A stretch of 64,000 bases of DNA from Fibrobacteria bacterium (GCA_050486505.1 JBJHDK010000001.1:12674-76673), one strand, 5' to 3'. Shown: positions 1 through 64,000, counted from the first letter of the stretch. Translations and numbers: made by a program. Notes: generated by a model from the letters alone, not told the origin.

Positions 1-1994
1 ATCCGGCTGTAGAGGCCCCCTGAAACGACCCTTGGCGCCGGAGAACGAAAGACCAGGCCCAGGTCGGCCCACAGGGTGCGGCCCTGCTCTTCCGCTTTCC
101 TTCCCATCAGGTTGCCGCCGAAGAACACGAACGGGGGGCCTTTGTAGAACCAGTACGAGTAGGGGATGGTCCCGTAGGTGAAATTGGGAGAGTAGAGGCC
201 GATGCGACCGGTTCCGAAGTCGGCCGTTGCCGTCCACGCGGTGTATTCGCCGTGAACCCGGGTTTCGAGCATCCAGTGCGCTCCGGTCGGCTCCGGATCG
301 GCAAGGAACGTCACCCATTGCTCCGTGCTCTTGCCACCGGCGTCGAAGGCCATGATGCGGGCGGGATAGATTCCCGGATGGTCGGGCTCGAAGGACAGGC
401 GCGTTCCATCCCAGTGCAGGGGGCTTTCTTCGGGGAGGTCGAGGCGGAACGTGACGGGTTCTCCCTCGGGGTCCAGTGCGATGGGGCGATAACGTCGGGG
501 GTTCCCTCCGACCACGGTCTTCCACTCGGCAAGTTCCGAAACGAACTCCGGTGGCAAGTCTTCCTTGACGGGGATTTCGACGCTCTGTGTCAGGGAGATC
601 CCCTGGGCTTCGAAGCGAAACTCGAGAGGGTGGGATCCGTGGGCCATGGGACGGATCCGCAAGGTGTCCCCGACGAGCCGCGTGCTGTCGGGGCCGGTGA
701 TGTTGAGCAGTTGGATGCCCTGCCCCTTCCAGGCCGCGACCAAGGTTCCCATGCGCCACACATACGCCCGGCCCTGCATCAAGGTATCCCAGGGAAGCTC
801 GATGCGAACCTCCTCGGAAAGCAGCGCGTGTTCGCGGGCCACCACTTGCAGGGTGTAGCCGAAGCTTTGGCGCGCCCCCAGCGGGTCGGTGACGGACAGT
901 GCGAAGGATTGCCGGGTGCCCGCCTGATCCGGCGCGGGCGTCCACCGCAGCAGGAGGCTGTCGGGGTTGAAGGTCATTCCCCGGGCCAGCGAATCGGCTT
1001 CCACGCGCAGCATGTGCCCTGGGTGATCCGGGTCTGCGGGGACGGGACGAAAGACCCATTCGCGTTCCGCAACCACGGAAGGGGGAGGATCTCCCGCGAT
1101 GACGGGGGGCTGGTTGGAGCGGAAGCGCAACACGAAGTGGAGGGTATCCTTCACGCCCGCGCGGTTGCGCACCTCGGCGATGAGCGGCCAGCGCCCGGCG
1201 GCCTGCGGGCGGCCGCTCAACGTGTGGGTGGCCGCGTTCCAGGTGACCCCCGGCGGCATGAGGTCCCCGTAGAGCCGGTACTGCAGGGTATCGGAGGGCT
1301 CGGTGGGATCCACGGCCCACACCTGGAACGAGAACGGCTGGTTCAGAAAATGGGAGACGGTGTCCGGGGGGACGGAGATGAAGCGCGGCTGCCCGGAAGG
1401 AGCCACGGGACGCACGTCGAAAAAGCGCAACTGGTCGAGCAGTTCGGGCGGGGCGAGCATCGTCAGGTTGCCGTCGCGGAAGACGAAGGTGAGCTGGCTG
1501 GCGGCGGGCGAACCCCCGAAGTTTTCCTCGAGGACGCGCAGCATTTGCGCGCCGAGTTCGAACGCCTTGCGCTGGCGGCCGTTCACGAGCTTCGAGCGCT
1601 CGTCCCAGGACGCGTAGCTGGCCCGGCCCTGCACGCGCACCACCGGTGCCGCGCGCAGGTTCTCGAGCGCTCCCTCCGCCTGCAGCGTCGCCCAGACGTC
1701 GCCGTCGATGAGCACGGCCTTGTCGGCGAAGCGGATGATATCGTTCTGCCCCAGCCCGGTGTTCAGGTCGTGGACGAGAAAAACCGGTTGCCCGCGGGCC
1801 TTGAAGCGGCCGGCAAGGCGCTCCCCGATGCGCGTGTCGCCCAAGGTGACGATGCCGTAATGGTTGAGCGCCTCCTCGCCGTTGCGCGCATGCGCGGCGT
1901 CTGTCGCGAAAAGAGCGGCCAAGCACAGGGCGAGCGGGGTTCGCATGGCCGCAAGGAAGGCAACGAACCCCCTGGCGGAGGCGTGGACAGGCAT
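1..1994 (-). CDS. Secreted protein with repeated Ig-like (cadherin/He_PIG-type) modules and a beta-strand-rich C-terminal part; partial, 3' end runs off the left edge
   Basis: Hand translation of the minus strand from ATG (complement of 1992-1994) stays open to base 1. It is absent from the ORF track because it has no stop in the window. N-terminus MPVHASARGFVAFLAAMRTPLALCLAALFATDAAHA looks like a signal peptide. Repeated segments (FSFQVWAVDPTEPSDTLQY, FALSVTDPLGARQSF, YRPIALDPEGEPVTF) resemble bacterial Ig/cadherin-like domains. The tail is rich in alternating aromatics (YSPNFTYGTIPYSYWFY). The start overlaps the upstream stop (TGATG). Confidence 0.6.
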   Translation of the reverse strand, partial: MPVHASARGFVAFLAAMRTPLALCLAALFATDAAHARNGEEALNHYGIVTLGDTRIGERLAGRFKARGQPVFLVHDLNTGLGQNDIIRFADKAVLIDGDVWATLQAEGALENLRAAPVVRVQGRASYASWDERSKLVNGRQRKAFELGAQMLRVLEENFGGSPAASQLTFVFRDGNLTMLAPPELLDQLRFFDVRPVAPSGQPRFISVPPDTVSHFLNQPFSFQVWAVDPTEPSDTLQYRLYGDLMPPGVTWNAATHTLSGRPQAAGRWPLIAEVRNRAGVKDTLHFVLRFRSNQPPVIAGDPPPSVVAEREWVFRPVPADPDHPGHMLRVEADSLARGMTFNPDSLLLRWTPAPDQAGTRQSFALSVTDPLGARQSFGYTLQVVAREHALLSEEVRIELPWDTLMQGRAYVWRMGTLVAAWKGQGIQLLNITGPDSTRLVGDTLRIRPMAHGSHPLEFRFEAQGISLTQSVEIPVKEDLPPEFVSELAEWKTVVGGNPRRYRPIALDPEGEPVTFRLDLPEESPLHWDGTRLSFEPDHPGIYPARIMAFDAGGKSTEQWVTFLADPEPTGAHWMLETRVHGEYTAWTATADFGTGRIGLYSPNFTYGTIPYSYWFYKGPPFVFFGGNLMGRKAEEQGRTLWADLGLVFRSPAPRVVSGGLYSR

Positions 1995-2539
1995 CAGTAC
2001 CCTCGCTCCCTCTTCGTCCATGCCCGGAACTCGCGTTCCAGTTCGACGGAGGTCGGGTGCGCGCCGTAGTCCACCGTGTCGCCGCCCACGAACCACTCGT
2101 TTTCGCGCTCGCTCCACAGTAGCGTGCCCCTTCGGAAGGTGCGCACGGCACCGGCCTGCTGCACGCGCAAGGCGACGAAATTTCCTCCCGCGGGGGTGTG
2201 GCGGACAACGATCAGGTTGTCGCCGTCGTGAGCGGCCGCCTCGATCCAGACGCGGTCGTCGGCTTGCGTCAGGGTGGCGCGCACGTCGCGCAATCCGAAT
2301 GCCACCCGGTAGGGGAGCACCTCCTCGTTTTCGTCGGCGTTGTCCAGGACGTGAGCCGCCTGGCGTTTCCAGTACTGGTCGACGGCGGCGCTCTCGGTCT
2401 TGATCCTGTCGAGGCTGACGACGGGAACGAGAAAGACCACGCGCAGCAGCAGCAGCACGGTGATGACCGTGAGCACCTCCTCGAAGGAGATGCCGTCGCC
2501 CATTGCGGCGAAGCCGCTGCGTGCGCGCCTTCGACGCAT
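1994..2539 (-). CDS. ExbD/TolR-like single-pass membrane protein (architecture-based call)
   Basis: ORF track 181 aa. It has one N-terminal TM helix preceded by acidic residues (GISFEEVLTVITVLLLLRVVFLVPV), like the ExbD/TolR anchor with its key acidic residue. Its start overlaps the stop of the MotA/ExbB-like gene by 1 nt. The periplasmic part shows no motif I recognise. Confidence 0.4.
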   Translation of the reverse strand: MRRRRARSGFAAMGDGISFEEVLTVITVLLLLRVVFLVPVVSLDRIKTESAAVDQYWKRQAAHVLDNADENEEVLPYRVAFGLRDVRATLTQADDRVWIEAAAHDGDNLIVVRHTPAGGNFVALRVQQAGAVRTFRRGTLLWSERENEWFVGGDTVDYGAHPTSVELEREFRAWTKRERGY

Positions 2540-3663
2540 CAGGCCCCCCCGCGGGGCGGCTTGCCGGAGCCGGTGGCGTCGCCGTCACCGCCCTCCTCGG
2601 TCGGGGGTTTCTCAAGTCGGGCGCGGAACATGCGTTCGTAGTCGGAAAGCTCCGCCATGTGCCGGTTCACCAGCGACTGGACGCGGTCGACCTGGTCGAG
2701 TTGCGACGAGGCGATGCGCATGGCTTCCGCGATGTCGCCCAGCTGTTTTTGCGGAGGCGCGACGTTCCCCGCGAATCCGCCGCTGCCGCTTCCACCGCCG
2801 TATCCGTCGCCGTACCCGTAGCCACCCCCGCCTCCACCCCCGTGCATCGCGGGAGACCGGCGCGAGATGGCGGGCTGCAGCGTGAGCGCGTTCCAGTCGT
2901 TGACGTGCGAGTGAACCAGTTCGAAATCGAGCAGGGTGCGCTCGATCATCTGCAGCGTCAGAAACTCCACGAGCACCGAGATGCCCATCGCAACGAGGGT
3001 GCTGAGGATGGCGTACTGGTCGGCATCGATCACGAGGGCGATGTCCTGCACGAAGCGCAGCTCGCCATCGGCTTCGGAGAGGCCGAGCACGGCGCGTTTC
3101 ATGGGCGGGAAGGTCAGGATGATGCCGATGAGCGTTCCCAGGAAGCCGAGCTTCAGCGTGGTGCGGTTGATCAGCATGTGCAGCGAAAGCATGCGGTTGT
3201 CTTCCACCGCCTGTTGCTCCAGCGCGTTCTCGAGCAGGGTCTGGTGCCCCTCCCGCACCCCGCGCCGGGCCAGGTCGAGCCAGCGCAGCATCAGGTCGCG
3301 GAGGGGCCCGGCAGGCACCTGTTTCAGGGCCTCGCCCAACGCTTCGGGGTCGGGGTCATCGCCCGCGGCGGCCAGGGTCGCGAGCGTTGCGTCGGCACTG
3401 GCCAGCACGGGACGCATGCGCGCGAATTGCACAAGGGCCGTGATTTGCCCGGCGGCGAACACGAGGAAGATCAGGCCCAGGAAGAGGCTCAGGAAGGCGT
3501 TCTGGAAAAGCAGGATGTTGGCGACGAGCATTGCCCCGCCCACGACCAGCATGACCGGCACGGGCAGGATGATGCCGAGGAGCATCTTGGTGCGGATGCG
3601 CCTGAGCGCGCGCCGCGCGTTCTCGACCGGGGGGGAAAGCAGGGAAGGGGAGGTTTTGCTCAT
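2539..3663 (-). CDS. MotA/TolQ/ExbB-family proton-channel protein with extra N-terminal TM helices and a Gly/Tyr-rich plus coiled-coil C-terminal tail
   Basis: ORF track 374 aa. LKLGFLGTLIGIILTF and QYAILSTLVAMGISVLVEF match the conserved TM2/TM3 signature of the MotA/ExbB family. Tail reads HGGGGGGGYGYGDGYGGGSGSGGFAG followed by a heptad-like region (QLGDIAEAMRIASSQLDQVDRVQSLVNRHMAEL). There is an ATGA overlap with the upstream gene. Confidence 0.7.
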   Translation of the reverse strand: MSKTSPSLLSPPVENARRALRRIRTKMLLGIILPVPVMLVVGGAMLVANILLFQNAFLSLFLGLIFLVFAAGQITALVQFARMRPVLASADATLATLAAAGDDPDPEALGEALKQVPAGPLRDLMLRWLDLARRGVREGHQTLLENALEQQAVEDNRMLSLHMLINRTTLKLGFLGTLIGIILTFPPMKRAVLGLSEADGELRFVQDIALVIDADQYAILSTLVAMGISVLVEFLTLQMIERTLLDFELVHSHVNDWNALTLQPAISRRSPAMHGGGGGGGYGYGDGYGGGSGSGGFAGNVAPPQKQLGDIAEAMRIASSQLDQVDRVQSLVNRHMAELSDYERMFRARLEKPPTEEGGDGDATGSGKPPRGGA

Positions 3664-4964
3664 CGGAATGTTTCTCCGGGGCGCAGGAACGGGCTGTCCA
3701 GCCTGAGACTGGCGCCCGCGCCGAGGTGGAAGGTCTGCGGATCGCGGTACGCCGCATCAAGACGGAGGAAGAAAAAACGCATGGAGGTGTGGCCGAGCCA
3801 CGGGCCGAACCCCAGGCGCAGGGGGAGAAGGTCGAGCCGCAGCCGGGTGTGCGCCGTGCCGCGCGTGGCCACGAAACCGAACCCCCACTCTCCGAAGGGG
3901 GCCGACAGTCCATCGAAGAACAGCTCATGAATGGGAGCGCGATAGACGTCGCGGTCGAAGTGTGCGGAATAATGGATGGCCCCCATTTTGACGTGGATGG
4001 CGTGGGCGACGTTTCCCCTCTCGGGCTGGCGGTCCCCGCCTTCGCGCCAGTTGCGCATGACCACGCCGTCGCGGTACTCGACGGTATCGGAAACAAGGGG
4101 ATCTCCCGCGATTTCGCGCCCCAGCTTGTAGCTGCCGGCGCCCGCCTCGTGGTCGAGCCAGTAGTAGCGCGCATAGGGACGGCCGGCCTGGGAAATTTCC
4201 CACTTCACGCCGGGGACTCCCAAGGCGATGTGCCACCAATAGTGGCGCTTGTCCCAGCCGTTCCAGCCGGTTGCGGTGTCGAAGGGGTTGTAGAGGTTCC
4301 GGTGCAGGCCGCCGCCGTGCCGGCTCATGTGCCCGCCGCCTTCGAGATGCAGCCAGGGTTCCGGATGCATCGTCAGCACAGCGCTGCGGTGGTAGTCCAC
4401 GGCAGCGCTGGCATTCTTGAAGACCGACGTGGCGATGCGCGTTTCCAGATCGAGGCCCGTCTTCCACTGGAACGGTTCGAGCGGGGCGTTCGGGTTCCAG
4501 AAGTTGCGCCATAACCGGGCGCCGATGCTGCGCGTCATGGTGCCCGATCCCGAGGCCGCGCCCCGGCGGATCCTGATCCCCAGTTCCGTGAGGTCTGCCC
4601 CATGCAGGTTGCCGACCTGGGTGCCCTCGCGGAGCAAAATCATGTTGCGCTGCCCGTCCCCGTACATCAGCAACTGGTAGCGGCCGACCTCCGGCTCGCC
4701 TTCGAGCCCGGCCAGCATCCAAAGCTCCTGCGTGACCTCGGGGTCGTCGATCTCGTAGAGTTCGAATCCGGATTGGGCGGGCAGGCCGGGCACGGAATCA
4801 TCCGGGGAGGGAACCGGGGGGGGCTCGCGAAGGAAATCCTCCGTCAGGGATCCGTTTCCCGTCGCCATGTCGTTCAGGGGGGCGGCTGGGGTTTCTTCGC
4901 CCCACACCCCGGGAACAGATGCGACGCAGCAAAGCAGCATCGTCGCGGCAGGCAACAGACGCAT
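3660..4964 (-). CDS. Secreted, probably outer-membrane beta-barrel-like protein of unknown family
   Basis: ORF track ORF is 3660..5048. I prefer the internal Met at 4964 because MRLLPAATMLLCCVASVPGVWG is a good signal peptide. The protein is Trp/Tyr/Gly-rich, and its C-terminal third has an alternating hydrophobic pattern (FGFVATRGTAHTRLRLDLLPLRLGF, FFFLRLDAAY). Confidence 0.5.
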   Translation of the reverse strand: MRLLPAATMLLCCVASVPGVWGEETPAAPLNDMATGNGSLTEDFLREPPPVPSPDDSVPGLPAQSGFELYEIDDPEVTQELWMLAGLEGEPEVGRYQLLMYGDGQRNMILLREGTQVGNLHGADLTELGIRIRRGAASGSGTMTRSIGARLWRNFWNPNAPLEPFQWKTGLDLETRIATSVFKNASAAVDYHRSAVLTMHPEPWLHLEGGGHMSRHGGGLHRNLYNPFDTATGWNGWDKRHYWWHIALGVPGVKWEISQAGRPYARYYWLDHEAGAGSYKLGREIAGDPLVSDTVEYRDGVVMRNWREGGDRQPERGNVAHAIHVKMGAIHYSAHFDRDVYRAPIHELFFDGLSAPFGEWGFGFVATRGTAHTRLRLDLLPLRLGFGPWLGHTSMRFFFLRLDAAYRDPQTFHLGAGASLRLDSPFLRPGETFR

Positions 4965-5201
4965 GCGTTGCAAGGCGCGCGGGGCGTCCTGATGGGAAAA
5001 AATCACTGTTCTGCCGGTTTCTTGTGCGTTCATCCCACGCCCGTTCACATGCCCGGAAGGTGGTGAAGACGGAACGCGAAAAAGTTCGCCTAATATACGG
5101 CCAACACGTTGATTTTACTGGATGAATCTCCGGCTCTTGCCCTGAAACGGTGTTTTTCGGCTTTGCTACCATTGCCCCCGTTGCCAGAAAAAGGAGTGAA
5201 A

Positions 5202-6191
5202 ATGACCCAAGGTCCCGTGACCGTGGGGGCGGGTGCCGCCCTGATGGACTTGCTGTTGGAAGAGAAGGATGAATATCTCGGGCGCCTGGGCGCAGAAAAG
5301 GGGGGAATGACCCTCGTTGAAGCACCCGCGATCCAGAACGCCCTCAAAAATGCGACAGGCAGCATCAAGTCGGCCCCCGGCGGATCGGCCTCGAATACGT
5401 TGGTTGGCCTCGGTAATCTCGGTGCCCGCGCCCGCATGATCGGACGCGTCGGGAAGGACGAACTCGGGCAACAGTTTCGCGCGGGCCTGCGCAATGCCGG
5501 TGTCGAGGAGCGGCTGCGCGAGGCGGATGACGCATCCACCGGGCACGTTCTCTCCGTCGTGACGCCCGATGCCCAGCGCACCATGTTCACCTATTTGGGG
5601 GCTTCTTCGGGCCTGGGGCCGCAAGATCTCGATGACTCGGATTTCTCGGACGCCAACATGCTCCACCTCGAGGGGTACCTGTTGTTCAATCGTCCCTTGG
5701 TCGATCGTTTGCTGGAACTCGCGCGCAAGCATCACGCCAAGATCGCTCTCGATCTCGGATCCTTTCAGGTCGTGCAGGCCATGCGTGAATATCTCGACGA
5801 GCTGTTCGCGAAGGGCCACATCGACGTGTTGCTGGCCAACGAGGACGAGGCGCGTGCGTACACGGGGCTTGGCGAGTCGGAGTCGCTCGCGCAATTCGCC
5901 GACAAGGTCGAAACCGCTGTCGTCAAGCGCGGAAAGCACGGCGCCCTGATCGCCCGTGATGGCCATAACCTCGACATCCTTGCCCACCCCGTGAAGGCGG
6001 TCGATACCACCGGCGCGGGCGACCTGTGGGCTTCGGGCTTCCTGTACGGCCTCAATCATGGCCTCTCGCTCGAGAGTTCCGCCAGCCTCGGGGCGAAAAT
6101 CGGTTCCGAGGTGGTGCAGGTTCTTGGCGCCGTCATTCCTCCCGAAGGCTGGGGCAGGGTGAGGGAGTACAGGGAGAAGATGGGGAAGTGA
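5202..6191 (+). CDS. PfkB-family carbohydrate/adenosine kinase
   Basis: ATG at 5202 follows AAGGAG (5191-5196). Motifs GGSASNT and DTTGAGDLWASGF (PfkB signature 2). The longer ORF-track start at 5109 has no RBS. Confidence 0.8.
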   Translation: MTQGPVTVGAGAALMDLLLEEKDEYLGRLGAEKGGMTLVEAPAIQNALKNATGSIKSAPGGSASNTLVGLGNLGARARMIGRVGKDELGQQFRAGLRNAGVEERLREADDASTGHVLSVVTPDAQRTMFTYLGASSGLGPQDLDDSDFSDANMLHLEGYLLFNRPLVDRLLELARKHHAKIALDLGSFQVVQAMREYLDELFAKGHIDVLLANEDEARAYTGLGESESLAQFADKVETAVVKRGKHGALIARDGHNLDILAHPVKAVDTTGAGDLWASGFLYGLNHGLSLESSASLGAKIGSEVVQVLGAVIPPEGWGRVREYREKMGK

Positions 6192-6285
6192 GCAGTGAAC
6201 AGTGAGCAGTGAGCAGTGAGCAGTACGGCAATAGGAAAGAGTGAGGTTACGTCGGAGCGTTCCGCTCTATTGTTGTACTGCTGCC
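6188..6285. repeat. Heptad-array hairpin element (GTGAGCA type) between convergent genes
   Basis: Five tandem heptads gtgagca/gtgaaca at 6188-6222, then gtacggcaatag. The right arm ctattgttgtactgctgcc (6267-6285) is an imperfect reverse complement. The stop of the kinase gene lies in the first heptad. Confidence 0.7.
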
Positions 6286-6288
6286 CCG

Positions 6289-7272
6289 CTAATCATCCCC
6301 CTTCGCCGCCGCCTTGCGCAGCCGGTCGTTGACCGCGAGGCCCAGTCCCTCATCGGGAAGCAGCGCGGCACGAATCACGCGCAGGCCCGCCGTGTCAAGC
6401 CGATGCAGGGCCGCGAAGAGATTCGTCGCCGCCTCGCGCGCGTCTCCGGCGGGTGAAAGGTTCTCCGCGCGGGCAAACCCTTCGGGCATTCCGCTGCCGA
6501 ACCACACCAGTCCCTCACCGCGGCGGTCTTCGGGGGTCATGGTCATGGTTTCCTCCAGCAGGCGCAGCGGCGTGCGCGGGGCATAGTGCCAGGGAAGCGC
6601 CCCGGGGGAAACCTGCGGCGCGTCGGCAGCGGATTCCGCGGGACGACCGGGGCGCTTCCCCAGAACCTTTGCGAGCGCCTCCACCGGGACCCCTCCGGCG
6701 CGCAACAGGACGGGTTCCCCCCCTTCCCATCCCACCACGGTTGATTCCACACCCACAGCGCAGGGACCGCCGTCGAGCACGCAATCGATTCCTTCCGCGA
6801 AGGCGCGCGCCACGTGTTCCGCGCGCGTGGGGCTGAGAGCGCCGAAGGGATTGGCGCTGGGTGCGGCGAGGGGAATGTCGGCTTCGCGCAGCAAGGCCTG
6901 CGCGAGTGGGTGCGCAGGCACGCGCACGGCGACCGACGGCAATCCCGACGTCGCGAGATCGGGAACATTCGGGGCCTTGGGAAGTACGAGCGTCAGGGGG
7001 CCGGGCCAGAAGTCGCGCATGAGGAGCACGGCGTCGGGAGGAACCGTTTCCCAGAGCGCGCGGGCCCGCGTTTCGTCGGCGACGTGGAGGATCAACGGGT
7101 CGAAAAAAGGGCGGCGCTTCACCTCGAAAATGCGGGCCAGCGCGATCGGGTCGAGGGCGTGCCCGGCCAGTCCGTACACGGTTTCGGTGGGCATGCCGAC
7201 CAAGCGGCCTTGTCGCAGTGCATCCGCGGCGCGGCGCAGGGCTTCGTGAGTCGGTTCGAGCACGGGAATCAT
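6289..7272 (-). CDS. tsaC: L-threonylcarbamoyladenylate synthase, long Sua5/YwlC form
   Basis: MIPVLEP start at 7272, chosen so it does not overlap the kinase gene ending at 7316. Motifs PTETVYGLA, APSANPFG and a C-terminal Sua5 domain. Confidence 0.85.
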   Translation of the reverse strand: MIPVLEPTHEALRRAADALRQGRLVGMPTETVYGLAGHALDPIALARIFEVKRRPFFDPLILHVADETRARALWETVPPDAVLLMRDFWPGPLTLVLPKAPNVPDLATSGLPSVAVRVPAHPLAQALLREADIPLAAPSANPFGALSPTRAEHVARAFAEGIDCVLDGGPCAVGVESTVVGWEGGEPVLLRAGGVPVEALAKVLGKRPGRPAESAADAPQVSPGALPWHYAPRTPLRLLEETMTMTPEDRRGEGLVWFGSGMPEGFARAENLSPAGDAREAATNLFAALHRLDTAGLRVIRAALLPDEGLGLAVNDRLRKAAAKGDD

Positions 7273-7315
7273 GGCCGTGGAAAGGTAGCAGGGCGGGCCC
7301 GCGGCCGGTACAGCG

Positions 7316-10300
7316 TCAGGCGCGCAGGGCCGCGTCGAGCTTTGCGGCGAGTTCTTCGTGGGTGAAGGGCTTCCGAACACGGATCCGGTCGGGTCCGAGG
7401 GAGCCGTCCGGAGTTTCGGAACCCGTCATGAACAGGCACCTCGCGCGCGGGCGTGCCGCCAGGAAGCGTTCCGCCAGCGTTTCGCCGCTCATGTCGGGCC
7501 ACTCGGCTTCGGTCATGAGCAGGCCGATTTCGATCGGGTTGTGGCGCGCCACCAGCAGGGCCTCCGCGGGCGATCGCGCGACCAGCAGGGGAAACCCCAG
7601 TTCGCGCAGGATCGCCGATGCCGCTTCGAGGTGCGCGGGATTGTTTTCGACCAGGAGGACCGTCGGATTCTGGCCGGAAGCCGTCCGGGAGGTCGCTTCG
7701 TGCTCCTTCCGCTCGGGACGGTAACGCGGCAACCGGATGCGGAAGGTCGCCCCTTTTCCGGGAGCACTTTCGACTTCGATATGCCCGCCGCTTTGTTTGA
7801 CGATGCCGTGGACGGTGGGAAGACCCAGGCCCGTCCCCTGTCCGAATGGCTTGGTGGTGAAGAAGGGCTCGAAAAGGCGCTCCATGGTTTCGGGCGTCAT
7901 GCCCTCACCGTTGTCGCGAATGGTCAGAACGACATAGTCGCCTGTCGCGAGGCCTGGCGGCGGCGAATGCTGCGCGTCGAGAGTCTCGTTGCGTGTGGTG
8001 ATGGACACTGCGCCCTGTTTCGAGGACCCGATGGCATCGCGTGCGTTGATGCAGATGTTGACGAGAACCTGGTCGGCCTGCACGGGGTCGATGCGCACGG
8101 GCCAGAGCGCCGCGTCCGTTTCGACATGCAGTGCGATCCCTTCGCCGACGAGCCCGCGCAGCATGCCCGCCATGTCGCGGATCTGGGCGTCGAGTTGCAC
8201 CACTTGCGGCTGCGCGGCCTGGCGGCGGGCGTATGTCAGCAACTGGCGCGTCAGGGCAGCGGCCCGGCCGGCGGCGTCGTGGATTTCCCTGAGGCTGGCG
8301 TGAAGTGCGCTGCCGGCCTCGGTTTTGCGCATCGCGATCTCCGACCGCACCGAAATCACGGTCAGCATGTTGTTGAAGTCGTGCGCCACGCCGCCGGCCA
8401 ATTGGCCGATGGCCTCCATTTTCTGCATCTGCCGAAGGGCCGCCTCTTGCACCACCTTGTCCGTGATGTCGAGAATGAACCCTTCCAGGTGGCCGGGAGC
8501 GTCGTTTTTTCCCGCGATGAGATGGCCGCGTTCCCAAACCGTTTTGACCTTGCCGTCCCGGGCGATGATGCGGTATTCCATTTCATAGGGAACCATGGCC
8601 GCGACAGCGTGATGCGTGGCTTCGTGGACATGCGCCCGGTCCTCGGGATGGACGAGTTCGCCGTAGGTGATCACACCCTCCTTGCCGAATTCCGCGGGAG
8701 AGTAGCCGGTCAGTTCGGTGACGCTTTCCGAGACGTAGAGCATCGTCCAGTTCTCGTCGAGCCGGCACCGGTACGCGGTTCCGGGAAGATTGTCGATCAG
8801 TGTGGAAAGGCGCCGCTCGCTTTCGTGCAACGCATCCTGCGCGGCCCTGATGTCGGTGACGTCGCGCATGGTGCCCACGATCCGCTCCACTTCGCCCTTC
8901 TCGTTGAGGATCGAGGTGGAACGATCGAGCACCCAGCGGACGCTTCCGTCGGGATGCAGGACCCGGAACTCGGTCTCGGTGGGAACCCCGGCCATTTCAT
9001 TCCAGTGGGCTGCCATGGCCTTGTCACGGTCGTCGGGATGAATCGACTCGACGTACGACATCGGATTGGCATAGAGGTGCTCCAGCGGCATGCCCCAGAT
9101 GCGTTCGTACCCCTTGCCCGCGAAGAGGATCTGGTTTTCGACCGGATCGTAGTTGTAGAAGATGTCCTGCACGTTCTCGGCCATCTCGCGGAAGCGCTCC
9201 TCGCTGCGGCGTAGCTCTTCTTCGGCACGTTTTTTCCCGGAGATGTCCTCGACAAGGGCGAGGATCCCGATGGATTCGTTGTCACCTCCCTTGAGGGGTG
9301 CGGCGGAAAGACGCATGTCGAAAAGCGTTCCGTCCCTGCGTCGGCGCGTCAGCTCGATGCCCGTAAGCGTTACCCCCCGAAGTACCCGGTCGCGCAGGGC
9401 GATGAACTCCTCGCGTTTGTCGTCGGGAATGAACGGGAGGTTTCTTCCGACGATTTCAGCTGCCGTCCACCCGAAGATTGCGGTCGCCGAGTCGTTCCAC
9501 GACTGCACGCATCCCTCGGGGTCGAGGGTGATCACGCCGAGGGGAAGGCAGTCCACCACGGCGCGCCGGAACTCCTCGTCCTTGCGCCGCGCATACTGCG
9601 TGATGATCAACGACACCAGGTTGGAAACGGAGACGGCGAAACTTTTCTCGGCAGGAGTCCATTTCCTCGGGCTTCCGGTTTGTTCGAAACAAAGCACGCC
9701 CTCGAGCGCGCCTGCGTTGAGAATGGGGGTGTCGAGCATCGACGTGATGCCCAACGGCTTCAGGTAAGACTCGGCGAATTCACGGGTGCGGGCGTCGGTC
9801 AGAGCGTCGTTTGCATCGATCACCCGGCTTTTCTCGAGCGCGAGGAAGTATGAGGGGTACGTCGTGGCTTTCAGCACGTGTCCCGCCGAATGTCGCCTTG
9901 GCCCGCGTTCAAAGAGGTCGCGGCTGACGATGGTGGTCCGACCCTCGTCGTAGTGCCAGATGCTCACGCGTTCCACGCCGAGCGTGTCGGCGACGGTCTC
10001 CGTGATCTTTCGCATCTCGCCTTCCTGATCGGGGGATTGCAACAGCCTCCGTGTCAACAGCGTCAGGGTTTCATGTTGTTGCGCATAGTCGCGGTTTCCT
10101 TCCTGCAGCGCTTCGTTGGCCTCCCGTTGCGCGTTCATCTCCTTTCGGATGCGCCAAAGCGCCCCACGGACGAGCAGGTACACAAGAACCGATGTCGCGG
10201 CGACGAAGAGCAGGCCCTTGAGCGTCTGGATGGAGAGCGGCAGGGCCCAGTTTCCGGCAAGGTCGCCCGCGAGCCAGTCGGACACGATGATCCACAAGGA

Positions 10301-10354
10301 GCCTGTGGCTGCGTACACGAGCGTGACGCGGAGCGGGCTGGTAAAGAATTTCAC
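7316..10354 (-). CDS. Hybrid sensor histidine kinase (TM, GAF, three PAS, HisKA, HATPase, C-terminal receiver-like domain)
   Basis: 1012 aa. H-box AHDFNNML, G-box GTGLGLPTV, PAS-like repeats (RFREMAENVQDIF, RLSTLIDNLPGTAY). The C-terminal REC-like fold ends in KPF. Confidence 0.9.
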   Translation of the reverse strand: MKFFTSPLRVTLVYAATGSLWIIVSDWLAGDLAGNWALPLSIQTLKGLLFVAATSVLVYLLVRGALWRIRKEMNAQREANEALQEGNRDYAQQHETLTLLTRRLLQSPDQEGEMRKITETVADTLGVERVSIWHYDEGRTTIVSRDLFERGPRRHSAGHVLKATTYPSYFLALEKSRVIDANDALTDARTREFAESYLKPLGITSMLDTPILNAGALEGVLCFEQTGSPRKWTPAEKSFAVSVSNLVSLIITQYARRKDEEFRRAVVDCLPLGVITLDPEGCVQSWNDSATAIFGWTAAEIVGRNLPFIPDDKREEFIALRDRVLRGVTLTGIELTRRRRDGTLFDMRLSAAPLKGGDNESIGILALVEDISGKKRAEEELRRSEERFREMAENVQDIFYNYDPVENQILFAGKGYERIWGMPLEHLYANPMSYVESIHPDDRDKAMAAHWNEMAGVPTETEFRVLHPDGSVRWVLDRSTSILNEKGEVERIVGTMRDVTDIRAAQDALHESERRLSTLIDNLPGTAYRCRLDENWTMLYVSESVTELTGYSPAEFGKEGVITYGELVHPEDRAHVHEATHHAVAAMVPYEMEYRIIARDGKVKTVWERGHLIAGKNDAPGHLEGFILDITDKVVQEAALRQMQKMEAIGQLAGGVAHDFNNMLTVISVRSEIAMRKTEAGSALHASLREIHDAAGRAAALTRQLLTYARRQAAQPQVVQLDAQIRDMAGMLRGLVGEGIALHVETDAALWPVRIDPVQADQVLVNICINARDAIGSSKQGAVSITTRNETLDAQHSPPPGLATGDYVVLTIRDNGEGMTPETMERLFEPFFTTKPFGQGTGLGLPTVHGIVKQSGGHIEVESAPGKGATFRIRLPRYRPERKEHEATSRTASGQNPTVLLVENNPAHLEAASAILRELGFPLLVARSPAEALLVARHNPIEIGLLMTEAEWPDMSGETLAERFLAARPRARCLFMTGSETPDGSLGPDRIRVRKPFTHEELAAKLDAALRA

Positions 10355-10375
10355 GATGCGAGCGGCGGTGCCGGG

Positions 10376-11797
10376 CTAGTTCGGTGAAGCGGGACCGGGG
10401 GTGCCCTCAACGTGCTCCCCTCCGGAAGGGGCTTCCCCGGAGTCCCCCCGTTTGCGGGCCTCGATCTCGTTCAGCTTGCGGTAGATGGTGCGCACGCCGA
10501 TGCCGAGTTCCTCCGCGCTCTTCGCGCGATCGCCGTGGTTGCGCTTCAGCACCTGCTGGATGACCTGCAACTCGATGTCCTCGAGCTTCGTCCCGGGGCG
10601 AAACTGCAGGCGCGGGGCCGAATCGTCGCCACCGCAGATTTCCGGCGGCAAAACCTTCGGCGTGATTTCCGGTCCGGTGGTGAGGATCACCGCGCGCTCG
10701 ATGGCGTTCTCAAGTTCGCGGATATTTCCGGGCCACGAATAGCCCTCCAGCAATTGCAGGGCCTCGGGGCTGAGGGCCAGGGGTTGCTTCCGGTTTTTTT
10801 TGCAGTACTTCGCGATGAAGTACGAGACGTACATCGTGAGGTCTTCCATGCGGTCGCGCAGCGGGGGAAGCAGCAGGGGAATGACATTCAGGCGATAGAA
10901 CAGGTCTTCACGGAATTGTCCCGAGGCGACCATCTTGCGCAGGTCGCGGTTGGTGGCCGCAATGACGCGGACATCGACCTTTTCGGGGGATCCGCCCACC
11001 GGCGTGACCTCGCCCTCCTGGAGCACGCGCAGCATCTTGGCCTGCAGTGCGAGGGGAAGCTCGCCGATTTCGTCGAGGAAGATCGTCCCGGAGTGGGCTT
11101 CCTGGAAGCGCCCGCGTTTGTCCTGGTAGGCGCCCGTGAAGGCGCCGCGCTTGTGCCCGAAGAGTTCCGACTCGATCAGGTTTTCGGGAATGGCGGCGCA
11201 GTTCACCGTCACCAGCGGCTTGTCGGCGCGCTTCGAGTAGGCGGCGATGTAGTGCGCCAGCACTTCCTTTCCGGTGCCGGATTCCCCGAGAATGAGAATG
11301 GTGGCCTCGCTGCCGGCCGCCAGGGACGAAGATTCCAGCAGTTCGCGGAAGGCGGGGCTTTTGCCATCGGTGAAGGCGGGGATTCGCGCCTTTTGAAGCG
11401 ATTTTTTCAGCTTGAAGTTTTCGGTGAGCAGGCTGGTCTTTTCGAAAGCGCGGCGCACCACGGCCTCGATCACGGGCATGTTGAAGGGTTTCGAGATGAA
11501 GTCGTAAGCTCCGTAGCGCATCGCGGAAACCGCATCCTCGACCGATCCGTATCCGGTGATGAGAATGACCTGGATGTCGGGGTTGATGGCTTTGATCCTT
11601 TGAAGCACTTCGAGGCCGTCGAGGCCGGGCATTTTCAGGTCGGTGATGACGACTTCGGGAAGCTGTTTGCGGACGATGTCAATGGCCGCGTGGGGGTCGC
11701 TGCACTTGATGGGCGCGTAGTCGAGTTCCTCCAACAGGGCGGCCAGGGATTCGAGGACGCTGGTATCGTCGTCAAGGATCAGGAGTTCTTTTTTCAT
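10376..11797 (-). CDS. Sigma-54-dependent response regulator (NtrC family: REC + AAA+ + Fis-type HTH)
   Basis: [17 protein letters not shown] receiver, Walker [15 protein letters not shown] loop ([15 protein letters not shown]), C-terminal [18 protein letters not shown]. Confidence 0.9.
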
Positions 11798-11992
11798 GCA
11801 ATCGTTGGATTCGGGAGGTCGTGATGTGGCCGAATGATAACAGCCGGGCCCCCTGTTTCAATCCGGGACACAAGATTTTATGTGTCCGTCGTCATTATGC
11901 ATGGTAAGTTAACCCGAGGATTTTCCTTTTGCTTGATCTTTCGCGCCCGATCGACCCGCTCCTTCCAGAAGGTTGCAATCCACGGACACCTT

Positions 11993-14401
11993 ATGCATTT
12001 CACGCTTGATTTTTCCGAAATCGGAATGGATCGCCTCCCCGAAGTCGGGGGCAAAAACGCTTCCCTTGGGGAAATGTTCAATCGACTGCGCGACGACGGC
12101 ATCGCGGTGCCCGACGGCTTCGCGGTGACTGCGGCGGCGTATCGGCTCTTCCTGCAGGAGAACGGGGTCGTCCCCCGCCTCGAATCCCTTCTGGCCACTC
12201 TCGACCTCGCGGAGTTCTCGAACCTCGAGGCGGTGGCGCGCGAGGCGCGCGAGCTCGTCACCGGCGGCGAAATGCCCGCGGCCATCGTCGCGGCGGTGAA
12301 GGAGGCGCATGCCTCGCTCATGGGGCGCTGCCCTCCCGGAACCACCCTGGCCGTGCGGAGCAGCGCCACCGCCGAGGACCTGCCCGGCGCGAGCTTCGCC
12401 GGCCAGATGGAGACCTTTCTCAACATCGCCGGCGACGACGCGCTGCTTGCCGCTTGCCACAGGTGCTTCGCGTCCCTCTTCACGGCCCGGGCGATCAAGT
12501 ACCGGGTCGACAACGGGTTCGATCACATGCAGGTGGCGGTGTCCGTCTGCGTGCAGCGGATGGTACGCAGCGACCTTGCCTCTTCCGGTGTCGGGTTCAC
12601 CATCGACCCCGACACGGGAAACTCCAATGTCGTGTTACTGACCGGGGCGTTCGGACTCGGCGAAAACGTGGTGCAGGGCGCGGTCGGCCCCGACCAGTTC
12701 ACCGTGTTCAAGCACGGGCTGCGCGAGGGGCTCGACCCCGTCATCGCGCGCCAGGTCGGGCCGAAGGAAAAGACGATGGTCTATGCGGCCGCCGATGCGC
12801 CGGGCGGGGAAACCACGCTGAACGTCGATACACCCGCCGAAAAGCGGAAGGCCCTTACGCTATCCGATGCGGAGGTCCTGCAACTGGCCCGGTGGTGCGT
12901 CCGCATCGAGGAACACTACGGGCAGCCGATGGACATCGAGTGGGCGAAGGACGGGCAGACCGGGGAGCTTTTCATCGTGCAGGCGCGCCCCGAAACCGTG
13001 CATGCGGGTCCGCGCGCGGGGGCCTCGCGCAAGTCCTACGCCATCGGGGAGCGCGGCGAGGTCCTGGCCCGGGGCACGGCCGTCGGCAACGCCATCGCCT
13101 CCGGGCGCGCGCGGCGCATCGATTCGCCCGCCGATTCGGGGCGGCTGCAACACGGTGAGGTGCTGGTCACCGGCATCACCAATCCCGACTGGGACCCGAT
13201 CATGAAAAAGGCCGCGGCCATCGTCACCGACAAGGGCGGTCGCACCAGCCATGCCGCCATCGTGGCGCGCGAGCTCGGCCTCACCGCCCTGGTCGGCACG
13301 GGCACCGGTACCTCGTCCATTCCCGATGGCGCCGAGGTCACGGTTTCGTGCGCCGAGGGCGACACGGGGTACGTGTATGCGGGCAAGGTTCCTTTCACCG
13401 TCACGGAGCACGGCCCCGGAGACTGGCCCCGGCCTCGGACCCCGGCCATGCTCATCCTCGGGGAACCCGATGCGGCGTTCCGCATGGCCGCGCTTCCCTG
13501 CGACGGCGTCGGGTTGATGCGCCTCGAGTTCGTCATCAACAATGCGATTCGCGTCCACCCCGTGGCCCTGGCGAAGTGGGATGAAGTGAAGGAAGGCCCG
13601 GCCAAGGAGGAAATCCGGACCCTGACGGAGGGATGGGACGACAAGCCCGCGTACTTCGTGGACAAACTCGCCGAGGCGGTGGGAACCATCGCGGCGGCCT
13701 TCTGGCCGCGCGAGGTGATCGTCCGCATGAGCGACTTCAAGTCGAACGAGTACGCGGGCCTGCTGGGCGGCTCCCAGTTCGAGCCGGACGAAGAAAACCC
13801 CATGCTCGGCTTTCGCGGCGCCTCGCGCTACTACCACCCCCTCTATCGCGACGGCTTCCGCCTCGAGTGCCTGGCCATGCGCAAGGTGCGCGATGTCATG
13901 GGGCTGACCAACGTGAAGCTGATGATCCCCTTCTGCCGCACGGTCGAGGAGGCGGAAAAGGTGGAGGCCGAAATGGTCGCCAACGGGCTGCGTCGGGGCG
14001 AGAACGGCCTCGAGCTTTACGTGATGGTCGAGATCCCCAGCAACGTCCTGTTGCTGGAGGAGTTCGCGAAGCACTTCGACGGGTTCTCCATCGGCTCCAA
14101 CGACCTTACCCAGCTCACGCTCGGGCTCGATCGCGACTCCGAGCTTGTCAGTCCTTTGTTCAGCGAGAAAAATCCCGCCGTGCAGGAGTTGATCGCGCGC
14201 GCAGTGGGTTCCGCGCGCAAGGCCGGGCGGCGCATCGGGCTGTGCGGGCAAGCGCCCAGCGATCATCCCGATTTCGCGCAATTCCTGGTCGCGCAGGGCA
14301 TCAGCAGCATTTCGTTCACACCCGACGCGCTGCACCAGGGCATGAAGAACATGGCGCAGGCGGAAGCCGTGTTCCGGAAACACGAAGGGAGCGAAGCATG
14401 A
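11993..14401 (+). CDS. ppsA: Phosphoenolpyruvate synthase
   Basis: The start MHFTLDFSEIGMDRLPEVGGKNASLGEM matches the PpsA N-terminus. Phosphohistidine swivel GGRTSHAAIVAREL and a C-terminal PEP-utilising TIM barrel. The ORF-track start at 11834 was trimmed. Confidence 0.9.
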   Translation: MHFTLDFSEIGMDRLPEVGGKNASLGEMFNRLRDDGIAVPDGFAVTAAAYRLFLQENGVVPRLESLLATLDLAEFSNLEAVAREARELVTGGEMPAAIVAAVKEAHASLMGRCPPGTTLAVRSSATAEDLPGASFAGQMETFLNIAGDDALLAACHRCFASLFTARAIKYRVDNGFDHMQVAVSVCVQRMVRSDLASSGVGFTIDPDTGNSNVVLLTGAFGLGENVVQGAVGPDQFTVFKHGLREGLDPVIARQVGPKEKTMVYAAADAPGGETTLNVDTPAEKRKALTLSDAEVLQLARWCVRIEEHYGQPMDIEWAKDGQTGELFIVQARPETVHAGPRAGASRKSYAIGERGEVLARGTAVGNAIASGRARRIDSPADSGRLQHGEVLVTGITNPDWDPIMKKAAAIVTDKGGRTSHAAIVARELGLTALVGTGTGTSSIPDGAEVTVSCAEGDTGYVYAGKVPFTVTEHGPGDWPRPRTPAMLILGEPDAAFRMAALPCDGVGLMRLEFVINNAIRVHPVALAKWDEVKEGPAKEEIRTLTEGWDDKPAYFVDKLAEAVGTIAAAFWPREVIVRMSDFKSNEYAGLLGGSQFEPDEENPMLGFRGASRYYHPLYRDGFRLECLAMRKVRDVMGLTNVKLMIPFCRTVEEAEKVEAEMVANGLRRGENGLELYVMVEIPSNVLLLEEFAKHFDGFSIGSNDLTQLTLGLDRDSELVSPLFSEKNPAVQELIARAVGSARKAGRRIGLCGQAPSDHPDFAQFLVAQGISSISFTPDALHQGMKNMAQAEAVFRKHEGSEA

Positions 14402-15174
14402 CGGCATCGAACGGCAACAACGAATTCGCGGGCAAGGTCGCGCTGGTCACCGGCGCGGCTTCGGGAATCGGGCGGGCCACGGCCCTGGCTTTTTCCGCCG
14501 CAGGCGCGAGTGTGCTCGTCTCGGATGTGCAGGAGGAAGCCGGGGAGCAAACCGTCGGGCTCATCCGCGCAGCGGGCGGTCGTGCGAAATTCGTGCGCTG
14601 CGACGTCTCGCACGAGGACGAGGTCGAGGCGATGGTCGAGCGATGCATCGAGTCATTCGGGCGCCTCGACTTCGCCTGCAACAACGCGGGGATCGAGGGG
14701 GCCTCCTCCGCCGTCACCGATCTTTCGGGGGAGGAGTGGAACCGCATCCTCGCCGTGAACCTGACGGGAACCTGGTACTGCATGCGGCACGAGTTGCCGG
14801 TGATGCTGCGGCAGGGGGGCGGGTCGGTCGTCAACGTCGCGTCCATCGCCGGTGTCGTGGGCTTTCCCAACGCATCGGCATACGTGGCGAGCAAGCACGG
14901 GGTGGTCGGGTTGACGCGGTCCGCCGCGCTTGAATACGCGCGGCAGGGGATCCGGATCAATGTCGTGTGCCCCGGGGTGATCGAAACCCCCATGATCACA
15001 CGTGCGACCGGGGGCGATGCCACTGCGGCCGCACAGTTCGCCCAAGGCGCCCCGGCGGGGCGGATGGGACAACCGGAGGAGATCGCCTCCGCCGTGCTAT
15101 GGCTGTGCTCCGCCGGGGCGGGATACACCATCGGGCACCCCCTCGTCGTCGATGGCGGCTGGACCGTGCAGTAG
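14398..15174 (+). CDS. SDR-family oxidoreductase
   Basis: ATGA overlap with the ppsA stop. TGAASGIGRA cofactor motif, NNAG, YVASKHG catalytic motif. The upstream part of the 513-aa ORF-track ORF is out of frame inside ppsA. Confidence 0.85.
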   Translation: MTASNGNNEFAGKVALVTGAASGIGRATALAFSAAGASVLVSDVQEEAGEQTVGLIRAAGGRAKFVRCDVSHEDEVEAMVERCIESFGRLDFACNNAGIEGASSAVTDLSGEEWNRILAVNLTGTWYCMRHELPVMLRQGGGSVVNVASIAGVVGFPNASAYVASKHGVVGLTRSAALEYARQGIRINVVCPGVIETPMITRATGGDATAAAQFAQGAPAGRMGQPEEIASAVLWLCSAGAGYTIGHPLVVDGGWTVQ

Positions 15175-15208
15175 CGTTATTTTCCCCGCGTTTTCTTCGA
15201 TTTTTCCT

Positions 15209-15222
15209 GGCAGTCGACTGCC
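15209..15222. promoter_or_regulatory. Perfect 14-bp palindrome GGCAGTCGACTGCC, candidate enhancer-binding-protein site
   Basis: Read directly. It lies about 100 nt upstream of the -24/-12 element at 15316. A second dyad using the same half-sites follows at 15239-15253. Confidence 0.3.
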
Positions 15223-15238
15223 GGAATGACCTTGAAGG

Positions 15239-15262
15239 CTGCCGTTTCGGCAGTCTTTATTC
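15239..15262 (+). terminator. Hairpin CTGCCG-TTT-CGGCAG followed by TCTTTATT, likely terminator of the ppsA-SDR unit
   Basis: 6-bp GC stem, 3-nt loop and a U-rich tail about 65 nt after the SDR stop. Confidence 0.45.
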
Positions 15263-15315
15263 GTTGATTCCAGTAAAAAAGTCGAAAATTCTCTCAAAAA
15301 TCGATCATAATGATG

Positions 15316-15331
15316 TGGCACGCGCCTCGCA
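15316..15331 (+). promoter_or_regulatory. Sigma-54 (-24/-12) promoter candidate
   Basis: TGGCACGcgccTCGCA versus consensus TGGCACG-N4-TTGCW. GG and GC spacing is exact, with one mismatch in the -12 TT. It sits about 50 nt upstream of the protease start. Confidence 0.6.
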
Positions 15332-15382
15332 TTCCTCCCCTGCAGGTGGGATGTCCCACCACCAAGACCCGGGGGTGGAGCC

Positions 15383-16648
15383 ATGCGTGCCGCGATCAAT
15401 ACAACAGCAGCGAAGGGACGCGGGAAGGCCATCACCGCGATGTTGGGGTTGGGAACCGCTGTGCTCATGGTCGCGGGATGCAACCTCTCCCATGAAATCT
15501 CTCCTGTCGGCCCCGACACCCGTGAGTTGATTGCAGGACCCGCCAGCCCTGGCGGCATGATGGATCTCCGGACCCAAAACAGGGCTGTGTCGGTTCAGAA
15601 CCGGCACGGAGCGAATCTCTTCTCGGTGCGCGGGGTGGTTGGGACGGGCGTGAGCCAGGATGAAGCCGGAAACCCCGTGATCATGGTCTACACCGAGGAG
15701 CCGGGGGTTCAGGGGATTCCCGAAGCCTTGGAAGGACTGCCGGTCCGCACGGAAGTGATCGGCAAGATCATCTCCCTCGACGGCAATGCCAACGGCAAAA
15801 GCCCGGGCAAGGGGCAGGGGAACAACAACGCCGGCGGCGTCGGCATCGGGAACAATCCGGGCGCCGTCACGGATCGTGCGACTCAGCGTTTTCCCAATGA
15901 TGGAGTATCCCCCGACGCTTGCGCCGACATCGACCGCACGGCCCGCTTTTCCCGCGCGGTTCCCGTCGGGGTTTCGGCCGGCATCTCGGGGTTTAGCGGC
16001 GGCACTTACGGGGCACGCGTGAAGGACGCGGCCGGCAACCTCTACATGCTCAGCAACAACCACGTGTTCGCGGGGCGCAACAGCGCGCCCATCGGACGGG
16101 AGGCCGTGCAGCCGCGTCCCCAGGACGGCGGGCGGGCGCCGACCGATGCCGTGGGGCAGTTGGCCGACTTCGAACCGCTGCGTTTCTGCAACCTCGGGGG
16201 AGAGTACGGGGACGACGCCTCCAGCTGCCCGGTGAACGTGATCGACGCGGCCATCGTGTCCACGACCGAGGAGTTGGCGGGGCGCTCGACGCCGTGCGAA
16301 GGATACGGAACCCCGAAGGCAGCCGCGGTGGAGCCGCGGGTCGGGATGCAGGTGATGAAGTACGGGCGCACGACGGGGCTGACCACGGGTCGCATCCGCG
16401 CGGTCAACGTCACGGTGCACGTCAACTTCGGATCGCTCGGAAACGGTGCGTACCGGATCGGGATTTTCTCGGGCCAGATCCAGATCTCCCAGGAAGGTTT
16501 CTCGAGCAGCGGTGATTCGGGTTCGCTGCTGGTCACGCAGGACGGCAATCCCGTGGGCCTGATCTTCGCCGGGAGTAGCACGGCGTCCTTCGCGAATCCG
16601 ATCTTCCCCGTGCTCGAACGTTTCGGCGTCACGGTCGACGGGGAATAA
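15383..16648 (+). CDS. Lipoprotein, chymotrypsin-fold (S1, alpha-lytic-like) serine protease
   Basis: Lipobox LMVAGC. Triad candidates are SNNHVF (His), VIDAAIV (Asp) and SGDSGSLL (Ser). Confidence 0.7.
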   Translation: MRAAINTTAAKGRGKAITAMLGLGTAVLMVAGCNLSHEISPVGPDTRELIAGPASPGGMMDLRTQNRAVSVQNRHGANLFSVRGVVGTGVSQDEAGNPVIMVYTEEPGVQGIPEALEGLPVRTEVIGKIISLDGNANGKSPGKGQGNNNAGGVGIGNNPGAVTDRATQRFPNDGVSPDACADIDRTARFSRAVPVGVSAGISGFSGGTYGARVKDAAGNLYMLSNNHVFAGRNSAPIGREAVQPRPQDGGRAPTDAVGQLADFEPLRFCNLGGEYGDDASSCPVNVIDAAIVSTTEELAGRSTPCEGYGTPKAAAVEPRVGMQVMKYGRTTGLTTGRIRAVNVTVHVNFGSLGNGAYRIGIFSGQIQISQEGFSSSGDSGSLLVTQDGNPVGLIFAGSSTASFANPIFPVLERFGVTVDGE

Positions 16649-16870
16649 CCTCCGTCGCCCCTTGCGGAGGGACCGTCCGGGAAGGAGTCCCCCCGTGACC
16701 TCCCTCCAGCGCCTCCTCTAACTCATTGATATATCGCGAGATTCCGGGGGGGTACATTCTTGCCTCCCTTTTTTGCGGGCTGGACTTAATTTTCCCCGGA
16801 ACCGGCGCTTTGCCGGAACGGGCCGCCTGCATGGAACCACGGTCCCGCCCACGGTTTTGCAAGGAATTCG

Positions 16871-19800
16871 ATGTACCTCTCCAAGTTGCGCATTTCCGGG
16901 TTCAAATCCTTCGCCAACCGCGTGGAGGTCAACTTTCCCAGCGAGGGCATCACCTCGGTGGTGGGGCCCAACGGCTGCGGCAAGTCCAACATCATCGACG
17001 CCATCCGCTGGGTACTGGGCGAGCAGCGCGCCCGCGCGCTGCGTTCCTCCAAGATGGAGGATGTGATCTTCTCGGGCACGGCCGAGCGCTCCGCGCAGAA
17101 CATGGCTGAGGTCAGCCTGCTCATCCACAACGACAGCGGCGTGCTGCCCTCCGACTACACCCAGGTGATGATTACCCGCCGCGCCTACCGCAGCGGCGAG
17201 AGCGAGTACCTGATCAATAACCAGCCCTGCCGCCTCAAGGACATCCATAACCTGTTCTACGACACGGGCATGGGCGCGGCCTCATACAGCCTCATCGAGG
17301 CGAAGATGATCGACAGCATCCTCTCCGAAAAGGCGGACGAGAGGCGCACCATGTTCGAGGAGGCCTCGGGCATTTCGAAGTACAAGCAGCAGCGCAAGGA
17401 AACCCTGCGCCAGCTCGAGCGCACCGCGCAGGATCTCGCCCGCGTCGAGGACGGTCTCCGCCACGTGCAGCAGAACGTCAACATGTTCGAGCGCCAGGCG
17501 AAAAAGGCCGAGAAGTGGCGAGCCCTGCGCGACGAGGCGCGCGCGCTGGAACTGAGCTACCAGCACGACTCGTTCATGAGGATTTCCGGGGAACTTGAAG
17601 CCCTGCAAACAGGGCTTGCGAAGGACGAGGGGCACTCGGCCGAACTCGACGCCCGCCGCGCCGCCGAGGAGGCCGCGCTGGAGGAAGAGAAGCTTTCGCT
17701 GTTCGCGGAAGAACAGCAGGTCGCGGAACTCAGCCGCAAGGCGGCGGGAACCCAGGCCGAGGCGATCCGCCTCGAGGGGGAGTCCGACCGCGCCCGTGAC
17801 CGCGGCGAGCATTTGCAGGAATCGCTGCAGCGCCTGCGCACCGAAGACGAGCAGTCGCGCACCCGGCTTGCGGAGATGGCCGGCCAACGCGCGGAGGCCC
17901 TGCGTGAATCCGCCGAGGCGGAAGCCTTCCTCGCCGGTGCTGCGGAGCAAAGCGGGCTCGCCCGCGAGACCGCCGATGCTGCCGCCGCGAAGGTGCAGGA
18001 GGCGCGCGCCGAAGCCAACGCCCTGGGCGAAGAGCGCATGGCCGTGCTTGAGGAGCTTTCCGGAATGAAGCAGCGCCTGGGTGCGGCCGAAGGCGAGTTG
18101 CAGCACCTGACCGGCAGCGAAGATGAATGGGCGGGGGAGCGCGACGCGCGCACCGAAGGGCTCGTCGAGCAGCGCCGCTTGCGCGACGAAGCCGCGGCCG
18201 CACTGGCCGCGGCCGAATCGGAGACGCATGTCGCCGCGGAGGAATCGGAGAGGGTGGCCGCGGGGCTTGAAGAGGCCTCGCGCGCGCTTGAAGCCGCTCG
18301 TGGCCGGGCGCAGGAACTCGGCCGCGAGTTGGCGGTGCTCGAATCCCGCCGCGAACTTCTCGCCGGGCTCGAGGCGGCGGGCGAAGGCATGGATGCAGGG
18401 GTCAAGCACCTGCTTCACGATGCCCGGGATCGCATGCAAGGCCTGCTCATCGACGTGCTTGAGGTTCCCGAGGATCTCTCGACTGCCGTGGAGCGCGCGC
18501 TCGGAAAGTCGTTGCAAGTCGTGCTCGTCAAGGACAGGGGGATGGGGGTCGAGCTGTTGTCTGCCCTGCGTGACGGTCGCAAGGGGGAGGCCGTGTTCGG
18601 GCTTCCCGGTTTTGGGGGCAGGTCCGCGGCTCGCCCCGACCTTTCAGGGCGTCCCGGTTTCCGCGGGTGGTTGTCCGACCGGGTCAAAGGCCCCGCCGAG
18701 TGGGCAGGGGTGCTCGACTGGGCACTCGGCCGTCATGCCTTGGTCGATTCGCTCGACGCGGCATTCGCGCTTGCCGAGTCAGTTCCCGGTGATAACCTCT
18801 GGTTTTGGACTCCCGACGGCTCGGCCGTGCATTCCGCGGGTGCTCTCTTCGGCGGTGCGACGGGCGATGCCAACGCCGCCGAGGCGGACAAGGCCGGGCT
18901 GCTGCAGCGCAAAGCGCAGCTTCAGGAAATCGTTGTGCGGGTGGAGGGGCTTCGCGCGGAATCCGCTGCTGCGGGAGCGGAAACCGAAACGCTGCAGCAA
19001 CGACGCACGGCGCTGCAGGCGGAAGCCGAGGACCTCCGCCTGTGTGCCCGCGATGCCGAGCGGCGCGTCCACGAGGCGCGTGCGAAGGTGCAACTCAGCG
19101 AGAGCCGGGCCGAGAACCTCGACCGCGAGGTGGTCCAGTACCGCCTCAAGCTTGAGTCGCTGGGTGACCGCAAACGCCAGTTGCAGGAGTCCGTGGAGCG
19201 CCTCCGCGCCGAGTGGACGCAAGCCGACGAGGAGCGTCTTGCGCTCGAGTCGCGCTACCAAAGGGCCCTTGAGGGCGTGCAGGATCTCGAGGCTGAACAC
19301 CGTCGCCTCGACCAGGAGTGGCGGGCCGTCGATCAGGAACGTGCCGAGCGCGAAGCACGCCTCAAGGCGGCGCGCGCGCGCCTCGAGTACCTCGACACGG
19401 CCGAAGCCGAGCTGAAGGCGGCGTTGGAGCGCTCTGCCGCGCAGGCGGAAGACTGGGAGTCGCAGATTCGCATGCTGCGCGAGAAGGCCGCAAGCCTTGG
19501 AGACGACATGGGCGGATTGCACGAACGCCTCGCCGCCGAGGAGCGGGAGCGCGACGCGGTGAAGTCGGTGTACGATTCCAAGGTCGCGCGCCTCGAGGAA
19601 CGGCGCACCCTGCTCCGCCGTCTCCAGGACGACTTGCGCGAAGTCACCGACGCGGCGCACAAGCGCTCGCTGCGCATGGAGCAGGCGCGCGCCGCCCTGC
19701 AAAACATCCGCGAGCGCATGTTCGAGGCGCACGAGGTCGACTTCGGCGCGGACGAGGTGTCCTTCGAGCGAGTCGAGTACGACGCCGACGCGGCACCGCA

Positions 19801-20449
19801 GCAAATCGCCGAGCTCAAGGAAAAGCTGCGGGGATTGGGCAACATCAACACCGGCGCCCTCGAGGACTACGAGACGGAGAAGGCGCGCCTCGAGGAGGTG
19901 CAGAAACAGTTCGACGACCTCGACCGCGCCCGGCAGGGGCTCGACCGCGCCATCAAGAAACTCGACAAGGCCGCGCGCGAGCAGTTCCTCGCCACCTTCG
20001 CGATCGTCCAGAAAAACTTCCAGGAAGTGTTCTCGTCCCTTTTCGAAGGGGGCGAGGCCCAGCTTCATCTCGAGGAGAACGTGGATCCCCTCGACGCGAA
20101 GATCGAGATCAACGCGCGTCCCACCGGGAAGAAGATGCGGGGGGTCTCCCTGCTTTCCGGCGGTGAGCGGGCTCTCACTGCCATCTCGCTGCTCTTTGCG
20201 CTCTACCTCGTGCGTCCGTCGCCTTACTGCATCATGGACGAGGTCGACGGTCCGCTCGACGACGCCAACATCGGGCGCTTCGTCAACCTGCTGCGGCGCT
20301 TCAGCCACCAGACGCAGTTCATCGTGGTGACGCACAACAAGCGCACCATGGCGGCCTCCGACATGCTCTACGGCGTGACGCAGGAGATCAAGGGCATCTC
20401 CAAGATGGTCGCGGTGCAGCTCGACGAAGCGGCAAGAATCGCGGCTTGA
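16871..20449 (+). CDS. smc: Chromosome segregation protein SMC
   Basis: 1192 aa. Walker A GPNGCGKSN, long coiled coils, hinge, signature LSGGE, Walker B CIMDEVDGPLD. Confidence 0.95.
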   Translation: MYLSKLRISGFKSFANRVEVNFPSEGITSVVGPNGCGKSNIIDAIRWVLGEQRARALRSSKMEDVIFSGTAERSAQNMAEVSLLIHNDSGVLPSDYTQVMITRRAYRSGESEYLINNQPCRLKDIHNLFYDTGMGAASYSLIEAKMIDSILSEKADERRTMFEEASGISKYKQQRKETLRQLERTAQDLARVEDGLRHVQQNVNMFERQAKKAEKWRALRDEARALELSYQHDSFMRISGELEALQTGLAKDEGHSAELDARRAAEEAALEEEKLSLFAEEQQVAELSRKAAGTQAEAIRLEGESDRARDRGEHLQESLQRLRTEDEQSRTRLAEMAGQRAEALRESAEAEAFLAGAAEQSGLARETADAAAAKVQEARAEANALGEERMAVLEELSGMKQRLGAAEGELQHLTGSEDEWAGERDARTEGLVEQRRLRDEAAAALAAAESETHVAAEESERVAAGLEEASRALEAARGRAQELGRELAVLESRRELLAGLEAAGEGMDAGVKHLLHDARDRMQGLLIDVLEVPEDLSTAVERALGKSLQVVLVKDRGMGVELLSALRDGRKGEAVFGLPGFGGRSAARPDLSGRPGFRGWLSDRVKGPAEWAGVLDWALGRHALVDSLDAAFALAESVPGDNLWFWTPDGSAVHSAGALFGGATGDANAAEADKAGLLQRKAQLQEIVVRVEGLRAESAAAGAETETLQQRRTALQAEAEDLRLCARDAERRVHEARAKVQLSESRAENLDREVVQYRLKLESLGDRKRQLQESVERLRAEWTQADEERLALESRYQRALEGVQDLEAEHRRLDQEWRAVDQERAEREARLKAARARLEYLDTAEAELKAALERSAAQAEDWESQIRMLREKAASLGDDMGGLHERLAAEERERDAVKSVYDSKVARLEERRTLLRRLQDDLREVTDAAHKRSLRMEQARAALQNIRERMFEAHEVDFGADEVSFERVEYDADAAPQQIAELKEKLRGLGNINTGALEDYETEKARLEEVQKQFDDLDRARQGLDRAIKKLDKAAREQFLATFAIVQKNFQEVFSSLFEGGEAQLHLEENVDPLDAKIEINARPTGKKMRGVSLLSGGERALTAISLLFALYLVRPSPYCIMDEVDGPLDDANIGRFVNLLRRFSHQTQFIVVTHNKRTMAASDMLYGVTQEIKGISKMVAVQLDEAARIAA

Positions 20450-20641
20450 TTTCCGTTACGGGCAACGCGTCATCGCGGTGCAAGGTTCCCGCGTTATCAT
20501 CGCGACGCAGTTTTATTCGCTTTGGCGAACGACGACCTTTTTCTCTCTTTTAACGTTTGTGCTGGGTCAGGATCCGGATAAGTCCACCTGAAAAGTCCTT
20601 GCACAGCGCTTCAGTCGTATTCTGAAGCTTTCCGGAGACGC

Positions 20642-22027
20642 GTGACAGTCATCGACGCGCCAGCGGCGCCGGCAACCGGCGCGTTATCATTTCGTTCCCT
20701 CCGGTACGGGGCATCGTACTGCCTCGCCTTGCTGCTGCGCCCCCACCCGGAAGACCGGAAGCGGGGCCTGCTTCTCGAGGAGGAAGCGCGCGCGGAACGC
20801 CTCACCAACCTGATCCGCATCGTCTACCTGGCGGCGTGGCTGCTGGTCACAGCCTGGATTGCCCGGACCAACGTGCCCGTCGCCAACCTGATCAATCTGG
20901 CGGGTGGAGGCGCATGGATGGCATGTGCGCTTGCATATCACCTCTGGTTGCTGCGTCGACCTTACCATCCTTCGTTCAAGTATGTGGCCACGATCTTCGA
21001 CATCGCCGCCGTCACGACGATGATTGTCGCATACGCATTGATGGGCGGCGGCGCTTTCGCGCTGAAGATGCCCATCAATCTCAACTACTTCTGTTGTCTC
21101 GGACTGGTCGCGCTTCGCTTGCATCGGCGCCTCGCGATTTATGCCGGGACGCTCACGGTGGGAGCGTATCTCGTGGCCTGGTTCGTGATCGCGCGCACGG
21201 TCGGATTGACGTACGGTGACGGGGTCGCGCATGCCGCCACCGACAGCGTGAACGCGAAATATCTGGCCTTCAACACGATTTACCTCGCTGTCTTCGGCTT
21301 GCTGGTCTACGCGGCCGCCGTAAACGTGCGCCGCATGCTGGATTTGCGTGCCGCCGAGGCGCGTCGCGCCCTGCGGGCCCGGGAGCGTGCCGTCATGGCG
21401 GCCGGGGTCGCGCACGAAATCCGCAATCCGCTGGCGGGGATTCATGGCGCCGCGCGGCTGCTTCGCGACGCAGACGGCGCAGATTCCCGGCTTGCCGCCA
21501 TGATTCTCGAGGACTCCGAGCGCCTCAACGGTGTCGTGGAGGGGTTCCTGCGTTTCTCCAGGCCTTTTCCTCTGCGTCCTCGTGTGACGGACGTCGCGGC
21601 GCTCGTCCGTGATTTTTGCCGGAGCGAGAGCATGCTGTTTCCGGACGTCCCGCTGGCATGTCGGCCCGGAGAGCGGAGCCTTCCCGTCCGGACCGATCCC
21701 GAGGCGGTACGCCAGATTCTGTCGAACCTCGTGCGCAATGCAAGGAAGGTGCAACCATCCGGTCGCGCGTTGCGTCTGAGTATGGAGGCGGAGCGCGGAA
21801 TCGTGCTTGTCCACGTTGAGGACGAGGGGCCCGGGATTGCTCCAAACCGCATGGAAGATCTTTTCGAGCCGTTCCGCACGGGGACGACCGACGGAACAGG
21901 GGTGGGGTTGGCGCTTTCGCGCAAGATCGCCCGGGAACTGGGCGGGGACCTGACGTATGTTCCCCTGCATCCGGGCAGCCGCTTCACATTGCGGCTGCAG
22001 GATCATGACGGAAGGGACGTTCCCTGA
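20642..22027 (+). CDS. Membrane sensor histidine kinase
   Basis: GTG start. Multiple N-terminal TM helices, H-box AHEIRNPLAG, G-box DGTGVGLALSRKIA. Confidence 0.85.
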   Translation: MTVIDAPAAPATGALSFRSLRYGASYCLALLLRPHPEDRKRGLLLEEEARAERLTNLIRIVYLAAWLLVTAWIARTNVPVANLINLAGGGAWMACALAYHLWLLRRPYHPSFKYVATIFDIAAVTTMIVAYALMGGGAFALKMPINLNYFCCLGLVALRLHRRLAIYAGTLTVGAYLVAWFVIARTVGLTYGDGVAHAATDSVNAKYLAFNTIYLAVFGLLVYAAAVNVRRMLDLRAAEARRALRARERAVMAAGVAHEIRNPLAGIHGAARLLRDADGADSRLAAMILEDSERLNGVVEGFLRFSRPFPLRPRVTDVAALVRDFCRSESMLFPDVPLACRPGERSLPVRTDPEAVRQILSNLVRNARKVQPSGRALRLSMEAERGIVLVHVEDEGPGIAPNRMEDLFEPFRTGTTDGTGVGLALSRKIARELGGDLTYVPLHPGSRFTLRLQDHDGRDVP

Positions 22028-23364
22028 TGCGCATGCCGATATCCGCATCTTCGCCTGCGACCGTGCTTGTGGTCGACGATGAGGCGCATGTCCGTGAGGT
22101 CACCGCCATGGCCCTGAAGCACTCGGGACACAGTGTCGTTTCCGCTGCGGGCGCGGAGCAGGCAATGGAGATCCTGCGTGAGGAAAACATTGATGTGATC
22201 ATCAGTGATGTGCGCATGCCGGGCCTCGACGGCATCGAGTTCCTTCGACGCGTGCGCGAAGAACAACCTGGGATCCGCTTCGTCGTCATGACGGCGCACG
22301 GAACCCTCGATGTCGCCGTGCGCGCGCTGCGGCACGGCGCGGATGATTTCCTCACGAAGCCGTTCGATCACGATGCCCTGCGCGACATCGTGCGGCGATT
22401 GTTGCGGGAAGTCCCCCGGCGACCCGCCCCCGTTCGCCCCGGCGGAGCCCCTGCCGAAGCTCCGCTGGGGGAGAGCCCCCCATTCGTCTCCTGCCTCGAC
22501 ATCGTGCGCAAGGCAGCCCGCACCGACGCCACCGTGCTCATCACCGGCGAAACCGGCTCGGGCAAAGAGGTGATCGCCCGGCACCTGCACGCCCTGTCGC
22601 CTCGCGCCGCCGGGCCTTTCATTGCGGTCAACTGCGGCGCCATTCCCGAGAACCTGATCGAGGCCGAGCTCTTCGGTTACGTGCGGGGGGCCTTCTCCGG
22701 CGCCATTTCGGATCGGCCGGGCAAGCTCGCCCTCGCCGACGGCGGCACGCTCTTCCTCGACGAGGTCGGCGAAATGCCACCGGCCATGCAGGTCAAGCTC
22801 CTGCGCGTGCTGCAGGAACGCGTGCTCGAACCCGTCGGGGGGATCATGAGCATGCGCGCCGATTTTCGCCTCGTGGCCGCGACGCATCGTGACCTGCGCG
22901 CCGAGGTCGCCTCCGGGCGTTTCCGCGAGGATCTCTGGTTCCGTCTGCACGTCATCCCGGTGGCCGTGCCTCCCCTGCGCGATCGCGGCGACGATGTGCT
23001 GCTGCTTGCCCGTCGCTTCCTTGCCGGGTGGAATGCCCACTACGGGACGGTGCATGCCCTTTCACCCGGCGATGCCGAGCTTCTGCGCACGTACGCGTGG
23101 CCGGGCAACGTGCGCGAGCTGGCCAATTCAGTCGAGCGTGCGGTGGTACTGGCCGGGGATGCCGGTCTGGCGTGGGATCTCGGTGGGGGCGGGGGGCCGG
23201 ATGCGGTCGACCCTTCCGTTCGGGGATGTCGCCGCGCCGCGGAACGGGAGGCCATCGTGGCGGCGCTCGAGTCCTGTCGCTGGAACAAGACCCGCGCGGC
23301 GGAGGTGCTGGGCATCTCGCGCCGCAGCCTGCTTTACAAGGTGAAGGAGTACGGGATCAGTTAA
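22027..23364 (+). CDS. Sigma-54-dependent response regulator (NtrC family)
   Basis: ATG overlaps the kinase stop (TGATG). [18 protein letters not shown] receiver, [14 protein letters not shown] loop, [19 protein letters not shown]. Confidence 0.9.
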
Positions 23365-23507
23365 GAATTGAGAATTAAGAATTGAGAATGATGGGGGTGT
23401 CCCGATAACGGAGGTCGGTGATTTACGCGCACAACACCCGTAGACGCTTCACGCAAATACAGTCCTTGCGTTCAATTCTTAATTCTCAATTCCCAATTCG
23501 TAATTAA
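23361..23507. repeat. Heptad-armed hairpin element (GAATTAA/GAATTGA type)
   Basis: Left arm ttaagaattgagaattaagaattgagaa (23361-23388). Right arm ttcaattcttaattctcaattcccaattcgtaattaa (23471-23507) is its imperfect reverse complement. The loop is about 82 nt. Confidence 0.8.
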
Positions 23508-23518
23508 CGAAGCCGCTC

Positions 23519-24277
23519 CTACGAAGCTTCTTGCTCGTGCAACGCCGGCACGTCGTCCTCGCGCCAGACGAGCAGGCTGCCGCAGCTTTCGCAGGTGAGC
23601 AGCTGGCGGCGCTTCGAGACCTCGATCACCCGCTGCGCCGTCTGGTTGCGGCTGCATACGTCGCAGGCGCGGTGGACGTGGTTCACCGCCGCGATGATGT
23701 TCGGTGTGCCGCGCCTCTCGCGCATGCGGTCATAAAACGACAGGGTCTTCTTGCTGATTTTCGAGCGCGGCTCCTCGCCCTTGCGGGCTTCCCCGGCGAT
23801 GCGGTCCTCGATGCCGTTGAGCTCGGTGGTGAGCGTGTCGAGTTCGGGACCGACCTCCTCGCGCACCTTCGCGAGGGAAGCTTCAGCCTCCTCGACGTCC
23901 TTGCCGAGGTTCTCGAGAACCTGCTGAAAATGCAGCACCTGGGCTTGGGCCGTATCGATGCTTTTCTTGTGCGCGGCGATCTCGAGATGCACGGCATCGT
24001 ACTCGCGGTTCGTGCTGATGTTGGTGAGCCGCTTCTCGCTTTCCTCCAGCGCAGCCGTTTCGGTGGCCACCGCTTCCTGGTTCGATCGGATCAACCCTTC
24101 GGTGCGGGTGATCTCATCGCGCAAGGCCTGCACGGCCGTCTCCTCGTCGGAGATTCGCTGCTGCAGGGCCTCGATGCGCTGGGGGAGATCCCTGCGCGTC
24201 TGCTGGAGCTCAAAGACCTTCTTGTCCACTGCGGAGAGGCTCAGAAGGTTTTGCAAATCTTCTTCGATTGTAACCAT
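23519..24277 (-). CDS. Coiled-coil protein with C-terminal C4 zinc ribbon (COG1579-like)
   Basis: Long heptad-rich N-terminal part, C-terminal CDVC..17..CESC. Confidence 0.7.
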   Translation of the reverse strand: MVTIEEDLQNLLSLSAVDKKVFELQQTRRDLPQRIEALQQRISDEETAVQALRDEITRTEGLIRSNQEAVATETAALEESEKRLTNISTNREYDAVHLEIAAHKKSIDTAQAQVLHFQQVLENLGKDVEEAEASLAKVREEVGPELDTLTTELNGIEDRIAGEARKGEEPRSKISKKTLSFYDRMRERRGTPNIIAAVNHVHRACDVCSRNQTAQRVIEVSKRRQLLTCESCGSLLVWREDDVPALHEQEAS

Positions 24278-24363
24278 TGCGATACCCGGGGGTTCGGCAC
24301 CCCGAGGCCGGCCATGGTGCTCCCTGGAGGGGGGCGGCGTGGTGTCCGGATTCAGGTTGCCAT

Positions 24364-24410
24364 GAAAAAAAACGTCCCGTACCCCGAAAATCGGGGCCGG
24401 AACCGGACGC
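24364..24410 (-). terminator. Rho-independent terminator downstream of pth
   Basis: On the minus strand: GC hairpins (ccccgattttcgggg, nested in cgtcc..ggacg) followed by a T-run of nine. Confidence 0.55.
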
Positions 24411-24437
24411 CCAAACTAACTAGAACGGCAAGGGATT

Positions 24438-25016
24438 TCAACGCGCCGGAGAATCGGCCCTGCGGTTGTACCGCGTGGCGGCCAAATCCCACCCCTGCCG
24501 GAACCCTGTCCGCAAAAGATCGGGGAAATCGGAGAGAAGGGGGGCGAGAGCGGCCTGTTCGTCCCCGTTGAGCCGTGAAAGCACGAACCCCGAGAGGTCG
24601 CGTCCCGGCGGGCAGAGCCCGACCCCGACGCGAATCCGGGGGAACCCCTCGCCGATGCGCGCGATGATGTCGCGCAGGCCGTTGTGGCCTCCGTGGCCGC
24701 CCGACGGGCGGATGCGCACCGACCCGAGCGGCAGGGTGACGTCGTCAGTCACTACCGCCACCTCGGATGGGGGGATTTTGTGGAAGGTCATCAGGGCCTG
24801 CACCGCCTCGCCGCTGAGGTTCATGTAGGTCTGCGGCTTGGCGATCCAGAGGGTTTCATTGCCGAGGGTGGCCCTGCAAACCAGGGCCTTTCCCTTCTCC
24901 CTCCATGCGTCGGCTCCCAAGGCACGAGCGGCGGCGTCCGCCAAGGCGAAGCCGACGTTGTGCCGCGTGGAGTCGTACTTGGGACCGGGGTTTCCCAGCC
25001 CCGCGAGGAGGGGCAT
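24438..25016 (-). CDS. pth: Peptidyl-tRNA hydrolase
   Basis: MPLLAGLGNPGPKYDSTRHNVGF is the canonical Pth N-terminus. The start at 25016 avoids overlap with L25, which ends at 25024. Confidence 0.9.
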   Translation of the reverse strand: MPLLAGLGNPGPKYDSTRHNVGFALADAAARALGADAWREKGKALVCRATLGNETLWIAKPQTYMNLSGEAVQALMTFHKIPPSEVAVVTDDVTLPLGSVRIRPSGGHGGHNGLRDIIARIGEGFPRIRVGVGLCPPGRDLSGFVLSRLNGDEQAALAPLLSDFPDLLRTGFRQGWDLAATRYNRRADSPAR

Positions 25017-25023
25017 GGCGCGC

Positions 25024-25644
25024 TTACTTCTTTGCGGCCTCGGCCTTTTCGCCGCCCTTGGCATCCTTGGCGTCCTTGCCTTCTTCGGCCTTGGCGCCGC
25101 GCACCTGGCTGATGCCGAAGAGAGCGGTTTTTGGGGGGGTGATGAAGGTTCCCTTGTCGAACTTCAGGTCCGCGACGTAGAAGGTCTTTCCTGCTTCCAT
25201 GTCGGAGATGTCGATGGTGAAGTTCTCGGGAATGTCGGCCAGCTTCGCGCGCAGCCTGACGAACTTCTTGGCCACCTTGAACACGCCACCCTGGTTCTTG
25301 ACGCCCGTGGCGATGCCGACCGTGGAAACGGGGACGACGGCCACCACCGGGCGGGATTCGTCCACGCGCAGGAAGTCGACATGCAGGTAGGTGCCCTTGA
25401 TCGGATCGCGGTCGACCTGCTTGAGCAGAACGCGCTGCGCCTCGCCCTCAAGGTCGAGTGCGATGATGACGTTGCGGTGTGCGAGCATGGGACGCAGATC
25501 ACGGGCCGACACCTCGAGGGTCTGGGGCTCGCCCTTCAGGCCGTACACGACACCGGGCACCTTGCCTTCGCGGCGGAGGGAGTTGAGAAGGCCCTTGGAG
25601 CCCTGGGGGCGCTTGCGTGCGCTGAGTGAAAATTCCTGAGACAT
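25024..25644 (-). CDS. rplY: 50S ribosomal protein L25 / general stress protein Ctc
   Basis: MSQEFSLSARKR..GKVPGVVYG N-terminus, two-domain Ctc length, Lys/Ala/Glu-rich tail. Confidence 0.85.
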   Translation of the reverse strand: MSQEFSLSARKRPQGSKGLLNSLRREGKVPGVVYGLKGEPQTLEVSARDLRPMLAHRNVIIALDLEGEAQRVLLKQVDRDPIKGTYLHVDFLRVDESRPVVAVVPVSTVGIATGVKNQGGVFKVAKKFVRLRAKLADIPENFTIDISDMEAGKTFYVADLKFDKGTFITPPKTALFGISQVRGAKAEEGKDAKDAKGGEKAEAAKK

Positions 25645-25741
25645 GATCCGTTCCTCGCGCGGTACAACATGCCGGCGCATGCCTTCCCGTAAAAATTGGT
25701 GTGTGGCCCCGGAAAAATCCCGCAGGCCGCCGGAAGTCGGA

Positions 25742-25816
25742 TGGTTGGGGCGGCAGGATTCGAACCTACGAATGACGGATCCAAAAACCGTTGTCTTACC
25801 ACTTGACGACGCCCCA
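25742..25816 (-). tRNA. tRNA-Gln (anticodon TTG)
   Basis: Minus-strand cloverleaf folded by hand: acceptor TGGGGCG/CGCCCCA, T-arm GTAGG-TTCGAAT-CCTGC, anticodon loop TTTTGGA, encoded CCA. The anticodon stem has one U-U at its loop end. Confidence 0.8.
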
Positions 25817-25837
25817 ACGGCACCGAGGGGGCCAAAC

Positions 25838-26728
25838 TTAGAAAAACCCGGCCTTGTCCCAAAAGGTCGTGCGCACCGAGAAACGGCATGACGGGGCCAC
25901 TGCCTGCAGCGCCTCGTCCGCGCGCACGGAACCTTCGAACAGCGCGAAGACGCTGGCGCCGCTGCCGCTCAAGAGCACCCTGACCGGATCGAAGTCCCGC
26001 AGGGCGCTGTGCACGTCCCGGATTTCACGGAAACGCGCCAGCACGGGCTCCTCGAAATCGTTGTGCAGGCTCTTGAAAAACGCCGGATCCTGGGCCTTTT
26101 CGGCATATTCGTCCCGAAACCGTGGCCAGCGCGGCGGCGTTGCGCGCGGGGTGCCGGGGGCATACCCCAGTTCGCGGTAGGCCCAGGGCGTTTCGACATG
26201 GCAGCGGGGCGTGGCCACCACCACATGGAAGGGATGGGGGGCCGGCGCGGGCGCGAGCCGCTCTCCCCGCCCTTCGGCGAAGGCGGTCGGAGTCGAGAGA
26301 AAGAACGGCACGTCCGATCCCAGTTCCGCTCCCATCGCCCGCAGCTCTTCGGCGGGGGTTCCGAGTTGCCACACCGCGTCGGCCAGGCGCAGTGCGGCGG
26401 CGGCGTCGGAGCTTCCTCCCCCGAGTCCGCCGCCGGCGGGCAGCCGCTTGCGCAGGGCGAAGCGGATGCCCGCCCCCGCCGGAAGGCGGGCCGCGCTGCG
26501 CTCCTTGAGCAGCATGGCCGCGCGCACGACGAGGTTGTCCGCGAGGGTTTCCGTGAGGCCTTCCGCGCCCTCGAGCGCGATGGAATCCCACGGCTCCGCC
26601 GACAGCGAGTCCCCGACCTCGAGCGCCTGGAACAAGGTCCCCAGGTCGTGGAAGCCGTCAGGGCGACGCCCCTGAACTTCAAGGAAGAGATTGATCTTGG
26701 CAGGGCAGGGAAGCGATAGCGGAGGCAT
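25838..26728 (-). CDS. ispE: 4-diphosphocytidyl-2-C-methyl-D-erythritol kinase
   Basis: PAKINLFLEV start region, GHMP motif GGGLGGGSSDAAA. The ispE-tRNA-ctc-pth order is common. Confidence 0.9.
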   Translation of the reverse strand: MPPLSLPCPAKINLFLEVQGRRPDGFHDLGTLFQALEVGDSLSAEPWDSIALEGAEGLTETLADNLVVRAAMLLKERSAARLPAGAGIRFALRKRLPAGGGLGGGSSDAAAALRLADAVWQLGTPAEELRAMGAELGSDVPFFLSTPTAFAEGRGERLAPAPAPHPFHVVVATPRCHVETPWAYRELGYAPGTPRATPPRWPRFRDEYAEKAQDPAFFKSLHNDFEEPVLARFREIRDVHSALRDFDPVRVLLSGSGASVFALFEGSVRADEALQAVAPSCRFSVRTTFWDKAGFF

Positions 26729-26735
26729 GGCGAAG

Positions 26736-26896
26736 GAAGTTATGAATTATGAGTTATGAGTTATGAGTTGGGGGCTGGTGGTTGCAAAATCCGGATTTCA
26801 TGACTGTTACCGGTGCTGTCCTGAATCATGATATCCCAATCAGGACGCGACCCGGTTCCCCCAGACTCATAACTCATCACTCATGACTCATAACTC
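26736..26896. repeat. Heptad-armed hairpin element (AGTTATG type) between divergent ispE and argF
   Basis: Left arm gaagttatgaattatgagttatgagttatgagttggggg (26736-26774). Right arm cccccagactcataactcatcactcatgactcataactc (26858-26896). The loop is about 83 nt. Confidence 0.85.
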
Positions 26897-26914
26897 GTTT
26901 CTTAATTTTCTCCG

Positions 26915-27844
26915 ATGTCCGACTCTTCGAAACACCTCCTCAATCTCGTCGACCAGCCCACGGCTCTCGTGCGGCGACTGGTCGATGATGCCGTGCGTCT
27001 GCGCGCGGAATTCCGGGCGAACGGCCCGACCGATGCCCTGAAGGGCCGCACCGCCGCCTTGTTTTTCGAGAAGCCCAGCCTGCGCACCCGCGTCACCTTC
27101 GAGGTGGCGATGATCCAGACGGGGGGCGCGGCCATCGTGCTTGATCCGTCTTCGGTGTCGCTGGGCAAGCGCGAGACCGTGCATGACGCGGCCAAGAACC
27201 TGTCGCGCTGGGTCGACTGCATCGTCGCGCGTACGTTCACGCAGCGATTGGTCGACGAACTGGCGCACCACGCTTCGGTTCCCGTGATCAACGCGTTGAC
27301 CGACGAGGAACACCCGTGTCAGGCGCTCGCCTTCGGCGAGATGCTGCACGAGCGGCGCGGGTCCCTCGAGGGCGCGCGCGTGGCCTTTGTGGGCGACGGC
27401 AACAACGTGGCGAACAGCCTCGCCGCGCTGGCGGGGCATTGCGGAATGCATTTCACGCTCGCCTGTCCCGAAAGCTTCGAGCAGCCCGCGCCGTTCATCG
27501 AAAAGGTGGAAGCGCTGTGCCGCACGACCGGCGGCAGTTACCGTCAGGTGCGCGACCCGCGCGAGGCCGTGAGCGACGCCGACATCATCTACACCGACGT
27601 GTGGGTGAGCATGGGTGAAGAGGAGCATGGCGCGGAGAAGGCGCTGCTTTTCAAGGATTACCAGGTGAACATGGAGCTGCTGACCGCGGCGCCGGAGCAT
27701 TGCGTGGTGACCCACTGTCTTCCGGCGCATCCGGGAGAAGAGATCACGCAGGAGGTGATGGATTCACCGCGCTACGTCGCATTCGACGAGGCCGAAAACC
27801 GGCTGCACGCCCAAAAGGCCGTGCTCCTGCACCTGCTGTCCTGA
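26915..27844 (+). CDS. argF: Ornithine carbamoyltransferase
   Basis: SLRTR carbamoyl-phosphate motif, HPCQ, DVWVSMG, HCLP. Confidence 0.85.
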   Translation: MSDSSKHLLNLVDQPTALVRRLVDDAVRLRAEFRANGPTDALKGRTAALFFEKPSLRTRVTFEVAMIQTGGAAIVLDPSSVSLGKRETVHDAAKNLSRWVDCIVARTFTQRLVDELAHHASVPVINALTDEEHPCQALAFGEMLHERRGSLEGARVAFVGDGNNVANSLAALAGHCGMHFTLACPESFEQPAPFIEKVEALCRTTGGSYRQVRDPREAVSDADIIYTDVWVSMGEEEHGAEKALLFKDYQVNMELLTAAPEHCVVTHCLPAHPGEEITQEVMDSPRYVAFDEAENRLHAQKAVLLHLLS

Positions 27845-27872
27845 GCGCGGGCACACCGCCGGATCTGCACTG

Positions 27873-28454
27873 ATGCCTCGTCCCAAGCTTCACACCGACG
27901 CAGCAGTGCTCGCAGCAGCGCTGGCGGTGCTTTTACGCAAGGGACCATCCAGCTTTACTCTATCCGACGTCGCGACCGAGATCGGCATGTCACGCGCCGC
28001 GCTCATCCAGCGCTTCGGTGACAAGGCCAGACTGCATTATCTGGTGAGGGAGAGCATGACACGCGAAGTGCACGCGTACTTCGATGGTCTCGATCCCGCG
28101 CGCTTCGGCAAGGGCCTCGCACCCCTTTGGGACATGCTCCGGGACTTGATCTCAGGCATGGGTTCGGGAGAGGATACCCCCGGCTACCTGCTTCTTAACT
28201 GGGCGGATATTCAGGATCCCGGCCTTTTGCTCCTCGCGCGCGAGAGTGATGAACGCGTTCGCCATGAAATCGAAATCCGGCTGCCCGCGAAACCGCATCC
28301 TCCGTCGGAAACCGCGTCCCTCGTTCAAGCCGTGATCCAGGGTGCGTGCATGCAGTGGTTGGTCAGCCGCGAGGGGACGTTGGTTCGTTTCATGACCGAC
28401 CAAACCCGGCGGGTCTTGCAGGCGCTTTACCCCGAACACAGCTTCAAACCATAG
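27873..28454 (+). CDS. TetR-family transcriptional regulator
   Basis: N-terminal HTH FTLSDVATEIGMSRAALIQRFGDK, about 190 aa, helical C-terminal domain. Confidence 0.8.
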   Translation: MPRPKLHTDAAVLAAALAVLLRKGPSSFTLSDVATEIGMSRAALIQRFGDKARLHYLVRESMTREVHAYFDGLDPARFGKGLAPLWDMLRDLISGMGSGEDTPGYLLLNWADIQDPGLLLLARESDERVRHEIEIRLPAKPHPPSETASLVQAVIQGACMQWLVSREGTLVRFMTDQTRRVLQALYPEHSFKP

Positions 28455-28496
28455 TCCCAAAGAACCGCGAAAAGCGCGGATTCCCCCTGACTTCAT

Positions 28497-28520
28497 ATAT
28501 AACCGACGAGAAGGTTATAT
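28497..28520. promoter_or_regulatory. 8-bp perfect inverted repeat ATATAACC-N8-GGTTATAT enclosing the RBS of the radical-SAM gene
   Basis: Read directly. The loop gacgagaa plus the right arm carry the GAGAAGG Shine-Dalgarno, and the ATG follows at 28522. This could be a TetR operator or an RBS-sequestering hairpin. Confidence 0.35.
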
Positions 28521-28521
28521 T

Positions 28522-29616
28522 ATGGCCATGGAATGGGTCGTCTCCAGACAGAACGAAACAACTTCGCCGGTTAACGTCGAGAGAGGGCATGGGGGGCACA
28601 CTCCAAGGCCTCTCCTGCCAGGGTTCGTGCCGGAAGAATTCGATGCCTTGCCGCAAGGTGTGCCAATCGTTGATTACTCCGACCTTTTCGGGACGGCGGA
28701 AGGGACTCCCTGGCTGAGACAGTGGGCCTCGGAGCGAGGGGTGGATCTCAGGGGATTGAGACCAATCAAGGTCGAGCGAGGGCCGCGCACCTGCAAGCAT
28801 TTGTTCGCGCTGCGCGACGGGTACGCGGTCGAAAGCGTGTTGATCCGCCGTCGCGACGGGGAGACCGCCTGCATCTCATCCCAGGCGGGCTGCGGGTTCG
28901 GCTGCCGGTTTTGCGCTTCGGGTCGGGCAGGCCTCAAGAGAAACCTGCTGTCGGGGGAGATCGTCGAGCAGGTCGTGCGCTTGGGGCGCGGAGTCAACCG
29001 GATCGTGTTCATGGGAATCGGCGAACCTCTCGCCAATTACACGCAAGTCATTCGCGCCATCCACGTGCTTCGGGATCGCCGGGGCATGAATTTCCCGACG
29101 ACGGGAATCACGATCTCGACGATCGGCATTCCGTCCGCGCTCAAAAGATTGCGGGAGGAGCATCTCGGGATCAACCTGACGGTTTCATTGCATGCAACGA
29201 CCCAGCAGGTCCGTGACTGGCTGATTCCCGGGGCTCGCGGTCACGCGCTCAGCGAGGTCGTTGCGCGCGCGTTGTCGTGGGGCGAGAGGCACGGACGCAC
29301 CGTGACCTTCGCATACCTGCTTCTCCCCGGGATCAACGACTCGCCGCAAGATTCCGCGAGATTGGCGGGCATGCTTCGCGGTCGACCCGCCAGGGTGAAC
29401 CTGATGCGCTGGAATTCCGTGGAAGGCGCAGGATTCGCGCGGATCGGAGACTCGGGATTACGACGGTTCAGGGGACAACTGGAACGCGCTTCGGTCCCCG
29501 CGACGGTGCGTGACACACAGGGACTCGACGCATCGTCGGCGTGCGGCCAACTGTGGCTGCGCGACGCACGGGGAAGACCTTTTCCCGCACGCCGCGACCC
29601 CGCCCGGGACCGATAG
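28522..29616 (+). CDS. Radical SAM rRNA/tRNA adenine-C methyltransferase of the RlmN/Cfr family
   Basis: CISSQAGCGFGCRFCASG (CxxxCxxC cluster), GIGEPLANY, ISTIG, SLHA, C-terminal SSACGQLW. The N-terminal ~90 aa do not look like the canonical RlmN head. Confidence 0.75.
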   Translation: MAMEWVVSRQNETTSPVNVERGHGGHTPRPLLPGFVPEEFDALPQGVPIVDYSDLFGTAEGTPWLRQWASERGVDLRGLRPIKVERGPRTCKHLFALRDGYAVESVLIRRRDGETACISSQAGCGFGCRFCASGRAGLKRNLLSGEIVEQVVRLGRGVNRIVFMGIGEPLANYTQVIRAIHVLRDRRGMNFPTTGITISTIGIPSALKRLREEHLGINLTVSLHATTQQVRDWLIPGARGHALSEVVARALSWGERHGRTVTFAYLLLPGINDSPQDSARLAGMLRGRPARVNLMRWNSVEGAGFARIGDSGLRRFRGQLERASVPATVRDTQGLDASSACGQLWLRDARGRPFPARRDPARDR

Positions 29617-29628
29617 GGGGACGCGCCC

Positions 29629-30288
29629 CTACCAGGCGTCGTCGTCGCCGGCTTCGGCCTTGGCCGCCGCAGCTTTCGCCTCGAGCTCCTGCACGGCCTC
29701 GTTGTACTTCGTGTTGCAGGGGGTTCTTCCCGCGAAATGCTCCAGGATGGGCGCGAGCTTTTCTTCGGAGAAGGTCAGCTTCATCTGCTTCGTGATTTTC
29801 CCCTTGTATCCCCACTCCTGCATCAACGCTTCGCTCAGTTCGAAGCAGTCGTCGAGGGCGTAGAAGTTCATCTCCGAGGACTGAAAGGCGTAGCAGACGT
29901 CCATTTCCATGCACTCGGGAGGGGACTGGGTCTCGTCTTCCATCCACTTGTGCACGTGGCGACGGCGGACCTCAAGCGACTTCTCGAGCTTCATGTATCC
30001 GGTGACGAAGAACCGGCCGCGAAACTCTTCGCGCAACCCCTGATAGCGGGTGCCGAAGAGGAAATAGCGGCGGCGGGCCTTGAACGCAGAAGCACGCGTG
30101 CGCGCTTCAATGCACTGGATCACGCCATAGGTGCCGGTTTCGTAGTTGGGTTCGAGCACGGGATTGCCCGCTGCGTCGTAGGGTTCGCGCACGGGAAGGT
30201 CATGGTCACGCGACGACGAGGTGTGAATGAGAACGCCCTCGGCCTTGCCGCGGTAGTCTTGCCATCCGGTCTGGGTCATGATTGCCAT
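29629..30288 (-). CDS. Hypothetical protein, no recognisable domain
   Basis: Start MAIMTQTGW at 30288 is preceded by AAGGA. 219 aa, with an acidic Ala/Lys-rich tail. The upstream 42 codons of the ORF-track ORF are Arg-rich and unlikely to be coding. Confidence 0.5.
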   Translation of the reverse strand: MAIMTQTGWQDYRGKAEGVLIHTSSSRDHDLPVREPYDAAGNPVLEPNYETGTYGVIQCIEARTRASAFKARRRYFLFGTRYQGLREEFRGRFFVTGYMKLEKSLEVRRRHVHKWMEDETQSPPECMEMDVCYAFQSSEMNFYALDDCFELSEALMQEWGYKGKITKQMKLTFSEEKLAPILEHFAGRTPCNTKYNEAVQELEAKAAAAKAEAGDDDAW

Positions 30289-30502
30289 GTGTCGTTCCTT
30301 TCGGCGATGCCGTGAGGGGCGCGTGCGCCGCGCCGGAAACGTGTTCCGGTCGAAGGCAACGCGCATGTGTCGGGGGTCAGGACAGGAGGATTCGCACCGG
30401 AATCCCCGTGTCAAACGGGGAAGACATGAACAAAAAGGCGCGAGTCATGGTGAATTTTCCGGTTTTTTCCTGTGGTGTCTCACCAATATACACCAAGCGT
30501 CA

Positions 30503-31333
30503 TTAAAACTCTACGCGTTCCGCAACGACGGGCCGCCCCAGAAATCCGGATGCCAAACGGGTGAAGCCTTCCGTCCTGTCGGTCGTGAAAAAGCGTTCCG
30601 TCCCCCCGCGGGTGAGAGTCGAGGCGATTTCAGGATGGCGGGCCAGATAGTTTTCGAGGGAGGGGGCCACGATGTCGGCCTGCACCAGGATCCGGGTGCT
30701 CTCCGGGACCACGCGCCTGATGGCGGGGTAAAGCAGGGGGTAATGGGTACATGCCAATAACAGGGCATCGACGGGAGCGGATCCCCCCGCTTGCTCCTGC
30801 GTCATCGCCCAGTACTTGCGGACGAAGTGGTCGAGGCCGGGGCCGTCAAGCTCGCCCGCTTCGACGAGAGGAACCAGCAGGGGGCAGGCGACCTGCGTCA
30901 GGCGGATGTCGGGCGCGAGCTTGGCGAGCTCGAGCGCGTAGCTGTTGGAGCGCACCGTACCCTGCGTGGCCCACAGGGCGACATGCGCGTCGGGGGCCTG
31001 GTGCGGCGATTCCGCCAGCGCTTCCGCCGAGGGACGGATGATGCCGAGCACGCGCCGGTCGGGCCAGCGTGCGGGCAACACCCGCTGCTGGATGGTGCGC
31101 AGGGCTTCCGCGGAGGCCGTGTTGCAGGCCATGACGACCAGCTTGCAGCCTTGTGAAAACAAATGCTCGACGCCTTCGGTGGCGAAGCGCAGCACGGTCT
31201 CGAAAGAGCGGTTTCCGTAGGGGGTTCGGGCCGTGTCGCCCAGATAGAGCGCGTCGTAGTGCGGCATGCGCTCGCGCACCTTGCGGTACACCGTCAGCCC
31301 GCCGAGTCCGGAGTCGAAAAAGCCGAGAAGCAT
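30503..31333 (-). CDS. murI: Glutamate racemase
   Basis: MLLGFFDSGLGGL start, ACNTAS and CTHYPL catalytic Cys motifs. The ORF-track N-terminal extension runs into the heptad array and was rejected. Confidence 0.9.
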   Translation of the reverse strand: MLLGFFDSGLGGLTVYRKVRERMPHYDALYLGDTARTPYGNRSFETVLRFATEGVEHLFSQGCKLVVMACNTASAEALRTIQQRVLPARWPDRRVLGIIRPSAEALAESPHQAPDAHVALWATQGTVRSNSYALELAKLAPDIRLTQVACPLLVPLVEAGELDGPGLDHFVRKYWAMTQEQAGGSAPVDALLLACTHYPLLYPAIRRVVPESTRILVQADIVAPSLENYLARHPEIASTLTRGGTERFFTTDRTEGFTRLASGFLGRPVVAERVEF

Positions 31334-31351
31334 GGGAGAGAGGTAGTAACG

Positions 31352-31582
31352 CAATAGTGGACAGTGAACAGTGAACAGTGAACAGTGTACAGTGTACAGT
31401 GGGCAATAGAACAATGCAACAATGCAACAATGGGCAATGAAGCGGGTGTGTCGGGAGTCTGTGGACGGGTGGGTCTGTTGTCAGGACTGGTGTTCCGCCT
31501 CCACATTGTCCACTGTCCACTGTACACTGTTCACTTTCCTCCCCCGTCCCCCATTGTCCACTGTCTACTGTCCACTGTCCAT
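31352..31582. repeat. Heptad-armed element (CAGTGAA/CAGTGTA then CAATGCA type) with one long left arm and two right arms
   Basis: Left array 31352-31439. Right arms are cattgtccactgtccactgtacactgttcac (31504-31534) and cccattgtccactgtctactgtccactgtccat (31549-31582). Both are complementary to the left array. Confidence 0.8.
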
Positions 31583-31655
31583 TTTTCCTCCCTCCCTTGC
31601 CCCATCCCGAAGGATTAGTTATCCTTGATGCCCAATTTTTACGAGGGAGCGCGCA

Positions 31656-32033
31656 TTGCCTACCCATAAGTCTGCAGCAAAACGCATCAAAACCGCCGAA
31701 AAGGCCCGTTTGGTTAACCGCGCCGTCCGTTCGGCCCTGCGCACGAGCCTGAAAAAGGTGCGTGGCGCCGCCACCGCCGAGGATGCATCCAAGGAGTTGC
31801 CGAACCTTTTCTCCATGCTCGACAAGGCCGCCCGCCGCGGTCAGGGTGGGGTGACGAAGAATGCGGCCTCGAACTACAAGCGCAAGGCCCAGCACGCGGT
31901 TGCCGTGATCGCTGCTGGCGGTTCGGCGCTTCCCCCGATCGCCAAGGCCAAGACCGCCAAGGCGTCGAAGGCGAAGGCTGCCAAGGCGAAAGCCGCCAAG
32001 GCTGCCAAGGCCGCCGGCTCTTCCAACTCTTGA
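31656..32033 (+). CDS. rpsT: 30S ribosomal protein S20 with Ala/Lys-rich C-terminal extension
   Basis: TTG start. PTHKSAAKRIKTAEKARLVNRAVRS is the S20 N-terminus. The tail is AKAKTAKASKAKAAKAKAAKAAKAAG. Confidence 0.85.
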   Translation: MPTHKSAAKRIKTAEKARLVNRAVRSALRTSLKKVRGAATAEDASKELPNLFSMLDKAARRGQGGVTKNAASNYKRKAQHAVAVIAAGGSALPPIAKAKTAKASKAKAAKAKAAKAAKAAGSSNS

Positions 32034-32058
32034 TCCGGAAGCGTTCCGGTTCACAAAG

Positions 32059-32084
32059 GCCGCCCCAGACGGGCGGCTTTTTTT
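32059..32084 (+). terminator. Rho-independent terminator after rpsT
   Basis: GCCGCCC-cagac-GGGCGGC followed by a T-run of seven. Confidence 0.7.
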
Positions 32085-32129
32085 GTTTGCTGCGCGATTA
32101 GTTTTTCCCGCAACGACGAGAGGATTGCA

Positions 32130-33299
32130 ATGAGTGAGTCTTCGCTGCTTGGCGTGTACGGCCCCCGGGATCTGACCTTGGTGCGGGGCGAGGGAACCCA
32201 TGTCTGGGACGACAAGGGCAACCGCTATCTCGACTGCGTGTCGGGGGTGGCGGTCAACGCGCTGGGCCACGGAAACCCCGCCGTGCTTGATGCCATTCGC
32301 GGCCAGCTCGGCCTGTTCCTGCACGCGAGCAACCTGTACGTGCTTCCCGCGCAACGCGACCTGGCCGGCCGCCTCGCCGCGCTCACGGGTTTCGACGCCG
32401 TGTTCTTTTCGAACAGCGGGACCGAGGCCAACGAAGGCGCCTTCAAGTTCGCACGGCGGCACTTCATTGCCGGCGGGTACCCGGACAAGGTCGAGATCAT
32501 CAGTTTCACGGGCTCCTTCCACGGCCGGACTTATGCCGCCATGGCCGCCACGGGGCAAGACAAAATTCGCGAAGGTTTCGGGCCCGTGCCGGGTGGATTC
32601 AAGATCTTGCCCGCGAATGATGTGGAAGCCTTGCGCGCTGCGGCGGGCCAGAACACGGCGGCGGTGATTTTCGAGCCCGTGCAGGCCGAGGGCGGCGTGG
32701 TCAACATGAGCGATGCCATGGCCGAAGCGTTGCGCGACTTGCAAAAGGCGGGCGTGCTTTTGATTGCCGACGAAATCCAGACGGGCTTGTGGCGCACGGG
32801 CACGTTGCTCGGCAGCGACGCTGTTTGTATCCGGCCCGACATCGTGACATTGGCGAAGCCCTTGGGAGCGGGCCTCCCGCTGGGTGCGGTGCTGCTGCGC
32901 GGCGCGGTGTCGAAGTCTCTCAAGGCCGGCGACCATGGCTCGACCTTCGGGGGCAATCCCGTGGCTTGCGCCGCGGGCCTGGCCGTGCTCGACGCCCTGG
33001 CCGACCCGGCCTTCCAGGCGGACTATCAGGAGCGGATCGCGTTGTTGCGTGGCGAGCTGGAGAAACTGTTGGCGCGGAAGATGGAAAAGGGGGTTCCGGT
33101 GGGGCCGCTGCGCGGGCGCGGCTTCCTGATCGGGACGCGTTGGGGAGGCGATCTGGCCGCGTTGCAGAAGCGCTTGCGGGACGAAGGAGTGCTGGCCCAT
33201 CGCGCCGGTGCCGACGTACTGCGCCTGCTTCCGCCGCTCACGTTCTCGCGCGACGACATCGCCGAGTTGATGGAGGCGCTGGAGAAGGCGCTGGTGTGA
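32130..33299 (+). CDS. argD: Acetylornithine aminotransferase (class III PLP enzyme)
   Basis: GVAVNALGHGNP, DEIQTGLWRTG, TLAKPLGAG (PLP lysine), STFGGNP. Confidence 0.85.
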   Translation: MSESSLLGVYGPRDLTLVRGEGTHVWDDKGNRYLDCVSGVAVNALGHGNPAVLDAIRGQLGLFLHASNLYVLPAQRDLAGRLAALTGFDAVFFSNSGTEANEGAFKFARRHFIAGGYPDKVEIISFTGSFHGRTYAAMAATGQDKIREGFGPVPGGFKILPANDVEALRAAAGQNTAAVIFEPVQAEGGVVNMSDAMAEALRDLQKAGVLLIADEIQTGLWRTGTLLGSDAVCIRPDIVTLAKPLGAGLPLGAVLLRGAVSKSLKAGDHGSTFGGNPVACAAGLAVLDALADPAFQADYQERIALLRGELEKLLARKMEKGVPVGPLRGRGFLIGTRWGGDLAALQKRLRDEGVLAHRAGADVLRLLPPLTFSRDDIAELMEALEKALV

Positions 33300-33303
33300 C
33301 GGG

Positions 33304-33340
33304 GAGTTATGAGTTATGAGTCGTGAGTGATGAGGTGAGC
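33304..33340. repeat. Solo heptad array (GAGTTAT decaying to GAGTGAT/GAGGTGA)
   Basis: gagttat gagttat gagtcgt gagtgat gaggtga, starting 4 nt after the argD stop. No complementary arm was found downstream. Confidence 0.7.
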
Positions 33341-33439
33341 GCAGGAATGGTGCCTGCATGAATTGTTCGTGCACCAATCAATCGAATGTCACAGATCTCC
33401 GTGATCGACGCGCCGGATATGGCGGTGATGTAGTCAGGG

Positions 33440-33737
33440 CGAGGCATGCCTCGCCTTTACACGTCCGCGTGGATCCTGACGGTGTCGAGCGGGCGACTCA
33501 GCCCCCGCCTTTCCCGTGCCTGCACAGCGCGCGGGGGCAGGCCCCCGCCTTTCCCGTGTCGGCATAGCGCGGGGGCAGGCGAGTCGCCCCTACACGTCTG
33601 CGGAGTCCTGACGGTGTCTGGCGGGCGACTCAGCCCCCGCCTTTCCCGTGTCGGCATAGCGCGGGGGCAGGCCCCCGCCTTTCCCGTGTCGGCATAGCGC
33701 GGGGGCAGGCGAGTCGCCCCTACACGTCTGCGGAGTC
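33440..33737. repeat. Composite tandem repeat, period ~130 bp, about 2.3 copies, containing four GCCCCCGC-N20-GCGGGGGC hairpin modules
   Basis: Copy 2 (33579-33708) and the partial copy 3 (33709-33737) are identical where they overlap. Copy 1 (33440-33578) is diverged. Each unit is gcgagtcgcccctacacgtctgcggagtcctgacggtgtc..gggcgactc plus two back-to-back 39-nt hairpins. Confidence 0.85.
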
Positions 33738-35522
33738 TCTCTTGAGCTGGGCGACCACCTTCGGGTCGATCTGGATGTGCAGTTCCTTGAGCTGGCGTTC
33801 GGCCACTTCGGAGGGGGCGCTCATCATCAGGTCCTGCGCGCGTTGGTTCATGGGGAAGGCGATCACCTCGCGGATGTTTTCCTCCTGCGCCAGCAGCATC
33901 ACCATGCGGTCGACGCCCGGGGCGATGCCGCCGTGCGGGGGCGCGCCGAGCCTGAAGGCGTTGATCATGCCGCCGAACTTCTCCTCCACCACCTCGGGAC
34001 CGTAGCCCGCGATCTCGAAGGCCTTGACCATGATCTCTGGATCGTGGTTCCGGATCGCGCCCGAGGAGAGTTCGATGCCGTTGCAGACGATGTCGTATTG
34101 CCAGGCGAGGATGTCGAGGGGATCCTTCGTGGTCAGCGCCTCCATGCCGCCTTGCGGCATGGAGAAGGGGTTGTGGGAGAACTCGACCTTGCGGTTCTCT
34201 TCGTCGAACTCGAACATGGGGAAGTCCACGATCCAGCAGAAGCGATAGACGTCCTTCTCGACGAGGTCGAGGTCGCGGCCGAGCTTCACGCGGATCTGCC
34301 CCGCGAGCTTCGCCGCCACGTCGGGCTTGTCGCACACGAAGAACACCGCGTCGCCGGGCTCCGCACCGCAGCGGGCGCGCAACTCTTCCATCTGTTCGGC
34401 CGACAGGAACTTCGCGATGGGGCCCTTGACCCCTTCCGCGTTCCACACGAGGTAGGCGAGTCCCTTGGACCCGATCGACTGCGCGTAATCGACGAGCTTG
34501 TCGAAGAACGAGCGCGGCTGCGAAGAGATCCCCTTCACGGGGATGGCCCGCACCGCGGCGCCCCCCTTGACCGCGTTGGCGAACGCCTGGAAGCCGCTCG
34601 CTGCGAAGATGTCTCCCGTTTCGCGGATCTCGATGGGGATGCGCAGGTCGGGCTTGTCGGTGCCGTATTTGAGCATCGCCTCGCGGTAGGGGATGCGCGT
34701 GAAGGGCGCACCGTCGACGCGCCACTTCGAGAACTCGGTGAAGGTGCCGTGGATGACCTGCTCCACCGCGGCGAAGACGTCGTCCTGCGTCACGAAGCTC
34801 ATCTCGATGTCGAGCTGGTAGAACTCGCCGGGCGAACGGTCGGCGCGCGCGTCCTCGTCGCGGAAGCAGGGGGCGATCTGGAAGTAGCGGTCGAAGCCTG
34901 CGACCATGAGCAATTGCTTGAACTGCTGCGGCGCCTGCGGGAGGGCGTAGAACTTTCCGGGGTGCAGGCGGCTGGGCACGAGGAAGTCGCGCGCGCCCTC
35001 GGGCGAACTCGAGGTGAGGATGGGGGTCTGGAACTCCATGAAGCCGAGGTCGGTCATGCGGCGGCGCAGCGAGGAGATGATTTGTGCGCGCAGCATGACG
35101 TTGGCGTGCAGCTTTTCGCGGCGCAGGTCGAGGAAGCGGTACTTGAGGCGCATGTCCTCGGGGCCGCCGTCCTTGTCGTCCACCAGGAAGGGGAGCGGCG
35201 CGGCCGCGGACTGGACTTCGAGGGCGTCCACCACGATTTCGATCTCGCCGGTGGGCATGTTGGGATTGATCGTTCCCGCCTCGCGGGCGACCACGCGTCC
35301 GGTGACGGTGATGACGCTTTCGTACTTGAGGCGCGTGGCCGCGTCGAAGAAGTCGCGCTCCGGGTTGAACACCACCTGGGTCACGCCGTAGTGGTCGCGC
35401 AGGTCGATGAAGAGGAAGTGACCGTGGTCGCGGCGGCGGAAGACCCAGCCCGAGAGGCGGACGGTTTGACCGGTGTGTTCCTTGCGGAGGGCGCCGCAGG
35501 TATGGGAGCGATAGGCGTGCAT
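33720..35522 (-). CDS. aspS: Aspartate--tRNA ligase
   Basis: 600 aa. Motif 2 [19 protein letters not shown], motif 3 region [13 protein letters not shown]-terminal OB fold. Confidence 0.95.
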
Positions 35523-35667
35523 GCTGAAATTCCGTGGATTTCGGGAAGACGGGGAAATTTAGTTGAAATCGGGGGGACAGTGGAACAAGGCGGACGTAGA
35601 GAGCGGGGGGCAGTGCGCGGTGTGCAGCATTCCTACTACCTCCCACCTCCCATCTTATTATTGACCC

Positions 35668-36996
35668 ATGCACGTCCTCGAAATCCTGGGCTGGGAGAGC
35701 TTGCTCATCCTTTCCCTGATCCTGGTCAACGGATTGTTCTCCCTGGCTGAAATTTCCCTGATCTCGAGCCGGCGAACGCGCTTGCAGCACCTGTCCGAAT
35801 CGGGCGACGGCAGCGCGGCCCGCGCGCTCGATCTGCTCGCCAGGCCGGGCAAATTCCTGGCGACGGTGATCATCGGCGTCAACATCACGGCCATGCTCGT
35901 GGGTGCGTACGGGGGCGTCGCCGTGGCCGCCCGCCTCGAGGAGGAAGTGCGGGGGGTGGCATGGTTGGCGGATCATGCGCAGGGGTTCTCCCTGGCCGTG
36001 GTCATCGCCCTGCTGACCTATGTGCAGATCATCTTCGGGGAACTTGTCCCCAAAACGCTCGCCTTGAGGCATCCCGAAACATTCGCCCGCCTGGTCTCGC
36101 GTCCGATGGACCTGCTCAGCCGCCTCGCGGCGCCCCTGGTGTTGTTGTTGAACGCGACTTCCGAAGGGCTTTTGCGTCTCTTCGGCTCTCGCCCGTCCCC
36201 GGAGGCGGCGACCGTGACCGGAGAGGAAATCGCCCTCATGCTCGCGCAGGGGGCGCGCGAGGGAGTTTTCCACAGCAGCCAGCACGAGATGATGGAGAGC
36301 GTGATCGAAATGGGTGAGCGGCGCATCACGGCGCTGATGACGCCCAAACCCGACATCGAGTGGCTTGATAGCACCGCCGACCTGGCGGAAATGAGGTCCC
36401 TGCTCGCGGCGCATCCCTATTCGCGGTTTCCGGTGTGCCGCGGCAGCTTCGACAACATCCTCGGGGTCGTGCACGCCAAGGATCTGCTCGCCCGGTTTTT
36501 GGGCGGGCGTCCCCTTGACCTGGAGGCGATGGCCAGGCCGGTGCCGGTGATCCCCGATTCGGTGAACGTGCTCAAGGCGCTCGAGGCCTTCCGCGTTTCG
36601 GGCGAGACCATGGCCTTCGTCTCGGACGAGTACGGGAGCGTGCTGGGCCTGGTCACTCTGGACGACGTGCTGCGGAACATCCTCGGCAGCACGGTGGCGA
36701 ACCATGCCTCCGACGGAACGGACCCCGATGCCGTGTTGCATTCGGACGGATCCTGGTTGGTCGAAGGCACCAAGCCGCTCGACGAGATTGAGGAATTGAT
36801 CGGCGACCAGGACGCCTTTTCGCGCGAGGACGAGGAGAATTACCAGACCTTGGGAGGGTACGTCATGGGTCGGCTCGACCGCATTCCATCGGAGGGCGAT
36901 GTCTTCGACAGCGGGGGGTGGCGCTACGAGGTCGCGGCCATGGAGGGGAACAGGGTGGAGAAAGTCGTGATCCGGAGAACCGGAAACAATGGGTGA
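35668..36996 (+). CDS. CNNM/HlyC-CorC family membrane protein (DUF21 + CBS pair + CorC_HlyC)
   Basis: N-terminal LILVNGLFSLAEISLISSRR (DUF21), CBS region, C-terminal transporter-associated domain. Confidence 0.8.
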   Translation: MHVLEILGWESLLILSLILVNGLFSLAEISLISSRRTRLQHLSESGDGSAARALDLLARPGKFLATVIIGVNITAMLVGAYGGVAVAARLEEEVRGVAWLADHAQGFSLAVVIALLTYVQIIFGELVPKTLALRHPETFARLVSRPMDLLSRLAAPLVLLLNATSEGLLRLFGSRPSPEAATVTGEEIALMLAQGAREGVFHSSQHEMMESVIEMGERRITALMTPKPDIEWLDSTADLAEMRSLLAAHPYSRFPVCRGSFDNILGVVHAKDLLARFLGGRPLDLEAMARPVPVIPDSVNVLKALEAFRVSGETMAFVSDEYGSVLGLVTLDDVLRNILGSTVANHASDGTDPDAVLHSDGSWLVEGTKPLDEIEELIGDQDAFSREDEENYQTLGGYVMGRLDRIPSEGDVFDSGGWRYEVAAMEGNRVEKVVIRRTGNNG

Positions 36997-37049
36997 AGGG
37001 TGACTTCGTCGTCGCTTGTTCGCCCGCGGCGGCCCCACGCGCCTCAGTG

Positions 37050-37091
37050 CCCGATTCCCGATTCCCGATTCATAATTCCCAATTCATAACT
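37050..37091. repeat. Solo heptad array (CCCGATT x3, then CATAATT/CCCAATT/CATAACT)
   Basis: Read directly. It ends 8 nt before the ATG of the PASTA gene, and its orientation corresponds to the right-arm sense of the GAATTAA family. Confidence 0.65.
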
Positions 37092-37098
37092 TTCCCCC

Positions 37099-37455
37099 AT
37101 GCCCTCGCCCCGGTCCTTTCTCACAGCATTCATCGTCTGGCTCGGCGGGCTCGTCGTCCTCTTTTTGGTCATCGATTTCCTCGTCATGCCCTGGGCGGCC
37201 GGCAAGTTCCGGCCCACGGTGGAGGTTCCCGCAGTGACGGGGATGGATCCCGCGCTGGCCGAAGACCGTCTGCGCGAGCTCGGGTTGCGGTTCGCGCATG
37301 AACGCTCCGCGGATGAGCACAGCATCTTGGTGCCGCGCGGGCTCGTTCTCACGCAAACGCCCGCCGCCGGCGCGCAGGTCAAGGCGGGCCGCCGCGTCTG
37401 GGTGGGCCTGAGTCTGGGACGCGAACCGTACGTCGTTCCCGACGGCGGCTCATGA
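37099..37455 (+). CDS. Membrane-anchored single PASTA-domain protein
   Basis: N-terminal TM FLTAFIVWLGGLVVLFLVIDFLV, then VEVPAVTGMDPALAEDRLRELGL..VLTQTPAAGAQVKAGRRVWV, typical of PASTA. Confidence 0.65.
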   Translation: MPSPRSFLTAFIVWLGGLVVLFLVIDFLVMPWAAGKFRPTVEVPAVTGMDPALAEDRLRELGLRFAHERSADEHSILVPRGLVLTQTPAAGAQVKAGRRVWVGLSLGREPYVVPDGGS

Positions 37456-39224
37456 TGCGCCCCGGCGCGCGTGCGCTGCTCGTCGCGGCCCTTGCCTTCG
37501 GTGGCGCCGCGCACCCCGCGTCAGGGGAGGAAACAGGGCGCGGCGCGGCCCGCGCGCTGTTCCTGGAAGCCCGGCAGCTGGAGCGGGCCGGCGACCATGC
37601 CGCCGCCCTGGAGCGCTACCGCGCGGCCTTCCATGAAGACCCCGTCAGTCGCGATCTCTGCTTCGTGCTCACCGAGCGGTTGAAGGATGCCGGAGACCTC
37701 GAGGAGGCGCTGGAAACGGGCGCGGCCTGCCTCGGCCTGCCGGGGGACACCCTGTACACCGACCATCGCCTGCTGGGCGAAATCGCCCTGCGTGCCGATG
37801 ACCTCGCGGTTGCGCTGCACCACTACCGTGCGGCCTACGCCCTCAACCCGGGTGACGGCGACGTGCTCTTCATGCTCGCGGGCCTGCTCGAAGAAACCGG
37901 GGAGCAGGATTCCATCTATCTCGAGGTCCTCGAGGCGCTGCTGCCCAGGCTGAACTATTCCCCGCGGCTGATGGATCGCGCCCTGCGAGCCTACGCCCTC
38001 GCGGGGCGGGTGGGCGAGCTGGTTCCCTTGCTGCAAGCGGCCTGGGAGCAGGAGCGCCACCCGCACCACGGTCGCGTGCTCGCGGCCTGGTACGACGCCG
38101 AGGGTCTTCCGCTGTCGGTTCTGGGCGTCGCCCGCGAGCTGGCGGCGATCGATCCGTCGCCCGAGCACGACTGGTTGCTCGCGCGAGCTTATCACGCCTG
38201 CGACCGCCCCGACTCCGCGCTGGTGTTGTTCGAACGGTTGGCGAAGGCGCACCCGGACAACTCCGAAATCGTGCATTCGCTGGCGCGGGTCCTCTTCGAG
38301 CGCGGGCGCTACCGCGAGGCGCGCACGGCGGTGCTCCCCCTGTTGCGACGCGACGACTTCGATCGCGCCCGCGTGGCGTTCCTCGCGGGGGCCATCGACA
38401 TCGAACTCGGGCGGCGCGGAGGAGAAGACCTGATCCGCGAGGCGGCGGAACTCGAGCCCGATGTGCCGGGCTACAGGAGCTGGCTTGCGTATGCCGAATA
38501 CGTCAGGGGCGGGCGCGGTGCGCGCGCGCGCGCCGAGGAGCACCTCGCGCCCGGTTCGGGCGCCGGTCTCGACGAAGAGGGAGCCCTGTGGTTCGAGGCG
38601 ATGGCGCGGGGCATGCTGGCGCGGGACCTCGTTCCCGCCGAGCCGTGGGAGCGCCCGCGGCGCTTCACCGATGCCGCCGAAGCCCGCCGCCACCGTCGCG
38701 TCGCCGTCGAGCGCCTCGAAGCGCTCCTCGACCGCGTGGAGGATCCGCGTACCGTGTTGTTCGAGTTGGGCGCGCATCTCGAGCGGCTCGGTGAGCGCGA
38801 ACGCTCGCTCGCCGTGCTGCGCCGTCTCGTGGAACTCGATCCTGACCACACCCTCGGCCTGAATTACCTCGGTTATACCCTCATCGAGCCCGACGCCCCC
38901 CCGGCCGAGGATCTCGCCGAAGCCGGGCCGCTCATCCGCCGCGCGCTCGAACTCGACCCCGAGAGCGGGGCCTATCGCGATTCCTGGGGCTGGTGGCACT
39001 ATCGCAACGGCAACCTTGATTCGGCGCGGGTATGGCTCGAGCGCGCCCTCGAAAGCATGCCGCACGATGCCGAAGTGCTCGCCCACCTGGCAGAAGTCGC
39101 CCTGGCGCAGGGCGACATCACCGCCGCTTGCGGTGCGTGGCACGCCTTGCGGAGCATCGATCCGCGCAGGGATCCGATGCCGGAGTGCCCCGAAGCACCG
39201 GCGCAACGCGGGCGGCGGCGGTGA
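37452..39224 (+). CDS. Secreted TPR-repeat protein
   Basis: Signal peptide MMRPGARALLVAALAFGGAAHPASG and many Ala/Leu/Arg-rich 34-aa-type repeats (AALERYRAAFHEDP, LHHYRAAYALNPGD). ATGA overlap with the upstream gene. Confidence 0.7.
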   Translation: MMRPGARALLVAALAFGGAAHPASGEETGRGAARALFLEARQLERAGDHAAALERYRAAFHEDPVSRDLCFVLTERLKDAGDLEEALETGAACLGLPGDTLYTDHRLLGEIALRADDLAVALHHYRAAYALNPGDGDVLFMLAGLLEETGEQDSIYLEVLEALLPRLNYSPRLMDRALRAYALAGRVGELVPLLQAAWEQERHPHHGRVLAAWYDAEGLPLSVLGVARELAAIDPSPEHDWLLARAYHACDRPDSALVLFERLAKAHPDNSEIVHSLARVLFERGRYREARTAVLPLLRRDDFDRARVAFLAGAIDIELGRRGGEDLIREAAELEPDVPGYRSWLAYAEYVRGGRGARARAEEHLAPGSGAGLDEEGALWFEAMARGMLARDLVPAEPWERPRRFTDAAEARRHRRVAVERLEALLDRVEDPRTVLFELGAHLERLGERERSLAVLRRLVELDPDHTLGLNYLGYTLIEPDAPPAEDLAEAGPLIRRALELDPESGAYRDSWGWWHYRNGNLDSARVWLERALESMPHDAEVLAHLAEVALAQGDITAACGAWHALRSIDPRRDPMPECPEAPAQRGRRR

Positions 39225-39232
39225 AGCCCGCC

Positions 39233-39961
39233 ATGTCGCCACGCGGCCGGACCGGTGCGCTTCTCGTCCCGTGCATGATGGCCTTGTTCGCCGCCTGCGC
39301 TCCGCCCCTGCAAGACCCCTGGGGGCGCGACCTCGGGCGCGGAACTGACCCGGGGGATCCCCCCGCACTCCCCGAACGCATCGAAGCCGACCTCGAACTC
39401 ATTCCCCGCGAGCGCGGCTCCGCCCCCTTCAACGCGCGGCTCTACGCCGAGCCGGGTCGGCGCTATCGCATCGACTTCATCGCCTTCACGGGATCGATCA
39501 TCGCGAGCTGGGGATGGGAGGGGGGGGACTGGATCCTCGTCAGGCACGACACGCGCACGGTGCGGCGCGGCAGGGGAGACGCGCTCGAGCTCGATGGCGT
39601 GCGGGCGCGGCTGCCCGACGTGCACGCGGTTCTGGGGTTTCTGTGGGGCCGCCCGCTGCCCGGGGTTCCGGGCGCGGACCCGCCGCACCTCGAAGGCGGC
39701 CTCCTGCACTGGACGCATGGGGGCGAGCCTTGGGACGCGCGCATCGACGCGTCCACCGGGCTGGTGCGGCGGGTGCGCTCGCCGGGGCTCGCGTTGCGCT
39801 ACGCGCGCCACCGCGCCCGCGGTCCGCTGGTGATCGCGGAGGAAGCCGAACTCTTTCTCGACGGCGAATCGGCCCTGCTGCTGCGGGTCGATGCCTGGAC
39901 CGCCGCTCCCGCGTGGGGGAGGGATCCGTTCGGGGTGAGGGTGCCGGGGAGTTATGAGTGA
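39233..39961 (+). CDS. Lipoprotein, LolB/DUF4292-like
   Basis: Lipobox LFAAC. The body (FNARLYAEPGRRYRIDFIAFTGSIIASWGWEGGDWILV) resembles LolB/DUF4292 half-barrels that often follow TPR genes. An alternative GTG start at 39221 overlaps the TPR stop. Confidence 0.5.
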   Translation: MSPRGRTGALLVPCMMALFAACAPPLQDPWGRDLGRGTDPGDPPALPERIEADLELIPRERGSAPFNARLYAEPGRRYRIDFIAFTGSIIASWGWEGGDWILVRHDTRTVRRGRGDALELDGVRARLPDVHAVLGFLWGRPLPGVPGADPPHLEGGLLHWTHGGEPWDARIDASTGLVRRVRSPGLALRYARHRARGPLVIAEEAELFLDGESALLLRVDAWTAAPAWGRDPFGVRVPGSYE

Positions 39962-39997
39962 GGAGTGGAGAGTTACGAGTTACGAGTGAGGAGTGCT
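39949..39997. repeat. Solo heptad array, seven GAGTNNN units
   Basis: gagttat gagtgag gagtgga gagttac gagttac gagtgag gagtgct. It encodes the last codons and the stop of the lipoprotein gene. Confidence 0.7.
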
Positions 39998-40052
39998 GCC
40001 GTCTCCGTCACCATTGTCTTTTCTCTCCCTGCGATCTAACTTTCCGCGCCTC

Positions 40053-40129
40053 GGTGGACGTAGCTCAGTTGGTAGAGCAATGGATTGTGGTTCCATTGGC
40101 CGGGGGTTCAAGTCCCCTCGTTCACCCCA
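40053..40129 (+). tRNA. tRNA-His (anticodon GTG) with G-1 and encoded CCA
   Basis: Folded by hand: G-1, acceptor GTGGACG/CGTTCAC, D-loop AGCTCAGTTGGTAGAGC, anticodon arm ATGGA-TTGTGGT-TCCAT, T-arm GGGGG-TTCAAGT-CCCCT. Confidence 0.9.
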
Positions 40130-40160
40130 CCCATTCACGCGTGTAACCTTCCGGCAACGT

Positions 40161-40202
40161 CCGGAGGGGACGAACCCCTGGAGACTTCTCCGGGGGTTTT
40201 TT
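40161..40202 (+). terminator. Rho-independent terminator after tRNA-His
   Basis: GC-rich hairpin (ccggag..ctccgg, with inner gggg/cccc) followed by TTTTTT. Confidence 0.6.
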
Positions 40203-40311
40203 CATGGAATTCGGCCCCTTGATCACCCCGTAGCCTGTTATCGTATCCTGCGAAAAAACGGGGTCATTTTGCCGTGACACGATTGCAAACTTTTTATGTG
40301 GAGGGAGAACG

Positions 40312-40629
40312 ATGGCAGATGACGACTTTCGTGGAGCCAATGGAAGTGCCTTTTTTGTGTCAATTATGCTGAAATTGCCAAAGTGGCGTACCTTCCGCAA
40401 CTGTTATCAAGGGCAAGGCAGCCATCTCCAAAGCCGACAAAGTGTTATCACCATCATCGGCACCGTCGTTTTCCTTCCCGTGTGTTTTGGGGGCGAGCTA
40501 TATTTGAGTCCAGAATCGCGGAAAATCATGGATTCAAAACAAATTCGAAACACTTCTATGACATCCACGACACCCTTCGCCATTTTGACGAACATCGCCG
40601 GGCCGGCTGACGCGGCGGTGTCGGCATGA
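40312..40629 (+). CDS. Possible small membrane protein (uncertain)
   Basis: ATG is preceded by GGAGGGAG. The stop overlaps the wecA-like ATG (ATGA). One hydrophobic stretch, VITIIGTVVFLPVCFGG. G+C is much lower than in the neighbours and there is no recognisable domain. Confidence 0.3.
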   Translation: MADDDFRGANGSAFFVSIMLKLPKWRTFRNCYQGQGSHLQSRQSVITIIGTVVFLPVCFGGELYLSPESRKIMDSKQIRNTSMTSTTPFAILTNIAGPADAAVSA

Positions 40630-41891
40630 TCGCGATCGCCCTGATCACCCTCACGGCAGCGCTGGTCTCGATGTTCGTCCTGGGCCTGCTGGCGCGTTCC
40701 CCGCTCGCCCGTTATTTCGCCGACCGCCCCGATCATCGCAAGGTTCACCAGACGGTCATTCCACGCCTCGGAGGCGTGGGCATCGCGGCGGCCTTCGTGT
40801 TCTTCCTTGCAGGCGCCACCATCCTGCAGCTCTGGAGTCCCGAGCCCCGGTTTTTCGGGGTCTTTTTGTTTACCGCCATCTTCCTCTTGGTCGCGGGGGG
40901 GCTCGACGATGCCTACAACCTCGGGTACAAACTGAAGTTCATGCTCCAGTTCGTGCTGGCCACGGTGGTGGTGATCGTTTTCCGCGTGCATCTGGAGCAG
41001 GTCTCCTTTCTGGGCTACCTCATGCCGGTGGGCGACATGGGACTGGTGGTCTCCATCTTCTGGATGGTGGCGGTGATGAACGCCGTCAACATCATCGACG
41101 GCATCGACGGGCTGGCGGGCGGAGTCTCGCTCCTGGGCGTCATCGGCGTCGCCGCGCTCGCCTACATGGCGGGGGCGAACGAAATCGTTTGGGTCTGCCT
41201 CGCGCTCGCGGGCGCGACTTTGGGCTTCCTTCGCTACAACATGGATCGTCGCCGCAAGATCTTCCTGGGTGACACCGGCTCCCAGTTCCTGGGCGCCTCG
41301 CTCGGTCTGCTGACATTGCAGATCCATGCCCTGCCGACGGTGAACCACAGCATCCTCATTCCCCTGTTGCTGGTGGGATACCCGGCGCTCGACACCTCCG
41401 TCGCCATGGCGCGGCGCTTTTTGCGCTCGCGCAGTCCCGATCTCGGCGGGCGGGTCGCAAGCATGTTCAAGGCGGACAACGGACACATCCATCACCGCCT
41501 GGTGTATTCGGGGCTCTCGCACGTGCAGGCGACCTCGCTGCTGATGCTGCTGACATCGGGCTTCGTGGCCACGGCGGTGATCGCGCCCCAGGTCAGCTGG
41601 ATGTGGGAAGCCGGCATCGTGGCCTACTTCGCGCTGGCGCTGCTCTTCATGCTGCATCGCCTGGGATTCATGCCGCAAGGGACCGTGCGCCGCCTCGTCA
41701 CCTTCGTGCTCGGCGGCGAACTTCCGGACGTGAAGTCGGAGCGTCATGCGGCGCTGCGTTACGTTCCCGTCCACGCAAACCGTGTCGTGCTGCCGGAGGC
41801 GGATGCCGTCATCTCCGGAGCGGTGGCCGACCCGTCTGCGCGGGCTACGCGCACTGACACCCGTCCCGCGATCGAGACGCGGGATTTCTGA
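40626..41891 (+). CDS. Undecaprenyl-phosphate HexNAc-1-phosphate transferase (WecA/MraY family, GT4 polyprenyl-P transferase)
   Basis: Multi-TM. Motifs GGLDDAYNL, NAVNIIDGIDGLAGG and FLGDTGSQFLG. Confidence 0.85.
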   Translation: MIAIALITLTAALVSMFVLGLLARSPLARYFADRPDHRKVHQTVIPRLGGVGIAAAFVFFLAGATILQLWSPEPRFFGVFLFTAIFLLVAGGLDDAYNLGYKLKFMLQFVLATVVVIVFRVHLEQVSFLGYLMPVGDMGLVVSIFWMVAVMNAVNIIDGIDGLAGGVSLLGVIGVAALAYMAGANEIVWVCLALAGATLGFLRYNMDRRRKIFLGDTGSQFLGASLGLLTLQIHALPTVNHSILIPLLLVGYPALDTSVAMARRFLRSRSPDLGGRVASMFKADNGHIHHRLVYSGLSHVQATSLLMLLTSGFVATAVIAPQVSWMWEAGIVAYFALALLFMLHRLGFMPQGTVRRLVTFVLGGELPDVKSERHAALRYVPVHANRVVLPEADAVISGAVADPSARATRTDTRPAIETRDF

Positions 41892-41894
41892 CGC

Positions 41895-42365
41895 GTGCCG
41901 GCTGCCAGAAAGCACCGCGCCCTCATTGTGGGGCGGACGGCGCTGGGCCGGGAACTGCGCGAAATCCTCAACGGCTACGGGTATTTCGTCGAATACGGCG
42001 GCACGCGTCAGGAGGGCCTGCGCCTCTTCCGCGCCCATCGTCATGCGCTGGTGATTCTCGGCGTCGATACGATCACGGGCTTTCCCGAACGCCTTTTCCG
42101 CTTCTTTCACTTGATCCATGACAAGGCCATCGTGCTGGTCGCCTGCGACCGGCAAAGCGATGCGATGGCGGCGCGCTACGTCGTGTGGGGTGCCGACGAC
42201 GTGCTGCGCCTGCCCATCCAGCGCGAGAGCCTCAACCTGATGCTCACCCGTGCCTCCACCTACCACCGCGACATGGTGCGCGACACCTTCCGCCGCCAGT
42301 TGCTCTGGTTCGGGGCGGCCATGCTGCCCCTGTGGGCCATGCTGGCGTATCTTGCCCTGCGTTGA
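41895..42365 (+). CDS. Degenerate receiver-domain protein with C-terminal TM helix
   Basis: CheY-like alternation (ALIVGR.., ALVILGVD.., IVLVACD.., GADDVLRLP), but the acidic DD pair and the conserved Lys are missing by eye. The C-terminus LLWFGAAMLPLWAMLAYLAL is hydrophobic. Confidence 0.55.
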   Translation: MPAARKHRALIVGRTALGRELREILNGYGYFVEYGGTRQEGLRLFRAHRHALVILGVDTITGFPERLFRFFHLIHDKAIVLVACDRQSDAMAARYVVWGADDVLRLPIQRESLNLMLTRASTYHRDMVRDTFRRQLLWFGAAMLPLWAMLAYLALR

Positions 42366-42453
42366 ACATTTCTCCCGGTAACCCGTGATTTTCCCTTTCC
42401 CGGATGCGGTTGCAGGGGGCGACTATTCTAAATTGCCTGCCTTCCGTGCGGTG

Positions 42454-42469
42454 CGGCAGTGTGCCTGCC
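42454..42469 (+). promoter_or_regulatory. Weak sigma-54 (-24/-12) promoter candidate upstream of the exporter gene
   Basis: cGGCAGtgtgccTGCc. GG and GC have correct spacing, but there are several mismatches to TGGCACG-N4-TTGCW. It lies about 55 nt before GTG 42525. Confidence 0.3.
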
Positions 42470-42524
42470 TCCCGGGAGCGGATTCGCACCAGCGACGGGT
42501 GCCCGGCCAAAAAGGAGTTCTTGC

Positions 42525-45500
42525 GTGAATCGATTGTTGCTCGCCGCCTGCGCCCTCTTGATTGCAGCTCCCTTCTCACCGGAGGCCCAGGTCACTCCTG
42601 CTCCCGAACAGATCGAGCGTGCCCTTGACGCGATCCAGTCGGGCGAATTGCAATTGACGCCTGATCTCATCGACCGTGCGCGGCAGGAGTACCCCGAACT
42701 GCGGGACGTCCCTGATTCCGAAATCCGCAGCCGTGCAGAAGAATTGCGGCAGAACACGCCCGAAGATGCGGCCGGGCGTCGGCAACAGGCCGAAGATTTG
42801 GCCGGGGAGCTCGAAGACTTTACCGATGAAATGGAAGAGTTCCCCGCCGAAAACGGCGAAGAGGTTGCCGAAAACGGTGAGGCGAACGAAGAGCTGACCC
42901 GGCAAGAGGGGGAGACGGAGAGCGAGTTTCTTTCACGTCGTGAGAGCGACGTGCGCGGGCAAGGTGTGGGGCCGGGTGGGCGTTTCCCGTTCGGCAGCCG
43001 CCGCTTCGGGGCCGACTTTTTCAACAATGCCCAGTTGGGGGAAGGGCTCGGGCCCAACGCCCCCACCTTGCCCGAGTATGTGCTCTCGGCGGGTGACCAG
43101 ATCGAGCTGTACATCTGGGGCCGCGAGAGCCGCAGCCTCACCGTGACCCTCGACAAGGACGGAATGTTCAAGTTCCTCCCGCTCGAGCCCTTCCGCGTGG
43201 CGGGCATGACCTTCCTCGAGGCGCAGGAGCTCATCACCAACGAGATCGAAAAAATTGCCGGCCTGCGTGTCTCCGTGGGCCTCGGCCGCGTGCAGAGCAT
43301 CCGCGTCATGGTCGTCGGCGAGGCCACGCGCCCCGGCTCGTACGTGCTCCCCGGCGGCATCACCGTCACCGGTGCCCTGTTCCGCAGCGGCGGCGTGTCG
43401 TCGATCGGCAGCATGCGCAACATCGAAGTGCGGCGCGGCAACGAGATCGCGGTGCGCTTCGACCTCTACGACATTCTGCTCAAGGGCGATGTGAGCGGCG
43501 ACATCCAGTTGTTGCCGGGCGACGTGATCTTCGTGCCCATCGCAAAGAAGCAGGTCGCTGTGCAGGGCACTGTCAAGCGTCCCGCGATTTACGAAGTTCC
43601 GAACAACTTTCGTGCCCTTGATGCCGTGGAACTGGCAGGAGGCTTGGCCTCCACCGCCCACAAGGGGCGTATCCGCCTCGACCGCATCGAGGGGAACAAG
43701 CGCAAGGTCGTACTTGATGTCGACATGGAGAAAGTCACCCCGCGCACCAATGCGGTTCTCGAAGACGGGGACATTCTCTTCGTGGATCGCGTCCTCGATC
43801 GTCTCGAGCAGGTGGTGTACCTCACCGGGAACGTCAACCGCCCCGGTCGCTATCAGTACACTCCCGGGATGACGGTGCGCGACCTGATCAAGTCGCGCGA
43901 TGACCTTCGCCCCGAGACCTTCTTTGAGTATGGCCACATCCGTCGCCCGTCCCCGGAAGATGACCGTCCCACCTTGCTGAACTTTTCCTTGCGCGATGTC
44001 CTTGATGGCAGCGCCCGAGTCCAGTTGCAGCCGCGTGACGAAGTCGTGATCTACAACCGCTACCAGGTGCTGGAGCGCCCCTCGGTCCGTATCACCGGTT
44101 CGGTCCGTAACGGCGGCGAGTTCCTGTACAAGGAGGGGATGCAGATCTCCGACCTTGTGATCCTCGCGGGCGGCCTCACCGACGCCTACCTGCCCGAGAC
44201 CCATCTGCGTCGTGCAGTGTATGACGCCGAGAGGGATACGACCTTCGTGCGCCTGATTCGCATCAACCTCAGGGAAGTTCTCGAGAATCCGAAGTCCGAA
44301 GCCAATCTGCGCGTCAATCCGTTTGATTCTTACACGATTTTCTCCCGTTCGCAGTTCGAACCCTCCAACCCCGTCAGCATTGCCGGCCCGGTGCGCCGCA
44401 CGGGAACGTTCTCGCTGGCCGACTCGATGCGCATCACCGACCTGATCGTTCAGGCGGGCGGTTTGGCGGAGGCAGCGCACACGCTTGAAGCCCACTTGCG
44501 CAGGCGGGTTTACGACACCGAGCGCGACACCACATATACCGAACTGACGCGCGTGAACCTTCGCCGTGCACTTGAGACCCCCGGCGGAGAGCACGATCTG
44601 GTGTTGCGCCCCCACGATGCCCTTCGTGTTTTCAGCCGCAGATTGTTCGAACCAAGCCGTAGTGTCGCCATCACGGGGGCGGTTGCCAATCCCGGGCGTT
44701 ATTCGATGGTGGAACAAATGCGCGTGAGCGACCTGATCGTGTTGGCGGGCGGCTTGCGCGACGCGCACCTGCTCGAAGCGCACCTCACGCGCAGGGTCCC
44801 GGTTCCCGAGCGCGACAGCTCCTATCTGACCTTGGTCCGCGTGAACCTCAAGGAAGCCATCGAGGATCCCGAAAGCTGGGAGAACATCACCTTGCGCCCC
44901 TTCGACTCGCTCCGCGTGCTGCCGCGCAGCCAGTTCCAGTTCGGGCGCTCGGTAACGATTCGCGGTTCGGTGCGCAGCCCCGGCGACTACAAGCTGGTGG
45001 AGGAGATGGATATTCCCGCCCTCATCAACATCGCGGGGGGGCTCACCAAGAGCAGCTTCAAGCTCGAGATCGAGGTGGTGCGTCGCAACATCGTTGCTGA
45101 CAGCGTCATGACACGCACCTTGAAGCGTCTGCGGCTTGTCGATATTCTCGAGGGCAAAGAAGGCTTCGCCCTGCAAGACGGCGACGGCATTTACATCCGC
45201 GACATCGTGCAATACCGCGAGCGCACCACGGTCACGTTGCAGGGCGAGTTCAACTTCCCGGGCGTGTACGAGTTCGTGCCGGGAGAGACCATCAGCAGCG
45301 TGATCAAGCGCGCGGGCGGGTTCACCCCCGAGGCCTATGTGCGCGGCACGGTGTTCCTGCGCCAGAGCGTGCGCGACCAGCAGTTGCGTCACGCCGAGGA
45401 GGTGGGGCGCCGCGTCGAATCCCAGTTGCAGGCCGCCCTGCTGCAGGCCACCCGCGATGCCGACCGTACCCTCATTTCGGCCGCCATCCAGCGAAATTCC

Positions 45501-45974
45501 TTCATCGTGTCCGAAATCGCCCAAGCCCCGCACCTGGGCCGAGTGATCGTGCGCGTCGACAAGGACCTCAGGTTCGCCGGCAGCGACTGGGACATCCCGC
45601 TTGAGGAAGGCGACGTGATCCAGGTGGGGCCGCGCGTGAGCACGGTCTCCATCCTCGGCGAGGTGTACTCGCCCACCACCGTGATCCACACCCGTTCCAC
45701 CAACACGGTGGGCAAGAGCCTCAACCGCGCGGGCGGGGTGAACAACTACGGTGACTACAAGAACACCTATTACGTCGACCCCGACGGAACCATCTCCACC
45801 CCGCGCACCACTGCCTGGTTCATGAGCTTCCGCGCCAAGCGGGTGCACCCCGGCGGCAGCGTGATCGTGCCGCTCAAGCCCCCGCCCAAGGACTACCTCG
45901 AGGCCTGGGTGCGCGGTACGCAGGTGCTCTACCAGCTGGCCATTACCGTGGGCGTGGCGAGGAACCTCTTTTGA
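42525..45974 (+). CDS. Very large polysaccharide export protein (Wza/KpsD-like Poly_export domain plus many SLBB repeats)
   Basis: GTG start 7 nt after AAAGGAG gives the signal peptide VNRLLLAACALLIAAPFSPEAQV. The PEYVLSAGDQIELYIWG..DGMFKFLPL..VAGMTFLEAQ core is followed by repeated ~95-aa units (VxIxGxVxxPGxY...SDLIxxAGGL). Confidence 0.85.
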   Translation: MNRLLLAACALLIAAPFSPEAQVTPAPEQIERALDAIQSGELQLTPDLIDRARQEYPELRDVPDSEIRSRAEELRQNTPEDAAGRRQQAEDLAGELEDFTDEMEEFPAENGEEVAENGEANEELTRQEGETESEFLSRRESDVRGQGVGPGGRFPFGSRRFGADFFNNAQLGEGLGPNAPTLPEYVLSAGDQIELYIWGRESRSLTVTLDKDGMFKFLPLEPFRVAGMTFLEAQELITNEIEKIAGLRVSVGLGRVQSIRVMVVGEATRPGSYVLPGGITVTGALFRSGGVSSIGSMRNIEVRRGNEIAVRFDLYDILLKGDVSGDIQLLPGDVIFVPIAKKQVAVQGTVKRPAIYEVPNNFRALDAVELAGGLASTAHKGRIRLDRIEGNKRKVVLDVDMEKVTPRTNAVLEDGDILFVDRVLDRLEQVVYLTGNVNRPGRYQYTPGMTVRDLIKSRDDLRPETFFEYGHIRRPSPEDDRPTLLNFSLRDVLDGSARVQLQPRDEVVIYNRYQVLERPSVRITGSVRNGGEFLYKEGMQISDLVILAGGLTDAYLPETHLRRAVYDAERDTTFVRLIRINLREVLENPKSEANLRVNPFDSYTIFSRSQFEPSNPVSIAGPVRRTGTFSLADSMRITDLIVQAGGLAEAAHTLEAHLRRRVYDTERDTTYTELTRVNLRRALETPGGEHDLVLRPHDALRVFSRRLFEPSRSVAITGAVANPGRYSMVEQMRVSDLIVLAGGLRDAHLLEAHLTRRVPVPERDSSYLTLVRVNLKEAIEDPESWENITLRPFDSLRVLPRSQFQFGRSVTIRGSVRSPGDYKLVEEMDIPALINIAGGLTKSSFKLEIEVVRRNIVADSVMTRTLKRLRLVDILEGKEGFALQDGDGIYIRDIVQYRERTTVTLQGEFNFPGVYEFVPGETISSVIKRAGGFTPEAYVRGTVFLRQSVRDQQLRHAEEVGRRVESQLQAALLQATRDADRTLISAAIQRNSFIVSEIAQAPHLGRVIVRVDKDLRFAGSDWDIPLEEGDVIQVGPRVSTVSILGEVYSPTTVIHTRSTNTVGKSLNRAGGVNNYGDYKNTYYVDPDGTISTPRTTAWFMSFRAKRVHPGGSVIVPLKPPPKDYLEAWVRGTQVLYQLAITVGVARNLF

Positions 45975-46921
45975 GCGCCCCCGCCCCGCACTCCGATTCG
46001 CGACCCGACTCCCGTCCCGAGTCGCGGCCCGCCGGAGACGTCCTGGAAGGCGCCGCCGGGCCCGAAGATTTCGACGTCGTCAAGTGGTTGCTGCTCCTGT
46101 GGGCGCGGCGCAAATGGATTCTGGCTTCGGCCATGCTGTGCGGATTGCTGGGAACAATCGTGGCTTACCACACCGAGCCTGTCTATCGTGCCGACACCAT
46201 TTTGACGCCGCGCGCAGAATCGGGGTCGGCGCGCGTGCTGTCGCAGTTGGGCGGCCTCGGCCGGATCATGGCGACCTCGATCGAGGCGGGCAACACTCCC
46301 TTGGATCGTCTCGAGTTGATTGCCACCAGTCGCAGCCTCGCCCTTTCGATCATCGAGAACGAGCCGGAGTATTTGCAAGTCCTTTTCCCCCATCTCTGGG
46401 ACGAAGAGCGGGGTGAATGGCGGAGCGGCCGGGAGCCCAACAGGTTCTCCGCAGCCATGATGTTGCGGGGACGTTTCCTGACCGTGACGACGGATCGTCG
46501 CAAGAACGTGATGAACCTTCACATCGAGGCTCCCGATCCCGAGCTGGCCTTTCGCCTCGTGAACAGCTACATCAACGGGATGAACGTGTACATTCGCGAG
46601 AGCGTGCGCCGCTCGGCCGCGCAAAGTCGGGAGTATCTCGAGTCCGAACTCGGGGTGAACCACGATCCCCGCATCCGCAACCAGATCATCCAGCTCATCG
46701 CCAACGAGATTGAAAAAGCGGCTCTCGTGGCGGCCCAGTCCTTCGATGTCGTCGAGGCGGTCTGGATGCCGCGCGCCCCGATCAAGCCCCAAAAGAAGCG
46801 CATTATCCAGATCGCGATTCTCGCCGGTTTTCTGCTCGGCCCCCTGGGGGTTATCGCGTTCGAGAAGGGAAGGGACATTCAAGCCTACCTTCGCTCCCGT
46901 ATCCGAAAGCTGGAGGGGTGA
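45971..46921 (+). CDS. Wzz-type chain-length determinant protein (no kinase domain)
   Basis: TTGA overlap with the exporter stop. N-terminal TM (WILASAMLCGLLGTIVAY) followed by YRADTIL, a coiled periplasmic part, and a C-terminal TM IQIAILAGFLLGPLGVIAF. Confidence 0.7.
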   Translation: MSAPAPHSDSRPDSRPESRPAGDVLEGAAGPEDFDVVKWLLLLWARRKWILASAMLCGLLGTIVAYHTEPVYRADTILTPRAESGSARVLSQLGGLGRIMATSIEAGNTPLDRLELIATSRSLALSIIENEPEYLQVLFPHLWDEERGEWRSGREPNRFSAAMMLRGRFLTVTTDRRKNVMNLHIEAPDPELAFRLVNSYINGMNVYIRESVRRSAAQSREYLESELGVNHDPRIRNQIIQLIANEIEKAALVAAQSFDVVEAVWMPRAPIKPQKKRIIQIAILAGFLLGPLGVIAFEKGRDIQAYLRSRIRKLEG

Positions 46922-46991
46922 TCTGGGCCCCGGTCGTTCAATGATGCATTCGGGGGTGGCTTCCGGTTCCGCCCTAGCCGGGATCTGAGCG

Positions 46992-48965
46992 ATGTGCGGT
47001 ATCGCCGGCTTTCTGGGTTCCCCTGAACCGCACTCCGGAGCTTTTCACCACAGCGTGACCCGCATGGCCAACGCCCTGCGGCACCGCGGTCCCGACGCCG
47101 ATGGCGTCTGGACCGATGCCGGTAACGGGGTGGGGCTGGGCCACCGCCGCCTCTCCATCGTCGAACTGTCTCCCGAAGGTTCCCAGCCCATGGTCTCAGC
47201 CGACGAGCGCCACGTACTCGTCTTTAACGGCGAGATCTACAACCATGACATCATCCGCAAAGAACTGCAAGATGGGGGTACGACCTTCCGCGGGCACTCC
47301 GACACCCGGGTACTCGTGGAGGCCATCGCCCGCTGGGGGGTGGAGGGCGCGCTCTCCCGTTGCACCGGTATGTTCGCCTTCGCCGTGTGGGACCGTTACG
47401 AGCGGGTGCTGGCCCTGGCCCGTGACCGCATGGGAGAGAAACCCCTGTACTACGGATGGTTGGGAGATACGTTTCTTTTCGGCTCCGAACTCAAGGCATT
47501 GCGGGCTCACCCCGTGTGGAAAGAGCGAGGGGGTGGCGTCGATCGCAACGCGCTCGCGGCATATCTGCGCCACAACTACATCCCCGCACCGCTGAGCATT
47601 TACAACGACATTCGCAAACTGGAACCGGGCGCGCTGCTGAGTGTGCGGGCCGATCGCCCCGGCGTCGTGGAACAAAAAGAATACTGGAGCCTCGCTGCCG
47701 TCGCGCTGGAGGGCGTAGCGAACCCCTTTCGCGGCGACGCGGGTGAAGCCGCCGACGCGTTCGGCCGGCTCCTGGAGGCCTCCATCGCTCGCCAGATGGT
47801 GGCCGATGTCCCCCTGGGCGCCTTTCTCTCGGGCGGGGTCGATTCCTCCGCGGTGGCGGCGCTCATGGTCAAGGCGCAGGCACAAGGTTCGCGCTCCGTG
47901 CGCACCTTCACCATCGGGTTTCATGAGAAGAGCGTGAACGAGTCGGAGTTCGCCAGGACTGTGGCCTCGCATCTCGGCACGGACCACACGGAAATGTTCG
48001 TGAGCGGCGCCGATGCGCTTGCCACGGTTCCGCGCCTGCCGGAGATTTACGACGAACCCTTCGGCGACAGCTCCGCCATTCCCACCGTGCTGCTCTCCGC
48101 GCTCACCCGCCGCCACGTCACCGTGGCGCTCTCGGGCGACGGGGCCGACGAATTGCTGGCGGGGTATACGCGCTACGAACAGGGGGAGCGGATCCGGCGC
48201 GTGCATGCCGCCTTGCCCGCAGCTGCGCGTCAGGGCCTCGGGGGCTTGGCGACGGCGGTAGCCGCGACGCTCTCCCGCATTCCCGCAGGTTTCGAGGAAC
48301 GTCTTCCCGCGCGCCTGCGCAGCCTGAACGTGCCCACCCGTCTGCGCACCTTGCGCGACTTGCTCGCCTGCAAGACGGATGAAGCCCTGTATTCTCACCT
48401 GATTTCGCTATGGCGACACCCCAATGAGATCGCATTGGGGGTCGAGCGGGCGGCTGTGCCGGCGGGAGGGACGACCGGTCGCGAACATGCCGGGGAATTT
48501 TTGCGCTCCATGCAGCTCCACGACCAGCTCATCTATCTCCCCGATGACATCATGGTCAAGGTGGATCGCGCTTCGATGGCTGCAAGTCTCGAAACGCGCG
48601 CCCCCCTGCTTGACCACGCACTCGTCGAGTTTGCATGGACCTTGCCTCCCGCCCTGTTGCGTACCGAAGCGGGGCTTTCGAAGGGGCCCCTGCGCAACGT
48701 GCTGTACCGGCACGTGCCCCCCCGTCTCATCGAGCGCCCCAAGAAGGGATTCGGCGTTCCCTTGGCGAGCTGGCTGCGCGGTCCGCTGCGTGATTGGGCA
48801 GAAGCCTTGCTTTCGGAAAACCGGCTGCGCCACGAGGGCTTTCTCGACCCCGTGCGCGTGCGGGCGGGATGGAAAAAGTTCCTTGCCGGCGCCTGGCACG
48901 GCGAGAACTACCTCTGGAATTTGCTCATGTTTCAGGCATGGCTCGAACGCGAGAACGGGGGATGA
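46992..48965 (+). CDS. asnB: Asparagine synthase (glutamine-hydrolysing), EPS-locus type
   Basis: MCGIAGF Ntn nucleophile, PP-loop SGGVDSS, 657 aa. Confidence 0.85.
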   Translation: MCGIAGFLGSPEPHSGAFHHSVTRMANALRHRGPDADGVWTDAGNGVGLGHRRLSIVELSPEGSQPMVSADERHVLVFNGEIYNHDIIRKELQDGGTTFRGHSDTRVLVEAIARWGVEGALSRCTGMFAFAVWDRYERVLALARDRMGEKPLYYGWLGDTFLFGSELKALRAHPVWKERGGGVDRNALAAYLRHNYIPAPLSIYNDIRKLEPGALLSVRADRPGVVEQKEYWSLAAVALEGVANPFRGDAGEAADAFGRLLEASIARQMVADVPLGAFLSGGVDSSAVAALMVKAQAQGSRSVRTFTIGFHEKSVNESEFARTVASHLGTDHTEMFVSGADALATVPRLPEIYDEPFGDSSAIPTVLLSALTRRHVTVALSGDGADELLAGYTRYEQGERIRRVHAALPAAARQGLGGLATAVAATLSRIPAGFEERLPARLRSLNVPTRLRTLRDLLACKTDEALYSHLISLWRHPNEIALGVERAAVPAGGTTGREHAGEFLRSMQLHDQLIYLPDDIMVKVDRASMAASLETRAPLLDHALVEFAWTLPPALLRTEAGLSKGPLRNVLYRHVPPRLIERPKKGFGVPLASWLRGPLRDWAEALLSENRLRHEGFLDPVRVRAGWKKFLAGAWHGENYLWNLLMFQAWLERENGG

Positions 48966-50473
48966 GTTCCCGGCGCGAGTCCTTTCTCGGGGCCCTGGTC
49001 TCGTCCACCCTGTGGCGGGTGCTCGACCGCTTCACGGGCCTGCTCAAACACATCCTGATCGCGGCACTCATCGGTCTCACCGGGCAGCTCGACGCCTTTT
49101 ACATGGCGCTGGCCATTCTCGGGGTGCTGGTGTTCGCCTGGGCCGAGGTGGCCGACGTGATCGCCGTGCCGCGCATGGCGGAGTGGTCGGTGCGCGGGGA
49201 CGTGGAGCCGCTGCAGCGCGCGGCGGCGGGCCTGTTCTCCCTGAGCCTCGGCCTGGGTGCGGCCATGGCCCTGCTGTGGTGGGTGGCCGTGCCCTGGATC
49301 GCGTTGCTGGCCCCGGGGTTCTCGCCCGAGCAGCGCGTCTTGCTCGAGTCGGCCCTCGCCTGGTTCACCCCCGTGGTACTGCTGTACCCCGCCTACCGCC
49401 AGCTGGGAGGGATGCTGCGCGCCGTGCGCCGCTTCTCCCTGTTCTACAAGGGCGAACTGCTGATCTCGGTGACCGTGCTGGCCTGCATCTTCTTCTTCGG
49501 CGGCTCGCCCACCGTGCTGTTCTGGTCGTATGCCGCGGGGATCGGGGCCGGGTTCCTCTACCTGCTGGCCCATGCGGCCTTTGCCTTCCGCCTTTTGGCC
49601 GGTCCCCGGAGAGCCCTGGAAGCCGTGCGCGGCCTGCTCGGGCAGGCTCCCATGCTGATTCTTCTCAACGCGGTGACGGGGGCCACCGTGCTCATCGACC
49701 GCGTGTTCGTGTCCTTCCTTCCCGAGGGGAGCATGGGGGCCCTGGCGTATGCATTGATCGCCACCGGGCTGGCCGCCTCGCTGCTGCGCCCCGGCACCTC
49801 CTTCGTCACCGTCTTCGCCGAAGCGCAGGGCGACCCCGACCGGCAGGGACGGCTGTTCGACGACACGCTCATCCTGATGATCGTGACGGGCATTCCCGTT
49901 TCCGCGGCGCTGCTGGCCTTCGCCGACCCCCTGCTGGCGCTGGCCGCGGGATGGGGCGTGCTGCGCGCCCAGGACGTCGGCCCGTTGATCCTGGCGACTC
50001 TCGGCATGGGTGCGGGTGCGATGCCGCTGCTCTTGCTCTATGTGCTCGACCAGGTCTTTCTCGTCAAGAAGCGTCTGGGAACCCTGTTGCTGCGGACCAC
50101 GGTGGGGTTGTTGCTGAACGCCATCCTCAATGCGCTGGTGGTGTTCGTGCTGGGGTGGGGCGTATGGGGCATCGGCGCGGCCACGGCGGTGAGTTATTGG
50201 ACCATGGCCCTGCTTGCGCTGGGACGTGTGCCGGGATTGGGGGTTCGCTTCGATGCGCGCGGCGCGATCGTGCAACTAGTGAAGACCGTATTGGTCTCCG
50301 GCGCCATTGCCGTTGCGGGACGCATGCTCGTCGATGCCCTGCCGCACACGGCGTGGATCCTTCCGGTGCTGGCAGGCTATGTCGTGCTGGTTGCGACGGG
50401 CTTGATGCTTGCCGGAGGGCGAGGGGGGGAGTTGGCGAAAGCGGCGGTGGGGAGACTGGGAATTAAGAATTGA
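48962..50473 (+). CDS. MurJ/MviN-like MOP-superfamily flippase
   Basis: ATGA overlap with asnB. About 14 TM segments, N-terminal LLKHILIAALIGLTGQLDAFYMA pattern as in MurJ. The ORF-track start at 48794 lies inside asnB and was trimmed. Confidence 0.7.
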   Translation: MSSRRESFLGALVSSTLWRVLDRFTGLLKHILIAALIGLTGQLDAFYMALAILGVLVFAWAEVADVIAVPRMAEWSVRGDVEPLQRAAAGLFSLSLGLGAAMALLWWVAVPWIALLAPGFSPEQRVLLESALAWFTPVVLLYPAYRQLGGMLRAVRRFSLFYKGELLISVTVLACIFFFGGSPTVLFWSYAAGIGAGFLYLLAHAAFAFRLLAGPRRALEAVRGLLGQAPMLILLNAVTGATVLIDRVFVSFLPEGSMGALAYALIATGLAASLLRPGTSFVTVFAEAQGDPDRQGRLFDDTLILMIVTGIPVSAALLAFADPLLALAAGWGVLRAQDVGPLILATLGMGAGAMPLLLLYVLDQVFLVKKRLGTLLLRTTVGLLLNAILNALVVFVLGWGVWGIGAATAVSYWTMALLALGRVPGLGVRFDARGAIVQLVKTVLVSGAIAVAGRMLVDALPHTAWILPVLAGYVVLVATGLMLAGGRGGELAKAAVGRLGIKN

Positions 50474-50618
50474 GAATTAAGAATTAAGAATTGGGAATTG
50501 GGAGAGAGACGTGATAAAACACGAAGATCGGCGATGCGTTCACAATGTTCATGGACACTTCACTCAAGCACAACACCTGTGTTCAATTCCTAATTCTTAA
50601 TTCGTAATTCTCAACTCC
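50459..50618. repeat. Heptad-armed hairpin element (GAATTAA type)
   Basis: Left arm ggaattaagaattgagaattaagaattaagaattgggaattgggag (50459-50504). Right arm ttcaattcctaattcttaattcgtaattctcaactcc (50582-50618). The loop is about 77 nt. The flippase stop lies inside the left arm. Confidence 0.85.
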
Positions 50619-50643
50619 ACTCCACCCCACACGAGGCCCTCCC

Positions 50644-51420
50644 ATGAAATCCCCCATCTCCTTCTCTTTCGGCAAGAACTGGAAGAACCTCAATCGCGTG
50701 CTGACGCAAGAGGACATCGACAAGGCCCGCGCGGATCTGGTTTACTGGGTCGGTGAAGAAAACATCCGCGGCAAGGAGGTGCTCGACATTGGCTCGGGGT
50801 CGGGGATCCATTCGCTGGGAATGTTGCGGGTGGGAGCGTCCCGCATCACCTCGTTCGACTACGATCCGCACAGCGTGGAGGCGACCCGGCAGCATTGGGA
50901 AGATGCAGGAAGGCCGGAGCGTTGGACGGTCATGCACGGTTCGGTACTTGATGACACTTTTCTGGCGACACTTCCGCAATTCGACCTGGTCTATTCCTGG
51001 GGCGTATTGCACCACACCGGGGACATGTGGCGGGCCATTCGCAATGCGCTGGGCAAAGTGAAACCGGGTGGGCTGTTTTACATCACCCTCTACAACGACA
51101 GAAACTATGCCGGTTCGCTGGCCCTCAAGCAACGCTACAATGCGGCGTCGAATCTCGGCAAGCGCCTGATGGAGGCGAAGTGGATCGCCAAGCTCATGGC
51201 ACGGCGCCTGCTCAACGGAAAAAACCCCTTCGCCTGGAACGAGAAGAAAGTGCGTGGCATGAATGCGTACCACGACATCGTGGACTGGCTGGGCGGGCTT
51301 CCCTACGAGATTGCCAACGAAGACGAGATGCTGCGCTTCGGGCATGAGAACGGACTTTCCTTGCGCAGGATTTGGTGCCGGGAGGATTGTCATTATTACC
51401 TGTTCCGGAGGGAGGGGTGA
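50644..51420 (+). CDS. Class I SAM-dependent methyltransferase
   Basis: VLDIGSGSGIHSL motif I, WGVLHHTGD, KPGGLFYITL. Confidence 0.8.
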   Translation: MKSPISFSFGKNWKNLNRVLTQEDIDKARADLVYWVGEENIRGKEVLDIGSGSGIHSLGMLRVGASRITSFDYDPHSVEATRQHWEDAGRPERWTVMHGSVLDDTFLATLPQFDLVYSWGVLHHTGDMWRAIRNALGKVKPGGLFYITLYNDRNYAGSLALKQRYNAASNLGKRLMEAKWIAKLMARRLLNGKNPFAWNEKKVRGMNAYHDIVDWLGGLPYEIANEDEMLRFGHENGLSLRRIWCREDCHYYLFRREG

Positions 51421-51643
51421 GAATTGAGAATTAAGAATTAGGAATTAAGAATTAAGAATGAGGAGTGAAATGAATGCCGGAGATATACGATATCATGTGA
51501 TGCAGTTTTCTTTCCGGATAGCAGGGGAAGCCAGAAGCGGGATGGCACAGTGATTTATCGGCAATGCGCGCGGCACTTTCACAAAAGTCCCCCTGTGTTC
51601 AACTCTTAATTCCTAATTCCTAATTCTTAATTCTTAATTAAAA
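51421..51643. repeat. Heptad-armed hairpin element (GAATTAA type)
   Basis: Left arm gaattgagaattaagaattaggaattaagaattaagaatgaggagtg (51421-51467). Right arm ttcaactcttaattcctaattcctaattcttaattcttaattaaaa (51598-51643). The loop is about 130 nt. Confidence 0.85.
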
Positions 51644-51657
51644 CCGAGAACCTCCCT

Positions 51658-52809
51658 GTGCGCCTCACCCTTGTCATCCCTTCCCTCAATCCCGGTGGCG
51701 CGGAGCGTGTGCTGTCGGTCCTTGCGAACCATTGGGTCGCGCAGGGGCATGCGGTGACGGTGGTGACGTACGACGATCAGGGCGAGCCGCCTTTCTATGA
51801 TCTCGATTCACGTGTGGTTCACAGGGCCTTGAGGTTGGGTGGTGCTCGCGGAATCTTGCGTGGGATGTGGAACTTGTCCCGACGTGTTCGGGTGTTGCGC
51901 CGGGAAATCCTGGCATCAAAGCCCGATGCGGTGCTGAGCTTTATGGAAACCACCAATGTGCTGGCCCTGCTGGCGATGCTCGGTACCGGCATCCCGGTGA
52001 CGGTGGCGGAGCGCACCGATCCGCACAGGTATCGCCCCGGCCGGTTGTGGGACGTGCTTCGGCGTCTCCTCTACGGGAGGGCGCATGCGATCGTGACCCA
52101 GACGGAGCGGGCGGCGGAGTTTTTTCGCCCCAGGTGGAACGACCGCCTGCACGTGATTCCCAATCCCGTGCCGCCGCCCCCGGCCCCCGATTCCCTTGAT
52201 CCCCGTTTGCCGGTCTCCGGCCCCGCCATCGTGAGTGTGGGCAAGCTGGTGCACCTGAAGGGGTATGATGTGTTGGTGACGGCCTTCGCCAAGGTCGCTC
52301 CCCGGTATCCCGACTGGAACCTGGTGATTTATGGCGCGGGCGATCAGCTCAACACCCTCTCGGAATGGGCCGCGGCGCTCGGGGTGGGGGAGCGGGTGCA
52401 CTTTCCCGGTGTGACGCGCACGCCGTATGCCGTCATGCGTCAGGCCGGAGTGTTCGTGTTGTCTTCACGTTTCGAAGGGTTCCCGAACACGTTGTGCGAG
52501 GCCATGGCCTGCGGGTTGCCCGTGATCGCGACCGATTGCCCCAGCGGACCGCGCGAGATCGTGACCGACGGGGTGGACGGGCTGCTTGTTCCCAATGAGG
52601 ATGCGACAGCTCTGGCGGAGGCGCTGGAGCGGCTGATGTCTGACCCGGAACTGCGCGTGCGGTTGGGGAGGGCGGCGGAGAAGATTACGGAGCGGTTTTC
52701 CGTCGATTCCGTGGGGGAGAGGTGGGTGAGAGTTATGAGTTATGAGTCGGGAGTTGTGAGTGGTGAGCTAGGAGTGGGGGCAGAGCCAATACAAGGAGAA
52801 GACAGCTAA
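51658..52809 (+). CDS. Glycosyltransferase family 4 (GT-B)
   Basis: GTG start. MRLTLVIPSLNPGGAERV N-terminus and SSRFEGFPNTLCEAMACGLPVIATD (EX7E region). The last ~25 codons are read through a heptad array. Confidence 0.85.
   Translation: MRLTLVIPSLNPGGAERVLSVLANHWVAQGHAVTVVTYDDQGEPPFYDLDSRVVHRALRLGGARGILRGMWNLSRRVRVLRREILASKPDAVLSFMETTNVLALLAMLGTGIPVTVAERTDPHRYRPGRLWDVLRRLLYGRAHAIVTQTERAAEFFRPRWNDRLHVIPNPVPPPPAPDSLDPRLPVSGPAIVSVGKLVHLKGYDVLVTAFAKVAPRYPDWNLVIYGAGDQLNTLSEWAAALGVGERVHFPGVTRTPYAVMRQAGVFVLSSRFEGFPNTLCEAMACGLPVIATDCPSGPREIVTDGVDGLLVPNEDATALAEALERLMSDPELRVRLGRAAEKITERFSVDSVGERWVRVMSYESGVVSGELGVGAEPIQGEDS
52729..52777. repeat. Solo heptad array (GAGTTAT decaying to GAGTGGG) inside the 3' end of the GT4 gene
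   Basis: gagttat gagttat gagtcgg gagttgt gagtggt gagctag gagtggg. No complementary arm is nearby. Confidence 0.7.
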
Positions 52810-53669
52810 TACGCAATGATGCGCTTGAACGGCTTCTCTTCGATCCGGTACCCGTGCTCCTTGAGGATCCGTAGGAGTTTCGGGTGCTGCGGCTCGTTCT
52901 GAAAGTCGGTATGATAGGATGAAATCGTCCATACCGGACGGAATTTCCGGATCACCTCGACGGCTCCCCGCAAGGCGAGTTCCTCGGCTCCTTCGATGTC
53001 CATTTTGATCAGGTCGATTTTTTTGATGTCGTGTTCCCGGCAATACGAGTCGAGATCGGTTAGTGAGATCTTGCGCGTATTCGTGTAGTACCCGGTGGTA
53101 TACTCGCGATGGCAGATGCTTGAGTCGAGGCCGAAATCGGAGATTTCGATCTCGACATCACCTTTCTGGTCGGATACTCCCAATGGGTTCAGCGTGACGT
53201 TTCGGATCCCGTTCCGCTCGAGATTTCCCAGCATGGTGGCATGCACCACCGGCTCGAAGGCGTGGACACTTCCCCGTTCGCCAACCATCCGCGAGAAGAG
53301 CATGCTCGTTGTGCCGATGTTGGCGCCAAGGTCGAACACGACATCTCCCTGCTTGATACGGGCATTGCGGGAGAAAAAGTCGGGGATCACGAAGGTTTCA
53401 AAAACGACTTGAGCAGCACCCAGTCGGGCTTGCTCAAGATCCTTGACCTCGTAGTCGGGAAGAAAGGCGATTCGCACCCCGTCCAGTTCGAACATTTCTG
53501 GATCCGTGTTTCGGTCGAGTGCCCTGGCGAGCAGGGCCCGCGCTCCGGCAGTATTTCGATCCCGCTTCATCACGGCCCGAATACGGTCGGTCAATGGCAG
53601 ATGGCGACCCTTCAACAGAAAAACGGCGTCTTCACGGGCGCGGTCCAGAAGTTTTCTGAGGAGATGCAT
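52806..53669 (-). CDS. FkbM-family methyltransferase
   Basis: DVVFDLGANIGTTS, VHAFEP, IDLIKMDIEGAE. Start MHLLRKLL at 53669 is preferred, with 53738 as the alternative. G+C is lower than in the flanks. Confidence 0.75.
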   Translation of the reverse strand: MHLLRKLLDRAREDAVFLLKGRHLPLTDRIRAVMKRDRNTAGARALLARALDRNTDPEMFELDGVRIAFLPDYEVKDLEQARLGAAQVVFETFVIPDFFSRNARIKQGDVVFDLGANIGTTSMLFSRMVGERGSVHAFEPVVHATMLGNLERNGIRNVTLNPLGVSDQKGDVEIEISDFGLDSSICHREYTTGYYTNTRKISLTDLDSYCREHDIKKIDLIKMDIEGAEELALRGAVEVIRKFRPVWTISSYHTDFQNEPQHPKLLRILKEHGYRIEEKPFKRIIAY

Positions 53670-53839
53670 ACAGGCTTCCCGTCTATGGGGGTGCAGGCCG
53701 ACCGGGGGCTTCCCGACGTACGCAGCGAGATTTAACAAAACCGGCAGGCAAACCGGATCCCTTCACCGTTTGGCGCACCCACGGGCATTCTGGGGCGCTA
53801 TATTTGCCGCGTTCGATGCTTTTTCAATCGTGAGGCGCG

Positions 53840-54793
53840 ATGGCGGTCGATATAACAGAATGGATGACTCCGGACGGGGGTGTGCTACGCTGCCCCGACT
53901 GCGGCGGGGGGCTGGAGTTCGTCCCCTCCCGTGAGCCGGGATCCGACGGGCTCCCCCATGGCAGCTTGGTCTGCATGGAGTGCTCCCGCACATATCCCGT
54001 GATCCGCGGGATCCCCCGGTTCGTGGATTCAGACGAATACGTCTCCAACTTCAGCTTCGAGTGGAAGGTCCATAAGCGCACGCAGTTCGATGCGGGCAAG
54101 CGCCGCGAGTCCGAGACGAACTTTTACCTGCGCTTCGGGAAGGATCCCGAATTCTTTCGCGGCAAGCGCGTGCTCGACGTGGGTGTGGGTTCGGGCCGCT
54201 ACGCGCAGGTGCCGCTGGAGGCGGGCGCGGAGGTGTGGGGCGTGGATCTGAGTTATGCGGTCGAGGTGGCGCGCGAGAACCTTGCGGGGTTTCCGAAGGC
54301 GCGCGTGGCCCAGGCGGATGTGTTCAACCTGCCCTTTGCTCCGGAGAGTTTCGATGTGATTTACAGCTTCGGGGTGCTGCACCACACGCCCGATCCGCGC
54401 GGAGCCTTCGAGGCGCTGTTGAAGCTGCTGAAGCCGGGCGGGGTGATCTGCCTGACGCTGTATCCCGATTACGGGATGTACCACAATTCCCGCTTGGTGC
54501 GCAAGCTGACGACGCGCCTGCCGGCGTCGGTGTTGTATCCGCTGAGCGTGGTCGCGACGGCGCTGTTGTACGTGCCCTACAGATTCCTGGGTCTGCGGCT
54601 GGCGTGGCTGCCGATCAGCCTGTCGCCGAAGCTGCGCGAGGCGATTCTCGACACCTACGACTGTTATTCGCCGAAGTATCAGTTCACCTACGGGGTTGAC
54701 GAGGTGTTCGCGTGGTTCCGCGATGCGGGGCTGCACGAGATCGAAGCGCGCCCGCAGCCGGTGACGGTGTTGGGGTGGAAGGCGGGAGATTGA
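53840..54793 (+). CDS. Class I SAM-dependent methyltransferase with N-terminal Trm112-like zinc ribbon
   Basis: CPDCGG..17..CMECSRTYPVIRGIPRF, then VLDVGVGSGRYA, FGVLHHTPDP, KPGGVICL. Confidence 0.8.
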   Translation: MAVDITEWMTPDGGVLRCPDCGGGLEFVPSREPGSDGLPHGSLVCMECSRTYPVIRGIPRFVDSDEYVSNFSFEWKVHKRTQFDAGKRRESETNFYLRFGKDPEFFRGKRVLDVGVGSGRYAQVPLEAGAEVWGVDLSYAVEVARENLAGFPKARVAQADVFNLPFAPESFDVIYSFGVLHHTPDPRGAFEALLKLLKPGGVICLTLYPDYGMYHNSRLVRKLTTRLPASVLYPLSVVATALLYVPYRFLGLRLAWLPISLSPKLREAILDTYDCYSPKYQFTYGVDEVFAWFRDAGLHEIEARPQPVTVLGWKAGD

Positions 54794-55905
54794 TGCGGCT
54801 GACCTTGGTGATTCCCTCGCTGAATTGCGGTGGTGCGGAACGTGTGATGAGTATAATGGCCAATCATTGGGCCGCACAAGGAGGCTCCGTACATTTGGTG
54901 ACTTATGACGATGGGGGCGAGCGGCCTTACTATCCCCTCGATCCTTGGGTCGAGTTGCGCCCGCTGGGGTTGTCCTCGACAAAGAAAAGCCTGGTCGCCG
55001 AGGGAGGTTTGTTCTGGAAACGCCTTCGCTCCCTGCGCCGGGAAATCAGGGCCAGCAAACCCGAGGCGGTCATCAGCTTCATGGAGTCCACCAATGTGCT
55101 TTGTATTTTGGCGACTCTCGGAACGGGCATTCCGGTGATGGTTGCGGAGCGGAATGATCCCGAGAAAAAGGATACCGTAAAGCAAATCTGGAAATTGCTG
55201 CGGCGTTGGACCTATCCGCTCGCCCGCAGCGTGGTGGTGCAGACGGAGCGCATGGGGGATTATTTCCGTCCGCGTCTTGATGGGAAAATCGACGTCATTC
55301 CCAATCCGGTGCTTCTTCCGGAGTCCGATGAGTCGGTGGATCCCGGTCACGATGTGGATTCCAGGACAATCGTTTCCTTCGGGAGACTCTATCCCCAAAA
55401 AGGCTACGATCTGCTCTTGCAAGCCTTTGCACGGATCCACGAAAAATTTCCTGAATGGAAGCTGGCCATCTTCGGGATCGGCAAAGACCGCGATCAACTT
55501 CTCTCGCTTGTGTCCGATCTCGGAATCGGCGGGAAGGTGAAGTTTCCCGGCCGCACGAATCATCCGTATGCCGTTTTAAAGCGTGCAGGGCTGTATGTTT
55601 CTTCCTCCCGCTACGAAGGTTTCCCCAACGCGCTGTGCGAAGCCATGGCATCCGGTTTGCCCGTCGTCGCCACGGATTGCCCAACGGGACCGCGCGAGAT
55701 CATCACCGATGGCGAGGACGGTCTGCTCGTGCCTCCCGAAGACATAGATGCCTTGGCGGCGGCCATGAATCGCATGATGAGCGATGAAGCCATGCGCCAT
55801 CGGATCGGCGGGAATGCGGGCAAGATCACGGAGCGATTCGGGATCGACTCCGTCATGGGGCAATGGGAAGCGGTATTGAAAACACGATGTGGCGTGAGCG
55901 CATGA
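54793..55905 (+). CDS. Glycosyltransferase family 4, paralogue of 51658..52809
   Basis: ATG overlaps the upstream stop (TGATG). MRLTLVIPSLNCGGAERV and SSRYEGFPNALCEAMASGLPVVATD. Confidence 0.85.
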   Translation: MRLTLVIPSLNCGGAERVMSIMANHWAAQGGSVHLVTYDDGGERPYYPLDPWVELRPLGLSSTKKSLVAEGGLFWKRLRSLRREIRASKPEAVISFMESTNVLCILATLGTGIPVMVAERNDPEKKDTVKQIWKLLRRWTYPLARSVVVQTERMGDYFRPRLDGKIDVIPNPVLLPESDESVDPGHDVDSRTIVSFGRLYPQKGYDLLLQAFARIHEKFPEWKLAIFGIGKDRDQLLSLVSDLGIGGKVKFPGRTNHPYAVLKRAGLYVSSSRYEGFPNALCEAMASGLPVVATDCPTGPREIITDGEDGLLVPPEDIDALAAAMNRMMSDEAMRHRIGGNAGKITERFGIDSVMGQWEAVLKTRCGVSA

Positions 55906-55957
55906 AGCGCTGGTTTCCGGGCTTTCTGTGTTGGAGTATAAGGAGCAAAGGGAAGCT

Positions 55958-57061
55958 ATGAGGCTGACTTTGGTCATCGGAACCCTTGATCCTCCGGCCG
56001 GGGCTCAGCGGGTGTTGTGTCTTATGGCCAACCACTGGGCGGCAAAAGGCGAGGAGGTTTCGTTGCTCACCTTGAGTGCGACCACGCCGCCTTTTTATCC
56101 GTTGCATCCCCGCGTTGCGTACCGCCCCCTCAATTACCGGTGGGGACGGCGGGGCATCATTCCGGCTTGGGTGGCATTTGTGCGCAACATGCTGCGATTT
56201 CGTGCGGATCTGCTGGCTACCCGCCCCGACGCGGTCATCAGTTTCATTGATGAGAATAACGTTCGCGTACTCATGGCGCTTGCGGGTTCGAGGGTACCCG
56301 TCCTGGTCTCAGAGCGTTGCGATCCTTTTGAACATCGCATGCGTCCCACATGGAACTTCCTCAGGCGGCTCGTTTATCCCTTGGCGAGCGCCATCGTGGT
56401 GCAGACCGCGCGCGCCGGCCGTTACTTTAGCCCCCGGCTTGATGAGCGGCTGGAACTCATACCAAATCCGGTGCCCGCGGTTGATCAGAACGTGGAAGCC
56501 GACCATCTGCTCGAGCCGAATACCGTGGTGTCGATGGGGCGGCTTAGTCCCCAGAAAGGGTATGATCTGCTCGTGCGCGCTTTCTCAGCTCTGGATCCCG
56601 CCCATGCGGGTTGGAAGCTTGTGATTTTCGGGGTCGGGGAGGATCGTGAGCAGTTGGAGGAGTTGGTTCGTACTCTGGGGATGGAAGGCCGGATCCGGTT
56701 CCCGGGGCGCACGAAGACGGTTCATGCCGTGATGAGGCAGGCGGAGCTATTTGTATCGTCATCCCGTTACGAGGGTTTCCCCAACGTGCTTTGTGAGGCC
56801 ATGGCCTGCGGTCTTGCCGTAATCGCCACAGACTGTCCGAGCGGCCCGCGCGAGATTGTCACCCACGAGGCTGATGGCTTGTTGGTTCCGAATGAGGATG
56901 TCGAAGCCTTGACTCGCGCGATGGATTTACTGATGGGTGATGAAGCGCTTCGGCGCAAGCTGGGTGACCGCGCGCGAGCCATCTCGGAGCGCTATGGCAT
57001 TGATGCGATCATGGCGCTGTGGGATCGGGCGTTGCGGGAGAAGTGCGGGGTTTCGGCTTGA
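55958..57061 (+). CDS. Glycosyltransferase family 4, third paralogue
   Basis: MRLTLVIGTLDPPAGAQRV and SSRYEGFPNVLCEAMACGLAVIATD. The C-terminus ..LREKCGVSA parallels ..LKTRCGVSA of the previous gene. Confidence 0.85.
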   Translation: MRLTLVIGTLDPPAGAQRVLCLMANHWAAKGEEVSLLTLSATTPPFYPLHPRVAYRPLNYRWGRRGIIPAWVAFVRNMLRFRADLLATRPDAVISFIDENNVRVLMALAGSRVPVLVSERCDPFEHRMRPTWNFLRRLVYPLASAIVVQTARAGRYFSPRLDERLELIPNPVPAVDQNVEADHLLEPNTVVSMGRLSPQKGYDLLVRAFSALDPAHAGWKLVIFGVGEDREQLEELVRTLGMEGRIRFPGRTKTVHAVMRQAELFVSSSRYEGFPNVLCEAMACGLAVIATDCPSGPREIVTHEADGLLVPNEDVEALTRAMDLLMGDEALRRKLGDRARAISERYGIDAIMALWDRALREKCGVSA

Positions 57062-58238
57062 CTCTGGTTGTCGGTCCAAGCATTCCGAAAGATCGCGCGA
57101 TGTATTCTGCCCGCTTGTCCCACGTATAGTGCTTCAGGAACCGTTCGCGGGCATTGCGGCCCAACGATTCCCGGAGCTCCCGATTCTCGCCAAGTTTGCG
57201 GATGGCCACCACCCATGCGTCGCCGTTGTCTGGCGGCACCATGATTGCGCAGGTTTCGTCGAGGATTTCACGCAGCACGGGCAGGTCTGAACAAATGATC
57301 GGCTTGCCCGCGGCCATATATTCAAATAGTTTCAGCGGCGACATGTAGCGCCCGATGTCCACTCCGCCGCCGCCCGCAGCTCCCACGTTGCGCTGGTAGG
57401 GAGCGAGCAGAATATCCATTTCGTATTGCCGTCTTGAAACTTCCGAATGGGGAAGATGGCCGTGGAATCGCACGTTTTTGGTTACGGGCATGGATTGCCA
57501 GCGAAGGATGTCTTGCTCCATTCCACCGAAGACGTGCAGTTCGACTTCGGGAAGGGTGGGGAGCGCCTTCGCGAGATCGGCGATGCGCTCCATTCCTTTC
57601 CCAGGATACAGGTGGCCGAAGTACCCGACCTTGAGGGGACCGGATTTCGTTACAGCGGCGCTTGCTTCGCGGTCGTCGGCTCCGTCGTGTGCGATGAGAA
57701 GTGGCTTGCGCTGGAGAATGGGGGTGTCTTCGGAGACCGCATTTTTTAGGGCACCGGAGATGACCACGGTTCCCCGATAAGAGGGGGAGCAGGCGAGTCG
57801 GGAAAGCATGTACCGGAAAAGGAGGCGCATGTGCGGGCGCATTTCGGCGATCTGAACCGAAAGCGGCATGTGCAGTTCCAAGGCGCAGGGGACCCCGGCG
57901 CGGGAGGCGGCATAGACTGCAAGCAGATCCCTGCCGTAAGCAAAGTCAGGTCGAATACGCTCGATTTCGCCACGCCAGGTTTTATAGAGGGCCACAAGCT
58001 TCGGCCGCCCGGGGCGCGGTGCGAGCTTTTTAAGAGTGAAGACGGGGGGGACGCCGTAGAAGCCGAACGGATCCGGGTGCGGGAGCTCTTCATGAACTTC
58101 GCTTTGGGCGGGCCGTTCGGTCGTCAGTAAGGTGACATCGAGCCCAAGGTTCGCGAACGAGCGGCACATCTTCATGACATGCACGCTGTTCGCCGTTCTG
58201 GACGGGATGGTGGAGTTTGCGAGGTAGAGAAGTTTCAA
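57009..58238 (-). CDS. Glycosyltransferase family 4/1
   Basis: MKLLYLANSTIPSRTANSVHVMKM N-terminal GT4 domain, C-terminal PLKLFEYMAAGKPIICSD. Its 3' end overlaps the convergent GT gene by 53 nt. Confidence 0.8.
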   Translation of the reverse strand: MKLLYLANSTIPSRTANSVHVMKMCRSFANLGLDVTLLTTERPAQSEVHEELPHPDPFGFYGVPPVFTLKKLAPRPGRPKLVALYKTWRGEIERIRPDFAYGRDLLAVYAASRAGVPCALELHMPLSVQIAEMRPHMRLLFRYMLSRLACSPSYRGTVVISGALKNAVSEDTPILQRKPLLIAHDGADDREASAAVTKSGPLKVGYFGHLYPGKGMERIADLAKALPTLPEVELHVFGGMEQDILRWQSMPVTKNVRFHGHLPHSEVSRRQYEMDILLAPYQRNVGAAGGGGVDIGRYMSPLKLFEYMAAGKPIICSDLPVLREILDETCAIMVPPDNGDAWVVAIRKLGENRELRESLGRNARERFLKHYTWDKRAEYIARSFGMLGPTTRVKPKPRTSPATPDPTAP

Positions 58239-58260
58239 GAGTGTACCCGAGTATGTGTCG

Positions 58261-58959
58261 CTAGTCTCGTGTCGTAATGCCTTTTATTCTTTTCTTGTTG
58301 ATTCTGATTTCTTCCTCAAACCTCCGTCGCACTCTTCGGAACCAAGTGAGCGGCGGTACGCGTCGTCCCAAGCCCTCTTCCCTAGTGTATTGGCATGGTT
58401 TACAGTATCCGCAGGGATTACTGCCACGAGGATCGTGGCAGAACCACGTTATTTCCATCAGGTCCGCAAACCCATTTTTCTCGGCATATGCTTGCATTTC
58501 GAGCTTAGTCAGACGTAACAAAGGGAGAGAAAATACGGAAAAATCATTGAAGTCGTCGCTTCCGATGAAGTTGACGAACTTGTCGTCGACATGTATGCAA
58601 AGTTCCAAGTCCCGTATGTTTTCATTTTTTACCAAGCTCGCCAAGAACAAATACTGGTCCCCAATATGTCCCTTTTTCAGCAAGGACTGGAAGGTGTTGC
58701 GCATTTCAATGGAGACTTGTATGTGATTTTTGTGGTAAAAAATTGTAGGAAGAACTCTTTTTGCTGCATCTGGATCCTTTCTTGAAAGGCCCTCACGAAT
58801 CGCCTCCATTGATGCCATTTCCATTTTTGTCCCCCGCCTTTCAGGGGCGATGACGTAGTATGGTCTGACGTAGACTTTCTGTTTCAAGACGAGATCTAGA
58901 ACCCTGAATGTGGAGTCCCAACCCGAAGTCCATAAGACGCTGTGTATGCGTGGAGACAT
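58261..58959 (-). CDS. PP-loop ATPase of the QueC/ExsB-like adenine-nucleotide alpha-hydrolase type
   Basis: N-terminal LWTSGWDST (degenerate SGGxDS PP-loop) and a C-terminal Cys cluster CHD..CGYCKPC, like the QueC zinc site. Very low G+C (about 35% in one 60-nt line). Confidence 0.5.
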   Translation of the reverse strand: MSPRIHSVLWTSGWDSTFRVLDLVLKQKVYVRPYYVIAPERRGTKMEMASMEAIREGLSRKDPDAAKRVLPTIFYHKNHIQVSIEMRNTFQSLLKKGHIGDQYLFLASLVKNENIRDLELCIHVDDKFVNFIGSDDFNDFSVFSLPLLRLTKLEMQAYAEKNGFADLMEITWFCHDPRGSNPCGYCKPCQYTREEGLGRRVPPLTWFRRVRRRFEEEIRINKKRIKGITTRD

Positions 58960-59136
58960 GGCTTCCCCCTTGGTTCAGTTGGCCTAGTTTTTTGAGTTTT
59001 CCTGAGTGGTTATACCCTGGTAGTCCCGTGGGCATGAGCTAGTTAACATTTGCCATAGTGCGGAAATTGGTCGCTTTGAGGCACACAAATAGCTAAAATT
59101 TACCGCACTTTGACTAAGTACCCGCCTTTTTAGATC

Positions 59137-60522
59137 ATGCCCATCCCTTACACCAAATTTCGTGTCATTGCACGAAGCCCGAAACGACATGTCATGGGGT
59201 GGCTCCGTGACGCGTTGATGCGTCGACTGCTTCAGAACTCCGGTTGGCTTCTCAGCGGGACCGTCATGGCCACGGCCATCAGCCTGGTCAGCATTGTCAT
59301 CAAGACGCGTGCTCTTGGCGCCGAGGCCTTTGGAATGTTCGCCGTGTTTCTTGCCTACGCAGGTACGATGGAGATATTGGGGGCGTTTCGCCCGTGGCGG
59401 GGATTGATCAAGTTCGGTGCCGAGGCCAGGCAACGCAAGAACCCTGTGGAATTTATGTCGTACGTGAAGATGTCTTTCGTCCTGGATATGCTCGGCGCCT
59501 TGCTGGGCGTGGGGTTGGCCTTGGCGGGAGTGTACGCATTTTCGCGATGGCAAGGTTGGGGGCCGGAAGCGATGTGGATGCTTACGGTGATGAGCTTGGG
59601 TATCATGTTCAGGTTGACAGGAACCCCGATCGGAGTGCTCCGGCTGCTGGACCGGTTCAAACTCTTCACGGTACAGCGAGTGCTTGAGGCCGTGGTGGGG
59701 CTTCTCGGGAGTATTCTTGTTTTTTGGATGGGATACGGTCTTTGGGGGTTCGTCGCGGTCACGGTGTTCACGTCATTCGTGAGTGGAATCCTGTTGCTTG
59801 GGAGTACTGTGTACGTCTTGAAGCAGGATGGTTATTGGTCAAACTGGTCTGCGGCGAAGATGGCGGACTGGAAGCCATTCTTCCGGTTTTCTGGGTGGAC
59901 CTACTTGTCGTCCACCCTTGTGGTTCCCATGCGGCATCTGGACGTGGTCATCGTCTCGGCAGCCCTAAGCCTGGAGGAAGCCGGCATCTATCGAATCGTG
60001 AAGCAGGTCGCTGGCTTGTTGGAACAATTGGCTGATCCTGTATATCAGGCCGTCTACCCGCAATTCGCCACCATCATTGCCTCGGGCGATCTCAAGGGAA
60101 GCATGAAGTACGCGCTCAAAGTCGGGGGAATTATCGCGCTTGTTATTCTACCCGTTGGCAGTATTCTCATGGGAACTTCTTTTTGGTGGTTGGGAGCGGT
60201 ATTCGGCGCAGGTTTCGCTGCGGGCTTGTTTGCGCTTAACCTCTTCTTGCTGGTCAAGATGCTGTTCGTCCCCACGCTCCCTGTGCATCCGTTGTTTGTT
60301 GCTGCGGGATATGTGCGTCAGAATGTGTGGATACTCGCAGGTTCAAGCGCGGTTTATCTTGCATTGGCGTGGCCTTTGGCTCACTGGATGGGTCTGACAG
60401 GAATGGTTCTTGCGTGGCTGGTGCAAGCTTTTATGGCCGTGGCGTTTAAGTCAATCTTACTTGTGAAGGCAGGAACTCTTGTTTCGGTGGCACGTAACGA
60501 GAATCGCCTTGGAGAGGCCTGA
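59137..60522 (+). CDS. Wzx-type oligosaccharide flippase (MOP superfamily)
   Basis: About 12-14 TM segments, N-terminal LLQNSGWLLSGTVMATAISLVSIVIKTRALGAEAFG. The true start may be Met at 59194 or 59218. Confidence 0.7.
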   Translation: MPIPYTKFRVIARSPKRHVMGWLRDALMRRLLQNSGWLLSGTVMATAISLVSIVIKTRALGAEAFGMFAVFLAYAGTMEILGAFRPWRGLIKFGAEARQRKNPVEFMSYVKMSFVLDMLGALLGVGLALAGVYAFSRWQGWGPEAMWMLTVMSLGIMFRLTGTPIGVLRLLDRFKLFTVQRVLEAVVGLLGSILVFWMGYGLWGFVAVTVFTSFVSGILLLGSTVYVLKQDGYWSNWSAAKMADWKPFFRFSGWTYLSSTLVVPMRHLDVVIVSAALSLEEAGIYRIVKQVAGLLEQLADPVYQAVYPQFATIIASGDLKGSMKYALKVGGIIALVILPVGSILMGTSFWWLGAVFGAGFAAGLFALNLFLLVKMLFVPTLPVHPLFVAAGYVRQNVWILAGSSAVYLALAWPLAHWMGLTGMVLAWLVQAFMAVAFKSILLVKAGTLVSVARNENRLGEA

Positions 60523-61809
60523 ATGAATTTCAACAGAGATCTCATGCTTTTTCTGCACTTTGGTTATGTGCCGCGACATGAAATTTCCCCGGAAGGAAGG
60601 ATGTTGATCGACAGCCTTTCCGGTGAGCGTCCTGACTGGAGAGGAGTTCGGGAGGCCGAGCTTGTTGAGCGAGGCGCAGGTATCTTGAAAAAGCTGGTGC
60701 GGGATCGTCTCTCCATGGATGACATGAATAAGACACATGTTATTCCGCTTAGTGGGGGACTTGACTCTCGGGCGGTCCTTGCAGGACTTCTCGATAACAT
60801 TCCTAAAAGTCAGATTATGGCGGTGACCTTTGGCGCTGAAGGCTCTCTCGATCTGGAAATCGGAAGGCGTATCGCAGAGCATACAGGAATTCGTCATCAT
60901 ACTGTCAACCTTGGAGCGCCTGAATGGGTATGGCGTGAAGAGGTGCTACTTCGCATGGCAGTAAAAGTTCCCCCGATCGCAATTTTTGAATCGTACGTGA
61001 ACCATTACTTGCCGACTCTTTTTGGCGTCAATGCTGTTTACTGGAGCGGTTTTTCGGCCGGCTTTATCGCGGGAAGCAGGCTTCCGATTAAACCAAGTGA
61101 AACTTGGGATGCCGCAATCGGTGCAATTATTCGGAAAGATCAGTATTCCAAATCCCCTGGCCTTCTTCCTCCGGGCTGCGATCTTGCAAGGCTGCTTCCC
61201 GAAAAGCCATTTACCGACAGTGCGATTCTGTCGTACGATGATCAGGTGGATTTTTTTCTGAGGCAGTCATGTTTTATAAGGCATGCAGTGCTGCCGGTTG
61301 GTTACGATTACAGGGCGCCTTTCCTGCATCCGGAGTGGGTGCGATTCATGATGACCTTGCCAGCAGAGCATCGGCAAGGTTCGCGTCTTTACAAGAAAAC
61401 ATTATGCATTGCCTATCCTGAGCTTTTTGGGCTGCCGACCAAAAACAATGGCGGCCTGCCGCTAACGGTGCCGGACTGGCGGCTCTATCTGGATAGTCGT
61501 ATTCGAAGAGTGATGAGTCTTGCGCGCGATGTCCTTCATGTTCCCCAAATACAGCCGGGCAAGAACAAATACGTCGACTTTGATCAGGAACTCAGAAAGC
61601 GTTCTGACTTGAAGAAGGTTGTCCTCGCTTCTCTGGATGGATTGCGTACTCGAGGGGATGTCGCATGGGTGGACGCGATTGGACTCTGGAATCGCCATCA
61701 GGCCCTGACGGGCGATTATTCAAGAGCTTTATTGTTGCTTGCGGGGGCCGAGTTGTTTTTCAAGGCCGGACGCTTTCGTCTGGATTGGAATGGGCAAGAG
61801 AAGGTTTAG
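60523..61809 (+). CDS. Asparagine-synthase-like PP-loop protein lacking the glutaminase domain
   Basis: VIPLSGGLDSRAVL PP-loop, no N-terminal Cys nucleophile, 428 aa. Confidence 0.65.
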   Translation: MNFNRDLMLFLHFGYVPRHEISPEGRMLIDSLSGERPDWRGVREAELVERGAGILKKLVRDRLSMDDMNKTHVIPLSGGLDSRAVLAGLLDNIPKSQIMAVTFGAEGSLDLEIGRRIAEHTGIRHHTVNLGAPEWVWREEVLLRMAVKVPPIAIFESYVNHYLPTLFGVNAVYWSGFSAGFIAGSRLPIKPSETWDAAIGAIIRKDQYSKSPGLLPPGCDLARLLPEKPFTDSAILSYDDQVDFFLRQSCFIRHAVLPVGYDYRAPFLHPEWVRFMMTLPAEHRQGSRLYKKTLCIAYPELFGLPTKNNGGLPLTVPDWRLYLDSRIRRVMSLARDVLHVPQIQPGKNKYVDFDQELRKRSDLKKVVLASLDGLRTRGDVAWVDAIGLWNRHQALTGDYSRALLLLAGAELFFKAGRFRLDWNGQEKV

Positions 61810-61883
61810 CTTTTGGCGCTCATGGAGATGAATCAGCCTGGGAGATCTGCCGGTATCCGGTCAGCCCACCGAACGGAGACATA

Positions 61884-62582
61884 ATGAAGTTTTTTGACGA
61901 CAGAGTTCATAAGATTCCTCGCCAATGGTCCAATGCCGAGCTCGCGAGATTCGCTCACCTGTTTTCCGGTGATGTTGTCAATGTCAGCGGTTGGATGGAT
62001 ATCGACAAGGAGGGGCGTAGATACAAGGACTATTTCAAAAATGCATCAAGCTATTCGATCACGAACTTCAAATCAGAAGCCAGGGGGTTTCAGGGGTTTG
62101 AGAACGAGATTTTCCTTGATCTTGAGCAGAACCTTCCTGAAGATCTCAAGCGGAAGTTTGATGTTGTATTCAATCATACGACCCTTGAGCACATTTTCGA
62201 GGTTGATCGCGCGTTTTCCAATCTATGTGAAATGTCCAAAGACGTAGTAATAGTGGTATTGCCTTTTCTGCAACAGTATCATGCTGACTACGGCGACTAC
62301 TGGCGCTTTTCACCGCAGGCTGCCAAGAGACTATTCGAGAAGAACGGCATGGAGCTGGTATACCAGAGCTTCAATGGCGATTTGTGTAGTTCCGTCTACG
62401 TCTTCTCGATTGCCGTGCGTAATCCGGAGAAATGGAAAGAAAAGTTCAACTGGACATATTCCTGTGTGGAACCCAAAGGGCACGGCGATGAACCTTATGT
62501 TGGTTGCCGCGCGATTCCAAACTGGCCGTATCGCATGCTTAATTGGGCCAAGGCGTTTGTCGCGAAGGTCTGGGTAAAATGA
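61884..62582 (+). CDS. Putative methyltransferase-like protein
   Basis: ATG is preceded by GGAGA. FDVVFNHTTLEHIFEVDRAFSNLCEMSKDVVIVV resembles the post-motif-II part of Methyltransf_11/23 proteins, but motif I is not clear. Confidence 0.4.
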   Translation: MKFFDDRVHKIPRQWSNAELARFAHLFSGDVVNVSGWMDIDKEGRRYKDYFKNASSYSITNFKSEARGFQGFENEIFLDLEQNLPEDLKRKFDVVFNHTTLEHIFEVDRAFSNLCEMSKDVVIVVLPFLQQYHADYGDYWRFSPQAAKRLFEKNGMELVYQSFNGDLCSSVYVFSIAVRNPEKWKEKFNWTYSCVEPKGHGDEPYVGCRAIPNWPYRMLNWAKAFVAKVWVK

Positions 62583-62626
62583 CATTGATTCATTGACTCT
62601 TCAGATGCGGAATTAAGAGCCTTACA

Positions 62627-63775
62627 ATGATGAGAATCCTCCACATCGGAAAATTCTGGCCCCCGCCGTTCGGCGGCATGGAAACCGTCCTCCGCGACCT
62701 GGTGCAGGAAACCTCCCGCCACGCGCGGGTCGACGTCCTGGTCGCCAACCACGAAAATCGCACCACCGTTGAACGTCTCCGCAACAAGGGAATCCTCGTG
62801 CGCGCAGCCTCGCGGGGCACCGCCGCCGGGGTGTCGATCGCCGCGGGGTTTCCGGCGCTCCTGCGCCGCCTGCTCGCCGGCCGGCACTACGACATCATCC
62901 ACATCCACCTTCCCAACCCCCTGGCCCACGGGGCGCTCATGCTGACCGGCTGGAAGGGCAAGGTGCTGCTCCACTGGCACAGCGACATCATCCGCCAGCG
63001 CAACCTCCTTCACCTCTACGGCCCCTTCATGAAGCGCCTGCTCGACCGCGCCGACGTGATTCTCGCAGCCACCCCCAAACACTTCACATCCTCCACCCAG
63101 ATCAGCCCCGCCCGGCACGGCCACAAGAGTATCGCCATTCCCTACGGCCTCGACATGAAGCCCTTCGAGGCGACCGCGAGCCTCCTCGAAAAGGCCGCTG
63201 CCTTGCGTGAAAAACATGGCGGCGGGCCGGTGATCTTCGCCTGCGGACGGCACATCTACTACAAGGGTTACGAATACCTCATCCGCGCCATGCGCAAGGT
63301 CGAGGGCGCCGCGCTCGTGCTCGGCGGCAAGGGACCGCTCACACCGTCCCTCAAGGCGTTGGCCAACTCATGCGGGGTGGCCGATCGCGTGCATTTCGCC
63401 GGCTTCATCCCCGACGAGGAAATCGCCGCCTACTACCATGCCGCCGATGTGATGTGCATGCCCTCGGTCGAGCCCAGCGAGGCCTTCGGCATGGTGCAGA
63501 TCGAGGCCATGGCCTGCGGCAAGCCCGTGGTGTGCTGCGAGTTGAACAACGGTGTTACCTGGGTCAATGTGCACGGCGAGACGGGGCTCGTGGTTCCGCC
63601 CCGCGATGTCGCGGCCCTTGCGGGAGCGCTGAACACCCTCCTCTCCGACGCGGGGATGCGCCGCAGGATGGGCGAAACGGGAAGAACCCGTGCCTTGCGC
63701 GAGTTCAGCCTGGAGATGGTGGGGAGACGCTACCTGCAGTTGTTGCAGGAGCTGGCGGTTCCCGCCGCCGCTTGA
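62627..63775 (+). CDS. Glycosyltransferase family 4 (GT-B)
   Basis: MMRILHIGKFWPPPFGGMETV N-terminus and PSVEPSEAFGMVQIEAMACGKPVVCCE (EX7E). Confidence 0.85.
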   Translation: MMRILHIGKFWPPPFGGMETVLRDLVQETSRHARVDVLVANHENRTTVERLRNKGILVRAASRGTAAGVSIAAGFPALLRRLLAGRHYDIIHIHLPNPLAHGALMLTGWKGKVLLHWHSDIIRQRNLLHLYGPFMKRLLDRADVILAATPKHFTSSTQISPARHGHKSIAIPYGLDMKPFEATASLLEKAAALREKHGGGPVIFACGRHIYYKGYEYLIRAMRKVEGAALVLGGKGPLTPSLKALANSCGVADRVHFAGFIPDEEIAAYYHAADVMCMPSVEPSEAFGMVQIEAMACGKPVVCCELNNGVTWVNVHGETGLVVPPRDVAALAGALNTLLSDAGMRRRMGETGRTRALREFSLEMVGRRYLQLLQELAVPAAA

Positions 63776-64000
63776 CGCCGGCCTCCTTCTCGGCACGCTC
63801 CGCCTTGGCGGCCAGCACGTCTTCAGCCTTCATTTTCGCATAGCATAACAGGGCGACAAACAACGGGATGAAGTAGATCTTGCGGCGCACCAGATCGCCC
63901 ATGTTGTCGATATGGCTGAAGATGAGGAATTGCACGAAGACATACAATGCAAGGAACCTGAAAAACTTGTCGTAATGAAACCGCTCCCAAAGGATCCTGT
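63705..64000 (-). CDS. C-terminal part of an integral membrane protein (possibly polymerase/EpsG- or acyltransferase-like); 5' end off the right edge
   Basis: The minus-strand frame is open from the window edge (..RILWERFHYDKFFRFLALYVFVQFLIFSHIDNMGDLVRRKIYFIPLFVALLCYAK..) down to the stop at 63705. It is hydrophobic with low G+C. The function is not assignable from this fragment. Confidence 0.4.
   Translation of the reverse strand, partial: RILWERFHYDKFFRFLALYVFVQFLIFSHIDNMGDLVRRKIYFIPLFVALLCYAKMKAEDVLAAKAERAEKEAGVKRRREPPAPATTAGSVSPPSPG

Follow-up and report, generated by a model that had tools for sequence, protein, structure and literature searches.

Bacterial heptameric tandem repeats, on record since 1990, make up the most abundant class of long simple repeat; to our knowledge, neither their function nor the mechanism that generates them has ever been established. 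The cyanobacterial STRR repeats were reportedly described by Mazel in 1990 and by Jackman and Mulligan in 1995. Dispersed intergenic palindromes of the REP/BIME and Correia (CREE) kinds often lie after stop codons, occur in any gene arrangement, and form mRNA stem-loops that stabilise or process transcripts. In filamentous cyanobacteria, hairpins built of 7-bp STRR repeats are 'not unusual' and lie between genes (e.g., hupS and hupL) in intergenic regions described as 'highly variable but structured', with suggested roles in transcript stabilisation, translational coupling, and termination (PMC2670836). Xanthomonas carries GGGAATC heptad arrays with 70-75 'convergent' inverted pairs per genome; either the G-rich strand follows a stop codon at no more than 50 bp, in many cases overlapping the codon, or the C-rich strand lies 5' of an ORF (Rehm 2015, PMC4692102). 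These repeats are under-represented between divergent ORFs, differ in length and sequence among close relatives at conserved sites, and were not assigned a function (Rehm 2015, PMC4692102). This strand polarity relative to ORFs was published for the GGGNATC repeats of both Xanthomonas and Nostoc, inverted pairs included (PMC4692102). TAACTGA direct repeats of Beggiatoaceae, cyanobacteria, and Bacteroidetes sit just 5' of start codons; no function was assigned, and an RNA binder of the S1, Csp, or CsrA type was proposed (MacGregor 2015, PMC4679880). Geobacter metallireducens has MTYCTGA sites of five tandem heptamers, mostly in opposite-strand pairs (Aklujkar 2009, PMC2700814). Slippage as the origin of such heptamers was proposed by Mrazek 2007, as cited in PMC4679880 and PMC4692102.

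Here, we describe ten intergenic loci with period-7 arrays that form a dispersed family with hairpin potential in a 64-kb stretch of a Fibrobacteria bacterium (GCA_050486505.1, JBJHDK010000001.1:12674-76673), hereafter the window. TRF found arrays with 3-11 copies of a 7-nt unit at all ten loci (6187, 23361/23472, 26738/26865, 31356/31507, 33304, 37050, 39948, 50460/50585, 51420/51607, and 52730). These include every site that an earlier, sequence-only reading of the window had listed when it reported at least ten runs of tandem heptads of the form ARTKNNS, and the AATTATG unit that it placed at 26745 is present. Three consecutive ARTKNNS units match 38 times in the window against 0.04 matches expected from dinucleotide shuffles. 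The arrays number 17 in 64 kb, each inside or bordering a gene gap, which gives a density of about 26 per 100 kb, roughly five-fold that of unrelated loci (4-6 per 100 kb). The window has about 64% GC and is about 15% non-coding, whereas the arrays have 20-50% GC and overlap coding sequence only by a few codons at ORF 3' ends and in the tail of the GT4 ORF at 52730. Purine-rich (R) and pyrimidine-rich (Y) arrays, cores, and adjoining gene ends are arranged as follows.

6185-6227, plus strand: R array AGTGAGC/AGTGAAC x5.4 (TRF); gap flanked by two convergent genes, a pfkB-family kinase gene and sua5 (Pfam)
6189-6191: TGA stop inside the first unit of the 6185 array
about 6268-6285: weak partner of the 6185 array, pairing only with the array's last unit
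23361-23389, plus strand: R arm, AATTAAG-type hairpin, convergent gap; 21 nt, 100% complementary
23362-23364: sigma-54 activator TAA stop, contained in the first unit of the 23361 arm
23390-23471, plus strand: unique core of the 23361 element (nhmmer E 1e-20), homologous to the cores at 50504, 51530, and 33413-33336 (minus strand)
23472-23507, minus strand: Y arm (CTTAATT units on the plus strand), ending 12 nt short of the stop codon of gene 23519-24277 (minus strand)
26738-26774, plus strand: R arm, AGTTATG x4.6 then GGGGG, beginning 9 nt from the GHMP-kinase start codon (minus-strand gene)
26775-26858, no strand: unique 84-nt loop of the 26736 element, without relation to the AATTAAG-type core
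26859-26896, minus strand: Y arm, CCCCC then ACTCATA x4.6 on the plus strand, 18 nt 5' of the carbamoyltransferase ATG
26915: ATG of the ornithine/aspartate carbamoyltransferase gene
31333-31335: likely racemase start (CAT), 18 nt from the 31354 arm
31354-31405, plus strand: R arm, AGTGAAC/AGTGTAC x6.6; racemase/rpsT gap (divergent)
31503-31535 and 31551-31583, minus strand: two Y-arm blocks (CACTGTC units on the plus strand) with a C-rich spacer between them; the second ends 72 nt 5' of the rpsT start
33304-33340, plus strand: 'solo' R array (GAGTTAT...), 4 nt 3' of an aminotransferase stop; no hairpin
33336-33413, minus strand: fourth, weaker copy of the ~80-nt core (nhmmer E 0.006), adjoining the 33304 array
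37047-37091, minus strand: solo array, Y on the plus strand, with (CCCGATT)x3, CATAATT, CCCAATT, and CATAACT, ending 8 nt 5' of the ATG of a PASTA-domain gene
39949-39997, plus strand: R array AGTTATG/AGTGAGG/AGTTACG, then a weak degenerate Y-rich partner; encodes the last codons and TGA of ORF 39032-39961 and lies 57 nt upstream of tRNA-His
50460-50503, plus strand: R arm AATTAAG/AATTGAG/AATTGGG in a co-directional gap; encodes the last four codons and TGA (50471-50473) of ORF 48794-50473 (frame analysis)
50504-50584, plus strand: core homologous to 23390-23471 (nhmmer E 1e-18)
50585-50618, minus strand: Y arm as read on the plus strand, 25 nt 5' of the methyltransferase ATG (50644); z -6.2
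51417-51464, plus strand: R arm directly after the methyltransferase TGA (51418-51420); 36 nt, 94% complementary
51530-51601, plus strand: core homologue (nhmmer E 3e-12), preceded by ~65 nt of extra loop sequence
51601-51641, minus strand: Y arm as read on the plus strand, 16 nt 5' of the GTG of the GT4 glycosyltransferase gene (51658); z -7
52727-52779, plus strand: solo R array within the last ~27 codons of the GT4 ORF, reading ...VMSYESGVVSGELGV...; it forms the C-terminal tail of the ORF, past the end of the Pfam domain

Of the inverted repeats within 260 nt, the longest 16 in the whole window all derive from five heptad elements, and each of these elements has several pairing registers that are stepped by 7 nt. 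Six inverted pairs had been proposed, and folding of both strands upheld five as strong, with stems of 21-50 bp and z-scores of -4 to -8. The element at 26730-26905 forms a long-range stem of about 43 bp (dG -77 kcal/mol, z about -8 on both strands), and the elements at 23355, 31345, 50455, and 51415 fold with z -4.3 to -7.1 on both strands (-5.0/-4.3 for 31345). The sixth pair, 6188-6285, is weak, with about 14 long-range pairs limited to the last unit (z -2.6/-1.1 for the 6180/6188 element). Arrays, inverted repeats, and folds thus confirm the initial observation, with this one pair downgraded. Three of four proposed solo arrays (33304, 37050, and 52729) are indeed unstructured, but the array at 39949 has a marginal, degenerate partner (z -2.8/-1.2), so that the ten loci comprise five strong pairs, two weak ones, and three true solos. 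The centres between the arms are unique and 84-150 nt long.

These elements very probably belong to the heptameric simple sequence repeats that form STRR-type hairpins. This class is already described, yet unexplained, and comprises the STRR hairpins, the Xanthomonas GGGAATC pairs, the TAACTGA repeats, and the Geobacter paired sites. With these precedents, the initial claim that no described family in a high-GC bacterium has such arms fails, most directly against the GGGAATC arrays of Xanthomonas with their inverted pairs (Rehm 2015, PMC4692102). The class is catalogued; the particular units and the phylum are not. AGTTATG, AATTAAG, and AGTGAAC are not named units, and only the (CCCGATT)3 at 37050 equals GGGAATC, read on the opposite strand (PMC4692102). 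The present units were absent as strings from the literature that we searched, and no paper in it gives a mechanism. New here are the phylum, the AT-rich units, the persistence in divergent promoter regions, and a core of about 80 nt in four elements.

Likeness to the described systems is only partial in each case. The Xanthomonas and Nostoc repeats, GGGAATC and GGGGA(C/T)T, are likewise dispersed intergenic 7-nt arrays with inverted pairs and the same polarity, and the Xanthomonas host is GC-rich; the window's units, in contrast, are mostly AT-rich and without G-quadruplex potential and come from another phylum, its hairpins are common in divergent gaps, and some share a homologous core (PMC4692102). 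Cyanobacterial STRR sites are also hairpins with arms of 7-bp tandem repeats, in intergenic regions that vary among close relatives, but their canonical units are CCCCAAT, TTGGTCA, and CAACAGT and their hosts are low-GC filamentous cyanobacteria. TAACTGA is one base from TAACTCA, which is the window's AGTTATG unit on the other strand, and its arrays are intergenic, are mixed with related heptamers, overlap some ORF ends, and place a pyrimidine-type 'forward' strand directly before starts that lack a Shine-Dalgarno sequence (PMC4679880). Unlike the elements described here, however, they are nearly all direct arrays (1 of 170 inverted) with a proposed role that is translational only, and TAACTCA is never tandem in the Beggiatoa genome (PMC4679880). 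The multicopy sites of G. metallireducens resemble ours as intergenic heptamers paired on opposite strands, but have another unit and shorter arrays and are annotated as putative regulator-binding sites (PMC2700814).

Gene context and array coordinates bear out that the elements fill gaps of every kind: convergent ones (6188, 23361), divergent ones (26736, 31352), and co-directional ones (50459, 51421). The neighbouring genes have housekeeping functions (pfkB-family kinase, Sua5, sigma-54 activator, GHMP kinase, carbamoyltransferase, S20, AspRS, and a polysaccharide cluster). A plain terminator role is insufficient, as had been argued, because it does not cover the divergent sites. The window has at least one canonical terminator, at 32055-32081 after rpsT; no heptad element is among the consensus matches, their loops being 84-150 nt long and not followed by a U-tract. 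Consensus scans for sigma-70 promoters and terminators were otherwise at chance level and gave no match that explains the elements. Because the genes flanking the 26736 element are divergent, both of their promoters must sit within the 26775-26858 loop and the arms.

The strand polarity of the arrays is pronounced. In all six window pairs the purine-rich arm comes first (5') on the plus strand, and hence on the minus strand too; all loci compared together comprise 39 purine-first and 3 pyrimidine-first pairs. In 12 of 15 window arrays the 5' side is nearer to an ORF; stop codons at 6191, 23364, 39961, 50473, and 51420 fall inside or against the first units. Five start codons have a pyrimidine-rich array ending 8-25 nt before them and are preceded by C-rich sequence without a Shine-Dalgarno motif. 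In other phyla, counts based on simple ORF calls gave 89 cases of the purine-rich strand in sense after a stop codon versus 16 of the pyrimidine-rich strand, and 49 versus 12 at loci of an arbitrary control heptad. The two strands also differ in what they offer to the translation machinery: absence of stops from all three frames was seen in none of the purine-rich window arrays but in 6 of 17 pyrimidine-rich strands, and per 21 nt the purine-rich strand has 1.49 ATG/GTG codons (versus 0.08) and 0.56 Shine-Dalgarno-like words (versus 0). Closing of frames together with this start-site asymmetry is a plausible selective filter on orientation, although the frame-closing and start-codon asymmetries are partly an automatic result of purine content. 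Outside Fibrobacterota, about 21% of gaps are divergent, yet 1 of 33 inverted pairs lies in such a gap, and nearly all pairs touch a gene 3' end; the occupation of two divergent gaps in this clade is a real difference from other phyla.

Comparison with relatives amounts to a natural experiment, in which one and the same housekeeping gap has another unit in some genomes and a plain terminator or no element in others. Amino acid identity of the carbamoyltransferase to proteins of uncultured freshwater Fibrobacterota MAGs is 76-81%, and synteny with the relatives L121-L127 is good. No relative closer than 81% amino acid identity was found among genomes, or than 62% in a metagenome scan, and an exact-protein look-up for strain-level relatives gave no match. 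In the gap between the GHMP kinase and carbamoyltransferase genes, the arms are AGTTATG in the window, GTAGACG in L121, AATTAAG in L122, and GGGGACG in L127; L123 has a long inverted repeat that is not heptameric, and more distant genomes have nothing. The racemase/rpsT gap holds AGTGAAC in the window, AATGATG/CATTCCT in L121, and AGTGGAA in L123 and is empty in L122, with the adjacent rpsT leader conserved in all four genomes. In the convergent gap corresponding to 23361, L121 and L127 have ordinary terminators (a GC hairpin plus T-run), and L123 has a TAGCGGG heptad hairpin around such a terminator. The elements in these gaps all fold (z -2.3 to -12), and the divergent-gap hairpins persist across at least four related genomes. 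Position and arm complementarity thus persist while the unit sequence turns over. That the same sites have changed units and still-complementary arms favours slippage in place, combined with arm-to-arm templating or selection, and disfavours repeated transposition.

Judged from the sequence comparisons, there is about an even chance that the arrays arise by slippage in place with their complementary arms kept, that their orientation is filtered by coding and initiation constraints, and that the product acts as a REP-like long stem-loop at transcript boundaries. Replication slippage in 7-nt steps would create and renew the arrays where they stand, without transposition, and complementarity of the arms could be kept by intrastrand template switching from arm to arm or by selection. 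The purine-rich strand, which closes frames quickly, would be tolerated after ORFs, and the pyrimidine-rich strand, nearly devoid of ATG/GTG and Shine-Dalgarno-like words, would be tolerated in leaders. Where both arms are transcribed, the RNA may form a long stem-loop like that of REP/BIME or Correia elements, a structure at the transcript boundary that might block 3'-exonucleases, be cut by RNase III, cause pausing or termination, or act as an insulator; transcription that starts within the centre would yield only a G-poor, unstructured leader. The plain terminators of L121 and L127 at the 23361-type gap are positional equivalents of the heptad hairpin. Against the proposed boundary role, a function at 3' ends makes no sense for the two strong hairpins that occupy divergent promoter regions. 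Against pure slippage in place, a diverged core common to four elements is not predicted.

This core is a segment of about 80 nt beside the pyrimidine-rich arm that is shared by the AATTAAG-type elements at 23361, 50459, and 51421. Its nhmmer profile finds a fourth copy (E 0.006) on the minus strand beside the 33304 array, and the four copies are about 65-68% identical (mean column identity of 68% in the four-copy alignment). Read on the minus strand, the 33304 array is the Y arm that follows the core homologue, which indicates that the element was once complete and that this array is the arm left over. The core hints at some copying between loci, for which it provides the best evidence and which slippage alone does not explain. 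It would fit the proposal that the elements are MITE- or Correia-like, that is, non-autonomous elements with the heptad arrays as terminal inverted repeats, spread by transposition. Their size of 100-250 nt, inverted ends, and intergenic placing, the empty racemase/rpsT site in L122, and an AATTAAG-type hairpin with the same arm junction at another locus in the genome of L122 (L517) speak in the same direction. However, comparison of the flanks of 23361, 50459, 51421, and 31352 among themselves and with the unoccupied site of L122 showed no target-site duplications. The arms of different copies vary in unit type, order, and length and thus offer no fixed end for a transposase, for which no gene was seen in the 64-kb window. 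The centres of the 26736 and 31352 elements are unrelated to the shared core, and the core model found no copy in 114 kb of the relatives' sequence and none in L517, whose own core is non-homologous. Repeated independent hits would be needed for identical gaps in four relatives to hold hairpins of different units. A search of GTDB genomes for the junction of core and Y arm gave 52 matches, close to the roughly 35 calculated for chance; the exception was L517. The shared core and one empty site in a relative lend some colour to the earlier MITE/Correia comparison, whereas the absent duplications, the variable arms, and the different units at orthologous sites tell against it, and we consider transposition unlikely.

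In the four cores, inspection of the alignment suggests a possible small hairpin beside the Y arm, with a few compensatory changes. Together with the significant folds on both strands, it might point to a structured RNA family, a riboswitch-like leader or small RNA made of core and arms. Equal folding of both strands is, however, typical of DNA palindromes and not of an RNA gene with a set orientation; relatives do not conserve the cores, and in two of the four cases the module is directed into convergent genes at their 3' ends. The Rfam comparison suggested by the sequence-only reading matched no family to the elements even at E<=1, and in searches of the window at the gathering threshold and at E<=1 only two tRNAs were credible. 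A structured RNA is thus very improbable. Away from the elements, a match to the sR36 snoRNA at 13577-13627 (E 0.82; 20.6 bits versus a gathering score of 55) was dismissed as chance.

The fixed phase of A-R-T in the units invites the idea that the arrays bind a protein, on DNA (a global regulator or nucleoid protein) or on RNA (an S1, Csp, or CsrA-type binder), through an A-R-T read every 7 nt. HutP, for comparison, reads UAG every 7 nt. Binders of this kind have been proposed for the Geobacter sites (PMC2700814) and TAACTGA (PMC4679880), and the pyrimidine arrays 8-25 nt before five starts without Shine-Dalgarno sequences would suit them. In other phyla, A-R-T occurs in 67% of the non-seed arrays at GAGTTAT loci versus 38% expected, but this enrichment comes from loci picked for GAGTTAT and is inflated by mixed arrays. 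The units GTAGACG, GGGGACG, and TAGCGGG of the relatives lack A-R-T at the same sites, and no candidate protein was identified, which leaves protein binding as quite improbable.

A G-quadruplex reading was rejected, since the AT-rich units lack G3 tracts; the 37050 array has three consecutive C3 tracts and one more distant, short of a four-tract G-quadruplex. AT-rich units in a GC-rich host rule out the G-quadruplex as a general explanation for heptamer repeats.

The wider distribution of such repeats was gauged with single units. GAGTTATx2.6 occurs exactly in at least 120 genomes, including Nostoc, many Bacteroidota, Chloroflexia, and Acidobacteria, often in purine-first hairpins. A composition-matched control, GATATGTx2.6, likewise has at least 120 genome matches, and in viral contigs the control and GAGTTATx2.6 gave 31 and 38 matches, respectively. 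Loci of the control heptad are also rich in period-7 arrays and purine-first pairs. GAGTTAT was therefore dropped as a conserved cross-phylum motif: with a control heptad that is equally widespread, the phenomenon is generic to heptad repeats and not specific to a unit.

This generality (596 Gb of genomes, with at least 120 matches for each heptad, and viral contigs) would suit an explanation in which the arrays are neutral or selfish products of slippage that fill free non-coding space without function and owe their orientation to the avoidance of harm. Gaps are filled up to the ORF edges, with stop codons supplied by the arrays, the unit sequence is unconstrained between relatives, sites can be empty, and neither Rehm 2015 (PMC4692102) nor MacGregor 2015 (PMC4679880) assigned a function. 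Yet the arms stay complementary while the units change, hairpins persist at their sites across genomes whose carbamoyltransferases are 76-81% identical, and the bias in polarity remains strong in convergent gaps, which have no start codon to protect. Absence of any function is, on balance, rather unlikely. A bolder proposal is a single cross-phylum class of gene-boundary elements, each with a purine-rich arm starting from a stop codon, a unique centre, and a pyrimidine-rich arm, that would be propagated by dedicated hairpin-templated copying, would act as orientation-independent insulators or terminators, and would here have been co-opted for divergent promoters. STRR, GGGNATC, TAACTGA, and the Geobacter sites would then be one phenomenon, but we regard this, too, as unlikely.

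The value of these elements lies in the comparative set-up and in a generalised polarity rule rather than in a new kind of element, and short of a demonstrated function they promise modest practical benefit. The purine-first, stop-abutting polarity extends to other phyla and to loci of an arbitrary control heptad. With a new phylum and new units, the natural experiment in the relatives, and this polarity, the hypothesis of a terminator, stabiliser, or insulator becomes directly testable.

REP and Correia elements, with which the preferred reading shares the long stem-loop, differ in having a fixed consensus instead of tandem heptads. REPs also need RAYT transposases, and Correia elements have TA target-site duplications and IHF sites, neither of which was found in the window elements. 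The REP/BIME consensus, a 20-40-nt palindrome with a GTAG head, does not describe the arms, which are tandem heptads without a fixed consensus. A separate family of GC-rich, REP-like palindromes is present in the window at 33490-33710.

Genes preceded by a pyrimidine-rich heptad array, the 3' partner of the purine-rich arm in paired elements, carry a C-rich, anti-Shine-Dalgarno-like stretch immediately 5' of the start codon. The window contains four such sites:

26905-26914, C-rich pre-start stretch (carbamoyltransferase gene, ATG at 26915)
37090-37098, C-rich pre-start stretch
50634-50643, C-rich pre-start stretch
51648-51657, C-rich pre-start stretch

With their start codons, the sequences read TTCTCCG ATG, TTTCCCCC ATG, GCCCTCCC ATG and CCTCCCT GTG, and a Shine-Dalgarno motif is absent before the start codons of these array-preceded genes at all four window sites. 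The C-rich stretch, with no Shine-Dalgarno motif, is retained in the carbamoyltransferase orthologues at the syntenic loci of related genomes (L121-L127), even where heptads are lacking. In contrast, rpsT has an evident GGGAGG Shine-Dalgarno motif.

Upstream of rpsT, a segment of approximately 70 nt (31583-31655 in the window; …CCCTTGCCC…TAGTTATCCTTTGTCCCCAAATTTTAACAGGGAGG…) is strongly conserved and common to four genomes (window, L121, L122, and L123), irrespective of whether the heptad element is present, and it probably represents the rpsT promoter and leader. The loop of the heptad hairpin at 31352, which lies between the divergent racemase gene and rpsT, additionally holds a perfect period-8 repeat at 31410-31432 (AACAATGC in 2.9 copies).

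A heptad hairpin at positions 125-305 of L123, with arms of the TAGCGGG/CAGCAGT type, encloses in its loop an ordinary terminator composed of an A-tract, a GC-stem and a T-tract, which suggests that heptad arms are able to grow around a pre-existing terminator.

Immediately downstream of aspS, and in contact with its 3' end, is a 130-nt tandem duplication (33451-33737; 2.2 copies) composed of four GC-rich palindromes of about 38-40 nt each (GCCCCCGCC...GCGGGGGC). These palindromes are a REP-like hairpin family separate from the heptad elements.

Two genes 3' of the carbamoyltransferase gene in the window (27873-29616) have no counterpart in L121, L122 or L123 at the syntenic position, and in the equivalent gap of these relatives a heptad array frequently follows directly on the stop codon. 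GC content drops to 0.50-0.55 where the polysaccharide-biosynthesis region ends (58000-62600), suggesting horizontally acquired DNA. A 101-nt tRNA-Ala predicted by ARAGORN at 24214-24314 is probably a false positive; it lacks Rfam support at any threshold and overlaps the ORF at 23519-24277.

L122 and a second locus of the same MAG, L517 (contigs CAZKRC010000034.1 and CAZKRC010000120.1, respectively), are deposited under the title 'uncultured Bifidobacterium sp.', a label that looks wrong. The carbamoyltransferase locus of this MAG is syntenic with the Fibrobacterota window at 79% amino-acid identity, and its GC content is 63-66%.
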